Of a stretch of DNA of 64,000 bases, positions 1 through 64,000 are shown one piece after another (the first letter of the stretch is position 1; the number at the start of each line of letters is the position of its first letter). This stretch comes from Takakia lepidozioides (taxonomy: Eukaryota; Plantae; Bryophyta): positions 37,944,001 to 38,008,000 of the forward strand of contig CM060734.1 of assembly GCA_030704615.1 (NCBI GenBank), in the 5' to 3' direction. Under the pieces are notes generated by a model, which saw only the letters and a list, made by a program, of their open reading frames with translations, ran no database searches and was not told where the DNA came from. The position numbers and the translations under genes were made by a program.

Positions 1-720
1 AGGCTAAGTCCTGGCAGAAGAGAGTAGAAGAGATTCTCAAGGACCTGGACCTGGAGCCGCAAGTCTTGACCCTGCTGGATAAATCTGACTTAGAGGCTGT
101 AGTGTCCAAAGCCATGTCTGTTGCCATGAGATTGTCTGATGAAAATGAAGTTAGGCAGAAAACTTCCCTGAACTTGTTTCCAGTCAGTGACATGGGGGAG
201 GACATCTTGGATGACCTCAAGGGTCTACCCACTCTCAGCACTAGACTAAAATTTAAACTCAGGGCAGGAAGCCTACCTTTGAACAGCAAACAGAAGCAGA
301 GAGGAAAAGGAGAGTGCAGTTGCCCATTGTGTGGGCAATCTGAAGACAGTATTCATTTTCTGATACACTGTCCGGGGTTCTCTCACCAAAGAGACACTCT
401 CTTCAAATCTATCAAGGGAATTGTGCCTGTACCCCTGTTTACCAACTTTGAAAGTCTCGAGGCTGAGCCAAAAGCCCAGGCCCTCCTGAGGCCTAGTTTT
501 TGGGCAAATCACACACAGCAGATTGATGCTTGTGTGAAGGGATTTCTAGAGGATATCTGGAAAACCCGGATTAATTCTATATATGAAGGTAAGTCTTACT
601 ACCAACGTCAGCCCCTGACAGAGGTAGGTTCTGTCCCTTTTGTTCCCGCTCAAACTGGGCGCGGGGTCAATGGCCACAAGGCTACGGCAAACAACGTCTT
701 ATGAGTACAATCTCTCTCTT
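1..720 (+). mobile_element. LINE (RTE/RTEX-like) 3' end, copy A: ORF2 C-terminus with CCHC-type zinc finger and (TC)n tail
   Basis: ORF 66-704 has CPLCG..ED..HFLIHC and closely matches 3452-4222. The stop codon is followed by gtacaatctctctctt. Confidence 0.85.
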
Positions 721-3700
721 AAATGGTATTCATATCTGTGCTGGGCAAGAGACATTGGAAACTTCGGACAAACTGGTTGGAGGTGTCAACGGCTACCGTT
801 GGTTTGGCAAGATGTGTGCGCTTAAGGTGACCTCTGCCAAGAGTGGGCAAAAAGGTGTTGGCTTCTTTGTCCGAGATTTCTTGTGTGACAATTGTGAAAT
901 TATCAACAAGGATTTGCGGTATGAGCACAGTATCTGGCTGAAACTGAAATTGAAGGGCAGCGTGAGTAGGAAGGACCTCTTTGTGGGCTGTGTTTACATG
1001 CCCACAGAGGGGACCCTTAGTGCTGACGCAGATAAAGCCTTCGAAGATGTAAAGCTGGACTGTGCTAAGTTCCTTGCCAAGGGTCAGGTGCTCTTATTGG
1101 GTGACTTCAATGCCCGGGTGGGTAAAGGTCTTCACCAGGATGATATCATCGGACCTTTTGGTGAGGACGAGCTGAACTCTAATGGAAGACGGTTAATTAA
1201 CTGTCTGGAAGAGCTTCAGCTTTTGACCCTGAACAATAGGTCAAAAGGTGACCAGATGCAGTGGACCCGTGAGAAAGCCCAAACTGGGGAACAATCCATT
1301 GTGGATTATATCATAGTGGACAAGAATCTGTTTCCCCAGTGTGCCAATGTGTTAATTGACAGAACTGATATTGGTACCTCTGACCACTTTCTGGTTTGGA
1401 CTGAGATCAAAAGGTGTTTCCCCAACACCAAGAGATCTGTGAAACGTTCGATCCAGAAGTGGCGCATTGAAAAATTCCGAAATGAAGAGGTCAAGGCTGA
1501 GTATGTCCAGGCCTTGCAAGAGGCTCTGCCCAACTTTGTCCATTCGCTTCAAGACCTTCAATGTCGCGCTGGCAATGCAAGAAATGAAGTTGAAAGAGCG
1601 GTGGGCTCTTGGGAGAGTTTTCGTCTCTTCTGTGGCTGGAAAGATCATTGGGAGGAAACTAATTGTCTGCAGTAGAGCTGTTAATTGGTGGACCAATGAG
1701 ATCAAACTCAAGATTGCCAAGAGACGAGCCCTCTATAAAGAGTGCTGCAGAATGAAAGTCAATAATGACCTTTGGGTTAGGTACTACCAGCTCCGCAAAG
1801 ATATCAATCAGCTTGTAAGGTCTCAGAAGAAACTATATTGGGATAAGTTATACGGGGAAATAAACTCAAACCACCACGGTGGTAATCTGGTTGGCCCTTC
1901 AACATCTGTACAAGCCGAAAAATTGTCAGCAAGTACAAGCGCTGAGGACACCTAAGGGTGCAGTGGTGACTTCAACGGCTGACATTGTCAACACCTTTGA
2001 AACCCACTACAGTACACTTGGCAGAAATTCTAGTTCTAGCAGCGAGGGGTTTTCTGAAGAATGGAATGACACAGTAGAAAGAACTGTGTCTATGATTCAA
2101 GACAGCCCTGATGAACTGGAGTATATTTCAAAGGGTTATAACGCTCCCATTAGTTCCTCTGAGATTGCGGAAGCAATCGAGCATCTAAACGGATACAAAG
2201 CTGGTGGCCCTGATGGCATTGTCAATGAGCTTATCAAGCATGGTGGTGACCCTATGATAGAGGCCCTTGTTCTTCTCTTTAACCTTATATGGAGGACTGA
2301 AATTACCCCCTTTCGCTGGCGGCAGGGGGTCATTGTCAATTTATATAAGAAGGGTGACAGAGCCGGGTAACTATCGGGGCATCACGCTTCTTAATGCAGT
2401 TGGCAAGATATTCTGCAGAGTTATAAGTACTTGTCTCGAGGTTGATCTGGAGTCCAGAGGTTGTTTCCATGAACGCCAAGCTGGCTTTCGGCAAAACAGG
2501 GGCTGCGTGGATCATTTCTTCACACTCGGCCAGATTATCCAGGGAAGGAAAAAAAAAGGGAAACCTACTTTTGTCTTTTTCCTGGATGTCAAAAAGGCCT
2601 ATGACACTGTGTGGAGAGACGGTCTATGGCTCCGACTCTGGTCTTCCGGGATCAAGGGAAAGATGTGGAGAGTGGTCCATAACTTGTATGCTCACACTAA
2701 AAGCTGTGTCACTGTTAATGGACAGAAGTCTAATTTCTTTGACATAGACCAAGGTGTAGCTCAAGGATGTACCCTCTCCCCTCTGCTCTTCAATGTTTTC
2801 ATCAATCAACTACTGGAGGATGTGGAAAGTGAGGGATTTGGGTTAAGGGTGGGTGATGCCACCATACCAGCCCTTATGTTTGCGGATGACTTCGCAGGCA
2901 TAGGGGAGACTCCTTCCAACCTCCAGGGGCTGATAGATTGCGCGAAGAGATACTTTGATCTTTGGGGGCTAGAGGCAAATGTCAGTAAATGCGCAGTGGT
3001 GGCATTCAACGACCGGGGGGAAGGAGGCGACGATCTCAAGTGGCAGTGGGGAAGCCAAGAGATCCCTGTTCTCCCCTCCTACACCTATCTTGGCGTTGAG
3101 TTTTCCTCCAACTGTAATTGGGAAGCACATATTCAAAGAGTAATTCAATCTGGCAAACGCAAAGCGCTGGGTCTCAGTAAATTTTTCCACTGCAGAGGGA
3201 TCAACTCTGAAGTCAAAAAAACCATGCTTTGCCGCGTTATCAGGCCGGCCTTGGAGTATGCATCTGCTGTATGGGTTGATAACTCCAACCAGGCTAAGTC
3301 TCTTGAATCCATCCAAGTCGGGGTGCTCAAGGAGTGCATGTCAGCATGCTCCAAAACAGCTAATGTGGCTGTTCGGGGTGGGTTTGGCGTTCCTCCCTTG
3401 AGCTCCTGACGCGATGAATTCAAAATCAGATGGTGGGGTCAGCTGCAACGTATGGCTAATACCAGATATCCTAAGTTAATCGACTCTATATCTTGGAAGC
3501 AGGACCGCCCTGTCAAACAGGCTAAATCCTGGCGGAAAAGGGTAGAAGAGATTTTCAAGGATCTGAATCTTAGTCCACTAGCCATGACCCTGCTGGATAA
3601 ATCTGGCTTAGAAGCTGAAGTTTCCAAAGCCATGTCTATTGCCATGAAATTGTCTGAAGAAAATGAAGTTAGGCAGAAAACTTCCCTGAACCTGTTTCCA

Positions 3701-4240
3701 GTCTGTGACATGGGTGAGGCCATCATGGATGACCTCAAGGGTCTACCCGCCCTCGGCACTAGACTGAAATTCAAACTCAGGGCGGGTAGCCTACCTTTGA
3801 ACAACAAACAGTCACAGAGAGGAAAGAGGGATTGTAAGTGCCCGTTGTGTGGGCAACCTGAAGACAATATTCACTTCCTGATTCATTGTCCTGGGTACTC
3901 TCACCAACGGGACACCCTCTTCAATTCCATCAAGGAAATTGTGCCTGTACGTCTGTTTAACAACTTTGAAAATCTTGAGACTGAGCCATAAGCCCAGGCC
4001 CTTTTGGGGTCTAGCTATTGGGCAAATCACACAAATCAGATTGATGCTTGTGTGAAGGGATTTCTGGAGGATATCTGGAAATCTCGGATCAACTGTTTAT
4101 TCCAAGGTAAATCATACTACCGGCGTCAGCCCCTGACAAAGGTAGTTTCTGTCCCTTTATGTTCTGCTCAAACTGGGCGCGGGGTCAATGGCCACAAGGC
4201 TACGGCAAACAATGTCTTATGAGTACATTCTCTCTCTCTT
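721..4240 (+). mobile_element. LINE copy B, 5'-truncated ORF2 (APE endonuclease, reverse transcriptase, zinc finger), disrupted by frameshifts and stops
   Basis: APE motifs QET, LGDFNAR, SIVDYI, SDH (701-1675). RT motifs GPDG, NYRGITLL, QAGFR, FLDVKKAYD, GVAQG, LMFADD, YLGV (1879-3409). Zinc finger at about 3840-3890. (TC)n tail at 4228-4238. Confidence 0.93.
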
Positions 4241-5025
4241 AAGGAGTGCATGTCAGCACGCTCCAAAACGGCTAATGTGGCTGTTTGGGGTGAGTTTGGC
4301 ATCCCTAGGTCAGATGGTGGGGTCAGCTGCAACATGTGAATAATATCAGATACCCTAAGTTAATCGACTCTATATTGTGGAAGCAGGATCGCCCTGGCAA
4401 ACAAGCTAAGTCCTGGCCGAAGAGTGTAGAAGAGATTCTCAAGGATCTGAATCTAACTCCACAAGTCTTGACCCTGCTGGATACATCTGACTTAGAGGTT
4501 TTAGTGTCCAATGCCATGTCTGTTGCCAGGAAATTGTGTGATGACAACAAGTTAGGCAGAAAACTTCCCTGAACTTGTTTCCAGTCTGTGACATGGGGGA
4601 GGACATCATTGATGACTGCACGGTCCACTCTCGGCACTAGACTGATATTTAAAGTCAGGGGCGGAAGCCTACCTTTGAACAGCAAACAGATGCAGAGAGG
4701 AAAGGGGGATTGCAAATGACCGTTGTGTGGGCAACCTGAAGACAATATTCATTTTCTGATTCTTTGTCCTGGGTACCATCACCAGAGTGACGCCCTCTTC
4801 CAATCCATCAAGGGATTTGTGCCTGTACCTCTGTTTACCACCTTTGAAAATCTCGAGGCTGAGCAAAAAGCCCAGGCCCTTTTGGGGGCTAGTCATTGGA
4901 CACCCACAGCCCATTGATACTTGTGTAAAGGGATTTCTAGAGGATGTCTGGAAAACTAGGATCAATTCTCTGTTCCAAGGTAAGTCATACTACCGGCATC
5001 AGCCCCTGACAAAGGTAGTTTCTGC
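4241..5025 (+). mobile_element. LINE copy C, degenerate 3' fragment in tandem with copy B
   Basis: Sequence from aaggagtgcatgtcagca onward repeats about 3329-4150, with deletions and stops. Confidence 0.85.
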
Positions 5026-8000
5026 CAATCCCGTTATTGCATTGAAGAAGTGCCTTCTGAGACACTCTTAGACATCTGTTGGTAACGCAAGGTGAATGAT
5101 ACCTTTCCTACTCACCTAACATGTCACTTATGGCGAGACTAATTGCTGACTATTTTGCTAGGTCCTGTAGCAGCACCAAGCTGGAGTACATATTGCATAC
5201 ACCTTCTACATGATCTGGCTGTACATTGGTCTCTTGGTTGATTTATTGAAGCCCATGCCTTGTGGCAGAATTATGCAACCTGAAAAATGGCCGACTTGAG
5301 GATTTTTGTTCCTCTGTGTCTCTCTCTCTCTCTTTCCTTGAATAAGGCTGTCCGTCATAGCACCACCAAGGATTGCCTCGTCCCATTATTGTCCCATCTG
5401 TCCAGAATGGAAGGGGTACATGAAGGGACTCATTAGGGTTGTTAATTCTCATCTTCAGCCATTCTTCTCCTTCAGAGACATGCAAGCAAGAATTGAAGGA
5501 ACACTTACTTCACTGCTACAGTATGGCTCCAAGCGAGATACTTGTCAAGGCTCTATGAGCACTTTGAAGTGCATAGAATGACGCTTAGTGTGGACATACA
5601 AAGAGAGATTACAGTTTGCATAGGCTACACGGACTTGACAAGTTCTACTCTGAGTATGCGAGTATTGTATCTACTACAAGGGCCCCCGAGGGTCCATGGG
5701 CAAAAAGTAGAACATTGAAGAGAAACAACTACACAGAACCCTATAAGAAGAAGAAAGGGTTAAGAAGGTACTTGGAGAGGCCGTCGTCAAGAACGGATTG
5801 TTCCGCAGCGCTCCAGTCCACAGCCACGCCCGGATCATGTACGAGCTGCTGCGGAGCACGGTCACCTCCATTCGACAAGCCATTTGCCCCGGCTGCAGTA
5901 AGAGTAGTAGGAGGAGCGCCCATGGGGCAGGATAGAGACGTCTAATGTGATCTACTTATGCGGTTGAACGATTCTCACAAACAGGTTGTGATTGAGGCTT
6001 CCATACTAGGATTTCCAGGCAAACATGCTCAAGTTCAAATTGAGTACTTCTTGCTCTTCTAGATTTCCAATTCACGTCCCTCCAGCATCTACCCATGGCG
6101 AGAGGCCCTAAAAAATGCTTCCACTATCTGTACTTACACCTTGTTACCTGCTACACAACTACTCCAGTTGCAAGCGCATGGCTTCCAGGCATGACATGGC
6201 TCCTACGCAAGTTGGGTTCCACACACAAAGCTCCAATTCCTGAAGCTCTCGAGCATCTTTGCCTCATCTCTTTCTCTCCAAATTGTTCGTGGTTCTCTTT
6301 ACTTCAAATCTATTCAAGAGACTACATACAGTAGTCTCATCCCAAACCCAAAGATCCACCGTGAAATCAAGATCTAGGATTTGAACCCCAGATCACTTCG
6401 AAAATCTCACTGCCCGCATTGTTAAGAGGCGCACAGGGAACAATAGAAGTGTGAAAGAAGCAGATTGTCGGGTACAGAAACGAGCACACCAAAATTTCCA
6501 TGATTTCGCAGCTTGCAGATGGTTGGGTACCCTCACAGGAGCAAACTAAAGTTTCTATGATTTCGCTCTTGGAGTTCTCAGGATGATACAGTACCTGTCG
6601 CCCATAATGGCGGTACTGTATGATCTGTCCATGTGTCCGGCTGTTACTGGCCTACAGCTGTCTTGATTTCCATAACCCACAGTCTGTGGAATTATGACTG
6701 TCGGCTCGTCGTACATCTCTCTCCCTTCTTATTGCGATCAGCAGGCGTCCTTGCACTGGGTAAGTAGGTATTGGGTTGTAGTAATCTTCCCAAGCAGGCC
6801 TCACACAGGTCTCATATTTTGAGTTAATATTTTTTCAAAACCGTCCTCTCTTCGTTTTCTTTTGCACTCAATAACTCCTTGCGCAAGGCGGGTAGGAACC
6901 AACCTCTCATTGCCACTCCCCGTACCCCGCAAGCTCATGGAGTATGACTCTTTTCAGTTCTTTTGGGCCGTAGCTCTCGGATAAAAGGGAAGTTGCTGGT
7001 TACAGTTACTCCATGAGCATATGGGAGAGAAGACCTTGGACCTCATCACCACCCAACTTACGCTGTCGTACACTGTGGTATGTTCGGTTGCCTCCTCCCT
7101 TTTAGTTTTTTCTTGTGTGTGTTTCGTAAGTTAACACCCAATTCGATACCTATGATCAGTGATCATTTTCTCCCCTGCTTACTCCTGGCTAACTGACTGC
7201 GATGCTACCAGTACAAATGAATATTTGAGACGTACCCTGCAATTTCCTCCTCTCTCCATCAATTGTGCAATCGACATTAGTTAAGAGCTCGCTGAAACCA
7301 TACTGGCACAAACCAAGTCCATGTCCCTTCACCATTACTTTTCGAGCCGTATAAAGTTGTGTGGGAAGCTGGAGTCCTGCGACAATGTTTCCCATGTACG
7401 CTGTTGACGTTTTGGGTTCCTTGTTTTTAACCCACAGCGACTTGTCTTTCTATTCTAAAAGCGGGCAAGTGACGGTGGCTTTCACTATCATACATGTTGG
7501 TGTTCTTCTTGGTTCATAGATTGGTGAGAGACAATACCGCAATTCTAACCAGATGAATCCGTGTTCGTTGTTTCGTGTGTATTTTGTCCTTCTTCTTTTT
7601 CTTCATTTTCTTTCTTCTTTGCTGTTTGTTTTGTTTTCTGAAAATCCCTCTAACCGCAGATCAGATCTTCTCGGTACTCTTTTTTGGCTACCTTTAATTG
7701 TAAGTATGGAGATATCTCAATGTTTACAAGGATATTCTTTATATTCTAAGTTTGTTTTAAGTTGTTGATACAAGGGCTTGAAAATAAAGGCCCAGCTAGA
7801 AGAGTTCAGATTTTGAATAATACCTTTCACCTCTCAGCTGGGTGGTGCTTTATTGGTTTACCCTTTTGCATCAGTTTTTTAAATTTCTGCTGGGGAACAG
7901 ATCAACTTTTTAAAGAAAACCTTGGCAACCTTGTCTGTCACTGCATGCCAGCAGGGCAAGTGGGCAGAGAAACACTCCAAGTACAGACTGACCAGGGGAG

Positions 8001-8469
8001 AGTGGTCGAACAAACCACCTTCCGAGATAAGCAAGGGGGAGAAGAGTTGCCACAGCATACCAGCATTTATTCCTCAACCCACGAGACAACTGCAGAGGTT
8101 AAAGCTTATGACACTTACGCATGGAAACTCAGATAAATCTTAGTTGACAAGCTAAAGGCATCAGCAGCAATGACAAGAAGCTAGGAAAACACAGTTGCAA
8201 GCTGATTGAAGTGTAGCAACAGCTAGGAGACCAATTTATCAACTCCATGTTGTTGGCAATTGGAGGGGGTTGGGGTGTGGGGGAGGGGGGCAGGGAAGTT
8301 GCAACACATAGCATGAACTATGGTTGTGTGGTATGAACTGAGCTTGTTGTGAATTATAGGACTGCATCTGCTTAATTATAGTATTGGACAATCAAAGTGG
8401 CAGGATTCCAAGTGAGACTGGGATATGCGAAGAAACTGCATTTGCACCACTGCCATCATAAAAATGGCA

Positions 8470-8560
8470 TGTCAATTTCACGAGATACTCTGTTTCTCGA
8501 TTGTTGAACCTCCTCGACTTAAGCACTGACTCCACCTCGCACTCGGGTTCATTTAGAAGT
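8470..8560 (-). pseudogene. Chromodomain fragment, probably a chromovirus integrase remnant
   Basis: EPECEVESVLKSRR...EYLVK resembles the chromodomain N-terminal pattern (E/Y-EVE-I-x-x-R...YLVKW). Confidence 0.5.
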
Positions 8561-8770
8561 GTTTTTTTGAGACCCAAAGGAGCTCCCTTGACATAGATGT
8601 TCGTTCCACCAGGGGATGAGGTATATTCTGCACACCCAGAACTCTAAGAAATTCTGTCTATGCAATTGACACCTTGCATGAGCAAAGGCAAACTCTATTC
8701 ACAATGTGACAAAAAACAGGTACTCACTGTTTCTGTATGCATCCGCAGTGAGGTGGGTTAGAAGTAGGAA

Positions 8771-11700
8771 ATGGCACCAGCCTTGAGAAGAAGCTATATT
8801 CAAAGGTGGAGGGAGCCTCGACGTAGCTATACTGGCTTCAAGATTGGACTCTTTTGTGGTGCCATTGTGTGCACTTGCTTTTTGTTGACAATGTATGAGC
8901 TGTCAAGGTATGGTTATCTGACAATGGAAGATGGAAGAGAGATGCAAAGGGCGAGTTTGCCCCGCCTACAAACTGCAGGGCATCAGTCAGCCCTTTTACA
9001 ATCACACAATCCAACTGGCTCTAGCTCTCTACGAAAGACGGTTGTCAAGAGAGATGGGGCTGTAAGGAGGCCAGTGGACACTAGCTCACCAATTAAGCAA
9101 GGTGTACAGGGTAAGAAACAGAGGAAGGAAGTTTCCAGCAGAGAACAAGTTGCTGAAGAGATCGCCAAGACAAACAGCTTGGCAGGGGGGAAGGAGGTCA
9201 GGACAGAGTTTCTGGAAGGTAACAGCAAAAAAAATGATGTGGTCATGGACTTTCAGGACAGTTCATTTTATGGTGCAATTGAGTGGGCAAATAGAACGGT
9301 TGAGAAATTTAGCGAGGACATGGTCTCAAACGAAAGTGACAGAAAGCAAGCTTCAGGCAAAGACAAAAGTGGAGAGAGCGTCCAATTAGCTAAGGAAGAA
9401 ACGAAAAGGGAAGAAACTAGTGAGCAAGAAAAGTCAGAGGTTGTGGCAGACGTAAAGGAGGATGAGCACAACACTCCTTGGGAGACTCGAATGGGGAGCC
9501 TAGCAAAGAAAAAACCCCACAACATAGAGCAGCCTCTTGACTATGATGGACAAAAAAGTAGCAGAATTCCGGACGACGGATTCAATGGAGGTCATAGAAA
9601 CAGATCTAGGTCTGCAGGTTATTATGGTGAAGCTGGGCTGGCAAGCAATGTCTCTGTTGTATCATTGGACAATGTGGTACATAGACTGCAAGCGGGTTCC
9701 ACTGATTTAGAAATTGCTGGGGGCTTCCTAAGCAAGTTGACAGCTTGGATTTCTAAAGAGCAAAATGCAATATTTGGTTCTATGAAGGAGGCCGTGGTAG
9801 GCAGCTTGGCCAATAGTTCAACCACTAATTACATGGGTGGGGCTGATTCCAGCTCGGAGGAGACAGAAGAGATTGAAGCCACTGGTAAGGCTTCTGCTGT
9901 CTGCTCTATATGGTTGGTAAGAGGAGTAGGCATGTAGTCGTTCATTCATATGATTAGTTTGGACATGGTGACATTAGAGGCCTGAATTTGCATTTGCCAA
10001 ATGATTACACAGCAAGCAATATAATTATCAATGAGTTCAAATCCTTGATCAAAGCAATGTGGTGATCCACCCAGATCTCTTGAAATGCCAATAGATGAAC
10101 TGCAGTTCATGCTGAACCCTTGATAGCACGACCAGTCTGGGCCGAGTCCAAATTCCGATGTCATTATGCATTTGACCTGTGTATCACTTTGAGATCTCAT
10201 TGAAGCTGATTCACACCTAATACCTTCCTGCTGGACCTGGAGCGGTGCTACTTGTTCTTGTTTATGTCTGGCACTACACCTTGTTAGCTTTTGTTGTCCA
10301 GTACCTCCATTGTCAATGCATAGAGAGGACACAGCAGACTCCAGCCAAAAGAGAATCAGAGTGAGGGAAACCTTCTGAATTTCAAATTATTTAAAGTAGT
10401 TCTTGCTGCACGGCCCTTTCTCCCTGTGAATTCTTACATGTCAAATCCATTGACAAATTGTCTTATGGTTGAAAGCCCAGGATGATCCAGCTGAACTGGA
10501 GGAGGGGGATGAAGACCATGATCTGGTAGCTGACATGACGAAGGAAGAGAGCGAATCTTCAGAAACAGAGAAGGGGCCCCACCCCGCCTTCATAGCAAGC
10601 AACAACGCCATGCAGGAGAAAGAAAGTGCTGCCATAGTTGATGGAAGACAACCAGAGACAAATAATTCGAGGCAATCTACGGATGTCTTTCTGAAAGATA
10701 CCAGTCAATGGGAAATCACAAGTGGTAGCAGCCATAGTGAGTTCCTTCCTAGCAATGGTCATATGCTAGAAAGGGGAAGCAGTGCCTTGCTCAAGGAGCA
10801 GGAGACGGTTCAGGATGGGCATGCTGCAGACGTTCAATTTCTTAACCAGAGTAGAGCACCAGAATCGGTCTTGGAGTTCAGTATCCCCAGAACTATCCTT
10901 GACAGGTGGAAACCTCCGAAGGAGTGTGCGAAGGTGGAGGAAATGGGGTCTGCAGCTGTTGGGAACACAAGGTCCTCTAGCCTCCGTGTACGGAGCATGA
11001 TTCAGTTGTTCATAGCTGACCATGGGGCAGAGCGCGTAGCTGCACTGCCGGGAGCAGAATTTTGTAAACGGGGGTTTGTTCTAGGGCAGGGCCAGGAAGA
11101 TGGGTTTGGAAATAATATGTACAAGGTGCTCACAGCAGCAGGGCTGGCTGTCATGCTCAATCGCTCCCTCATTATTGGTAAGTACCCATATCAACTTGTA
11201 CATCAATCAAAACTTGCATGTCAAATGTCTAGGGAGAAAATCCTGGGATATGTAGCTCATGCTAAGTCTTAGTCCAGGCGCACATGGATATCATTAGATA
11301 AAGAATATCAGTTGGTTTATCTTTAAAGAAGACGCCAATAGGTCTCCTGCTGGACCTTGAAGTGTCAAATCTCCTTAAGTATCTAGCTGTGCACAAATGT
11401 CTCATATTGTGCAAGCCATTCATATGGCTGTACTGTGCAATTGTGATTGTAGGGGAGCGTGGCGCAACCAATCCAGCATATGTTGGTGGATCAAAGAAGT
11501 TCCTACCGGCCTTTGGTGACTATCTAGTGTTCTCTAACCAGTCGTTTACTATGCAAGAGGTTAAGCACCTATGGGCACGACATGGCTGCGCTGGAAAATA
11601 CAAGCGTCCCCTAGTCATGCATGTTGATGATATTGAGTTGGGACCTGGACGATCAAAGTGTCTGTGTGATGATTGGACCGCCTGGCCATACCCTATCATC

Positions 11701-13093
11701 TGGTTCAAGGGCACAACTGACACGGTGGCCCTGCAGTTTTTGTTGAAGAACACAAACCCCACTATGCGCACTGCAGCTGCAAAGTTGTTAGGGAATCCTG
11801 CAGTTCCCAGCTCTCGTCCGAACAGTTTTGGAGAACTTTTCCGTGCATTTGTTGCTCCCCACCCAGACATCCAGGAAGCTGTCCAATGGGCATTGAAACG
11901 AGGCCCTGACCCTGACATCTCGCTCCATCTTCGTATGCGCCACAGCCGCACCAAGCCAGCACCCGCAGCTGCATCATCTTGCATCCGCCGCCTCCAAAGG
12001 TCATTTCGGGGGCAACTACCTGTGGGGTATGAGTCTGCTGATGTTCTCTCATTAGTGAACTCTCCTCAATGTCTATACAAATCATCATGAAACTCCTCAC
12101 CTCTTCCACGCTACCTTGTTTATAGAGCAAGCTATCTAACTAGAAAAATCCATGAACCTGTTGAAGCTTGGTTTGTACACTTCACTGTTTATAAATTTCA
12201 ACCGTGGGACTTTGATCATTCTATGTAGGAAGGTTGATTAGAATTAAATGTTTGTTCTGTCTGGGATTGAAGGTAAATTCTCTTGGGAGGTGTCCCATTA
12301 TTTACCCACTTGCACATGTAGTTGGTGATATTCCACACTCTGGATAGCTGATTGAAAACGATCTTGCAGGAGGAGGCCCCGAGTGGTGGTAGTATCTGAC
12401 ACTCCAGCAGTCTACCATGACATTGAGCATTACCTTGGGCGTTCTGTGGAAATACTCCAGTTTGACTACATGGCATACTTAAAAGCTTTCAAAAATCTGA
12501 GTGAGGTGATGAGTTTAAATCATGGTCAGCCGCCACGCAACAGAATGAAGGACTGGGGCGAGATGCCTAGGTGGGTTGCGCTGGTGGACTTTTTCCTTGC
12601 GGTGCGTGCCCGTGTGGCAGTCGTGTCTGGGGCATACAAAAGAGTGAGCACCACGTATGCCCAGCTCATTGCATCCCTGGCGGCAGCATACACACTCGAA
12701 GAGGGTGTGATGTCCCCCAGTTGTGTATTCTATAGCAGTTTTCAGCCCTCACTAGTCGCCCAGGGTTTGATGAAACAATCAGGCTGGGGTCATGCTTGGC
12801 GACCATTTGGCGGCAAATTGGGGTGTCGGAATCAAGCTCCCCAGTGTGCTAGAACACCCCTTCTTCCTTATGCCTGGTGGGATGGTCCATGGGCATCCCC
12901 TACCACTCGGGATGTCCGCAAAATGCAAAGTATTGGAATTCATGTTGATGAGACTGGACAGGTTTCAGAGCAAAGCTTGGACAAGTTTTGCCAAGTTAAA
13001 CAGAAAAGTCCACTTAAATTAGTTAAACTGACAGTGCCGACTTGCACCAAAGAGAAACCTTGTGAAATACGATCCCTGCACCGCCCGGTATAG
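8771..13093 (+). CDS. Type II membrane fucosyltransferase-like (GT-B fold) protein; predicted exons 8771-9884, 10476-11177, 11453-11999, 12370-13093
   Basis: N-terminal TM helix (IGLFCGAIVCTCFLLTMY) and long acidic low-complexity stem. Motifs GFGNNMYKVLTAAGLAVMLNRSLII, ISLHLRM, VVVVSDTP, ALVDFFLA, STTY. All three GT-AG introns are phase-compatible (1,1,2). Confidence 0.85.
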
Positions 13094-13588
13094 GAAGCTG
13101 GGTTTATGTAGCGTTTAATTACCTGCTGATTACAGGTTTTGCAGTAACAGGAGGGTTCTTTGTATGAACATGTACCTGGGTTCAAATAAACAGTGGTTAC
13201 AGTATCAAGGTTGGCCAACTAAGTGATCTGGCTTCAGCCAGAGAAAACTCAGAGAATATCAGATCAGATTTGGCTGTAGTCTATGTCACTGCGACTAAGA
13301 ATAACAGCTGTCCCTGAGTGCAAGTATGTGGATTTGAACCCTCTTATCTTTGCCCACAACATCCTCTTTTTGGATATCAATCCAGATATTGCTTCCTGCA
13401 ACACTGTTTATGATCAAATTGCAGTTCTCTAAACTAATGCCAACCTAGTTGATAACTGGCCAGTTCTAAAAAAAATCGTCTAAATCCACCCAACAATATT
13501 GGTACAGAGAGGATAACAATGTAAGGAACACGCTTCTGGACTGTCAATGGTTTTGAGTCATATATGATAATGAACTTGGAAATGCTAA

Positions 13589-14064
13589 GAGCATCTCCAC
13601 GGTGTCCCAATACTTGTCGAAAAACGGCAATCTAGTGTGGGGGGGTCCTAAAAAGGCAGCAGGTTGGCGCAGGTTGTTCCATGGTTGCCTCAGTCGGGTA
13701 GAATTGCTGCAGGCCCGGCTTTAATCTGCCTCCCGCACGGTACTTTTGCCAAGATTGTGATTGGACGGTGGGCCTGCCTCGGGGCTATCTCTGCCGGGTC
13801 TCCTACTGACCCAACAATGGAGTGCCAACCACGTCCTTGTAAAAATTGATGTATGTACTAAACCCTAAACCTTCCAACTGTTATTTTTTATGGTTTAACC
13901 TGTTGTGTTGTTTCCTTCTCAAATGTTATGTTTTGGATTTTGACCTCTATTTCTGTTATCTGACATATCTACATATTTTTATATTTTTATTGCTCTATAG
14001 GCATAACAATTATCCAGGGTCGACTGTTTATAACGTTTGACGGGCCACCGTAGAGATGCAGCTC
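13589..14064. mobile_element. PIF/Harbinger (Tourist-like) MITE
   Basis: Left TIR GAGCATCTCCACGGTG. Right TIR CACCGTAGAGATGC(AG)CTC. TAA flanks both ends (13586-88, 14065-67). Confidence 0.8.
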
Positions 14065-14779
14065 TAACAATACTCATGGGCAATAACATCCAACATTAAA
14101 GGAATGGGGAGGAAATAGATCTCTTATACTTATTTGAGACTGATGTGAAAGTTGAGTCAAATGTATGTTATGCAAAGTTAGGTGGTTGCGGTGGTGTAGA
14201 ACTCACATAATACATCTATGAGAAAAAATGTGACGCATGGATCTGAAAATGAGTCTTCGATTAAAGCCAGTCCACTCAACGAAAGATTATGAAACTCGCA
14301 GATATTGTGACATAGATTCAGGCATGTTGGAGTATTGCAGAAAATCAGATGGGATGATTGTTCTTAAGGTCATTGACTTCCTAGCTTCTTTCAATTGAGA
14401 GATTCCACCGATTCGGAACAAGACCCACCAACGAGGTCAATAAGGACGACAAAAAGGCTTATAGGACTTGAGAGAGAGAATCGTAATTAGTGAATTTTTC
14501 TCTTAGTTATTTGAGGGACATTAATGGACAAAATCGCCCTCATCCATGGATTACGTAAATTGCCCCTAGCAAATCTTGTAATCTTGGATTAAGCATTTGC
14601 TGAGTTTCCATACCGTAGGACAACCAAATGCCTTCCGTCACCATTTATTTACTCACTACTATGTCATAATCTCACTAATGCCTCTGAATGCGATCCGTGG
14701 ACTCATATATTACTTCACTCGCATCAATGATGCCTAAGTCGAAATAGCAAATAGAAGAATGAAGATCCAAAAGAGGAAG

Positions 14780-15030
14780 TTCCCATGCATGGATATTGTT
14801 CTTCAGTAAAGCCCCACAAAGTAAATCCCAATTGGCTTTTTCAAAGTCAAGCATAAGCAGGGCTAAAGGTTGACTAATGCTTGCCTTGCGCAAAGCTTCA
14901 TTCACAAAAGCAAATTGTCCACCTGGATCATACGATTCTTGAGATAAACCCGTTTACTCAGGCATGATGATTTTGGGAAGAAGAGATTGGAGTGGAGTGC
15001 CAAGGTCTTCGCAATAATCTTGTAAGACGC
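14780..15030 (-). pseudogene. L1-type LINE reverse transcriptase fragment
   Basis: LALLMLDFEKA..W motif, preceded by degraded sequence resembling YKIIAK..A..LQ.LLPKII. Confidence 0.6.
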
Positions 15031-15089
15031 CCAACACACTATATTTTTACTAAGAGTCTGACCTCACTCTTTCTCATTCAAAATCACCC

Positions 15090-15190
15090 TTGAACCAACT
15101 AATCCACCTTATCAAAGTTCGTTTCACATATTGGTATTACTGGCAACGAAGCAGCCGACCTCCTAGCCCAACAAGGGGCCGCCCGGCCCC
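15090..15190 (+). pseudogene. RNase H C-terminal fragment (non-LTR retrotransposon type)
   Basis: With one frameshift it reads LIKVR.HIGITGNEAADLLAQQGA, the KxxxHxGxxGNExADxLA motif. Confidence 0.7.
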
Positions 15191-15338
15191 CAGTAGATCC
15201 CACGTCGGATCTCATTCACATTGCACACACCCACCCATTCTGGCTAATACACCCCATACCAGAGCCCCATGAGCCTCGACCAATCCGCAACCTCCTAACC
15301 GTACTTACTCGGGAGGCTAACAAACAAGCCTCGGCTTC

Positions 15339-16185
15339 TGTTAGTCACACCAAAATACACATCCAGAAATGGACGCAATCTGCAGTACTACATCATAAAT
15401 TATCAAACCACTTCTGGCACACCAAAGTCGTAACTGATGCACAAATACGACAAATTTTGAAATTCCGATACGCTTAATACATGGGCAACCAACGCAAACA
15501 CATTTTCTGGCCACGCCTATTCTCCCTCTTTCTACTCAGAGATGCACTCTCCGCTTCATTTCCCCCCAGTGATGCCAGCAGTCCTCCCAGAAGTAGTCCC
15601 CCTAGACCTCCCCGCTATTGTTTTTTCTACCTACAAGCTGTTCTAACCGCTTTCCTAACTAACCGTCATCCCTGTAGTACATGTTCCTTTTTCAGATGTC
15701 GTTTCCCCACCGTCGTTCCCTGCCAATGATAACTGTTCCCCAACTGTGTCGAGCTGTGACTGGCTGTATCAGGCTGTGCCGGGCTGTGACTGGCTGTGTC
15801 GGGCTGTGTAGGGCTGTGCGAAGCTGTGGTGGCTGTATCGGGTTGTGACTGGCTGTGTTGGGCTGTGTCGACTGTGCGAAGCTGTGACGGCTGTGTCTGA
15901 CTGTGTCGGCTGTGTCGGACTGTGACGGGCTGTGTTGGCTGTGCGAAGCTGTGACGGGCTATGTTGGTTGTGACGGGCTGTGTTGGCTGTGACTGGCTGT
16001 GTTGGACTGTGACGGGCTATGATGGACTGTGACGGGCTGTGATGGACTGTATTGGGCTGTGTATCTCCCCCCCTAAAGCCTGTTGCTGTCACCCCTAAGG
16101 CTCCTGTTGGTCTCAGTCTATGTAAAAATTAAGGGTACCCCACAGATCCCGTAAAAGCGTCTCAGTCCCAAGCAGCCCTCTAACA
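15339..16185. repeat. LTR copy 1 (TGTTAG...CTAACA termini) with internal GGCTGTG-type minisatellite
   Basis: Inverted 6-bp termini. 15521-16185 is a direct repeat of 24709-25335. Flanks gcttc/gtttg do not form a clean TSD. Confidence 0.75.
15743..16062. repeat. 9-10 bp minisatellite (consensus about GGCTGTGAC/GGGCTGTGTT); second array at 24931-25212
   Basis: Directly visible tandem units. The two arrays differ in unit number and order. Confidence 0.95.
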
Positions 16186-16257
16186 GTTTGTGTTTATGTG
16201 GTGTAGTGATGCATATACAAACCAAGTCTGTAGAGGTTGAACAATTTTGAACCAGGC

Positions 16258-18022
16258 ATGGAGGAAGATGTATTTCAAACTCCTCCAAACAGTCCTATTA
16301 ACCTGTTGGCTGAGGATGTTGAGGCTGGTCTGATAAGAGAGAGTCCAACTAGGACTATATTCTTGGATCCAAACTCCATTTGTAGGGCCATTGATTCAGA
16401 AACAAACACTCTTGCGGTGAACAATTTCATTTGGAGCTGGCTGTTGAGGCCCGACGAAACCGGGCTCCGCTACCTTCGCTGGGTGCAAAAGAGGCAAAAG
16501 CGCTTGCGAACTCCAGGAAAGCGGCAGAGCTTGCTCAGGCAGGAATTCAGGAGAAATTGAATGAGAAGAATAAAGGCCAAAGGAAAAAGACAAGGAAACA
16601 GGTGAGTACAGTAACACCCAAAAAACAGAAAACCATTGGGGCATCGGAGGAGGCGCAGGAGGGGACCCAAGGGAGTGACTCGGACGACGACTTTGTTCAA
16701 GGTCCTGCGACTGCTGTTGCTGCTACCAAGTCACCGGTCGTCCGGGTTCCCAAGTCAGTTCGGAGTGGGACTGGCTCTGCCAAGAAGTTGGCATTTGAGG
16801 ACGAACCTACACGGCGGTATTCGGCGGTGACGTTTACGCACAGGCCAAAGCTAGAACCTCCAACCATCATCCAATGCGTCAATGAGAGCTTCCTTGACGC
16901 TCTCGCTGCCAGGGCGAAGAAGGTGGCACACAACAAGTCTCTGGCGGAGCAGAAGGGGAAAGCCAAGAAGAGGGCTGCCGGTACAGAGCCTAAAGACACC
17001 CCTGATTTTGAAGCCATGATGGAATTCTTCACGGTTGTGAGCACGGATTGCAAGAGCACTCGGGGGGGGGGGGGGGGGTGGTGTTGTTGAGGTGGAGAGA
17101 GCTTGCGATATGATTCTCCTTGACATTCCAGATGGGGAGCTGCTGGAGGGCCTGGATGGTGTGCCCACCAGGAACAGGTTTACTGAGGACTACTGGAAAG
17201 CCGGGTTTGGGCTGGCGGGGATGCTCCTGGATGACGGTGGATGTGTGGTTGTCCTTGCCACAAGAGGGAAGACCACAGAGAATGCGGTGGCAAGATGGAC
17301 ACCGAAAAGTGTCACCCCGGTCCTCCTCAGAAAATGGTTCTGCATCAATACACAGGGGTTGTGAACAGAGGGCCAAAGTGTAAGTTATCAATCTATTGCA
17401 TTCACCTCATATTGTGGTGTATCTAAACTAGATCCTGGAGTTGATCCCTCTTTTGTTGGATGTGCAGACATTGGTGTTTGAGGCATATTGCTTTGTGAAG
17501 AGAGGGTCTTCTTTCAAATTCCGCAACGACGGTCGTCTTGTTGATGCCGCTGTGGACCCTGTTACCTACGATGTCCTCTACAACTATGTGCCCCACTCCA
17601 GTATGCCGAAGGACACAAAGACAGGCAAACCGTGGCAGTACAGTCGGACCCGGAGCCCTGCTTTCATCCAAACCCTCATGGAGACGTGCTCGGATGTCCA
17701 AGGGCGGATTCTGGACCTCACATGCGGCACGGGTAAGCCTTCACGTGCTCAGTTTGTCCCCTGGCCCGATTGCAATTGCATGCCGCAAGCTATTAACCGC
17801 CCGTTTTATTCCTCAGGTGCTTCAATGTGGGCAGGGACGTTGTCCGACAGGCATGTGTTCGCCTTCGAGCCAGATATTGCCCTCCACAACTCGGAACTTG
17901 CAGCGGCTGAACGTCTGCCAAAAGAGGAAGAGGCATCCTCGGAGGATGAGGAAAAATCCGAGAAGGAGCAGGGGGAGGAACAAGTTGGGATCGAGGCCGA
18001 GGAGCCCCCGGTGTACGAATGA
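16258..18022 (+). pseudogene. Beta-class amino (N4-cytosine/N6-adenine) DNA methyltransferase-like gene with two spliceosomal introns (17380-17467, 17733-17816); this copy is disrupted
   Basis: Motif-IV-like DMILLDIPDG, then LLDDGGCVVV. After splicing it reads RSPAFIQTLMETCSDVQGRILDLTCGTG/ASMWAGTLSDRHVFAFEPD, matching the N6_N4_Mtase C-terminal pattern (KP..L...I...S..G..VLDPF.GSG.T..A....R...G.E.D). Frameshifts near 16430 and at poly-G 17063-17078; in-frame TGA at 17362. Confidence 0.7.
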
Positions 18023-18148
18023 GTGGTTGCATTGTAAGTTGCCTCCAGATTTCGTGAGGCACCTCCCTTCGCTCTCTTATTTCATTGAAAACCCTTTCTG
18101 TTTCTGCTGGTATTGACATTCTTGAAGTGGATTTGTTCTTACTGTAAG

Positions 18149-18598
18149 ATGCCAAGTACGGTAGGAGGGACGTCTACACCGGAGTTCATGGGCAGGATGA
18201 ACGTGCCTTTTTTTGCCAGGGGGGATTTCATGCCTAGTCCAGAAAGGGACTACATCCTTCCTACTTATGCTGCCCGGCTTGCTTCGGTGTCCATTAGGAG
18301 GTGTTCCGAACCTAGTCGTGTACAACAGATTTTAGACGAGGCAAGCCTCAAGAAAATGAAGATGAGGGAGGAGGCAGCAGCTATTAGAGCCCGTCGGGCT
18401 CGTAGATTTGTCTTGGATTCTGCTGAGGAAAGTGGGGGAGAAGAGGCAGAAGATTCCCAGGAGGTGAGGTGGATAGTCCCCCAAGGAGAGGACGGCATTT
18501 TTGAGAGGCATACTGCAACCGATGCATCACAGAGCTCGGAGGATGGGGGGGATGAGGGGGATGAGGAAAAAGGAGGCCAAGTTCCTCGGAAGGTGTAG
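18149..18598 (+). CDS. Small hypothetical ORF between the methyltransferase and gag (helical, acidic C-terminus)
   Basis: Open frame of 149 aa, closely spaced with its neighbours; contains RRARRFVLDSAEESG. Confidence 0.45.
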   Translation: MPSTVGGTSTPEFMGRMNVPFFARGDFMPSPERDYILPTYAARLASVSIRRCSEPSRVQQILDEASLKKMKMREEAAAIRARRARRFVLDSAEESGGEEAEDSQEVRWIVPQGEDGIFERHTATDASQSSEDGGDEGDEEKGGQVPRKV

Positions 18599-18693
18599 GA
18601 GAGTAGTTCCCATTCCTGCTATGACAGTTAGGACACACTTGTATAGACGTGGCTTGCCACAAAATTTGCAATAAAATGTTGCATTTCATTGCT

Positions 18694-21600
18694 ATGACGA
18701 GTCCACATGACCCTATTTCCGTGCCTCCTAACCCTATTTCCGTGGACAGACAATGGCCCGCTCATGCTTTTTTTTTTCCCGCTCATGCTCATGCCGCTCA
18801 TGAAATAGCAGCCCCCTCTGGGGGGACAGGGAATGTGGGAAGTAGTGCAACTGGAGCTGGGAATACTATGAATATAGTGGGGCCAGTAGCAGGGAGTGCT
18901 CAGGGGCCAGCACCTGGTGGGAGTTCCACCACTACAACAGGTCCTCAAGGACTAGCACCCGTAGGGGGACCAGCACCTATCAGTGGGCAGAGTGTAGGGC
19001 CGCAGATGGCGGTACAACCATCCCGGGCAAAACCACCTTTTCCAATATATATAGGAAAATGGGATCCTGATGTACACATCAGCCAATTTGACCACATGTG
19101 TATTGTGAACAATGAAAATGGCGATGATGCCAAGATGAGACTGTTTCCATGTTCACTTATTAAGAAAGCAAGTGAATGGTATGCAAGATTCCCTGATAAT
19201 CATTTCCTGACCTGGAATGGCCTTAGTACGGCATTCCGAAATAGGTTCAGGACAAGCAAAACTGAGGACGAAGTGTATGGAAGTTTACAACAGTTGAGGC
19301 AAAAGAAGCATAAAACTGTTGAAGAGTACATGGAAAAAATGGAATTAATGATGAAAAAGCTGGCCGCTGTACCAGCACCAGGGTTACAGAAGACTTGGTT
19401 TGTGAGTGGACTAAGACCAGAGTTGCAAAAGAAAGTGGATAGGCTACCACATAATACAGTGGAGGAGGCATTTGAAACAGCTAACAGAATTGAGCAATTG
19501 GGAATGCTCAAGAGAGAGAAAAGGGAGGATGAGGACTCTGGGGTCAGACGAGGAAGAAGAGCAAGAGCTCAAGAGGAAGAGTGAGAAGAAGGAAAAGTTG
19601 AAGAGGGATAACTATGAGAAAAGATTGGAAGAAATCTCGAAGAAGTATGCCACAGAGGCTGCAACACATTGGAGGAAGGGTGTTTGGTGTGCAAAATGCC
19701 AGAATGAAGGCCATACCACAGCTGAATGCCACATGAAAGAGAAACACTGTACTATCTGTAAAATGGATAACCATTCCACTAAGAATTGTTATTACAACAG
19801 AAGGACAGCTGCAAGAGAACCTAGGCAAGTAAGGGTGCATCAAGTGCAGCCCCAGCCAAGAAAAAATAGTGATCAGGACCACTATGGTAGGCCTAGTGGA
19901 TATAACAATGGTATGGAAGGGAGAGGTAATCCAAGAGGGAATTACCAAGGCAATTCCACGGGCAACTATCAGGGTAATCCAAGGGGAATTATCAGTCAGG
20001 GAATCAGGATTAGAGAAATAATCCCAAAGCAGATCAAGGGCGAGGACCCAATGGTGAAGAACTGTGTTACTACTGTAATCAGGCTGGACATCGCAAGGCA
20101 ACCTGTCCATTCTGGATCAGACACCAGAATGAAATGAGAGCTCCTGTGAATGAGGGCCCAATGGTGGCAGCTCACATGGTTAGGCCATGTTTTGTACCGG
20201 AAGTGAGTACAATGATAGTGACCAGAAGCAAAGCTAAACTAATACCTCCAGTGGATGAGGAAGAGGATGGTAATGAGGATGGCAGTGATGTGCCTGAAGA
20301 TGATGAGGCTTGGAGAGATGAGAAGGAACTGCACAAGGAAGTGGCTGATACCATAAGGGAAATGCTAAAGAATACTGATATCCTTATGGCAGATTCTTCT
20401 GATTCAGATGGAGAAGATGAAGAGAGTGAAGATGAAGTGAAGAAAGAAACTGCACAAGTGCAGAGTAATGAAGGGATTCTGGCTGAAATAATATGTCAGA
20501 CCAAAGCTGAGATTACCATTGGACAGCTATTGGCTGTGGCACCTCATTGTAGGCACAGGCTATATCAAGCAATTAATCAGATTGCTCATGTGACAAAGAA
20601 CACAGACCTGAACAGCAAGGTGACAAGCTATAATGTGAAGCCAGAAGGGCGAGAAACAGTCATGGACTTTGATGATTCTATGCCAGTAATCCAATTGAGA
20701 ATTGGAAGCACAGACTTGACTGATGTACTGATAGATGGAGGCTCAGGAGTGAATATCATGACAGACCAATTAAGGCAAAAGCTTGGTCTGAGTAGTATGA
20801 AACCAGCCCCATTCACAGTAACAATGGCAGATCAGAGGAGTGTACAGCCTTTAGGCTTGATAAGAGGAGTTAAGATACAGATTCAAAAGATGATCTTTAA
20901 GATCACAGTAACTGTGTTGAAAATGGATGATGTTATGGAAGCTTACTCCTTATTGCTGGGTCGACCATGGCTGAAACAGACCAGGGTATTCCACAACTGG
21001 AATTCCCAATTACTGACTGTGCATGATGGGAAGCACAAGAAACAGGTCACCACTAAGAAATCTAGTAGGCTACTTGCTACCGGAAGACCTCGTGGAGTCA
21101 GAGAGTATGACCGGAGGGGAGGACTTGATGAGGAGCAAGAGGCTACCATGTTTGCTGCACACCCAGAGTGGGAGCAGGTTGCAGAAATGCAACTGGAAGG
21201 CCTAAGTTGTTTAAAAGGTATATGTTGTGGTGTAGTAACAGCAACACCAATTGAGGATGAAACAAGCAGTTACCCACCACATTTCTATGAGGAAAGAGAG
21301 GGAGAAATGGAAATCCTAGAAGAACCAGCCACTGTAAATTTACAGGATGAAGTAGTGACTGGTTGGACAATCACAGCTAATGAGCAAGTGAGAGAAGTGA
21401 ATGTGGGAACTGAGGAGGAACCGAGAATGGTGAAAGTGGGGGCTGACTTGGAGCCATAATTCTTTGAGGAAGCCAAGAGTTTGTTCATCAAATACAAAGA
21501 TATATTTGGACCTGAAAGGGATACCACCTGAGATCTGTCAGCATAAGATTGAATTGGAACCAGGGTCAGTACCAATCAAACAGGCAAGGTACAGAATGAA

Positions 21601-24210
21601 TCCCAACTATGCATAGAAGGTTGGGGAGGAGATCAAGTAGATGGCTGAGGTTAAGTTCATATACCCGTTAGAGTATACAACATGGTTGTCACCCATTGTG
21701 ATAGTTCCCAAAAAGAATGGTAAACTGAGAGTGTGTGTGAACTATAAGAAGTTGAATGCTTGTACAAAGAAAGATCCCTTCCCTTTGCCATTCACAGAAG
21801 CGGTGCTGGACACTGTGGCAGGCCATGAAATGTACTCATTCATGGATGGCTTCAGTGGGTATAACCAAGTGCAAGTGGCAGAAGAAGACCAGGGAAAGAC
21901 AACTTTCATCACAGACTCGGGTGCTTATGCATACAAAGTCATGCCTTTTGAACTTTGTAATGCACCAGCAACTTTTCAGAGAGTGATAAGTGAATCTTTC
22001 CATGAGTATCTGGATGATTTTATGCAGGTGTTCTTAGATTACTTCAGTGTGTACAGTTCTAAGAATGAGCACTTGCATAAATTGGAGTTATGTTTGGCCA
22101 GATGCAGGATGAGAGGTCTGGGCCTGAATCCAGAGAAGTGTACTTTCTGTGTGAACTCAGGGGTACTTTTGGGACACATTGTGTGTAAGAGGGGACTGCT
22201 TGTGGATCCTAGAAAGACAGAGGCTATTAAAGCCTCTCCGCCACCAGGAAATGTTAAGAGTCTAAGGAGATTCCTTGGACAAACTAGTTATTACAGAAGA
22301 TTTGTCAGACGGTATGCACAGATAGCAGCACCATTGAGCGGGCTTCTGAAGAAAGATGCAGTGTTTGCATGGACAGCTGACTATCAATAGGCTTTTGAGG
22401 AACTTACATTGTCAATAACAACTACACCTGTGCTTATTAACCCTCACTGGCATGTAGTATTTCATGTTCACTGTGATGCCTCAGGAGAAGCATTGGGAGC
22501 AGTGTTAGCCCAAAATGTTAAAGGAAACATAGATTCACCTGTGTACTATGCTAGCAGATTGATGAACAGTGCTAAAAGGAACTATAGCACAACTGAAAGA
22601 GAAGCATTGGCAAAGATTTATGCAGTCAAGAAATTCAGGCATTACCTATTGGGAAGAAGTTCATGTTTTATGTGGATCATCAGGCTCTGGTTTATCTGGT
22701 GAACAAGCCTTTGATAAGTGGCAGGATAGTTAGACGGTTAATAATCTTGCACGAGTTTCAGTTTGAAGTTGTTTACAAGCCTGGCCGTTTGCATCTTGTG
22801 GCAGATCACTTGTCACGCCTACCAACAGGAGAGGCCGCCACGGGAGTAGACGACCAACTACCTGATGTGAGTTTATTTGCAGTGGAGGTGCAGGGAAGTG
22901 CAGATGATTGGTTAGATTGGCAGTGACCAATCAGATACTACCTTACTCATGGTCAGTGCCCACCTAGTTATGGGAAGGAGCAGAGGAAGAGAATAGTTAT
23001 CATGGCTTTACCTTACACTATGATAGGGGGCAGAATGTATAAGCTAGGACCTGATGGAGTTCTTAAACGATGCTTGTACCACCATGAAGTAGATAAAGTT
23101 TTGGAGGAAGTTCATAAAGGAGTGGTTGGAGGTCATTTTGGAGACGAGACTACCAGTAGAAAGATACTACTTGCAGGTTACTGGTGGCCTACTTTGTTCA
23201 AGGATGTACACAAATATTGCAAGAGTTGTGATGAGTGTCAGAGGCTAGGACCATTGTAGAGATCTGGGAAGATGGCTTTGCATCCTATGATGCCTACTGA
23301 ACCATTTCAGAAATGGGGACTAGACTTTGTTGGACCAATTAATCCACCAGCCAGAAATACACAGAAGAAGTATATAATCACAGCCACTGATTATACTACA
23401 AAGTGGGTGGAAGCTAAAGCTCTGAGGGACAACACAGCTAAGTCTACAGCAAGGTTCCTGTATGAGAACATACTTACATGATTTGGTTGTCCCCTGGAAT
23501 TTATCAGTGACCAGGGAAGTCACTTCATTAATGAGACCATAGAACGATTGACAAAAGAGTTCATGATTGTGCATAGGAAGAGTATATCCTATTACCCACA
23601 GGGTAATGGGCAGGCAGAGGCTAGCAACAAAATACTATGTATTATCTTGGCTAAGATAGTTAATGCAAACAAAACCGATTGGGATACAAAGCTGCTGACA
23701 GCTTTGTGGTCATACAGGACTTCATATAAAGTCACCACTAAGTATACACCATTCCAATTAGTTTATGGTATGGAAGCTTTACTTCCAGTGGAGTTCTTGT
23801 TACCTACCATGAGAACTGAATGGGGAAGGAGAGGGGAATTGGAAGATTCACTTAAGGTCAGGAAACATGAATTATACCATGTGGAAGAAGTACGTGCTGA
23901 TGCAACAGACAACATGACCAGAATTCAGATGAAGAGGAAGGATTAATTTGATGAAGGTAAATTAAAGACTTTTAAGATGGGAGATTTGGTACTGTGGTTG
24001 TAGAAGAAGGGAAAGACTAAAGCTTCTAAGCTTAAATCATCATGGAAAGGACCTTATATCATACAAAAGATGTAAGATAACAACACCGCCATGATACAAT
24101 CTATTAACAAAGAGATGTTGGGAAGAGTCAATGCCAATAAGTTGAAGGGATACAGTGGTATCCATGACAAACCATTGCGGCACGATTTGCATGTTGAAAC
24201 ACAAAAATAG
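18694..24210 (+). mobile_element. Ty3/Gypsy gag-pol (non-chromovirus-like), decayed: Gag with three CCHC knuckles, protease, RT, RNase H, integrase
   Basis: Retrotrans_gag-like KMRLFPCSL..KASEWY. Knuckles CAKCQNEGH, CTICKMDNH, CYYCNQAGH. Protease LIDGGS. RT WLSPIVIVPKKNGKLRVC, MDGFSGYNQ, NAPATFQR. RNase H CDAS, NYSTTERE. Integrase [25 protein letters not shown]. Many stops and frameshifts. Confidence 0.95.
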
Positions 24211-24684
24211 TCACGGGCTACACCGGGGATACCAACGGAGTATGGAGCACTTGTCATTAAGCCGAGTGTGTATGGCCAGGGCGGAAGGTATGTCGAGCGG
24301 CTTTTACTCACCCATCCCTTCGCTATCCGAGGTGGGAACTCCAAGATAGAAGAGTTGGAAATCTCTAAGCACTCAGCCCGCTCAGAACAATCAGTCATGA
24401 CCTACAGCTAGTGTATCATGGGGGTGTTTCCTATTTGTATTCCTTCCCGTATTCATGTTAGCTAGTTACCTTACTGTTGGTATTTAAGTATCAGATTGCT
24501 TCAGCAATCTATCGGATTCCATCAACTCATCCATTCATTCCACAGCTTCACTCAGATTTCTCTACACAGTGTGAGTATGAAGTATGTATCAGATTAATAT
24601 CTATCAAGTATCAGGCTGAAGCCATGGAGTCTCTAATCTGCTCTACATTACAACTCTACTGCTTGCATTCATCAAGCATCAACA
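24192..24684. repeat. Possible additional LTR-like segment (TGTTGA...TCAACA)
   Basis: Inverted 6-bp termini and a TATTTAA box at 24481. No TSD, no PPT and no second copy seen. Confidence 0.3.
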
Positions 24685-25335
24685 GATCGTTCTCCTCCTA
24701 CTCCGTGCTCTCCCTCTTTCTACTCAGAGATGGGCTCTCCGCTTCATTTCCCCCCAGTGATGTCAGAAGTCCTCCAAGAAGTAGTGATCCCTAGACGTCC
24801 CCGCTCTTCGCTTTTTCTACCTTCAAGCTGTTCTAACCGCTTTCCTAACTAACCGTCATCCCTGTAGTACACGTTCCTTTTTCAGATGTCGTTCCCCCAC
24901 CGTCGTTCCCTGCCAATGATAACTATTCCCCAGCTGTGCCGAGCTGTGACTGGCTGTATCAGGCTGTGGTGGGCTGTGAATGGCTGTGTAGGGCTGTGTC
25001 TGACTGTGTCGGCTGTGACGGGCTGTGTTGGCTGTGCGAAGCTGTGATGGGCTGTGTTGGACTGTGATGGCTGTGACGGCTGTGTCGGCTGTGCGAAGCT
25101 GTGACGGGCTGTGTTGGCTGTGACTGGCTGTGTTGGACTGTGACGGGCTGTGATGGACTGTGACGGGCTGTGACGGCTGTGTCAGGCTGTAATGGACTGT
25201 GTTGGGCTGTGTATCTCCCCCCCTAAAGCCTGTTGCTGTCACCCCTAAGGCTCCTGTTGGTCTCAGTCTGTGTAAAAATTAAGGGTACCCCACAGATCCC
25301 GTAAAAGCGTCGTAGTCCCAAACAGCCCTCTAACA
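24456..25335 (-). repeat. LTR copy 2, probable 3' LTR of the minus-strand DNMT element (left boundary uncertain; homology to copy 1 starts at 24709)
   Basis: Begins TGTTAGAGGGCTG on the - strand directly after a polypurine tract. A TGTTAG at 24456 could be the other terminus. Confidence 0.7.
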
Positions 25336-25353
25336 TTTACCCCTTCCCCTCTC
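25336..25353 (-). promoter_or_regulatory. Polypurine tract (PPT)
   Basis: The - strand reads GAGAGGGGAAGGGGTAAA and abuts the TG of the LTR. Confidence 0.75.
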
Positions 25354-25535
25354 AAAAAATCGTGTCCTCACGGTTTACTATTTGGGATTTGGAAACCTTT
25401 GTGAGCGAGCACCATTCTGACGGTAAGAGTCTCGTGAAGGACTCTGCGTGCGAGCCCGAGGTCTGTCACTGGTTGACGGATTGAGCACTACCTGGAAATG
25501 TCAGTCCTTCCTTTGGCTGATATCGAGGTAATCTT

Positions 25536-28500
25536 TCAGGCATAGGAGACCCCCGTCGCTTCTTCTCTGCCATCTGCATAGTCCTCTGCCATGTCAAAAG
25601 AGTTCGCTGAAGAATCAGTAGTATCAGAATCCTCATTGCCTCTCAGGTGTTTTAACGGCCAAACTTTTTGTGGAATCCTCTGGGGCATACAATGTGGTCC
25701 CACCATGTTTGGAAGTTTAAATTGTAAAACTTGTTGTAAGCGCTGAATTGCAAAATTGGTGAAGACCATGAACTCATTGTATGTCCACGTGAGTGGTGTA
25801 CCAATGACTTGTGAATTGTGCAAGTTTTTCCATGCCTCATGGCCCTTAAAGAAAATATCGTCAGGCCCGAATTTCTGTGTTGACAAATTGTTCCAGGCCG
25901 CATGAAACCATGAACGAAGTTGGGAGTCCTTTTGCATCATCACCTTTGCATTATAGAGGTACATATGAGATGGCACTGAAGGTAAGACCCAATGATCCCC
26001 ACTGGAATAACTCAGAAAGCGCGATTGCATCTTCTGCTGCTCAATGTGATAACGTGCAAGAGAACAAGCAGCATAGTATAACCCGCAGCCCATGACAATA
26101 CTTGCTACCTCATTGGTCTTGGTATAAATGTACCCATGTACAACTTGGAAGGCAATTAATTCCTTCAACATGGTACTTGCCTCATGCCAGTACCTCGCAA
26201 AGTGATGATCCTCAATGGGTCGATTGTTCGGAAGAACCTTAGTCTTAGTTGCCACTGGCAGCCAAATGCGCATGATCTGGTAGTAATGTGCCAACGACTG
26301 TGGAGGACTAAATTCCCTCCGAGCCAAATCCAACACAATGGGAATTTGGTTGAAGGGCATAATCATAGCCCGACTGTACTCCCGTGTAGCATGAGTTTTA
26401 GGTGGGTTAAAATCAGCATTCCCCCATACCTCAGGCTGTGGTGGCTGTGGTGTGGCTGTAGTAACAATAGAGTCAGCTACTGTCACAGTGCCTTGTTGTG
26501 GTCTTGGTGACACTGGCTCTTGTATCAGTGGCATCTCCTGCACCCCCTTCGAAGAAGACTGAAAAGTCAAAATTCTGGCATGTAAATAAGAAGCCACTAG
26601 CTGCTCCTCAGGTACAAAGACTCTCTTGTTGATATTTGAAGTGAGGTCCTCCACCTGAGTCTGCAGGCCGTCTACATCCTCCTGTAACTCCGCTATCCTA
26701 CTATAGAAATTGTCTATAGTAGTTGTGGCAATGTTCTGTACCTGCAGTCTGAGCTCATTCATCTCGCCTTGGGTGAGCTTCCGTGGTGCTTTGCCTTCCA
26801 CCGCCCCTTGTGCTAACCAGACCTGCATAAGGTGGTTATCCACCAAGTTGCTTGTGACACCCCTGAGAGTCTGCTCCTTTGTGAGCCTGTACACATCTAT
26901 CTGCTGCTGTAAAGCCTCCATGCGCTTCGCATGAGGTTCAACCAAACTCGCATATGCAGCAGCCAGATTATTGGCTTCCTTCCCAGCCTTGTTAGCCACA
27001 GAGAGTTCATTTTTATTGGACATGAGCGTTTGTTGCAATTCCAGGATGTACCTCTCTTGGTCAGCTTCAACCTGCCTGTATTGCTTGAAAGTATTCTCGT
27101 TGCAACAGATTGTATTCTTCATATCAATAATGAGTTTCGTCTACTCGAGATTATCAGCCTGTGCCTTCATACATCTTTCCGCTTGGTTGTTAACTTCTAA
27201 TGTAGTTTGCTCAAGCGTAGTTGTTAGTGTAGCACATTGTATGACCATCCTATCATGCACTATCTGCAACTCCGTATGTAGTGCATTCACTTCTTGCAAC
27301 TTGCTTTCATGCTTCACCTGCATTTGGTATAGATGTTGCTTATGTGCTTCGTGCAACTGGTCCTGCGCGAGGCCTGCTTCAATCAATTGTTCCTTGGCCA
27401 TTTGCAAAGCAGCTTTTGTACTCTCTAAGTCTTGCTGTATCTTGAGAGTGACCTCCTCATCGACCTTGTTTGCACACTCAGTGGCAAGTTGAGCCTCAAA
27501 CTCCTTCCTGAGTTCCTCCCTCAAAGCTGCCAATTGGGTAGTTGGAACATGGGATTTGACATAAGTGCCCAACAAATTAAGTGTCATGCTTATGGAACTC
27601 ATAAGCATGGCCTGTTGAGGGTCATCATGGTGAGCTTGCTGCTGTTCTCCCTGATCCTCAACAGTGTGATGCCTCACGAACCATTCAGGCCATTGCCCCA
27701 CCAGATTTTCTTCCTGAACCACCTCATCCGCTACAGGTGCTGCAGTGTCTTGACATTCTACCTGTGGTACCTCCGTCAGAGGTGTGGGTATTACAACAAC
27801 AGCAGGGTTTCCCCTGGACAACCGCTGCACCTCCAAAATCACTCTTTCCCTGACCAAACCAGAATTTTCATAGAGAAGGTCCCCCTTCTCAATTTCTGCC
27901 ACCACCTGTTCTGTAGTGGGGATATCTAACCATTCTTTCTCCAAATCAATTATTTGTGGTGGAACTGCATGGACAACTTGTGGTAACTCTGTGACAAGCC
28001 GATCATCTGGCTGTGATGGCTATGATACTGAAGTAACTTCCTCTTCCCTCTCTGAAGGCCCTGCTTCCAATAATAGCAGCTCTCTGTGCTGCTGTGCCCC
28101 TTCCTGCACAAGAGCTTGGGAAACATTATCATGCGGTTTTCGTGAAGCCAGTGGATCCGTCACTACAATCTTTCCCCGCCTCTGTCTTTTAGACTGGGGT
28201 TGCCCTGCCAGTCCACCCTCACTGTGCGAGGAGCCTGGCTCTTCCATTGCAGTGGTTTCGGCCTCAAACAGTCCCATCTCTTTCCTTTTTCTCGCATCAA
28301 GTATGCACGAGTCTAGAATAATTTGTGCAATGATTGGCCTAGACACTATGATAGGAGACTTTGCGGCAGTGCCTTGTAATCTCTTCATCTCCTCTACCAG
28401 TCCGTTGTACATTATGTCCGCCCAAACGACCTCTTCTCCTCTCAGGGCTTTGAGTATTTCCTCTGTGAAGGATCTGCTCAAATACTGTTGGTTCTGTTTC

Positions 28501-28720
28501 ATGGCAAAAAGAACGTTCAATACCTGGCCTACCTCCCTTAGCCCTGGGTACACGGCCTTGGTACAAGCATAACCCTGAGTTTTAAAGAAACTCCCTTCTT
28601 GGAATAAGTCCCCTATTTGCAGTCTTGCCCTGTGCTCCTCCACATGCACCCGACCTGATGGCAATTCAAACAATTGCTGTAGGTATAGGGGAGTAACTTC
28701 TAATTCAACTCCCTTCACCA
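25536..28720 (-). pseudogene. Large retrotransposon 3' accessory ORF (about 1060 codons): plant-transposon-protein-like N-terminus, long coiled coil, globular C-terminus
   Basis: ORFs 28020-32342, 27141-27944 and 25536-27122 share one frame, separated only by single TAG codons at 28020 and 27141. The VKGVELEVTPLYLQQLFELPSG pattern resembles Athila/Tat-type accessory proteins. Confidence 0.65.
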
Positions 28721-31700
28721 TTGTTGCTCCTGCCTGTACCGTCTCGGTAGGCAGAGAGACCGTCAAGGGAAGTGCACTCCGCACTCTACGTTGCTCAGCC
28801 ATAGCCAAGCTGACAATCCAGGTCAAGCAATTGAGATCCATTGCTTGCCCCAACACCTGACGACGTGATGCCTCAGAAAGAGAAGGCACCGCCGTGGTCC
28901 CAGTGGAAAACCCCATAGCCCGCTCTCGCTCGTCGGCATTAGGCTCCACTAACTGCTGCAACTGAGCATCCCACAGGAGGCCAGGTCCACCATCCCGAAA
29001 AGCATGGGATCCTGGGAAGCTGAGCAGTGTAGGTAATGCTGCTCGTGGTTGACCCACCCTGTTGACCACTGCCAAAGGCAAACGGTCATCGTGTCTCACA
29101 CGTTGAGACTGCCTTCCTGTGTCCAAAATGCCATCCACGGTGAGGTGTGCTGGCCGCTGCACCCCATCAAATGCACGCTTGAGCAGTGCGGGTGGCATCA
29201 AGTTAGTCCACCATAGTCGTGGACGATGAGCCCGTGACCCCACTGCAGCTGCATCCAGCAACACTGCTGACCCAAGCCACGACCGGACTTGATGCACACT
29301 GGCCATCACCCTGGCCCGAGAATCACCCATCAGTGGTACATTCTCCAAGATGTATGCTGGAGATACAGCTTGATGAAGCTGCAAGCAGCGCAAAATCCGC
29401 ACCATCTCCCAAAACAGACCCGTCCTCGAGTCTCGCAATCCATTGCCATGCCCGGCTGATGAATGCCCTTGGCAGGGCCAACCTGCCACTATCAGATCAA
29501 TGGAGCCAACCTGCTCCAAATCTTGCGTCCCCAACAAGGAAATGTCTGCTGGCAAGGCTTGTTGGTATCCACGAACTGCAGACACAGGCAACAAGTCAGG
29601 GTACTGCTGTACCAACTGAGCCACATGGCGCAGTGAGACGCGTCGTGCAGTCTCATCCCTCTCCACATACAGGTAACGCCTTACCCGCACACCTGCCTGT
29701 AGCACAGCAGCCAATCCGGTGCTGATCCCGCCAAACAAGTCCAGAAGACAAATGCCTTCATCCGGCCGCTGCCACACAAGAGGTGTGGTGTCCAATGGCG
29801 ACAACTGAGGTGGCCCTGGTGCAATCACCGCACTCTCCTCCTCTCCTGACGGTACAAAAGCTTCTTCCCAAGCTTGTTGCACCCGTCCATCAGCAGCTTG
29901 CTGCAAATCCTTGCTCGTACCCCACAACGGAGTGTGAGCAACCATGGCAGGCAACTCCGCCGTACCATGCATGTCATCCTGCTCTGCTGGAGGTGGCACA
30001 TCCTCTGCATGGGCATTGCCTTCCAGCAACTCTCCAGGCCAACTAACGGCAGCTGTGAAGGCGGCTAGTGTTGGCATCTTGCCCCGCTGGGCAGCTGCAA
30101 TACCCCCAATGAATGTCACAGGGAGCTGTGCACGGCGACCATCCCCTGACTGCCATCCAGGCCTGTAGGATGCTGACTCCTCCCAGAAATCCAGGGTGAA
30201 GCCCATGGGGTATAACACTGCCCCACCAACGAGGACATCGTAAGAGACCGCGTCTGTCACAATGGCCTTGGCTCGCATCACTGAGCCATCTACAGGATGA
30301 TCCGGCTGCAGTCTAATAGCCAACTGATGCCGTGTCATGCCGCGAGCCTGCTCTGATCCTCCCAGAGATGTCTGTATCTGGAAAGGACAAGGCTCCATAT
30401 CCGCCTCCATGAGGCCCAAACCTGCAATAGCAGCTCTGCCCAACATCAGTGGCTGAGCTCCTGAGTCCAACAAGACCCGCAGTGGCCGGTACTTCTTGCC
30501 TGCCGGTCCACTCAAAGTGAAAATGCCTCCCTGGTTGTCTAACAAGACAACTCCAGGTGTCACCATGGCGCGCTCAATGGCTGGCCTAGCTGGTAGCTCC
30601 GTCAACCTGGCAGCTGCAACTTGCCATGGCGCAGCCGTGGCAGTCTTGACCCTCAAATCCGAGGATCCCTCTGCCACTACACCTTCCACTAACTCCGTAG
30701 AAGATGAAGTGACCTCCCCACTCTCACAGAGTGTTGCTGCTAGTCTGAACACTGCAGCTGGTCTCACCCCCGGCGTCGCAATCATTGTTGCCGAGAACAG
30801 TGGGGCCTGACACACAGAGGTGGCTGCCCCCAATAACACACCGGCCGCACTAGCCTTGGCAGCAGGAGTCAATGCTGCACGTGTAGCTCTCCCCAATGGC
30901 ATAGTAACCTCCGCCTCGGTAACAGTCGGGCGAGAACTAGGTGCTTTGGATGGCGTCGACACAGTCTCCGCCAATGTGAATGACTGAGGAAGCCTTGCCT
31001 GACGGCTTGCCTCCCCACGCTGTGGATCCAATTCCACCTCTGCACCTCGTGGCTCAGGAACTCGTGCTGCTCCTCGAGTCACGGCTGCAACAGACTCCAC
31101 CTGCTCTAGTGGTAGTGCTGCTCCGCACATAAATCCCATGCCTCCCATATCTCCTCCCTCAGGAGCAGGAGGTGGACCATCCCGCCTGGGAGCCGGTACC
31201 GCCTGAGCTATAGCCATGGCAGCGAGCCTTTGCTCTAGCTGCTGAAGCCGGTTGGCCATGCCTTGATCAACGCCCTGACCTCCGCGTCCTTGGCCATGTT
31301 GAGCTTGCCCTTGGCCTGCACCTCGTGCCCGACCACCTCGTCCTCTCTGGGCTGGTCCACCTCGCCCCCGGCCACCATTGTTCCCTTGGAACTGGCCTGG
31401 GCGCAACTCAGGATGCAAGTCATAACACTGGGCATCTCCATGCCCATACTTGCCACAATGCCCACACTGCAACTGTGCAGGCTGTGCTTGTGCCGGCCTT
31501 CTGCCACTCTCTGGGCAATCTCTCTTGACATGGGGTCCTCCACATGTCCAACATATCACCCCTGGTTGCTGTTGGCCTGCAAAAGATGCCACGGGCCTCT
31601 GCACCTGAGGTCCCCTGTAAGCTCCATGGAACTTGGGCTGGGCAACCTTGCCCCCCTGACCACGCTGTTGGGCAGTCCCTTGTGCTTGTGGGCTGACAGC

Positions 31701-32707
31701 TGTGCCCCGTACAGGCATGTCCTTGCCAAATCCAATTGTAACAACTCGCTCCTCCACCATGTTGAGCTCAATCCGCTCAGCCAGCAGAAACACATCTGCT
31801 AATGTGGGTTGGGCCGCTTGTAACAGGGTTGCATCTCGCACCCTTCTCTTGAGCTCCTTGTCCAGAATTCCATACCAAAACTGGATTGCCTGAGCTTCAG
31901 TAACCCCTTGGGTCACACTTATCAAGCGCCTCATACGAGTGTACGCCTCTCGCAGGCTCTCACTGGGTTTGCGCTGGAAGTCTTGCAAACTTCGCAGCTT
32001 CTCTGTCCGTACACCTTGGTAGTTCCTCCGCAACTCCTGGAAGAACTCCACCACCGGGTTGAATCTAGGCACATGTGTTGTAGTTGTGGCAGGAGGAGTA
32101 GCAGCACCTTTTGAACTGGTACCACCTGTAGAAGTACCAGCACTACCTGCTCCACTACTAGTGCTGGCAGTGGGAGCTATTGGTACTGATGCAGCTACTG
32201 GTCGCGTCGTGCCTCGAGTAATGGAGACGTAGTCAGGTGACCAATACATCCTCCACTCCTCAATCTCTGCTTCATGTCCTCGCCTGAACTCGTGGTAATC
32301 GTCCATAGGCGGCCTTCCAAATGCTGGAACAGTCCCTTCCACGCCATGAATGGGGTGAATAGCTGTGGATTGCGCATCTGCTGCAAATCACACCAGCTGT
32401 CGAACTCCTGGATAAAGTCATCCAACTCGATTGTGCCCACAGCTCCAGAGTACCTACGAGGCCCCTTGGTAGCTCCATACATCTCCTCCATGTCGTCCCA
32501 CAACAATGGCGAATGAAAGTGCACACCTGTTGATGAAGCCTCCGAGTCTGTGTCTGACTCTACAGTAATTGAGGGTGGCGGTGAAGGTGGTCTGAACCGA
32601 ATACCTCGTCTTGTGAACCCACTCTCACTGTTACTGCCTGTAGCCGTACTCCCCTCACCACCCTTGGGTAACTCCGTAATGACACTCACAATGTGCACCT
32701 CCTCCAC
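28720..32707 (-). mobile_element. Gypsy-type Gag / aspartic protease / C5-cytosine DNA methyltransferase polyprotein (one frameshift near 32310; no RT, RNase H or integrase)
   Basis: Gag FQRKPSESLREAYTRM. Knuckles CWTCGGPHVKRDC and CGHCGKYGHGDAQC. Protease VLLDSGA (about 30460). DNMT motifs I LLDLFGGI, II YVE, IV AGWPCQG, VI LENV, VIII HRPRLWW, IX ERERAMGF, X VLGQAM (about 29757-28800). Confidence 0.93.
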
Positions 32708-33225
32708 GTGACACTATAAGGCTCTAGTACTAATCTAATAGTGACACGGGTGGGCACCTGTTGCAGTCTAAGGGTCATATCCCGATGGCTCAGGGCACCT
32801 GCACCTGCATCCACCGCAAGAACTCCTATGGTTGGCTGGTCATCAACCCAGCCTCACCATAGAAGAAACACTGGTGGTCTTGCTGGTCATCACTCCAGCC
32901 TCACCACCGACAGCATACTCTAGGATTGACCGGTGATCAAATCCGGCCTAATCCCTATGAAAGCAAGCGCCCACACAAAACCAACATGGCGCACAGTCAA
33001 GCATGCAGGTGTTGGGGGGATCCAAACACAAGAAATCAAAACATCAACACCCCCACACCAAAATCCAGCAGCAACGCTGATCCTGCAGAATATCCCAGCC
33101 CAAAACCCCGGACTGACTGGCCTCCACCAAGAGAGGCTTTGGCAACTACGAGTATAAGGTAATGAAAATAGTACAGAGATAGAGGGGAAGAATAGAAGCC
33201 CGCCCAAGCAAGATCTAATCCTGAT

Positions 33226-33975
33226 CTATGCTATCAACTTCCAGACTTCTCTCAAAGTGCCTCGCTCTGCTTGATGGTAAGGTGTAGGAGGTATATCTAT
33301 GTCCAGAAACCTGCCACTAACCTTGTCCCAAGCTACAGTAGCTCGCTCTAACCAACCCTCCTCCTCTTTCTGCCAGGTAGAGACAAAGCAACACTCTGTT
33401 ATCTCCCGCTCACTGAACACTAAAGAAAACAAAGGTAGGGTCTGATAGTCTCTCAACTCAAAAGCTTTGAGACGGTTGCGGGTGTCCTCATTGCGAATGA
33501 CTGCATCTCCTTCACGCACAACAAACATGTCATTGCTGATGAACCCCCGCTCGTGGTTGCCCTGTGCAGAGCGTATCCGGCTGCAACCATGTCTGATTGC
33601 ACAAACTTGTGTAGCTCCTGCTCCTCTACTCCAGTACACCACGGCCTTGTGGCTGAACACCTTGGTCCCCGGGGCTGTCTTTGGCTGCGTTCCAAGCCTA
33701 GCTTTCACCCACTTTGGTATTTCACCTACAGCTGCAGAACTGCTGGCTCCAACAGAGTTCTGACTGTCCAAGGCGATATTGAGGCCCTCAATGCCAACTA
33801 CAGCAGTCTGTTGTCTACTGCTAATGCCTGACTCCCAGTATGCAATCAACTCGTCCAACTGTTCTCCACTCAAATCAGTCTGAGTTCCTTGGGAAACATA
33901 AATCCTGTCCCCTTGTGTGCACAGGCTAAGAGAAGAGACCTGCCCTTCAATTACGTCCTCATTTCCCCCAGCCAT
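33226..33975 (-). CDS. Hypothetical 249-aa ORF upstream of gag in the DNMT element
   Basis: Intact ATG-to-stop frame, co-oriented with gag and about 520 bp upstream of it. No recognised domain. Confidence 0.55.
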   Translation of the reverse strand: MAGGNEDVIEGQVSSLSLCTQGDRIYVSQGTQTDLSGEQLDELIAYWESGISSRQQTAVVGIEGLNIALDSQNSVGASSSAAVGEIPKWVKARLGTQPKTAPGTKVFSHKAVVYWSRGAGATQVCAIRHGCSRIRSAQGNHERGFISNDMFVVREGDAVIRNEDTRNRLKAFELRDYQTLPLFSLVFSEREITECCFVSTWQKEEEGWLERATVAWDKVSGRFLDIDIPPTPYHQAERGTLREVWKLIA

Positions 33976-34812
33976 ACAAGGAGTACATCCACAGATTTGT
34001 CTCTAATATAGACCAGCACAGGTTCTAGAAACAGGATTGTGGATCTTTCATGGCACACTCACACTCTAAAAATTCCATAGATTTTTAGCAGAGTCCCAAA
34101 AACAGAAACTAGATAGATAGATAGGTAGGTTAGATAGGTAGATAGGTAGATTTCCCCTTTCTGCAGCTATCCCCTCAAAAACTGAGTCAAACGGAGCTCA
34201 TTTGACAAAGATATGACCAACCAGGCTCTTTAAACATTTAAATTAGATCAAAAAGGCTATTTTTTTTTTTTTTTTTTTAACACCAAAACGCTTTTGCCAT
34301 TACAACCTGTTCCCAAGTTATCTACGAGTTCCCGAGGTCGTTCCCCTCCAGGATTCTCCAGGCACCAAGAGCTCATTAATTCCAAAACTCGACCTCAGTT
34401 GGGTGGGGTATTACTTGCTTTTCTCTGCGCGTGGGCCTGCCTCCTCGAGCTTTCACGACGGCACGGCAGCAGCCATGTTTATGGCACGCAGGAAGATTCA
34501 GAAGCAGAAGGGGGCGATTCTTTCCAGTGAACCCTCGAGAGACGAGTCCCGTGTATCAGCAGGTGCTGGAGATGCTCGAGATCTAGAATTGCTGTGAAAT
34601 GGGCTTCCAGTGCTCGCCCTGCGAGGGCTTGGATTGCCTTGTGTGGATTGCCCTCTTCAGAACAGCTTGATGCAAGGCACTGTAAGCTGCTGATTCGCTA
34701 TCCAGTGATGGAAAGAGTGGTGTGGCTGGGGTGTCAATAGCCAGTCGTAGTCATTCTTGTCTATATCAGCATTGAGCAAGTCGCTCCCCACTCATTTTCG
34801 CTTGTGGAAAGG

Positions 34813-35139
34813 ATTGTGGAAGACGAGCGCGTTGCCATCAAAATGGCGGAGTTTGTTCGATTGAACACACTCGGTGTATCCCAGGATGCACAAGCCTGGG
34901 CAACCACCTTACTCCGGACACTCATGACTGGCTACGCGCAAGTGGCTGTCGAGTACGGGGGACTGATGGACGCGGCGAAGCAGCCCTTCTTCCATTATGG
35001 CCAGGCGGTGATGGAGGAGAGATGGAAGAAGCTGCGGCAGAAGTTGGAGGGCAGCACGCGCTTCGCTTTGCCTGATTATGACCCCTTACACTGTCCCTTC
35101 TTGGGAAAGATGTTTCGGCCCAACCCAGCTTTTGTATGG
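34813..35139 (+). pseudogene. Tryptophan aminotransferase-related (TAA1/TAR)/alliinase C-terminal fragment
   Basis: KMAEFVRLNTLGVSQDAQ...FFHYG..VMEERWKKLR...RFALP....C.FLGK..RPNPAFVW matches the Alliinase_C region. No other exons recognised. Confidence 0.75.
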
Positions 35140-37343
35140 CCGCGTTCAACCAGTTCTTCACCTCAGATACAAACCAGCTGCCCCCTGAGCCAGGTTGGCA
35201 CCAATTACAGACTAGGTTGCACACAAAAACATTGGAGGAGTGAACTTCGTTCCTTTTCTCAACTGTGCATCACCAGTCGCAATCCATAGCAACAGCCCTT
35301 TCATAAGGAACAGAGACACAAGTCCCCAAAGAGCACATGAAACCACATGCAGGTGAAGGTGATCTGCCTACAATTTGCTTGTCACAGCCTTGAGGCAACA
35401 GCCGCAACATACCCATTGGACGGAGCAGAAATGGTCTTGTGCATTTCAGAGCTTTCTTGGAGAACTCGTCTGACCATCCTTCTGCTACAATTGTGCATGT
35501 TGCTTGTACTAGATTATTGCAGAAGCTACCTGCAAGTGGACAGAGTGGCATTTAGCATTTGCAGCTGACCCCTACAACCTCGCAAGCATCTTGTCAAGAA
35601 AGCTGATGCATTCGGTAAAGCCACGTTGCGCTGTGAACTGCCTCCACAGCTAAGCCTCTACTCATTCAGTCTGGCAACGCCATTCTCTTCCCTGCAACAA
35701 AATCTTCTGCATCGTCCTCATCTCCTCATCGCAGAAGGGTGTGGCAGATGAGAACTCTCATGTCGCCACTGCTTAGGGCTGCTCCACGAACCTCAAAGCA
35801 GATTGATCAAGATTGCCCACACCAGTACAACCTGACGCAGGCCCTTCTGAAGATGTCGCAACAAACTACAAACTGACTCGCTCACAGCCTCAAAAACACG
35901 GTAGCGGCTGTCAGCTCCAAGATTGAGTCCCTAGCATAGCTTGAATGAGACGCATAGTTGTGGTTGAGAGCCTTGGACAGACGAAAAGACCCGTCTTCCC
36001 CAACAATGCAAGAGCCCACAGAGAAAATAGAAGAATGTGGGGATCTGCATATCTCTTGGACTCAGTACTCCACTAGATGACCCAAAAGACTGAGGACACA
36101 GTACGGTCGCCGTGCAAACCAGAAACAACGTCCGTGCTCAGTCCACTGCTCGTAGCAACAGCATTCCATTGCTTGCTGCATCAGTATTGACCCCTTGCAC
36201 ATCTAGCTTCCAGCGAGCCTTGGCTACTCTTTCAAACGTGATAGCGTTGCTCCTTCTGCTGGGCAGACTCATAGATTACCAAGTTATATTATAATAGTGC
36301 TAAAAAAAAAACATCATATCTAGCTTAACACTAGAAAACTAGATAGCTCATCTTTCTCGAGTGATAAACAAGCATAGAGACACTGTTGACACAAAACATA
36401 TGAAATCCATCGCTATCACTCTTTATAGTAGAAGTCGAGCCAGGGGCACCCCAAGCTATGGGGACTCCACCCCACAACAACCTACACTCCCATCATGAGT
36501 ACACTCAGATCTAAACGCATGCAGGAGCTCGGTCGCGCAGGCTCAACTCGAGAAAGATGAGCCGCGCGACTGCCGCTCTCGTGAAGATAAGACGGACCAG
36601 GTGTCAAACTAAACTTGACACCTGATTTAACACTTGACCTAAATCCAAGTGTTAAATACAAATAACTAGTTTTATTCTAGCTGTTTTCACACTGTGCTTA
36701 TTTAACTTGACAAACTACATCTTGAAATGAAAGTGCCACGAATGAGTCTCGCTCCATTTCGTTTAACACATCATTCAACAAAAACACAAAAATGCACTTG
36801 AATAGAAATAGAGACCAAAGATTCTTCTCCCATTACATGCAATTAGCTACAGATACCATGAAATATTTGAAACGATCTCAGTACAGTGCTACAAAGGCAA
36901 AGAAACTACATCTTCAAATGAAAGAGCGATGAGTCTCGCTCCATTTCCTGTGAGCAGTGTAGCATTAGTCTAATCCATCATTATACAAAAGCATGGAACT
37001 ACACTTTGAAAAGAAACATAGACGACTACCCCATTGCCTGCAGTTAGCTACATGTAACCTGGTCCATCATAAACAGACAAAGATCACTATAAAACTCGAG
37101 CTTCTCGAGCTCAAGAAGCTTCTGTAGAAGACATTGCGGCGCGACAGGAGAAGTTAGGGATTGAAGATTGATGTTTGCCGCAAAATCGATCGCTGGAAAA
37201 CTGGTTGGAAAATTGAAGATTTCTACTACGCAGTGGAACTGGCATGGGTTCGCCGGTTCCGCCAAGAATCCATGCACTCCCGAGCGCGGGGTTCTTGGGC
37301 AGAACCGGCTCACTCATGCCAATTCCACTGTACGGAATTCAGA

Positions 37344-37914
37344 GCCTCTCATTTTAGATTAATAGTGTCTTGAATGCACACGCTTGAGACCTGTGGGCCC
37401 CGCCAGGTCCAAACAAGGGGTGACCCCACCATGGCCAGGTCCACGCACTAGGGTCTACCGCTAAAGTCCCTAGGGTCTGCCGCTTCTTATCAGGGCACAA
37501 CCATAGAGGGTCTGCTGCCTTTATCCGGACTTAGAAATTTTTAGAGATTTTATGAGTTTTCCAAACTTCAAAAAAGATGCTTAGAAATATCTCGACGTAA
37601 CCATGCTATCGTTTGAAACCACGATCACCCCACTTAAAAGGGCATACTTAACCACCAGCACTTTCTCACCAGCATTCAAAAAAATTATTTGTTTATTCTA
37701 TATTTCGACATGGATTCGCGTATGCACCTAAGGAGAGGCCCTCCGGCAGGTGTGCGGGTCTGCCAAGTGGTGCATGAGGAGACCGTCCATGCTGCAGAAC
37801 ATCCCTGCAGACCCATGGGCCCAGTGGGGGTGGGGGTTACCCTCTCCTTTTTGCGGCCCCACCACTTGTGGGCCCGTTATGCACTCAAGACGCTATTAAT
37901 CTAAAATGACAGGC
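37344..37914. mobile_element. Mutator-like MITE
   Basis: About 35-bp TIRs (GCCTCTCATTTTAGATTAATAGTGTCTTGAATGCA and its inverse). 9-bp TSD GAATTCAGA/GAATTGAGA with one mismatch. Confidence 0.85.
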
Positions 37915-38162
37915 GAATTGAGATGGGCAGGGCTCAGTACATAGCATCCAACACTTATTAATTACAGACTACATAGCATCAAACACTTATTAATGGCAGA
38001 CTCCAAGTCTGTACTTGTACAGACTTCAAGGCGACCAAAGAAAGGTCAGGTCATCGATTCTCGTGACCACACCGCCACTTCCCAAGTTCGTGTGCCTTCG
38101 AGGGCCACCTGGCACACCCAGCCAGGTGGCAGGCGAGCCGCATGTACATAATGCTAATTGAT

Positions 38163-38541
38163 CGTAAAAACCTTCAGATTTTTTGGCTTTGTTAAAATTA
38201 GGGCTTCCCTGACAGGAATTTTCCCTCGCACGTGATTTTTGCCCCGGGACGGGGGCTGTAATCCCAGATTATGGAATCTGTCCCTTGGCAGGCTGGCATA
38301 TTTTATGGATCTATTACTCTTAATATTGGGCAAACGATTTTCAAACTTGGGCAGCGAGCTACAATGACGTGACAATGAAACCCTAGTGGCAACACAGAGG
38401 AGAAACGGGCACTGTCGAAATCGGGCAGCTTCGTTTCTTACGAAAGGTAAAGCCCTCGCCCTTGGACTTTCCTGGATTTTCGACCCCTGCCCTCGGGACA
38501 GGCGCCTCAAATCCAGGAAAGTCCTCGGCCGAGGGCTTTAC
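38163..38541 (+). repeat. Dispersed ~380-bp element with a terminal long hairpin, copy 1
   Basis: Near-identical inverted copy at 63478-63823. Stem GTAAAGCCCTCG..GGACTTTCCTGGATTT / AAATCCAGGAAAGTCC..CGAGGGCTTTAC at 38447-38541. Confidence 0.85.
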
Positions 38542-40026
38542 CTCTTACGTACAAATCTGTCAAGATGTTGTACGCTCGTCGCTGATGATCCGAGGCTGGA
38601 GCCTGGGACTGAACATCGCAATCAAGCAGGTAGCCTAGATCGTATGGGGATAGCACTGCAACTGTCAACTAGATTCTAGAAGGTGTGAATTCCTGCTTCA
38701 ACTAGATTCTAGAAGGTGTGAAGTCCTTTGCAGGAATTGGTACGATGGAGTAAGTACTCATCATGATGATGACATCACCCAACTTCTCGCAGATCAGGAA
38801 GGATGGAGACCCCTGCCCGAGGAGCTTCCCCAACTTGGACTATGTCGCTGGTAAGGAAAGGACACGGGACATGGACGGTGGAGTATGTTCAATATGAAAC
38901 AATCTACACTAATTATGTGTAGAAATTCACCTGTAGCGTCGATCACGGCTAGTCGTCAACTGAGCTAATTCATACATACATGTAACAGATCACTCTTTCC
39001 GAAGTTGTTCGTCACCTGTATCTGGATGTAGTAAGCTAGTATTTATCCATTCTTCTAAAGACTCAGTACCGAACAGAAACTGCGAGCAGGCGCACTTGAT
39101 CACAGTAGTGCAGAAATGATAACAAGCAGATCGACCATGGGTTTCCAGTTTCCACATATAATGGGCATTTGCCTCAAAAAGCGCAAACCAAAATAGCGCT
39201 GTTAGCACGTCATCTATGAGACCCCGACCGATTGGCCTCTCTAGATCTAGGTGGGGATTCGCAGACATTTCATCTCGTGGAATTTTGGGCCTCCAGGTTC
39301 TTCTCTCCACATCTCGTGTTGAGGGACCGCAGCTAGATATTCCGCTTAGCATGTATGTAGGCTACATATGTGGGCCATAGACTTCGTCCGATTAATTCCG
39401 TTGTCCCAGATTTCCATTGTGCAGTAGAGGATCCGACTAGCCTACTGGTTTGCCATCATGCAACGATCCACAGTATTAACATTGGTGGAAATTCTTAAAA
39501 GGGTGGTAACTCTAGGGCCAAGGCTCACACTATTGTTGTCTGCACGCTTCTGACTTGAAGGAAGCCAGGGTGCCAAAAATCGAATATCCGAGGTATCTTG
39601 TTTGCTACCCTCCTTTTTACTGAGAAATGAGTTCTCACTTTCGAAAAGCCTGTCACACCACCCACGACACTGCAACACTATGGCAACTATTTATGCAGCT
39701 TGTCAGGTTCCCATGTGCCTTTTCATGAAACTTTCCAACGACGCGTCACCGCACTCTCAACCCAACAGTATCCCCACACACCTTTTAACTTATACCAATC
39801 TGCAAAAAGGAAAATTGTCATAAGTGCCCTGCAAAATGAGATGTACTACGGAAAGGTCTGGCAGATGACATTCTGCCCGGTTCTCTGCCCGCTCGAAACT
39901 GTTGGGTCGCCCGAGAATCCGATGTGTAAGTTCAAGGCATTCTTATTCATTCATGTACTATATTCTCTCTCTCTCGCTGAGTCCAGCTGATGTCTTTGTT
40001 GATCTCTGGATTCGTGGGCCACAGCA

Positions 40027-43000
40027 ATGGGTAGGGAAGGACTGCATCCAGGATGTGGATTGGGCACACAGAAACTGTTGTGGGCGATTATGCTAGTTTC
40101 GTGTTGTAGGAAGATACACATTGTGCATGCCGCTCCGGTGCGCATGGACTTGACCAGGTGCGACCCTGTATTTGTCGATGAGGTTCCACTAGACTGCTGC
40201 TTTCTGCCCCACAAGAGACCCGAAATCAACTTCCAATTCAACACAGACTTGCCTATGCGGGTAAGGCGATCCCTACACAACGTGGATCAGGCGTACATAG
40301 AGAAGCTCAATCGCGCATATGAACTGATGAAAGCGCTTCCAGATGATGACCCCCGATCGTTCCTTCGTCAGTCCAACACTCACTGTGCCTACTGTACAGG
40401 AGTCTACAGGCAAGCATTCTTTAAAGTTCGCCCTGGCAGTAGTTTTTCTCCCTCAATTTATTCAACACGTTTCTCTGAATCACTTGTCTCGACCCTGATA
40501 GTTAATCTCAGGTGTCGAGTCCCACTCTTCTATCCTAATGTTGGCGCAATCTCGTGAACAGGTTGATCTCTTATAATCCCAGTACAAAGTACATCATATT
40601 GGAAAGGATGAGGAAGCCGAAAGAACCGCTATGTCTATGTGTTCCCTATCCTACTAGGTTTCTAGTTTTATCTCCTGAAATTTCATTTGACAATTTTTGA
40701 ATGTTTCGTTCGGAGCATGAATTGATTCAAATACATGTAGGGACATATTCGTCTTCATGGGCTTTCCTTCTTCGTACGTCTGCTTTTCGTCTAGAACGTG
40801 CTTTCTCACTTGATCAGTGACACCCATGATCCGGATCTACTTAAACAAGACCAGGACGTCCGTGTGATGTGATACCTTCATTGAACTAGATATGTCCCCT
40901 ACATGTACAGCGCACATTTTTCTTTAGCCCGCAGGGGAAAGAAGAGATTTACTCAATAGAACCAAGAACCCTCCCAGGAGGAAGAAATAAGTAGGAGGCA
41001 TGAACATGCCACTTTTAACCTACCAAGCTCCAATTGCTAAAGAGATTGTGAGAGGCCCAACAGACAATGAATATAGCGCACAATTTTATCTCCTTCATGG
41101 GTCAAACTTTTTCGTAGTTTTATCCTCAGGTGCATACGTGCATACATGTACACATCACAAAGTTGGTGGAACTCCCCATTCTCCTGTCCCCTCTTACTGA
41201 CTCAATTGTAAACATGTTAGCAATGAGGAATGAAACTGCAGATTTGAAGCAGATAACTTTGAATTATCTAACACTGGATCCGACTCTTTGTATCCCAGAC
41301 AAGTGAACTCCACGGAGACGTTGGAAGTGCACTTCAACTGGCTGACGATACCCTTCCATCGCTGGTACGTGTATTTTCATGAGCGCATACTCGCAACGCT
41401 GCTGGGTGACGACACCTTCGCGCTGCCCTTTTGGCATTGGGACAACCAAGCCGACGTCGACCCGCCGTCCAACATGCTCCCCTCGATGTACGTCGACCGC
41501 CGAAACCTCGGGCTGTACGACGAGAAACGCAACCCGGCCCATCAGCCCCCCGCTATTGTCGACTTCACCTACGCTGTTGAGACCGCCGGGGCCGCAGTCG
41601 CCAGCCCGGAGGACCAGCGAGCGATCAATAGAAACGTGCTTTACACCTCCTTAGTAGGCGCTTCTACCCCACTCCTGTTTCTGGGGCCACCTGTCCGCGG
41701 CGGCGAGACCCCAGTAATGGGCCCTTCCAGCTTCGACTTTCACCCCCACGGCAGCATCCACTATTGGATAGGTTCTTTACCAAACATTTCAGTCGTTACT
41801 TGCAAACAATCTATTCTTTTGCTTCTAATTTAACATCTACACTATTTGAGAGTTTGAGTTGCGGCAACAACCTCTGCAGCTTGTACTCTGGAAGCCTCTG
41901 CTTTTGTGAGGTGAGTCTCCAAGGCGTCAAATGCTATAAACGTCTAAAGGAGAATTGTTGTTGGAAGGCGCCCATGCAATTTGTTTCGAGATCCTAGATA
42001 TTCAAAGTAACCTCTTCCTAGTTCCCCTTCCTAATCCCCTTCCTAAATGCCGTGAGGTGAGGGTGGTCACAGTACGAGGATATAGTGCAATCTGTTTCCG
42101 TGTACACTTGGGTGCAGGAGATGCAGAGAGGGACCAATTTCAGGACATGGGCGCATGCTCCACGTCAGCAAGAGATCCCCTTTTCTTTGTACATCACACC
42201 AATGTGGACCGTCTGTGGGATCTCTGGAAGAACCTGCCAGGAGGTCAACGTGGCGACTTTATTGACCCCGACTGGCTCAATTCGGAGTTTGTCTTCTACA
42301 ATGAAAACGCCGATCTTGTTCGTGTGAAGGTTGGTTTTCCTCCTTCCCTCTCTGGAACAGTTATACATGCACCGTCTATAAAGGAACAATCTTGGTCTAA
42401 ATTTGGAAGGGTCCACTGACCGTGAAGACACTTGCTGATGTCTACAGGTAGCAGACTCTCTTGATATGGAAAAATTTCGCTACAAGTACGAAGAGGTAGA
42501 GAATGACTGGCTCCGGTTCAATTCTACCCGTCTGAGCACCAAGCCAGCTCCAGTTTCAGTGTCTTCAGATGGTGCTCCGGAGTTCTTGGAGCAACTCATG
42601 AGCGGCATAGCCAAGCTTGTAAAGTTCATCGTGCCTTCATGGCAGACAGAGCGGATTGCCACACGAGGACCAGAAAATTTGCATAGTAGAAACATTACTC
42701 TTACCGGTGCAGTTTTCCAGGCTCACATCTCAAGGCCAGTGCCCATTATCATCCAAACCAGGGAGCCTGACGCTTTTGGGTTGCAAGCAGAGGAACCAGA
42801 ATCTCAAGAAGAGGTCCTTGCCATTGAAGGCATATCAGGTGAACCAGTAGGGTTTGTCTTGTTTTTGAATTTGCCGGAGGCGGATGAGCATACACCCTGG
42901 AGTTGTACAGAATATGCAGGCGCTTTCTATCCCTATCCGACTACTGGAAATGCCCTAGCACACACTCGTATTCGTGATCATTCTTTCAAGGTAGGTATTA

Positions 43001-43119
43001 GCTCAAAGCTGAAGCAGCTTGGTCTTGAGAAGGAGCCGAGCATTCTGGTCAGTCTTGTGCCCAGAAGCAAGAATACTACCATTACCATTGAAACCATCCG
43101 GATTGAGCTTGCCCAATAA
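40027..43119 (+). CDS. PPO: Polyphenol oxidase (tyrosinase family) with secretory-type signal peptide; exons 40027-40409, 41299-41771, 42118-42329, 42448-43119
   Basis: CuA HCAYC..H..FHRWYVYFHE, FALPFW.WD. CuB HGSIHYW and DPLFFVHHTNVDRLW. DWL domain DWLNSEFVFYNEN. C-terminal EEVLAIEG and EYAG. Introns are phase-compatible. Confidence 0.93.
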
Positions 43120-44215
43120 CATCACAAAGACTCCTGAATCAGTAAAAATACCAACCAGCAGTCTGTAGCTCTAGTTGGATATACAGAGGTTGAAGATTTA
43201 ATGATACCTAGCTGGACATCCTGTCTTTCGTTTTGAGCTGCCTGCTAACAGTAGATAGTCATCGGAAATTCCCTGATGTGTGTGAGAGGATGTTACTTGG
43301 CAGTAAAGATTCTCAAGTGTCAGAAATATACAAGGCAAAGAGGGTAGAAAATCAGAGTTAAGCCTACGTGCCTATACTGAGTGCAATCTGCAATGGAAAG
43401 CATGTGATCATGGCCTGAGAAAGGGGAGACATAGAAGGTGTTGAAATCAAGACATATCACACACAGCAAGTGGGTCGTGAATGATCATTCCTCCAGCAGC
43501 ACTTCAGACAGAAATTCCTGAAAATTAATAATTGAGATCATACACTATTTTCTCTTCTGCTGCAACACTATGTGGATTTGAAATTCTTCTTGAAATCCAG
43601 CCCTTCTGGGTATATCTGCACCCATACTCTATCCTTACTCTTTCAGCTAATTTATCCCTGCCTCTATAATGATTATATCTTGCCTTGCTGCCAGGAGCTA
43701 ACAGTAACAGGCTAGAGTTATTCTAGCAAACACCCAACCGTCGACCCAACCCTACCATCCATCCAGTCCAAGGAACTCGACCATGCAGTCAAAAGTGCAA
43801 TACCGTCAAAATGACACCATGATCTTGACTGAAATTTATTCTTCCTCCATCCAGTAAGCCAACAATGCATGCAGAGAAAAAGACATTTTAAGCTGATAAT
43901 GTCAACTTCAAAACTACCATTTGCATTGGACCTTAGAACAGCAGGCCGTCCATATGACAAAGCATTATAGAAATTTAGAACTATCTAGCAATTACTATCT
44001 AAGTTAATTGGCGATAGCCTGAATGGACATAACACATAAGCAACCAATCAGATGTAGTGACTCTTGGAGTCGAATAGGTAAGAGCTTGGGGGGGGGGGGA
44101 GAAGAACCACACTTATTATGGTGTCTTTGTGGTTGGGAGGACCGATCCCGATAAATAAAGTAAATGGTATTTTCTAGTGTCTAGTTCCTATAGCATGGTA
44201 GCATAATATGCATCA

Positions 44216-44471
44216 TGGTATCATAGCCTTTGCAAATAAGCCCCTATGCAAAATAGGATAGACAATCAAAGAAAAATTATATGAAGGATTAAAAGTAAAA
44301 GTAAAATCTACTATAACTTCCACTTCAATGGATAGTCGTCTCATTGATAAATTCGATGGAGATAACTTCCATACATGGAAGATCAAAATTAAGATGTTAT
44401 TGAGAAGGGAAAAGGTCTGGACCATCGTGGATGGATCAGAGCTTAGGCCAACTCAAATATCATCAATATTC
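44216..44471 (+). mobile_element. Ty1/Copia 5' remnant: PBS plus gag N-terminus
   Basis: ...CATCA then TGGTATCATAGC (tRNA-iMet-type PBS, one mismatch). Gag start IDKFDGDNFHTWKIKIKMLL. Confidence 0.8.
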
Positions 44472-45050
44472 TGTCGTGCACCTAAGCATCGTGCCACAAC
44501 ATACATCGATGTCCACACACATTCTAAGCACACAATCCTAGAAAGCTATGCCACAATAGATAAGAGATGAGAAATGAGAGAAGTGAAAGACAATGAAATC
44601 TCTCTAAGCATGAAGCAATCACACTAAGAACAAGCCCTAGTCCTTCCAAGTGAAATCCACTCTGTCACACAAACTAAGTCAAGCCAAGGGCACCTTTGCT
44701 AAAGGAATCCACCCTACAAAGCCCTCAACACACTCCCTCTCAATACCTAGAGCTATGGAGGTGAGAGGCGCTCATGGAGGATCAACTACAAGAAGATGAG
44801 CCTCCTCAACCCTCACAAGGGGAAAACCATCCCCATGTCCCAAGTGAGGCTTGACACCTCACTTGGCATAAGACCAAATGAAGTCCCAACACACAAAATA
44901 TGAATATAAATATTCAAAATGTTCTAATTAACAAGAAGTAGGTAATTTTAGTTAACCATGACTAAAACCATGACAGCTGTCGTGCACCGAAGCATCGTGC
45001 CACAACATACATCGTTGTTCACACACATTGTAAGAGAAAACTATGCCACA
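44472..45050 (-). repeat. LTR-like segment of a minus-strand Gypsy remnant, with ~75-bp terminal duplication
   Basis: 44472-44555 is repeated at 44978-45050. A PPT-like G-rich tract on the - strand lies at 45051-45065. The segment interrupts the Copia gag. Confidence 0.6.
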
Positions 45051-45315
45051 AACGCCCCCCTAGCTGGTGATTAGGTCCCTCTAACACCGGATAGCTAACA
45101 AGTATCCATCCCAATAAGATCATCGCTAGGTCTTCATGAATCGCACATGTCCCAATTTTCTAAAGTCTATGGATCAAGAGGTCGGGTGCAAAGAGAGCCC
45201 CGTCGTTAGTCGTCTACTTGCAATCCATGATCTTCAATCGAGTATCCATAGCGTTGAGCTGGGGTCACCAGCTAGACCTTGGATCACTTGTCAACCTCCT
45301 CAGTGTTATGTCCAC

Positions 45316-45945
45316 TACCTCTTACCAAGACATTGTGGACACAACCATTCGCCGCTAGAAACCTCCTCAAGTGGTGGTATTAAGCATCTCATGTGTCACT
45401 CCCTTGAGCATTTATCACACACCAACATGGTTGCGTCACCACTAGCATGCCCACATAACATGCAATGCAACCATGCAGGGGTCTATCCTCCCATCCACAT
45501 ATGGAAGGTGACACGGTGCACAATTGCGCACATGGTTCTTCCATACCATGCCATCTCGACCCTCCAAAATCAACACTCCTAAAGGCAACACCTCTCGTAC
45601 CCGTAAAATCACACGCCCCGCTCTGACATCCAAGGTCGTAGGTGTTGTCTACTGCAGATACACATAGTCCCCAGGGCTAAATCTCCGAACCCCCTGTTGA
45701 TATCCTCCTCCACGTATAGTGGCATGCATACCTCAATGTGTCTCGGTGTTGGGAAATAACAATGTTCTCAAAAGCCATAGGCATGACTCTCTTGAACAAT
45801 TCTGCTCATTGGTCACATGTCTGTGTCCATATATCCGGATCATTAAGGTTGAGGACTACTGCGGCCTCCTGCGAATGGATGCAGGCAAATCTGGCTCTCG
45901 GCCAAAGAGAAGGAAATAAGGCGAGAATGATGCAAGAGCAAGATT
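45316..45945 (-). pseudogene. Gypsy integrase C-terminus with PHD finger
   Basis: FSPYFLLFGREP; RRFSPGDYVYL; CMLCGHASGDATMLVCDKCSRE*HMRCLIPPLEEVSSGEWLCPQC (C4HC3) at 45330-45464. Confidence 0.85.
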
Positions 45946-45989
45946 GTGTCCCAGGTTTTCAGTGATGGATTTATGGAGGGACACCATAT

Positions 45990-46990
45990 ATGTATAGTAT
46001 TCAAGCTGTTGGTGCGAGATGGACTCAAACAAGCGGGTCTCTATGGCGGTAATGTCGTCGTGCAGACCGGTCTTGATGGAAATTAAGTGTGCAGCAAGCT
46101 TTTTATCAATTTCAACCATCCAGTCTGTAGGTCCTACCGAACGTTTTGGGGTGGGTTGGATGGTAATCGTTTCCACAGTATCCAAAAGAGCGTGATTGAT
46201 GTTGTCCACTAGCATTCTATCCAACAGCTCTTGTGTTGGTGGTGTGTTGTCATGGAGACTATTCATGTGCGGGGAGAAGGTGATGAACCTGCCATGCATG
46301 CATGGTGATGTGTGGTGCTCCACACCATTGGATGTAAATAGTAGGATTTTTGCATGTAATATGCATCATCCCGATGTGCTTTATTGTCTCAGGTGGCAGC
46401 ATCTTGCAGAAGTACGAGTTGGTGATGTCACTTTGGCCGATCAGATTGTATAGCTCGCTTAGGATATCTGCCTGTGTGTGGATCAAACTCAAGTTTTTGA
46501 CTACAATGGTAAGGGCATCCCCCACTGCAATGGCCTCCTTGTCCGTTATTTTGGCTTCTGACCTGGTCTTCTTTTGGATCCTCACTTGAGGCTTGATGAG
46601 GACGTTATCGATCCTGACTCCAAAGTCCATGATACGGGTACGTATATCCTCTATGGCAAGATTAAGAAAGCCAAATGTAGTCTCTGGATTGGGCTTGTAG
46701 ACATGTAAGATCATGAAATTGTCTCCGTGGTCAAAACCCTCTGTAATAAAGTGCATAGCGAGTTGGGTACCCACTGTGCCTTATAGAATGTCGTCGGTAA
46801 AGTAGAGGGAGGGCCGATCGGAGGATGCAAGGAGGTCATATGATTTTTCAACTTTAGGATTTCATTGGGCCCCAGAGTCTGCAAAGGCATACAAAGGAAC
46901 TCATTCGGCCCAACTTTCAAGCGGCACACATTAAAATCTGTGTGTAGTGGAGGTCGGCCACCAAAGCAACAGATCTGAGATGGCATTCAT
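45990..46990 (-). pseudogene. Fragmented unknown ORF, possibly retroelement ORF1-like
   Basis: Three overlapping ORF pieces with protein-like composition; no diagnostic motif. Confidence 0.25.
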
Positions 46991-47127
46991 GTCAATCAGC
47001 TTGTGGTGGTTATCTTCGGGAGCTGCAACTGAAGAAGATACCTTCTCACTACTTTTGTTTTCTATTGTGTTAGCGGCTGCTAACATGAGTAGATGTGTCG
47101 CTCACACGGAGACAATGGATGCTACGC

Positions 47128-47715
47128 AAGTCTGTGCCGACTTGCCAATATGTTATTTGGATTGTGTCTTGCTAATTTACGTCCATTAGTCTGTGCGGAC
47201 TTCCATCTACGGCTCAATGCCTGCGAAGTACAGATAGGGAAGTCTGTGCCGACTTGCAAATGTGTTATTCCGATTATGTGCCCAGTAACCTCAGTAAGTC
47301 TGTGCTGACTTCCCATCTCAGGCTCCATGCCTGAGATGTACAGACATAGAAGTTTGTGCCGACTCGCCAATGTGTTACTCCGATTCTGTGCCCAGCAACC
47401 TCAGCAAGTCTGTACCGACTTCCCATCTCCGGCTCCATGCCTCCGAAGAACAGACAGGGAAGTCTGTGGCGATTTATCAATGTGTTATTCCGATTTTGTG
47501 TCCAGCAACCTCAACAAGTCAGTGCCGACTTCCCATCTCCAGCTCCATGCCTCCGGAGTACAGACAGGGAAGTTACCAATGTGTTATTCCGATTCTGTGC
47601 CTAGCTACCTCAGTAAGTCTATAACGACTGCCCATCTCCATCTCTATTACTGCGGAGTCCACACTAGGAAGTCTTTGTATAGGAGTTTGTTGGCCCCACC
47701 AAGTTTGTACCGACT
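47128..47715. repeat. Tandem array of ~111-bp dimeric units (about 5 copies), each half starting with palindromic AAGTC-N6-GACTT
   Basis: Unit starts near 47128, 47239, 47349, 47460 and 47570. Confidence 0.9.
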
Positions 47716-48249
47716 TTTCATCTGTGGCTGTATGCAAGTAGAGTCGACAATGGGAAGTCTATGGCGAATTTGTCTGTGCTGACTTATGATGTGTCCCTTG
47801 TTTCCCTTCATGTTCCACCTTTCTCTCTTACTAGGGGGGGAAATAGCTTGCAGCCTAATATATTTTCTAATGTATTCCAGAGATTTTATAAGTACTTTTC
47901 TTTGTTTCAGGGACTCAGTTTGAAGGAGGACGCAGATATGCCCAATGTGAATATGTCGAAATCAATACATGCGAGCAGCCGAGCTGGCAAGCAGGAGTGG
48001 TTCGATGAAGTCCGACTTGTACACGACAACACGACATAATATCACACGTGCGCTTCTCTAGACATCCGGGTACTGTTTGTTCTTAGATGGGGGCAGAAAA
48101 TGCGTTGGACGTCCCAGCCGGGAGGAATTGCTGGTACGCGCGGCATCAAGGTCAAGTGACCCAAGAAAATGGCTGAGGATCTGAAGACATTTGTGGTTGG
48201 AACACCATTGCATAATCGTGAGGACGGTTTGGAAGCTTCGAGTTAAGAC

Positions 48250-51108
48250 GCTGGCAGAGCTCATGAAGTGGCACAACAATCATAGAAGTGCAGATGGCAT
48301 GGTCCGGCATGCTGCAGATAGTAAGGCTTGGTGCCATATTGACAACACATGGCTGGATTTTGCTTCAGATCCAAGAAATCTGCGTCTTGGATTGGCACTG
48401 GATGGGGTCAATCCTTATGGCACCAAATCCGCTTCTTGGTCCACTTGGCCCATCATGGTGCTCAATTATAATCTACCTCCATGGTTGGTAATGAAGAAAT
48501 TTTTTGTCATGTTAACACTCCTCATTCCTGGAAAGGAATCTGTGACAAGTGAAAATGTGGATGTTTACCTGCAACCACTAGTGGAGGAGCTAACGACATT
48601 GTGGGTGGGAGTTGCAGCCGTGGATGTGGCAGCCATTGAAGGAGAGCGGGCTTTTACCATGCGTGCAGTCCTCCTATGGTCCATACATGACTTCCCCGCC
48701 TATGGCTTGTTATCAGGTCAGGTTCACCAAGGGTACTCTGCTTGTCCAGCATGTGGACCTCAAGTCGATTCCAGATATTCCCCAGCTTGTAAGAAATTGA
48801 TATTCCAGGGGCATCGACGCTATCTTCCCCACAATCATGCCTATAGAAGATCCAGACTTTTTAATGGGGCGCGAGACATGAGACCTGTTCCACATACAGT
48901 GACAGCCACCGAAATCAAGGAGCGTGCACGACATTACAAACAATGGATTGATGATGGTGGGACTGTAGGCGCACAGAACGATCCCTCCAAGCTCCATGGC
49001 ATAAAACGATTGTCCATTCTGTTTGACTTGCCTTACTGGGAGGTGCGATTACCACACCTGTGTTTTGGGAACATAACAGTGCATTGGTTTTTCATTGTGC
49101 ATGATTGTTTGTTTACTGAACCTGTGCTGTTAACATCATTCATGACTGCATTGCAATGTGCCTAATTTGTTAGACCACATGGTGCAGCATCTTATCATCC
49201 GCCACACTTTTGATACCATGCATTGCGAGAAGAACGTGACGGAGAACATAATCAAGACTCTTTTCGGCGAAAAGGACACGATGCAAGTTCGCCGCGATCT
49301 GGAATTGCAGGGCATTCGAAAGCCTCTTTGGTTAGGACGCCATCCCACCAGAGTGGATACATTGGTAATGCCTGATGCGCCATATGTGCTTACAAAACCA
49401 GAGCAGCGGGTGTTCCTGGAGATTATCACGAATCTGAAAGTACCCACTGGCTATGCCTCTGCTTTCAAAAAACATGTGGTAAAACAAAAGTTGAGCCAAT
49501 TGAAGTCACATGATTATCACGTGCTAATGCAACAGATCCTCCCACTTGCTCTACGTGGGTTGATGGCGCCTGGGGTTCGCAATGCCATACTAAGAGTGTC
49601 CCGTGTGTTTCGTAAGCTTTGTGCAAAATTCATTGATCCCACCGAGCATGAGGAATTGAAGAAGGAGGTGGCAGTGACTCTTTGTCTTCTGGAGAAAGAG
49701 TTCCCACCCTCATTTTTTGATGTTATGACACATTTACTTATCCACTTGGTGGATGAGCTGGATTTGTGTGGACCTGTAGCTTCTCGGTGGATGTACCCGG
49801 TGGAGAGAGCAATGAAGGATTTTAAAGGGTATGTGCGAAACTTGGCGAAGCCTGAGGGCAGTATGGCGGAGGGCTACGTGTTTGACGAGGCATTGGGATT
49901 TTGTACAGAGTACTTGTCTTCTGTTGATGCTACTAGGCGGAGAGTGTGGGATGCAGGAGAGGAGGAATCAGTGTCGGGCTGGGTGTTGGAAGGAGTTGGT
50001 CGACCACGGAGGTTGACCCTCGAATTGTTGCAGCTTGTCCACGACTATGTCATTCACAACCATCCCAGTTTGAGCATTATGTTGGGGTAAGTGGCAAACG
50101 TGAGTGCATGTCACAGCTTCTGGTACCTGCTATGCATGGGTATGCTTTGTATAGGTGTGTGTGCAGTAGTTCTTCCATCGGCTGCAGGGGTTGCACTAGA
50201 TAAATTTCTGTGGTTGTGCGTGTGTTGGCAGGTCCTATGAGGTGGAGAAATGCAGGTTGGAGACTGAAAATGCTGCTAACCAGAACAAGATCCGTGCTCT
50301 CCCTCACTTTGCAGAATGGCTGGTAAAAGCAGTCCGCCAGCATGTGTCAAGTGTTGCCAACCATGCTACTGATTCAGCCTGCAAGGAATTGTTGGACATG
50401 TCCAAACCCCCATCATTAATCGCAACATCATACAAGAGCATGTCGGCTTATGGAAACCACTTCAGGGTTACTTCAGATGGACTCAACAGCCCCTTTGTGA
50501 CATATGACTCGGGGGTCTCTACTGTTTTCCAGCATGACAGTACTTGCATTAACCGTGAGCAGGTGGTGGAAAGCGTATGGTATGTCGGTGTCATAAAGGA
50601 GATTTTAGAATTGGATTATGGCTCCACACACACCACGGTGCTATTGTGTTCATGGGTACGTGCACGACGTGTGGGCTCTCAGCCTGTGTCAATGAAGCAG
50701 GATGACTCTGGCTTCACATTGGTGAATTTCTCCCACTTGTTGCCTCCACTTGAACAGCCTTTTGTGCTCCCATCACAGGTCGAGCAAGTTTTTTTCTCTG
50801 AGTGTGTGAATGAACCGAGATGGAACGTGGTGCTGGAAAAAAACCCCAAGTCATGCAGGGCTGTTTCTGATGTGAGCATTTGCAACGATGATATTGCAAG
50901 TGTATCAGGCCTCTTAGCCCCCAATCACATTGAAGAGACCAATGTTGTTGGTGACAGGGTGGGCCAGACCATCCAAGTGACACCTGAAGAGGTTGCTTCA
51001 CTTTACAGAGACATGCGATCTGAGGAAGCACATCCATGTCCCACGGAGGACAATTGCGATGGAGATTCAGAGTCCGATGAGGAGTTGGTTGATGTGGATG
51101 TGTACTAG
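48250..51108 (+). mobile_element. CACTA/EnSpm TnpD-like transposase, 5'-truncated; introns 49043-49187 and 50087-50231
   Basis: Transposase_21 (DPRNLRLGLALDGVNPY, HDFPAYG), DTMHCEKNV, LKSHDYH. DUF4218 (FPPSFFDVMTHL, WMYPVER). DUF4216 (YVGVIKEILELDY, PFVLPSQVEQVFF). The spliced frame is open. Confidence 0.93.
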
Positions 51109-54100
51109 TACCTAGAATGAGGTACGAGTTCCCCCCCCAACTGCCTTCCTCTATCTCAAGTATATGAAGGGTGGTATTGGGCAAAATTGAATATGTAATC
51201 CCGGTTGATTCATGAATAATGTAGGATTCATAAGACTGGCACTAAGGGTTGCCCTTGGGGGTGTCCTTTTTGCAGGGTGTTGGAGGTGTCCAACTTACAT
51301 GGCGTGTCTGTCTGGCAACGTGTCATGACATTTATGTCACTATAGACTTTGGAACGGCATGCAGATTTACACACCAGTTCTGCCTTTGGGTACATTGTTG
51401 ACAAAGTGCATGTGCCTTCCAGTTTACATTACATAATTGCCCCAGTGATTTTGTGGGTCTTATATTGGGCAGGCTCGTGTTTATGGACCATTGAATACCA
51501 GTGGAGTGCTTTTAAGCTTGGTCCCTACTTATCATGTTTGCATTTTTCCCCAAAAGAATCTGGCAATCCGCATAGATGATGCTCTGGCTGGTTGAGTGGG
51601 TTCTTTGCGTAGATGCATTTTATGGGCAGTTTCTCTCATGCCCCAGCTAACACCATGTGACTCACTTGTATAGTCCCCCATCTGTGAATGGCTCAAGCAG
51701 GGTGCAGTACATTCAGCACTACAATGCTGCTGCCCTGCAGGTGTTCCATGCCTTGCACCACATCATTATTCCCTGATGTCATCGTGATGTTGTTCTAGCT
51801 TGGGGCAGGTCATTGGGGATATGTACATTAGAGAGAACAACATGAGCTGTTATCTCAGTTGTTTTATCATACAAGAAGCTGAATTCATGGGCTCTCCCAT
51901 TCTTAGAACACCCCCCCATGGCAAAGTGGGTGGATCGGAACAGACCGTATTGCCAAGCTTCTATTCTAGTAGCACACGGCGTGGAGCTCCGAGACGGCCT
52001 GCTACAGGGACGACATGCACAAGGCGATATGTTAGAGTGTATTGGATTTCATATTTTGTTGGTGTTCTTGGTCACTGCCCAAAGACTTTTGTTGAGCCCA
52101 TGTTTTGCATCACTCTCATGAGTCAATTTTTTGATTTGCATGAATTTGCCTATCCCCTGAATGCATCATTTGTTCGTCTGTCATTCCGCAGTATGAGGCT
52201 TGCTGTTGATGTTGTCGGCGATCAACAAACACTAAAATGCACGTCGCCATTTGAACGTAACGTCACAAACAGATGCGGTTCCAGATCGCCTCTCTAGCAT
52301 GTTGGCTTCACGTTCCATTCTTCTCCACAAAGCGCAAACGGTCTACTAAGCTGCTTCGTGTGCAACCGTTCCCTTCACTTGCATCCCCCGCACCACAATA
52401 TCAAAACCACTTAACCAATCATATGTAGACACCTCATAAGTTGTTCCATGTCACAGACTCTCCATGTCATGACGGCATGTGATGATCTGGTAGAATACAT
52501 TAGAGTGGCAGTCATGAAGGCATATGTCCGTCTAGCAATATGCACACGTCATTCACGTATGGGCATGACCCTGACTGGTAGTCATATCCGCCATGGCAAT
52601 ATTCCTGGTCAAAGGGTGTTTGACCTGTGTTGCGCAAAGTTCGGAGTCATAAAGTCGCATAACCGGCTTCGTCGTGATCTATGTTATGACTTCAAAAGGC
52701 ATTTACGACTGCAAATGGCATTTCTACCACAAATTGGTCGTGACTGTGCACCCATGGGAGTCATAAAAGCCGCAATCTGTTGTAGTGAAAGTGACCTTCT
52801 TACACGCACAACAAAGAGGAAGATATTCGTCCACAATCTGGATGAGGATGAAGATGAGTATTCATGGCGGGCGGATATGAACCTACGGACTAGACCCAGG
52901 CGGGCTTCATGTCCAGGTGGCTCCATAGTGCCACAGAAGCACCTGAATGACCTGAGAACGACATGGGACCGACAAACTATAGCTGTATCCTGGGGGGTGC
53001 ACCCCAGCCAACATGTACCAGCCACGTGTGTGCACAGGAGGGGGTATTTTTAACCCCCCCATGTACAACATTATACATATATAGGGGGGTAAACACAGGT
53101 ATGGCTTGTGATGCCAAGAACTGATTTGACTCAAGAGGAAGTGAACTCCTTGGATGCAGCTGGGTTTCGTCTGGTTCCGAGGATGATATCCCTTGCCATG
53201 GAGAACAACGATGGTAGTTAGCAAGTCGGACCTCATCAGAATCGCGACTAATACCCCAAGACCGGATGGGGCAAACAATATAACCGAAAAAAATAGACAA
53301 CTATTAATAGGACGAAGGTGGGATTGGGAATGTCACTGTGAGGTATTGTTCAGAACTTCCGTGCAGAATTCAACATGGAAATTTAGGGCTGATTCCGATA
53401 AGAGGGAAAATCAGGGTGAAATGTATTGAAGAAGGTGTCTTCATTAGCAGTGCCTAATTTTATCAATTGTGCCGCTGCTGCTGTGGCTTTCAGTTGATCA
53501 TCTACCCATGCAGGTTTCTTGTAGCGATTAATCCACGGGGAATCAGAGGTAATCTTGTGCTGAAATCTGGCCCTCTTTGATGAATCTTGACTCACACTCT
53601 ATCCCTGCTCCTTCAGCTATCCATGCCTCTCCACAGATCATGTATACATCCATGCCTTGCTGCTAGCAGCTGACAATGACAGCCTAGATTTTTCTAGGAA
53701 ACACCCAACTCAACTTATCACACTAGTTCATATGCTCAATTGTATCTGCTACTCTTTGTAATCCAACATGCATTCACTTTTTTGCCTCGATTGTCCCACC
53801 ATTGACTAGGGTCGGAAAAGTATCCATTCCACATTTAATTATCCTCGTCTCTGTTACCTGTTTCTAGATAATTTCATGTTGTCACATGAGCAGTATCATG
53901 TCAAAATCACTCCAAACTATCAAAGATTCACTCAACCAGTTAACTTGCAGAATCCAACATGGAAATTTAAGGCCAATTCTGATAAGAGGGAAAAACAGGA
54001 TGAAATGTGTTAAAGAAGGTGCCTTCATGAGCAGTGCCTGATTTTATCACTGTGGCTGTGGCTTCCAGTTGACCATCTACCCATGCAGGTTTCTTGTAGC

Positions 54101-54149
54101 TATCCTTCCACAAGGAATCATAGTAATCTGGAGCTTGAAATCTGGCCCT

Positions 54150-55384
54150 CACTACTACGTTTGGGGGGGGGTTAGCGATGCCCCAGCCACTTCCAACTGC
54201 CGCGATTAACGACGAAAATACTCTACGGCGCCCGGGGCGCGCCAGGGCATTTTGCGACGTCGCTCCCGGAACGTCGCTAATTAGCGTTGTCGGGGAGTCG
54301 AAAATCCCCCGGCCGCGGCGCCGGCGCGACTTGCGACGTCCGGGCATCTAAAATAAAAATAAAAATTTGCGACGCCACATAAGGGACGTCCGGGGTCGTA
54401 AATGCGACCCTGAGACGTCACAATTTAGGGGGGTACATTTGAATTTAGGTGGGAAAATTTGAATTTGAATTTGAATTTTGAATACAAAAATTAGTTGACC
54501 ATTGACTCGGCGTTGACTATTGACTCTAGTTTTGTCCAATGGCAGTTCAAACATTGTTCTACATATGTTAGACAATGCATACTTGAACCTAGGACCTCCA
54601 CATTATAATATTTCTAAGACACTACACATTAACCAACAAATCTACAATACATCTACGTATCACAAAAACAGTCCAAATATATATATACACATCAAGAGTT
54701 AGTTCCTAGTGACTACCACTATCTCAATCTTATCATTGTGTTGCAGATTATGCGTACTCTACATGAGCTCTCACACCTGGAACTCGCACCGAGACTTGTC
54801 CCCAGAGTTCTTCAAGAACAAATATCTATCAATGGCCTAAGTTTTACAAAACTGCATTGCAATTTATTGTTGGACAATGGCTGTAGTCTGAGGATGTCAA
54901 GCCCATTATGCTCTACAATCTACTCCCAAAATCAATTTTCCGCGACACCCCCAGGACACCGGGGAATCGCAGTGCCGCAGCCCCAACGACGGCCGGGCGC
55001 TCCTGCAAAGGCGGGAGATTTTTTTTTTTAAATAAAATAAAATCGGGCATTGCGATTCTCCGCCGTCGCAGGAACGTCCGGCCATTGCATAAGCGTCGCT
55101 GGACTGCGGCGCTACGACGCCTTGTTGCGATTCCCCGGCATCGTAGCATCCCGAGGACGTCGCAGCGAAGGGTGACGTCGCAACCCCCCCCCAACGCGTT
55201 GACGGGGGAATGGGGTCAAACCCCTTTCCGCGACGGCATGGCATTGCAAGATGTCACAACGTCGTCCGGCGTCGGTGTTGCGATGCCCCGATGTCGCAAG
55301 TCCCCCGGCCGGGCGCCTGCGCAACGCTGCAGTCGCGGGGGTCGGCCGTCCTATCGTCGCTAACCCCCCCTAAACGTAGTAGTG
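54150..55384. mobile_element. Non-autonomous CACTA element, 1235 bp
   Basis: TIR CACTACTACGTTT(G/A)G-run TTAGCGA at both ends. Perfect 3-bp TSD CCT. Subterminal GCGACG/CGTCGC repeats. An empty site is visible in the sister repeat unit near 53570. Confidence 0.95.
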
Positions 55385-55806
55385 CCTCTTGGATGAATCT
55401 GGACCCACACTCTATCCCTGCTCCTTTAGCTATCCTGTCCTCTACACAAATTATGCATACATCATTTCTTACTGCCAGCACGCTGACAATGAAGCCTAGA
55501 TTTGTTTCAGCAAACACCCCCCTACTTATTATACTAGTTCTTATGTTGACTTGCGTCTGCTTCCAACAGACTTTCACCTTTTTGCCTTGATTGTTTCACC
55601 ATTGATTGGGATCAGAAACGTAATCATTCTAGAGCTTCTCCTGGTCTCCGTTATCTATATTAGGTCTATTTTTTGATACTTTCCTGTTGCCACATTAGCA
55701 GTAACATGTCAAAACACCATAGAATCCACCAATGAGCTAACTTGCAGAATTCAACATGAAAACTTAGGAACGACTCTGATAACATGGAAAAAACATGGTG
55801 AAATGT

Positions 55807-57090
55807 ACCACCCCACGCCCAATTACCACATCATAGACTTAATCCCCCCCTAGGACCTAGGTCCTCATTGATATGGGAAAAACCCGTAAACCCCAACTTT
55901 CCCACTTAAATTACCTTCTCCCATTGACCATCCCGTTACTAACCTAACACAAATGCTGTTCAACATACCCTACATATTACATGCATACTCAACTCCACCA
56001 CCAAAAAAAAACACATTTTTTTAACCAACAAATACTACAACATCACGTAGTTCATTTAAACTCAATAAAATCACCTCCCCCTCCCTACTAACCTCTAGCC
56101 CATAACCAAATCCACCCATCCCTATCCTGGAACCCGCCCCCCCTTTCCCCCCCCTATCTCCTATTTCCCAACTGCATTCTTTGTCCCCCCATTATGTACC
56201 GGTCACATGCTCCAATTTACTCTACCCCCCCCCCCCCCCACCACCCCCCAGGACACCGGGGATCGCAGTGCCGCAGCCCCAACGACGGCCGGCGCTCCTG
56301 CAAAGGCGGGAGATTTTTTTTTTTAAATAAAATAAAATCGGCATTGCGATTCTCCGCCGTCGCAGGAACGTCCGGCCATTGCATAGCGTCGCTGGACTGC
56401 GGCGCTACGACGCCTTGTTGCGATTCCCCGGCTCGTAGCATCCCGAGGACGTCGCAGCAGGGTGACGTCGCAACCCCCCCCAACGCGTTGACGGGGGAAT
56501 GGGGTCAAACCCTTTCCGGCGACGGCATGGCATTGCAAGATGTCACAACGTCGTCCGAGCGTCGTGTTTGCGATGCCCCGATGTCGCAAGTCCCAGGCCG
56601 GGCGCCTGCGCAACGCTGCAGTCGCAAGGGGGTCGGCGCGTCCTAGCGTCGCTAACCCCCCCTAAACGTAGTAGTGCCTCTTGGATGAATCTGGACCCAC
56701 ACTCTATCCCTGCTCCTTTAGCTATCCATGCCTCTACACAAATTATGCATACATCATTGTCTTACTGCCAGCAGCTGACAATGATAGCCTAGATTTGTTT
56801 CAGCAAACACCCCCCTACTTATTATACTAGTTCTTGTTGACTTGCGTCTGCTTCACAGACTTTCACCTTTTGCCTTGATTGTTTCACCATTGATTGGGAT
56901 CAGAAACGTATTCATTCTAGAGCTTCTCCTGGTCTCCGTTATCTATATTAGGTCTATTTTTTGATACTTTCCTGTTGCCACATTAGCAGTAACATGTCAA
57001 AACCACCATAGATCCACCAATGAGCTAACTTGCAGAATTCAACATGAAAACTTAGGAACGACTCTGATAACAGGAAAAAACATGGTGAAA
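55807..57090. repeat. Second, partly garbled copy of the CACTA right half plus downstream flank
   Basis: About 56245-57090 duplicates about 54945-55806. 55807-56240 is a G-depleted, homopolymer-rich version of the element's middle. Confidence 0.8.
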
Positions 57091-58315
57091 TGTATTGAAG
57101 AAAGTGCATTCACTAGTAGTGCCTTGTTCTATCAATTATGGTGTTGTCACTACTGTTTCCAGTTGACCATCTACCCACGCAGATTTCTTGTAGCTATTGA
57201 TCCACAGGAATCAGAAGTAAATCTTGTGCTTGAAGTCCAACCCTCTTGGATGAATCTAGACCTCTATCCCTGGGTCCTTCAGCTATCTTTGCTTGTCCAC
57301 AAATCATTAATACATCCTCAGCCTTGCCGCTAGGAGCTGACACTGACGGCGTGAAGTTCTTCCAACAAACACCCCAACCCTACTTATCACAGCATTTCCA
57401 ATTTTGAATTGCATCTGCTTCTCTCTATAGTCCAACAGGCACACATTCATTTTTGTCTCCATTGTCCCACCATTGACTGGGGTCGAAAAAATGTTCATTC
57501 CAAAGCTTCTCCTCGTCTCTGTTATCTGTTTTTGGATACTTTCCTGCTACCACATCGCCAGTAACTTGTCAAAGTCACTCCAAACCACCACAGATCCACC
57601 CAACGAGCTAACTTACAGAATTCATATGCATCTCAAGGCCGAGTCTGATGAGAGGTCTCCGACCTTCAGTCGTCGCTAGAATATGGGTTTTGATACTTAG
57701 CACCGATACTTGCGATTAAGCTCCGAGTTAGATGAAACAAGGTGTCACTAGAATATTCTGCTCGTATTTCTAATGAATGACATCCCCTGGATGAACAGTT
57801 TCATGGTCACAACGAGTTTTGTTTGGCCTTTAGGTTCAATTTCTTGTGTATGCCACAAATGAAAGTCAATCGGATATTACCTGTGTGCCACCCGAGTGTT
57901 TCAGGGCTAAAATCCTGTTACAATGATGTTTATTAATAGATTTACTACCTATTCATAATTACTATAGGGCAGGGCTTGCATGATTTCCATACATTTATTT
58001 TTTTTTCAAGAAGGGAAGTAGCCCTCGTAAAACTAAGGGGAAAAAATGAAACCCGGACGAACCCAGCTTGTATTACTTACATGTTACACAAATCAAATAA
58101 TCTCTCAAAATCATGTGACCTATATCAGGCGAGCTATTCCGGTTCATAACGAGCAGAAGGGAAATCAGCCCCGGATCTTTACGTAAAGGAGTTTTGCCTG
58201 ACACAGCACGGATCTGCGAGCCGTAGATCGGTCGATGCGTGTCGAAGAGACGATCGGCGATCCGCTGCTGCAGTTTGGTTGAAGAGGGGGTGGTTTGGTG
58301 GGGGAAGAATCGAAG

Positions 58316-60551
58316 ATGAAGCAAGTTGGTGTGATGGAGTGCAGAGCGCAGCTGTGGATGGTGGCACTGCTGAGTGCGGTAGGGGGAGGTGCTGCAGCGC
58401 GGGGATTTGTGCAGGAGGGAGGTAGTGCTTGTAAATCGCTGCAGGCTAGTGGGTTGCAGAAGAAAACTTTTTTGTCTCCTCCATTGACGTTCCGTCCTGG
58501 GGACGTGAATAACAAATATTTCGGGGTGGATGTTCCGAAGGGCCGTCTGGGACTTAGGGACTTGCATGCGGAGCTTGTGGACGAGAAGGGCGTGCCTGTG
58601 CCTCTGAGCGATGTGTACCTGCACCACTGGGACATGTATGAGTTCTCTGTACCGAGCGACAATGTAGACACCCACAAGGAGATGCTACTCAAATCTATGG
58701 AGAAGAAGCACACTTCGTATTACTCAGCTGCTGGCACTGGCGTGAAGCTCTCAGATGGACAGAGGTTGATGCAGTACTTTGGTATTGGTGGGGAGACCAG
58801 GCGCACCAATACAACTTTTCCCGCGCCGTTTGCAAGAGAGACTGCAGCTCCTTCCATGCTTGCTGAGGGTTACGAGCCAATATGGATTCTTAATGTCCAC
58901 GGCCTTGACACACGGGGCGCCGTCAACAGAATGGGGTGCACTGAGTGTCGGTTAGTTCTATTCTGCTTTTCTCGGAAATCCTGAACACCTGTTTTGAGGA
59001 AGTTCTCCACAGAAAGACAGAAAATAAGGGCCTCCTCCCCGCCAGTTACTAAATGCCTTCCCCATTGGTGGAGGCTGCCTGGTCTACTCAGCCCATAATT
59101 TCCATTAATATGCAGGCACTTAGCCATAGCCGACAATAATCCTTTGTAGGGAACTCGTAGGGAACTGAGTGGGTATATTATGCGCCGATGTTGCGTCATT
59201 TTAAAAGCATGAGATCGATTACAGCACTGCTCCTCAGCCCCCTAGCGTCCGGCAGGTGGAAACACATGTCTGTTTTAATGTACTGTGAAACACTGTCGAA
59301 AGATGAAGGCCATGGGGAAAGAAGAGCGACGGCGAGCCGAGCTTATCAAACTACACAGTAGAGTAATATCAAATTTGCTCGTGACATCACAGATAGCTCG
59401 GAAGTAGAGACTATCAAAGTAATCATGTGCCCTGTTAACCCTATCAAAAGGAAGTAGAAATAGAGAAGAATCTAGTGGGTCAGTGCACTGCCACGATATC
59501 TGAACCATCCAAGTTTTGCTACTCGTCTCATTCACTTGAATAATGATCAGCACATCATACTATGATTGTGTACTTGGTACTTGCTATCTGTTGTATGGAT
59601 GTTCTAATTTAAGAGGACTCGTAGGTGCGATCTTTTCAATGTGACTGTGGACCACAATGGAGATCCTTTATCAGAAAGATATCTCGGAGGCCTTGAGTGC
59701 TGCACAGATGGGAAGCGCTGTGCTGTGAAGGAGGGCTTTGAAGGTGATGAGTTTGAGATGACCATCTACCTACAGGTGAACTGCTTCACCCCTTACTGTT
59801 GTCTCTTGGTTTTCAGCAGGCAACTTCACTTGAAATGCCCTTTCTTGACAGAATTGCAAACCTTCAGCTGCAGACAGTACGCAGTGAGTTTTTGGAAGAG
59901 TGGGGCATTGGGGTACTTAAGCTGTCCATCGTTTTGCCCCCGCATGCATGTAGACATTGAAGTGAATGTTGTTCTTCCCCTAATGCAAGTTTAGCTATTG
60001 TGGATGATGAGATGGTACGTGCATGTGCCATATAAAGTCAGCTTTCCATTTCCTGACAAAATATGGAATTGCTGTATGGTGCAGTACACATGGGAATATG
60101 TTACCTGGGATGAGTGCGTTGAGCCCCTGGCACAAACGTTCATCAAAACATGGACGAGTACAATGTTGAGGGTTGTGGCAACACTGATCCCTCTTCTCAG
60201 GAATGTATAGATACACGGGAGATGATAGTAGTTGCCCCCTTTGGAGGCGATGTGATCTACGCAAGGTCGCACGTGCATAATTCGGCCCTGGATTGTACTC
60301 TGTTTTGGGAAGATGGGCGTGTGATTTGCCACTCTCCTCCCATCTATGGTACTGGACACGAGGCTGGCAATGAGATCGGCTATGTGGTTGGAATTGTGTC
60401 CTGCTACCCTGGGAGTGAAGTCTCAAAGATTGTGGAGGGAGAGCGTTTGCGACTTGAAGTGAAGTACAGCAAAGTAGGGGGTCCCCACACTGGTTTGATG
60501 GCCGTGATGACGTTGCAGTGGGCTGCTGGGGGTACTGCTTCTGTTGTGTAA
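58316..60551 (+). CDS. Stress up-regulated Nod19 (SURNod19) family secreted protein; exons 58316-58950, 59625-59775, 60085-60551, with an apparent frameshift near 60145
   Basis: Signal peptide. Motifs FLSPP, AELVDEKG.PVPLSDVYLHHW, QYFGIGGETR, NVHGLDTRG, CTECRC, Y.GGLECC, IC.S.PIYGTG.EAGNE.GYVVG..SCYP, HTGLM. Confidence 0.88.
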
Positions 60552-61489
60552 CTCCTGAGCCTTAATAGGTCTGGAAACTCAGTTGAGATATCTGCTGCCA
60601 CCATAAGTATTTCCCTCTTACGCGTAATAGTCCAGTTTGTTGGCCCTGCCCCAGGCAGGGACTGCACGAAACCATTCAACTTGACAGATATAAATAAATT
60701 GTATGAATGGATAAAATATTAAGTGAAGGATGAAGTTGGTGTATGTTTGACAGATGAGAGGATTCCGAATTGCTCGATTTTAACAGCACAGCACGTGAAG
60801 TTTGTAGTAAACTATGTTCTTCCAGTACTGGACTTATCTTCATAGGTTAATCACATCAACCAGCAACTCTACAAGTAGTCTTCTTTACAAAATATGGGAG
60901 GATCTTCTTCAGTTCTGATCATGTGAGTGCTTCATAAATTAATTGAAGAAATAATGGGGATTAGGTTGCTGAGTTAGCAAATGAGATATCTACTGAGTGG
61001 GGGTCAGTGCAGCCATTGATTCCAGCAACTGATGTTTGTGGGCCGCTTAGGCTTCTGTATATGCTGAGCAAATGCTAAAATTTAATGGAAATAGTGCATT
61101 CACATGTTATTTTGTACATAAAGTCTATCGCAACAGAATATATATACTTACTATCAACTGCCTGAACCTTGCACCTAGTCTTTACAGTACGTTGTCAATG
61201 ATGGTTGGCCTCCTGGACCTGTTGGAATGTCCACAGATGCTAAACAAGCTTATGCATGACAAGGCTGCCCTTGGTATGTGCTAGAAGAAGTATAAGGCAT
61301 AATACGAGCAATCATCTCAGACAAATATGAAGCCTCATGTGCCATCATTAGTACTGCTGCTGCAAATGGACAGACATTATTCCCAAAGACAACACCTTGG
61401 AATATAACGATAACCTCTTTGGCACTCAAGAAAACCATGGTAATCAAACTTCCAAACACCAGGGTTTCTTCTCTTTGGTTCACCAACCA

Positions 61490-61810
61490 ATCTAAGTATT
61501 AACTTAGGATATCTGGTGTTGGGCATATGTTGCTGACCCCACCATCTGACCTTGAATTCATCTCGTCGGGAGCTTAAGGACGGAATGCCAAACTCACCCC
61601 GAACAGCCACATTGGCTGTTTTGGAGCATGCTGACATACACTCCTTAAGCACCCCCACTTGAATGGATTCTAGAGACTTATCCTGGTTCGAGTTATCAAC
61701 CCATATAGCAGATCCGTACTCCAAGGCAGGTCTAATAACGCGACAAAGCATGGTTTTCTTAACCTCAGAGTTGACCCCTCTGCAGTGGAAAAATTAGTGA
61801 GCCCCAGAGC
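61490..61810 (-). mobile_element. Fragment of the same LINE family as 1-5025
   Basis: MLCRVIRPALEYGSAIWVDNSNQ...RYPKLI is nearly identical to about 3170-3480. Confidence 0.9.
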
Positions 61811-63477
61811 TACCATACAAAGTCTTATATAATTCATCACGCAGGTTGGCTGGGTAGTAAGTTGGGTACCCTGCCTTTCTATGTTGTAGGTATATTTCAC
61901 AGCTATCATTCCTTCCATGCATCTGTACTGTAGCACATTTTCTCTGCTCTCAACCACTTAGGGTTAGGAAACAGGTTGTCCGAGACTCTTAAGGCCAGTA
62001 ACTTTGAACTCCCAAATCCACTTGGTATCACATCGAGATTCATGGATAGGGTTGAAGTATAATGATCCAATGTCATGTTAGTATTCTCATTGTCAGGCAC
62101 TGTGAAGTCATCGGATGCGAAGTTTGTTGCGTTAAGTGCAGAAAGGCATCCCTCTTCTTCATCAGTGAAGAGGGTCACCAGAAAATAAGAACAAGGGGAA
62201 AGAGAGATCAGCCTCAGCAAGCCAGAGGGCCTCGCTAACGAATGATTGGAGTACAGACTCATATGGAAGTTGTAATGTCAACTACATATCGAGATGTCTT
62301 CCTGCATATGGTGCTGACAAGCTTTGCTTTCCAACATGGAAAGGGGGATCAAGGAAGCATGGAAGTCCTGCTATTTACCCAGTTTTCTCATCTCACCCTA
62401 CCATTGAAGAAGCCCAATCATACAATGAAACAAGAGAAGTGGACCCTGTAGAAGAATATGTTCGCAGTCATCAGAGCCGACAAGAACTACCTCAGGCCAG
62501 GCACAGTTGAAACATTCCTTGGTGCTGGCAGTCAAATGGTCTGCCTTGCGTCTCTTGCAAAAAGTGCTCTGCCTCCAATGCAGCCATGCATCCTGCACAT
62601 TCTCACATTTGCAGAGTGAGTGACAGTTCCTTTTTCTCCTCATTGCAGCTGTGAGCGAAAATCAAGCATTTCCATTAACTCTGCAGCCCTAACACATACA
62701 GTTCCTATAACTGTCCAAATTAATCAGGAATTTTATGACCTCCAATTACAAGACTCCATTCGTCTCTTCCCATGATCTTTGGTCTATACATTGGTCTTTA
62801 GTCCTGTCTATAGATTTGCAGAGGACATCAGTTGAATGAAATGGAAAGAGGGAGGACATACCAGTGCCAGCAGCAGTGATAGCTTGTCTGTAATTTTTAT
62901 CTGGACATCAAACACACCCGGAACACGTGTCTGTGTGGTGCCGGGCATGGTTACCACGTAGCAGTCGAGAGCAGCTTGCTCGCCACATAGCCGCCTTCTG
63001 ATTGGCCCCGAGGAGGCCGGCTATGACCCGGTAGCTTGGCTCCGTATACATACGGAGCCCTACTCACAGGCCCTATTACTACTAACAGTAGCAGGGCTCC
63101 TAACCCAAGGATTTACAGTGTGAGCAGCAGCCGCACAGCATAACGGCGTCACCTTTCCAATTTGAGCTTCACTCCTGCTAGTCTAGTTGTCATTTCAGCA
63201 AATGTATGGAGGTCAAACCCCCTACAGTTAGAGAGGTAGAAATGGAATGGGATGATCCATTTTTAACGTCCACGGAAAGCTACGGAAGCTGGACGTTCTA
63301 ATTTCGGGGGCAGTGAATATCGTCGATTAGTAGAGAAGGGGCATATGTGAAAGCAACGAATTTGGATGGGCTGCTATCCGATAGGTAGCTGTAAAGCATT
63401 GTTACAGTATCATCATGTAAAGAAAGGCAGGAGTGTCCGGTGTGGGCAAGCTCCAGGCTGGCGCGGGCGTTCTGTAA

Positions 63478-63823
63478 GTAAAGCCCTCGCCCTTGGACTT
63501 TCCTGTGTCCCCAGGGCACGAAAATCCAGGAAAGTCCAAGGGCGAGGGCTTTACCTTTCGTTGAAAACGAAGCTGCCCGTTTTCGAGATTGCCCGTTTCT
63601 CCTCTGCATTGCCACTAAGGTTTCATTGTCACGTCATTGTAGCTCGCTGCCCAAGTTTGAAAATCGTCTGCCCAATATTAAGAGTAATAAATCCATGCCA
63701 AGGGACAGATTCCATAATCTGGGATTACAGCCCCGGTCCCGGGGCAAAAATCACGTGCGAGGGAAAATTCCTGTCAGGGAAGCCCTAATTTTAACAAAGC
63801 CAAAAAATCTGAAGGTTTTTACG
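63478..63823 (-). repeat. Dispersed hairpin element, copy 2
   Basis: Inverted copy of 38163-38541 with small deletions. Confidence 0.85.
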
Positions 63824-64000
63824 CTGTGATATAACGCACCCGGCCTGCTTACTCATTAGATTACGCCGTATAAGGCGACGCAAAATACACTAACGAAGCG
63901 TTTTTTACGTAGTCCTTGCGTAAACAATAACTAGCAGGTAACTTGATTGGGCATTCTGCCGGAGCGCGCCGGTCCTAGAAGCATCACACGCTTGCCTTAA

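Follow-up and report, generated by a model that had tools for sequence, protein, structure and literature searches.

Two methyltransferase genes side by side in a decayed Ty3/Gypsy region: probable nesting of two unrelated lineages rather than one mobile unit

Between 15.3 and 34.3 kb of the window (the whole stretch of 64,000 nucleotides that was analysed), an amino-methyltransferase-like gene on the plus strand and a C5 DNA methyltransferase (DNMT) on the minus strand both lie within LTR-retrotransposon sequence, which raises the question whether one mobile system brings two DNA methylation writers together or whether independent elements were inserted into one another. We favour, with moderate confidence, a stack of nested insertions, now decayed, that derive from two unrelated Ty3/Gypsy lineages, over a single mobile unit; both lineages are likely to be very abundant, in a genome that is likely that of a bryophyte-like plant. 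A sequence-only reading had described two units with different methyltransferases sharing one LTR family, and a good part of that layout stands, i.e. two repeats in the same orientation, a plus-strand gag-pol, a minus-strand gag, protease and DNMT, and accessory ORFs; the LTR limits given there and a third LTR did not hold. As it had also stated, an extra ORF is located upstream of gag in both units (149 aa in the plus unit, 249 aa in the minus unit), and RT, RNase H and integrase are confined to the plus unit.

The left LTR had been placed from 15339 on, where a TGTTAG occurs. This start was rejected because the TGTTAG belongs to an open RNase H-like frame (15103-15474) of a LINE fragment (15103..15521, plus strand) that adjoins the truncated LTR, and LTR homology begins only at 15522. 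The Pfam RNase_H match of the fragment is weak (E 0.12), and further copies of it are found in contigs (X1 record 4). The left LTR itself, copy B (15522..16185, minus strand), has lost about 380 bp at its 3' end, one terminus being absent. Copy C (24291..25335, minus strand) is complete (1,045 bp, TG...CA), contains an internal 10-bp tandem array and is the 3' LTR of a minus-oriented element, its start being abutted by a polypurine tract (25336..25353, minus strand; 17 of 18 positions are purines). An apparent likeness of the continuation of the plus element to this array was put down to chance. Outside the array, the two copies are identical at 327 of 346 aligned positions (5.5% divergence). 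No third copy was found by a repeat search of the window, so that the LTR proposed at 34280 had to be dropped. Both copies are minus-oriented and hence antisense to the plus gag-pol; no purine tract precedes copy B, no primer-binding site (PBS) follows copy C, no target site duplication (TSD) is present and the flanks differ. Thus they are not the 5' and 3' LTRs of the plus unit in place. Viewed as an intact flanked element, the plus unit would have no primer site in its 5' LTR, a purine tract outside its 3' LTR and no TSD; the primer-site motif is in fact absent from the whole window, even with up to 3 mismatches allowed. In other copies of this LTR, seen in contigs, the same end leads either into a PBS-like TGGCGACC motif (57 and 48 contigs) or into flanks that are unrelated (32 and 12 contigs).

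The contigs stem from four runs (X1-X4) of one sample of one study, possibly the source of the assembly; they are short, and their summed depth is not to be equated with copy number. Both joins between an LTR and the plus unit (element A) are rare in the contigs of this sample. At 24290 the summed depth drops about 400-fold and other sequence continues from both sides: the depth of 24276-24287 is 4,778 in X1 (1.8e6 and 2.5e6 on either side) and 1,030 in X3 (1.1e5 and 1.7e6), with loose ends on either side in both runs, and behind 24284, 12 contigs run on with other letters. Deep troughs also occur at places that are merely diverged (e.g. 9.9e3 at 20994); therefore it is the loose ends that carry the argument. 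At 16186, near-identical copies have different upstream DNA and contigs begin exactly at this position; X1 record 5 and X4 record 30 match 16186-16415, with 36 and 193 non-matching letters, respectively, those of X4 lying upstream of 16186. LTR ends are furthermore found joined elsewhere in element A (16186 to 19426; 21836 to 24291). Copy B probably inserted into the plus element independently.

These observations bear directly on the idea that the entire 15.3-34.3 kb, or its LTR-A-LTR part, is a composite transposing as a unit. Two direct LTR copies do flank element A and depth is high across the region, but with LTRs antisense to A and 5.5% diverged, neither primer site nor tract inside, no TSD, two rare joins and a dead pol in A, we regard this as extremely improbable. 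Neither of the two joins accessible to a test lends support to a composite uniting both writers, and the contig evidence at 16185|16186 and 24290|24291 together with the RT tree (below) speaks for the other option of the sequence-only reading, nesting or rearrangement of independent families. Nor can this copy of the plus unit act as a helper, its pol being interrupted by at least 11 stops in frame as well as 4 frame switches. Could some of the joins instead be assembly chimeras between near-identical repeat copies? The copy number is very high and, among the 16 contig pieces listed (6,913 further ones exist), none spans 24290 by 31 letters on each side; this reading is nevertheless highly improbable, as the joins coincide exactly with LTR termini, which is what integration would produce, the LINE/LTR join is followed by X4 record 29 (15333-15551 with 1 difference, 30 of its letters being LTR) and the window contains no N.

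Element A encodes a Ty3/Gypsy gag-PR-RT-RH-INT (18676..24290, plus strand; Pfam domains in that order), which is decayed and cut near the end of the integrase by the LTR insertion. Its 149-aa acidic ORF (18149..18598, plus strand; an ORF call), located between the methyltransferase gene and gag, has no Pfam match at E 10 and no match in the loci of 80 relatives. In a quick tree made up of the window RT, 30 metagenome RTs and 30 RTs of DNMT-bearing polyproteins, the window RT clusters with the metagenome RTs (SH-aLRT 100), apart from those of the DNMT-bearing polyproteins. Four relatives of the plus RT that have LTR pairs carry a primer site of the TGG(C/T)GA(C/T)CAT type, and 13 of the 80 relatives' loci contain this type of site on the sense strand; the TGGCGAC motif is presumably a tRNA-Arg primer site. 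In relative L049 a purine tract is followed by TGTTAG. Moreover, an accessory ORF is present in 38 of the 80 loci (57 of 59 matches on the RT strand) and aligns weakly with 28727-28350 of the window, within a coiled-coil-rich accessory ORF region of 1,062 codons and 2 stops (25536..28727, minus strand). Homology between the N-terminal part of the latter and the ORF that follows integrase in relatives of the plus unit is likely, judging from a profile alignment by hhalign (score 24.3 over 119 columns, HH probability 9%; 60 shuffles reached at most 18.6). A differently cut piece scored 16.9, below one unrelated piece of the window at 17.9, and hmmsearch with the same profile missed the accessory ORF. 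The stretch from the LTR through the purine tract to the accessory ORF (24291-28727) resembles the 3' end of a plus-lineage element that inserted in antisense. One LTR family common to both units is not supported at the two joins either; the LTR most likely comes from the lineage of the plus unit, with both copies being antisense insertions into it.

The minus unit comprises gag (2 zinc knuckles), protease and a C5 DNMT (28728..32491, minus strand) in an ORF without stops and with one frame switch near 32310. Its DNMT domain (PF00145, E 1e-12) is intronless, lies in the polyprotein frame and contains motifs I, IV (PC), VI (ENV), VIII and X, including an RxR. RT-RH-INT is absent downstream of the DNMT in this copy and present in the DNMT relatives P0008, P0023 and P0034. 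Sequence similarity assigns this piece to the Gypsy-DNMT type already described from streptophytes, whose RT lineage differs from that of the plus unit. A scan of viral contigs with the DNMT alignment gave 30 loci with 26-50% identity over short stretches. The 249-aa ORF upstream of gag (33226..33975, minus strand; an ORF call) has no Pfam match and one PHROG match that is not meaningful (E 0.056). At its far end the unit meets an alliinase-like gene remnant (Alliinase_C at 34741-35286) at a T run (34259..34278); neither LTR nor PBS is present there, a scan of the leader found no PBS-type motif beside an LTR-like end, and the leader resembles neither the LTR nor the 5' part of A. No LTR or PBS was seen for the Gypsy-DNMT relatives, and theirs may resemble those of A's lineage.

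DNMT and accessory ORF are joined in frame at 28725..28732 (minus strand), where a few bases could fit either side; a fusion in frame would be expected in 1 of 3 cases by chance. Nine of the 72 DNMT relatives stop aligning exactly at residue 1194, relatives P0004, P0008 and P0023 go on into RT past this point, and the 234-aa accessory part beyond the junction has no counterpart at E 1 in any of the 72. Contig X2 record 14 departs from the window sequence at 28732; at 28730 there is no loose end among the 24 listed. From 28696 to 28700, each of the four runs loses 25-54% of its depth, a drop that indel variants could cause. The DNMT element (D) and the minus-oriented element ending in copy C show similarly slight decay, with 0 and 2 stops as opposed to at least 11 in A; like the in-frame fusion and the lack of a listed loose end at 28730, this counts against the reading preferred here.

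The families could still be nested if LTR, tract and accessory ORF were native to Gypsy-DNMT and the minus unit a single internally deleted element within A. The continuous frame of 1,428 aa, the similarly slight decay of its DNMT and accessory parts, a summed depth of the same order over 25.3-33.2 kb and the smaller number of events required would agree with this, but primer-site type, LTR start and accessory ORF match the relatives of the plus RT, whose lineage is separate from that of the DNMT-bearing RTs, and the accessory part is unmatched in the DNMT-bearing relatives; we therefore hold it to be unlikely. Quite unlikely, in our estimate, is a variant of the composite idea, a family-wide non-autonomous chimera with gag-PR-DNMT, in which the DNMT/accessory fusion would be moved by RT and integrase of the A family via an A-family LTR and tract, with the corollary that C5 writer and amino-methyltransferase would share particles. 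The in-frame fusion with bases fitting either side and the high summed depth on both flanks of the junction are in line with such a chimera; against it stand the depth drop in all four runs, which resembles the approach to the rare 24290 join, the different continuation of X2 record 14 and a minus leader unlike the LTR and the 5' part of A. The fuller version, a DNMT3-carrying non-autonomous chimera spread by LTR and tract of the family with the beta-class gene, so that 5mC and 4mC/6mA writers would be passenger and helper, is very unlikely.

In the preferred reading, nesting of two lineages, element A (16186-24290, plus strand) would be the middle part of a Gypsy element of non-chromoviral type, with a small ORF and a spliced amino-methyltransferase gene of the beta class in front of its gag. 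One 1-kb LTR family would later have inserted into it twice, separately and in antisense: at 16185|16186 (copy B, truncated since) and at 24290|24291, where 3' LTR, purine tract and accessory ORF would be the remnants of element C. Both insertions are likely members of A's own lineage, i.e. a case of self-nesting; for plant Gypsy elements, nesting and same-family 'autoinsertion' are documented in the accessible text of PMC6911290. Element D, a Gypsy-DNMT element, would have become joined to C at about 28727, probably by a local insertion followed by a deletion that took D's RT-RH-INT and 3' LTR. As has been proposed for Gypsy-DNMT3, an intact D family might methylate its own cDNA by means of a DNMT3-like enzyme made as part of its polyprotein. 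An intact A family might express its amino-methyltransferase from a spliced transcript and package the unspliced, intron-keeping RNA; the protein would then act on the DNA of the element itself, by marking or by binding it.

The beta-class (N6_N4) amino-methyltransferase-like gene spans 16258..18022 (plus strand; 5' exons uncertain), with core exons at 17089-17379 (motif-IV strand, DIPD), 17468-17732 (ending in motif I, ILDLTCGTG) and 17817-18022. The predicted introns of 88 and 84 nt are GT..AG and keep the frame. By exon order, the motif IV strand is N-terminal to the SAM-binding motif I, as in the beta class (PF01555). The window copy is broken by a poly-G run (about 17062-17078) and a stop at 17362. 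Atlas features point to N6_N4_Mtase clusters (score 0.93), and for both exons to methyltransferase folds. A full HMMER search gave 14 matches, 12 of which are true homologues (from metagenomes), several breaking at the same two intron positions; P0083 and P0086 were dropped as unrelated repeat proteins. Homologue P0082 matches PF01555 (E 7.6e-6) and aligns with the SAM-binding part of DpnA-type structures (E 0.002). Of 16 aligned members, 4 match PF01555 at E up to 1, the best with 26.5 bits against a curated cut-off of 26.7. The catalytic motif of the window copy is non-canonical, DIPD in place of (D/N/S)PP(Y/F), and sequence L057 has DVPN at the matching place (placed by eye). The window exons have no match in Pfam, PHROGs or, by sequence, the PDB; word-index protein searches and scans of viral, metagenome and prokaryote contigs found nothing, pairwise comparison of exons 2 and 4 with L057 did not rise above shuffles, and structure models of exons 3-4 are poor (mean pLDDT 31 and 44), with nothing at E 0.001 in a fold search. 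Altogether, these indirect lines of evidence give a good probability that a spliced amino-methyltransferase gene of bacterial type (beta class) resides in a Gypsy family of land plants, and this family is likely a very abundant one. A link between methyltransferase and gag as a family trait is suggested by the similar depth of the two and by one joint (17867 to 18666, depth 398); no methyltransferase profile match is found upstream of gag in the 80 relatives' loci, 17 of which hold at least 2.5 kb there.

The juxtaposition of the two methyltransferase genes is most likely ordinary nesting and should not be presented as a two-writer element. If the beta-class gene with its conserved introns does belong to an abundant land-plant Gypsy family, it would represent another independent capture. 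Early land plants would then have, besides Marchantia DN4MT1, a further candidate source of 4mC or 6mA, and a cargo gene with introns would have survived reverse transcription. Methyltransferases of retrotransposons in print, as far as the accessible text goes, are C5 DNMTs or Dam-class domains; in the literature accessible to our search, no description of a retrotransposon-borne beta-class gene was found.

Among known systems, KnitGypsy-Dnmt3 and the streptophyte Gypsy-DNMT3 elements, as described in the accessible part of PMC5890265, resemble the minus unit in having an intronless C5 DNMT with catalytic motifs in the Gypsy gag-pol frame. They differ in that the window copy lacks RT-RH-INT and LTRs of its own and is fused to a foreign-looking accessory ORF, and the host of KnitGypsy-Dnmt3 is Klebsormidium whereas the window likely comes from a land plant. 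Relatives of the minus piece include Marchantia polymorpha proteins such as Mp_4g09160 (55% identity over 1,194 aa). Element A, in turn, resembles the non-chromoviral plant Ty3/Gypsy elements (Athila/Tat/Ogre), which are long and have tandem arrays and additional ORFs on the 5' or 3' side of gag-pol; Ogre and TatIII typically use tRNA-Arg primer sites, and liverwort Tat Z2 elements have no extra RNase H. Unlike in element A, methyltransferase cargo is not reported for this superclade in the accessible text of these two sources (PMC6317226, PMC13468544). LTR retrotransposons with amino-methyltransferases, as in element A, are known as EpiLTRs and DAM-LTRs; according to the accessible text (bioRxiv 10.64898/2026.05.21.726589), EpiLTRs pair an adenine with a cytosine methyltransferase inside a single element, the enzymes are Dam-class with an NPP motif, EpiLTRs have a chromodomain, and DAM-LTRs are reported absent from Streptophyta. 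In the window, the amino-methyltransferase is a beta-class (PF01555-like) enzyme encoded by a separate spliced gene, with DIPD and no Dam-class NPP motif, and Pfam finds no chromodomain among 72 window ORFs; the two enzymes reside in different elements, on opposite strands, with separate RT lineages and rare joins. No protein named DN4MT1 or N4CMT is among the matches of the window gene in protein searches, and the TSPPY motif of DN4MT1-type 4mC writers is absent from it. Marchantia DN4MT1 (bioRxiv 10.1101/2021.02.12.428880) and bdelloid N4CMT (PMC8885841) are nevertheless similar to it, as far as the accessible text of both describes them, in being beta-class with the catalytic strand before the SAM motif, N4CMT also in having introns; both are encoded by host genes, have (T)SPPY and have been shown to produce 4mC, whereas the window gene has DIPD and lies in a retrotransposon.

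Self-comparison of the region yields a single pair of repeats, in the same orientation (15521-16188 and 24709-25338), and no third copy. Single-base inspection puts the right copy at 24291-25335 (1,045 bp), with TGTCGAG at its left end and CTAACA at its right; on the minus strand, its start is directly adjoined by a purine tract (17 of 18 bases). In other copies of this LTR, a fine-scale contig comparison found a primer-site-like TGGCGACC motif behind the far end in 57 and 48 contigs, and unrelated flanks (agreement 0.35-0.38) in 32 and 12. Purine tract and motif together indicate a minus-strand reading direction for the LTR. The left copy has the same start (16185) and breaks off at 15522, where it meets a LINE-like frame; the position 15339, from which the sequence-only reading had the LTR begin, falls within that open frame. 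With their 10-bp array left out, the two copies show 19 differences in 346 positions, and their four flanks contain no target site duplication. This CTGTG-based tandem array is of variable length, with ~32 units at 15744-16061 and ~28 at 24943-25211. Since the copies are antisense to the plus unit (the decayed Gypsy element at 16186-24290) and enclose neither a primer site nor a purine tract, they cannot act as its LTRs.

Nine public runs cover part of 15300-25299; the four best, all from one sample of one study, were used as short contigs, and their reads may be the source of the assembly itself. Summed contig depth, which is not equal to copy number, amounts to 3.8e5-1.1e6 over 16.5-33.8 kb in run X1, where a contig from the unique flank reaches ~60; every part of this stretch is clearly highly repeated. 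At the right join, depth in X1 goes from 1.8e6 (24144-24155) to 4,778 (24276-24287) and back to 2.5e6 (24312-24323), and at the corresponding places in X3 from 1.1e5 to 1,030 and 1.7e6. As a trough also occurs at a diverged spot (20994; 9.9e3), the evidence at 24290 lies in the two-sided loose ends: behind 24284, twelve contigs carry the plus unit on into other letters, and loose ends of the TGGCGACC type are present before 24290 in three of the four runs. At the left join, two contigs (1 and 5 differences) align from exactly 16186 onwards, and one of them (X4, record 30) carries another 193 letters of different sequence upstream of this position. Among the 15 joints listed out of 494, LTR ends are also connected elsewhere in the plus unit (16186 to 19426; 21836 to 24291). 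Therefore, the joins at 16185/16186 and 24290/24291 are insertion sites and not the normal structure of a family.

According to Pfam, the plus unit contains gag, protease, RT, RNase H and integrase in Gypsy order; at least 11 in-frame stops and four frame switches interrupt its coding region. Scanning metagenome contigs with its RT gave 127 relatives, of which 80 loci were used, many of them one element in several assemblies. LTR pairs ~11-13 kb apart occur in seven loci, representing four distinct elements, and each of the four shares its primer-site type with the motif that follows the window's LTR in other copies. This type is found on the RT strand in 13 of the 80 loci (a looser pattern gave 17 sense matches, four of which were set aside); in L049 a purine tract is followed by TGTTAG. 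A conserved accessory ORF is present in 38 loci, almost invariably on the same strand as the RT. With hhalign, the N-terminal portion of the accessory ORF on the window's minus strand aligned to this ORF in 119 columns with a score of 24.3 (E 0.004), compared to a mean of 11.6 and a maximum of 18.6 for 60 shuffles. A differently cut piece reached 16.9 over 102 columns, second of 69 window pieces behind a 15-column match at 17.9, and hmmsearch with the relatives' profile missed the window ORF. These scores weakly suggest that the two ORFs may be homologous. Primer-site type, LTR start and accessory-ORF likeness combined make it likely that 24291-28727 is the 3' third of an element from the plus unit's own lineage; nesting within one family is described for plant Gypsy elements in excerpts of PMC6911290.

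The minus unit's polyprotein has its best relatives among Marchantia polymorpha proteins, which points to a bryophyte-like land plant as host. The gag-PR-DNMT frame (28728-32491) comprises 1,194 codons without a stop, with one frame switch near 32310, and all C5 catalytic motifs are present. In a quick tree with midpoint root, RTs from 30 DNMT-bearing relatives group apart from the plus unit's RT, which clusters with 30 metagenome RTs (SH-aLRT 100). The 5' end of the unit stops at a T run (34259-34278) without LTR or primer site; an alliinase-like gene remnant (34278-35289) is cut at this run, and no 5' part of that gene was seen left of the nest. In nine of 72 relatives the alignment ends exactly at residue 1194 (nt 28727), three (P0004, P0008, P0023) continue past the junction place into RT, and none matches the 234 residues after it. 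In each of the four runs, depth at 28700 is 25-54% below that at 28696, and a contig departs from the window sequence at 28732. We lean towards an in-frame fusion at 28727 that is local to this locus, against one occurring more widely, for which the similarly low decay of both parts and the lack of loose ends at 28727 among the 24 listed would speak. In another genome, a Gypsy-DNMT fragment adjoins a 5'-truncated RT on the opposite strand (L054:106-998 and L055:3-892, two assemblies of one locus), an independent case of such a neighbourhood.

The window is eukaryotic and rich in repeats, with Pfam matches to LINE pieces, DUF7810, polyphenol oxidase, CACTA transposase and SURNod19. A LINE (endonuclease, RT) with direct duplications of 3.5 kb and 0.9 kb (82-87% identity) occupies 1-5024, and an inverted LINE fragment lies far right (61498-61811). 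Ahead of the DUF7810-family host gene (8768-13093), which is spread over three frames or exons, lies a 389-aa frame whose N-terminus resembles a membrane anchor. MITE-like elements of ~380 bp with an internal 99-bp palindrome are found in opposite orientations (38163-38543, 63478-63823). Further features are a polyphenol oxidase gene in several frames (41234-43119), a 110-bp tandem array (47128-47672) beside the CACTA transposase (48185-51108), a SURNod19 gene (58283-60551) and, w/o Pfam match, a block (53353-57655) of direct repeats 0.6-1.3 kb long (70-96% identity), partially resembling 43591-43738.

The plus unit's amino-methyltransferase gene has three core exons, separated by two frame-keeping GT..AG introns (88 and 84 nt). 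In the predicted spliced product DMILLDIPD precedes ILDLTCGTG; we take these stretches to be motifs IV and I, hence beta-class order. As leads only, the Atlas places exons 3-4 close to N6_N4_Mtase clusters (0.93; 24 of 30 matches); for exon 2, its neighbours are unnamed and methyltransferase clusters. Of 14 matches from a full HMMER search, 12 are real (29-52% identity); the eight looked up are all unnamed or 'hypothetical' records. By eye, at least six homologues lose similarity directly past the motif-I stretch and four start it after a Gln codon; these breaks coincide with the window's two intron places, which points to a probable eukaryotic family with conserved introns. One homologue (P0082) matches PF01555 slightly below cut-off (E 7.6e-6) and DpnA-type structures with E 0.002. 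The window copy is broken (poly-G run; stop at 17362) and its motif IV departs from the canonical (D/N/S)PP(Y/F); we make no claim on its activity or target base. Three observations would tie the gene to gag beyond this locus: similar contig depth, the absence of an LTR between the two and one joint (17867 to 18666, depth 398). The family profile matched a single one of the 80 loci, L057 (E 5.6e-5; same strand, with the accessory ORF ~2.5 kb upstream), and none upstream of gag, where at least 2.5 kb of sequence is present in 17 loci. L057 also contains decayed, correctly ordered segments resembling exons 2 and 4, with pairwise comparisons not significant; this homologue (15900-16900) lies 3' of pol and accessory ORF in a relative of the plus-unit lineage. 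The locus suggests that the association may be older than the window genome and variable in position. As expected for cargo, the gene differs in composition from gag-pol (52.5% versus 43.7% GC; CpG observed/expected 0.60 versus 0.21).

The sequence-only reading had weighed a composite or helper-dependent two-writer system against nesting of independent families. Both joins being insertion sites and the RT groups being separate, nesting is very probable. The parts are largely as it described them, but the two methyltransferases very probably sit in separate, unrelated, broken elements; for our full reconstruction of the nest we claim moderate confidence. What deserves to be followed up is the cargo, a spliced beta-class amino-methyltransferase gene. 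We found no description of it in the literature searched, to which large supplementary tables and bioRxiv supplements that could bear on it did not belong, nor in excerpts of PMC4738411, PMC8885841, PMC12344493, PMC12885004, PMC13468544, 10.1101/2021.02.12.428880 and PMC6317226 (the latter including five supplementary files). The minus unit is of the known streptophyte Gypsy-DNMT type, as portrayed in excerpts of PMC5890265. Compared with the EpiLTRs of bioRxiv 10.64898/2026.05.21.726589, as far as its excerpts describe them, the locus is not an EpiLTR; functionally, it resembles the usual debris of nested Gypsy elements.

Follow-up and report, generated by a model that had tools for sequence, protein, structure and literature searches.

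Genes for amino-methyltransferases of the PF01555 type have been described as passengers of several algal DNA transposons. Red-algal Plavaka (EnSpm) transposons carry PAG2, which combines PF01555 and SET domains, and such accessory genes move between transposon families according to the available text of the source (bioRxiv 10.1101/2025.02.11.637652). The Ectocarpus element Sola1-1_Ec32 carries a ParB plus N4/N6 methyltransferase gene of 1104 aa, whose product is proposed to bind and modify its own element; similar proteins are cited in the same text for green and red algal transposons (PMC12477816). As for host genes, Marchantia DN4MT1 has the motif TSPPY and makes 4mC (bioRxiv 10.1101/2021.02.12.428880), while loss of the Ser and Tyr of motif IV abolishes the activity of bdelloid N4CMT (PMC8885841). 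Within retroelements, KnitGypsy-Dnmt3 places a C5 methyltransferase inside the Pol of a Klebsormidium Gypsy element (PMC5890265), and the adenine methyltransferase domains of DIRS elements have been called likely inactive (PMC4738411). The available part of PMC12344493 holds nothing on the gene family treated here, and among the literature matches listed, we found no report of LTR elements or transposons of land plants with an amino-methyltransferase. The original prediction for the present locus, made from sequence, had called such enzymes rare in eukaryotes, a statement that misses the published PF01555-type accessory genes of algal DNA transposons (bioRxiv 10.1101/2025.02.11.637652; PMC12477816).

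The window analysed here, a 64,000-nt stretch of the Takakia lepidozioides genome, contains a gene whose sequence recalls these enzymes. Four public runs (X5, X7, X8 and X10) were aligned to positions 15500–19600; X5 and X7 are repeat-rich, and X8 and X10 were taken as RNA, X5 and X7 as DNA, by guess, as no run's type is on record. Together with the open reading frames, the aligned contigs define the following features:

16186..16436, + strand: low-copy segment with ATG at 16258, joined to the gene family at 16425–16436 (depth 0.06 in X5, 1.09 in X7; X8 record 25 departs from the window sequence on either side; a different sequence precedes 16425 in X7 record 18 and X8 record 26)
16425..17379, + strand: 5′-truncated coding exon, a Lys-rich low-complexity part followed by the N-half of a methyltransferase-like domain (ORFs; X7 record 19, X8 records 26 and 27)
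17062..17078, + strand: G17 run at the frame break, of varying length among copies (gaps there in X5 record 11 and X7 record 19)
17122..17133, + strand: motif IV position, reading DIPD (hhalign sets DMILLDIPD on DMILTDPPY; DPPY in 97 of 100 phage enzymes)
17362..17364, + strand: in-frame TGA (from the sequence)
17380..17467, + strand: intron 1, 88 nt, GT..AG, phase 0, 39% GC (skipped by X8 record 27; the donor also fits the exon-2-skipping joint in X8 and X10)
17468..17732, + strand: exon with the motif VIII region, a variable region, motif X and the beginning of motif I (DLTCGT, 17714) (as query, it retrieved 12 homologs)
17733..17816, + strand: intron 2, 84 nt, GT..AG, phase 1, in frame, stop-free and inside motif I (absent from X8 record 27; similarity stops there in 10 of 12 homologs)
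17817..18033, + strand: exon with the end of motif I, motif II (FAFE, 17858–17869), an acidic tail and TGA at 18020–18022
18034..18148, + strand: likely intron 3, GTAAGT..AG, ~115 nt, alternative acceptor 18164 (X8 joints 18033–18148 and 18035–18177; consensus ends; the 18033–18148 joint deviates from a precise GT..AG cut by one base)
18149..18598, + strand: 149-codon ORF (ORF2), no Pfam match, either the last exon or a second gene, followed by AATAAA at 18670 (ORF list, Pfam scan)
18710..18816, no strand: short direct repeats (18710/18731, 18757/18778) ending in a C run, putative limit of the element that carries the gene (contigs with loose ends after 18816 in X5, X8 and X10, and before it in X5 and X7)

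The two GT-AG introns predicted at 17380–17467 (phase 0) and 17733–17816 (phase 1) were borne out by the sequence and by X8 record 27, a 770-nt contig with 96.9% identity to the window that skips both exactly; a check of both junctions in RNA-seq thus agrees with the predicted structure, X8 being RNA-like by guess. X7 record 19 (1311 nt, depth 81), from a run that is likely DNA, is unspliced across 16609–17932, and among the 15 of 21 joints shown, none skipping an intron was listed for X5 or X7, the DNA status of both being a guess. A more distant form present in X8 and X10, which stem from two studies, joins donor 1 to acceptor 2, i.e. skips exon 2. X5 alone contributed 192 contigs to 15500–19600 in four identity classes, and the family is therefore multicopy. 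The gene is real: it contains introns, is spliced in an RNA-like run and exists in many copies.

Its limits differ from those first assigned. Run depth amounted to 0.06 and 1.09 (X5 and X7) in the bin 16185–16321 vs. 30–131 over 16459–17828, and X8 record 26 extends the gene family upstream by at least 575 nt that are absent from the window. X5 and X7 hardly contain the segment around ATG 16258, and beyond 16425 the family contigs go on upstream with a different sequence; the gene therefore probably does not start in the first ORF piece, where the original prediction had placed it, and the window copy is 5′-truncated. Nor does the transcript end at 18022: the X8 joint 18033 to 18148 leads on into the 149-codon ORF. 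The anticipated poly-G frameshift (17 nt, at the frame break) and the TGA at 17362 are both present; with its stop and frameshifts, the window copy is broken and cannot make protein. Over 17966–18650, depth in X5 reached 445–707, or five to ten times the value for the methyltransferase exons, suggesting that a short derivative has been amplified in this sample.

Beta-class amino-methyltransferase ancestry of the gene is well supported by converging, individually weak lines of evidence. The motif order IV…X-I-II with typical spacing matches the PF01555 beta class, and the global alignment is colinear. As reference served 100 phage beta-class enzymes from 160 loci, chosen for a PP-type motif in a long ORF, and profiles were built from them. 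Removal of intron 2, which interrupts the SAM-binding motif between DLTCGT and G as predicted, restores the motif I–II spacing: the distance from the motif I Asp to the motif II acid is 23 residues spliced vs. 51 unspliced, and 23 in 93 of the 100 phage enzymes. The motif IV–I distance of 168 lies within the range of the closer phage group (166–184). On the joint phage profile the spliced window protein scored 6.9 bits, with 0 of 2000 shuffles as high; on two sub-profiles it scored 4.7 and −0.5 bits (1 and 38 of 2000 shuffles as high, respectively). Global hhalign (p 0.005) set DMILLDIPD on DMILTDPPY, LLDDGGCVV on IIKPNGAIV and DLTCGTG on DFTMGSG.

Direct searches with pieces of the window yielded little. 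None of the 17 pieces scanned matched Pfam, the curated PF01555 cut-off not being reached; 0 of 5 matched PHROGs; a PDB sequence search with a window piece returned 0 matches; PADLOC reported nothing but one weak REase match on the window pieces; and word-seeded protein searches (longer, near, and longer with alignment A1) found nothing. Two weak PDB matches of alignment A1 (unrelated), nine records from a phage tblastn of a window piece (chance matches) and a prokaryotic locus, L205 (a chance match in an rpsL–rpsG region), were discarded. Viral contigs yielded no match to the family, nor did they to the window's own RT, which served as control, so that this negative carries no weight.

More was gained from an HMMER scan with 17468–17905 over 1.84 billion representatives, which returned 14 matches, 12 of them relatives at 28–47% identity; P0011 and P0013, unrelated repeat proteins, were dropped. 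Ten of the 14 were looked up by cluster, and the relatives among them are unnamed or ‘hypothetical’. Similarity is lost right after DLTxGT, the position of intron 2 in the window, in 10 of the 12 homologs, two of which (P0005 and P0018) resume after an in-frame insert at that place; intron 2 thus seems to be old. P0008 ends before this point and P0010 runs through it unbroken. P0010, the best of the 14 retrieved proteins, matched PF01555 over positions 159–219 of 221 (E 7.6e-6) with 26.5 bits against a cut-off of 26.7, so that a HMMER check against PF01555, as put forward with the original prediction, came out negative for the window pieces and marginally short for their best homolog. Four beta-class structures were among the top five PDB matches of P0010: 5hek (M1.HpyAVI/DpnA type, E 0.002), CcrM 6pbd, TTHA0409 2zie and MboIIA 1g60. 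In the Atlas, 25 of 30 matches of the C-half carry N6_N4_Mtase (best 0.93), and the first match of the N-half (17107–17361) is a methyltransferase-domain cluster (score 0.92, UPF0020 in 63%), the matches for both halves sharing fewer than the 170 features typical of same-family matches. AlphaFold models reached pLDDT values of 40 and 44 (unusable), and Foldseek gave no match at E 0.001 on such models; no homolog of the motif IV exon was retrieved. Taken together, the P0010 matches to PF01555 and PDB, hhalign, the Atlas and the motif spacing support the predicted ancestry.

The active site is a different matter. Motif IV (DMILLDIPD, 17107–17133) departs from (D/S/N)PP(Y/F/W) and lacks the stacking aromatic residue, which confirms the earlier caveat that DIPD leaves activity unproven. 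Motif I reads DLTxGTG vs. DxFxGSG: its Asp and two Gly are retained, as is the Glu of motif II, and Thr takes the place of Phe in the window protein as well as in most homologs. Among the 40 of 397 differences shown in the run alignments, none between copies falls on DIPD or the stop sites. With DIPD vs. DPPY in 97 of 100 phage enzymes, membership among the active enzymes of the beta class is not supported, and catalysis by the putative methyltransferase is doubtful. A product with DIPD and DLTxGTG would more likely be a weak or non-catalytic binder than a normal 4mC/6mA writer.

On either side of the gene lie remains of LTR elements:

15521..16185, − strand: LTR copy 1, the part homologous to copy 2; minus-oriented family, no adjoining purine tract (self-BLAST with 24709–25335; X7 contigs go past 16185 with a pyrimidine tract like that beside copy 2)
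18817..23946, + strand: decayed Ty3/Gypsy gag-PR-RT-RH-IN with stops and frameshifts, normal upstream sequence missing (PF03732, PF13975, PF00078, PF17919, PF17921, PF00665; ORF breaks)
24709..25335, − strand: homologous part of LTR copy 2, an LTR that may begin near 24412 and is the 3′ LTR of an element on the minus strand (on that strand, a tract with 14 of 15 purines immediately precedes TG, 25337–25354)

The LTR copies match at 576 of 624 aligned sites and end in CTAACA. These ends, the purine tract beside copy 2 and the like tract in X7 past 16185 mark the family as minus-strand; its internal region lies to the right of 25335, and it does not bound the plus-strand gag-pol. The gene had been described as sitting between an LTR and Gypsy gag, and an LTR-like repeat is indeed found upstream and gag-PR-RT-RH-IN downstream on the same strand; this LTR, however, has minus-strand orientation and does not belong to gag-pol as its 5′ LTR. 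That the two copies form the 5′ and 3′ LTRs of a plus-strand Gypsy element was ruled out, as the purine tract lies outside the pair and on the minus strand. The plus strand before 24412 has only 6–9 purines in 15, no TGG-type PBS was seen after 16185, and no tRNA was found within the window. A purine-rich run followed by TG near 24290 (24281–24300) could mark where the 3′ LTR of the plus-strand Gypsy element really begins; the window contains no second copy of it. Of 13 sites at which the runs differ from the window, copies 1 and 2 share the window allele at 8, and the runs lack those 8; judged by these alleles, the copies are close kin and could bound one unit. Both copies, members of a rare subfamily on either side of this mosaic, contain a 10-nt GGCTGTG-type tandem array, and the part 15521–15636 had almost no cover in X5 and X7.

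Elsewhere in the window, a 1455-codon open frame on the minus strand (28023–32387) encodes gag, protease and a C5 cytosine methyltransferase (PF00145, E 1e-12) with intact-looking PC (29483) and ENV (29345) motifs; no RT follows, and the sequence past about residue 1200 is unrelated. The frame resembles KnitGypsy-Dnmt3 of Klebsormidium as described in the available text (PMC5890265), but stands in a genome with genes of land-plant type. Two minus-strand frames of 534 and 292 codons (25539–28019) without significant Pfam match lie just before the purine tract of the minus-strand LTR and are likely extra 3′ ORFs of that family. Host genes for DUF7810, polyphenol oxidase (DWL and KFDV domains) and SURNod19 were found at 8768–13093, 42439–43116 and 58283–58981, respectively, a gene content indicative of a land plant. 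LINE fragments comprise endonuclease and RT in 1–5024 and a LINE-like piece, recognized by eye, at 14675–15480, left of LTR copy 1. A CACTA transposase gene (48185–51105; PF02992, PF13960, PF13952) is located 30 kb from the methyltransferase-like gene.

How the gene relates to gag can be read from the junctions. Sequence in other copies changes at 16425 and at 18816, and the junctions seen in the window are not the prevailing arrangement. Ahead of 18816, the gag contigs of X5 and X7 have a common sequence that differs from the window, and the dominant 30-mer upstream of gag occurs nowhere in the window. In X7 record 23, 611 nt before gag fall outside the alignment to the window; in X10 record 8, ~2900 nt upstream of gag do not align to the gene; and contigs of X5, X8 and X10 leave the window at 18816 with differing continuations. 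Among the 32 of 405 pieces listed, none bridges 18816 from the gene to gag. Identity to the listed X5 and X7 contigs was 94.9–99.1% for the gene and ORF2 vs. 91.0–91.4% for gag (Fisher p ~3e-8 in each run), which points to different histories. Depth in X7 was 73–98 for the gene, 57–168 for ORF2 and 132–138 for gag; in X5, it was 445–707 for ORF2 vs. 33 for gag. Family contigs (X7 record 22, X5 record 15) run from ORF2 to 18777–18816, and the reading frame of gag stays open through 18816. In X8 and X10, the 30-mer that precedes gag resembles 18694–18700 plus 18802–18812 (a likeness equalled by 8 of 2000 shuffles and 15 of 1979 random windows, for one of four motifs and with scoring chosen afterwards), which hints that the window spacer may precede gag in a second subfamily. 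The 45 nt of 18772–18816 recur in contigs of X8 and X10, flanked there by different sequence on either side; a common cis motif, the element's other end or a diverged subfamily are possible explanations. A search of the window for parts of the gene's element revealed neither a transposase nor a left terminus, and no inverted-repeat partner or target-site duplication either; the window offers one candidate end, 18816. Helitrons end in the motif CTRR, and a Helitron end at 18816 was rejected for lack of it; a metagenome scan with a 17-mer of the candidate end returned 42 loci, none like the window.

On balance, we lean towards reading 16425–18816 as a broken, 5′-truncated copy of a spliced, multicopy, beta-class-derived gene, likely the accessory gene of a DNA-mobile element that came to lie beside the 5′ part of an older, decayed Gypsy element. 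Passage of a retroelement through RNA removes sense-strand introns, so that intron retention fits movement at the DNA level; introns kept in DNA copies, at a position common to distant relatives, would be consistent with an element that moves as DNA and thereby retains them. The protein that an intact element would most likely express, after splicing, combines a disordered N-region of basic character with a methyltransferase fold that would bind SAM. By analogy with PAG2 and Sola1, this product may bind SAM and the DNA or chromatin of its own element, and may help the element to escape or shape host silencing. What is observed are the introns, the RNA-like splicing of related copies, the many diverged copies, the motif order IV..X-I-II and the breaks in the window copy. 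Speaking against a DNA-mobile element are the missing transposase, left end and target-site duplication, the spacer-like 30-mer, X7 depths within one order, the LTR alleles shared at 8 of 13 sites, the gag frame open across 18816 and the weak direct sequence support for the window protein (6.9 bits, no Pfam match). No SET or ParB domain was detected by Pfam in the window pieces, and at least 575 nt of upstream family sequence are absent from the window.

The original prediction had a Ty3/Gypsy family carry the gene as cargo. This is not shown and more likely wrong, given the LTR orientation, the non-dominant junctions at 16425 and 18816, the unequal divergence and the introns in DNA copies. 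Recast as an Ogre-like extra gene upstream of gag, with deletions at 16425 and 18816 and foreign LTR insertions in the window copy, and with introns surviving through the packaging of unspliced genomic RNA, such cargo seems unlikely to us. It would account for a gene lying directly upstream of gag on gag's strand, for contigs running from ORF2 to 18777–18816 (X7 record 22, X5 record 15), for the similar depth of gene and gag in X7 and for the spacer-like 30-mer ahead of gag in X8 and X10, and Gypsy elements are known to carry epigenetic enzymes, at least in the texts available (Dnmt3 in Klebsormidium, PMC5890265; an m6A demethylase in orchids). It sits poorly with a divergence of 3–4% for the gene vs. 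9% for gag, an X5 depth of 445–707 for ORF2 vs. 33 for gag, 2.9 kb upstream of gag in X10 record 8 that do not align to the gene, three sense-strand introns retained in DNA copies and LTRs oriented to the minus strand.

Antisense carriage by another LTR family would likewise preserve introns, and passive amplification of a captured piece of a host gene (Pack-type or Helitron) that does nothing for the element would suit junctions that bound the piece on both sides, transcripts that skip exon 2 or stay unspliced, and a degenerate motif IV. Yet motif X–I features and the intron position are kept across many samples, suggesting long selection on a dedicated gene, and splice sites are kept even in the diverged subfamily; we rate these origins as rather unlikely. 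That the amino-methyltransferase resemblance is due to chance, or extends only to a generic SAM-binding half, is very unlikely. The window pieces matched nothing in Pfam, PHROG, PADLOC or PDB, the best homolog stopped at 26.5 vs. 26.7 bits, hhalign reached a p of only 0.005 and no usable fold was obtained, all of which chance would explain; it would hardly explain P0010 matching both PF01555 and four beta-class structures in its top five, N6_N4_Mtase sets in 25 of 30 Atlas matches, the exact motif I–II spacing or a IV–I distance of 168 within 166–184.

Should the DNA-mobile reading be right, transposon-borne amino-methyltransferase genes, described in red and brown algae and cited for green algae, would extend to a land plant through a spliced, multicopy family with at least 12 unnamed relatives below the Pfam cut-off and a reshaped active site. 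Members with activity would give plants a transposon-encoded means of making 4mC/6mA; members that are pseudo-enzymes would be candidate anti-silencing factors; and if the Gypsy linkage is true, this would be the first amino-methyltransferase cargo of an LTR element found in the literature searched. A bolder scenario, which we regard as a long shot, has mobile elements of land plants, possibly including this Gypsy family, carry a spliced amino-methyltransferase of bacterial type whose intact copies write 4mC/6mA on their own DNA via a non-standard active site, as a self-mark outside host 5mC; host enzymes, Marchantia DN4MT1 among them, might then have originated from such genes.

Compared with the beta-class PF01555 enzymes (5hek, 6pbd, 2zie, 1g60), the window protein agrees in motif order and spacing but differs in having DIPD instead of (D/S/N)PP(Y/F), DLTxGTG instead of DxFxGSG, introns, and Lys-rich and acidic extensions. 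The methyltransferases of KnitGypsy-Dnmt3 and DIRS lie within retroelements, as the suggested Gypsy setting would have it for the window gene; as far as described in the available texts, they are intron-less domains of a Pol polyprotein and belong to other classes (C5 or PCIF1-related), whereas the window gene is separate and spliced. Marchantia DN4MT1a/b and bdelloid N4CMT (PMC8885841) are, like it, eukaryotic beta-class amino-methyltransferases, and N4CMT has introns; going by their descriptions, these are host genes with an intact SPPY and shown 4mC activity, unlike the multicopy window gene without SPPY. The gene of Sola1-1_Ec32 is an amino-methyltransferase accessory gene of a DNA transposon, as the window gene would be; its described product comprises 1104 aa with a ParB-like domain, while the N-terminus of the window gene is missing from the window. 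PAG2 of Plavaka, finally, is a PF01555-type methyltransferase gene whose carrier is a multicopy transposon, a carrier that is presumed for the window gene; in the published description PAG2 has a SET domain and an InterPro-detectable PF01555, in contrast to the window gene, whose pieces in the window showed neither SET nor a Pfam match and which resides in a land-plant host.
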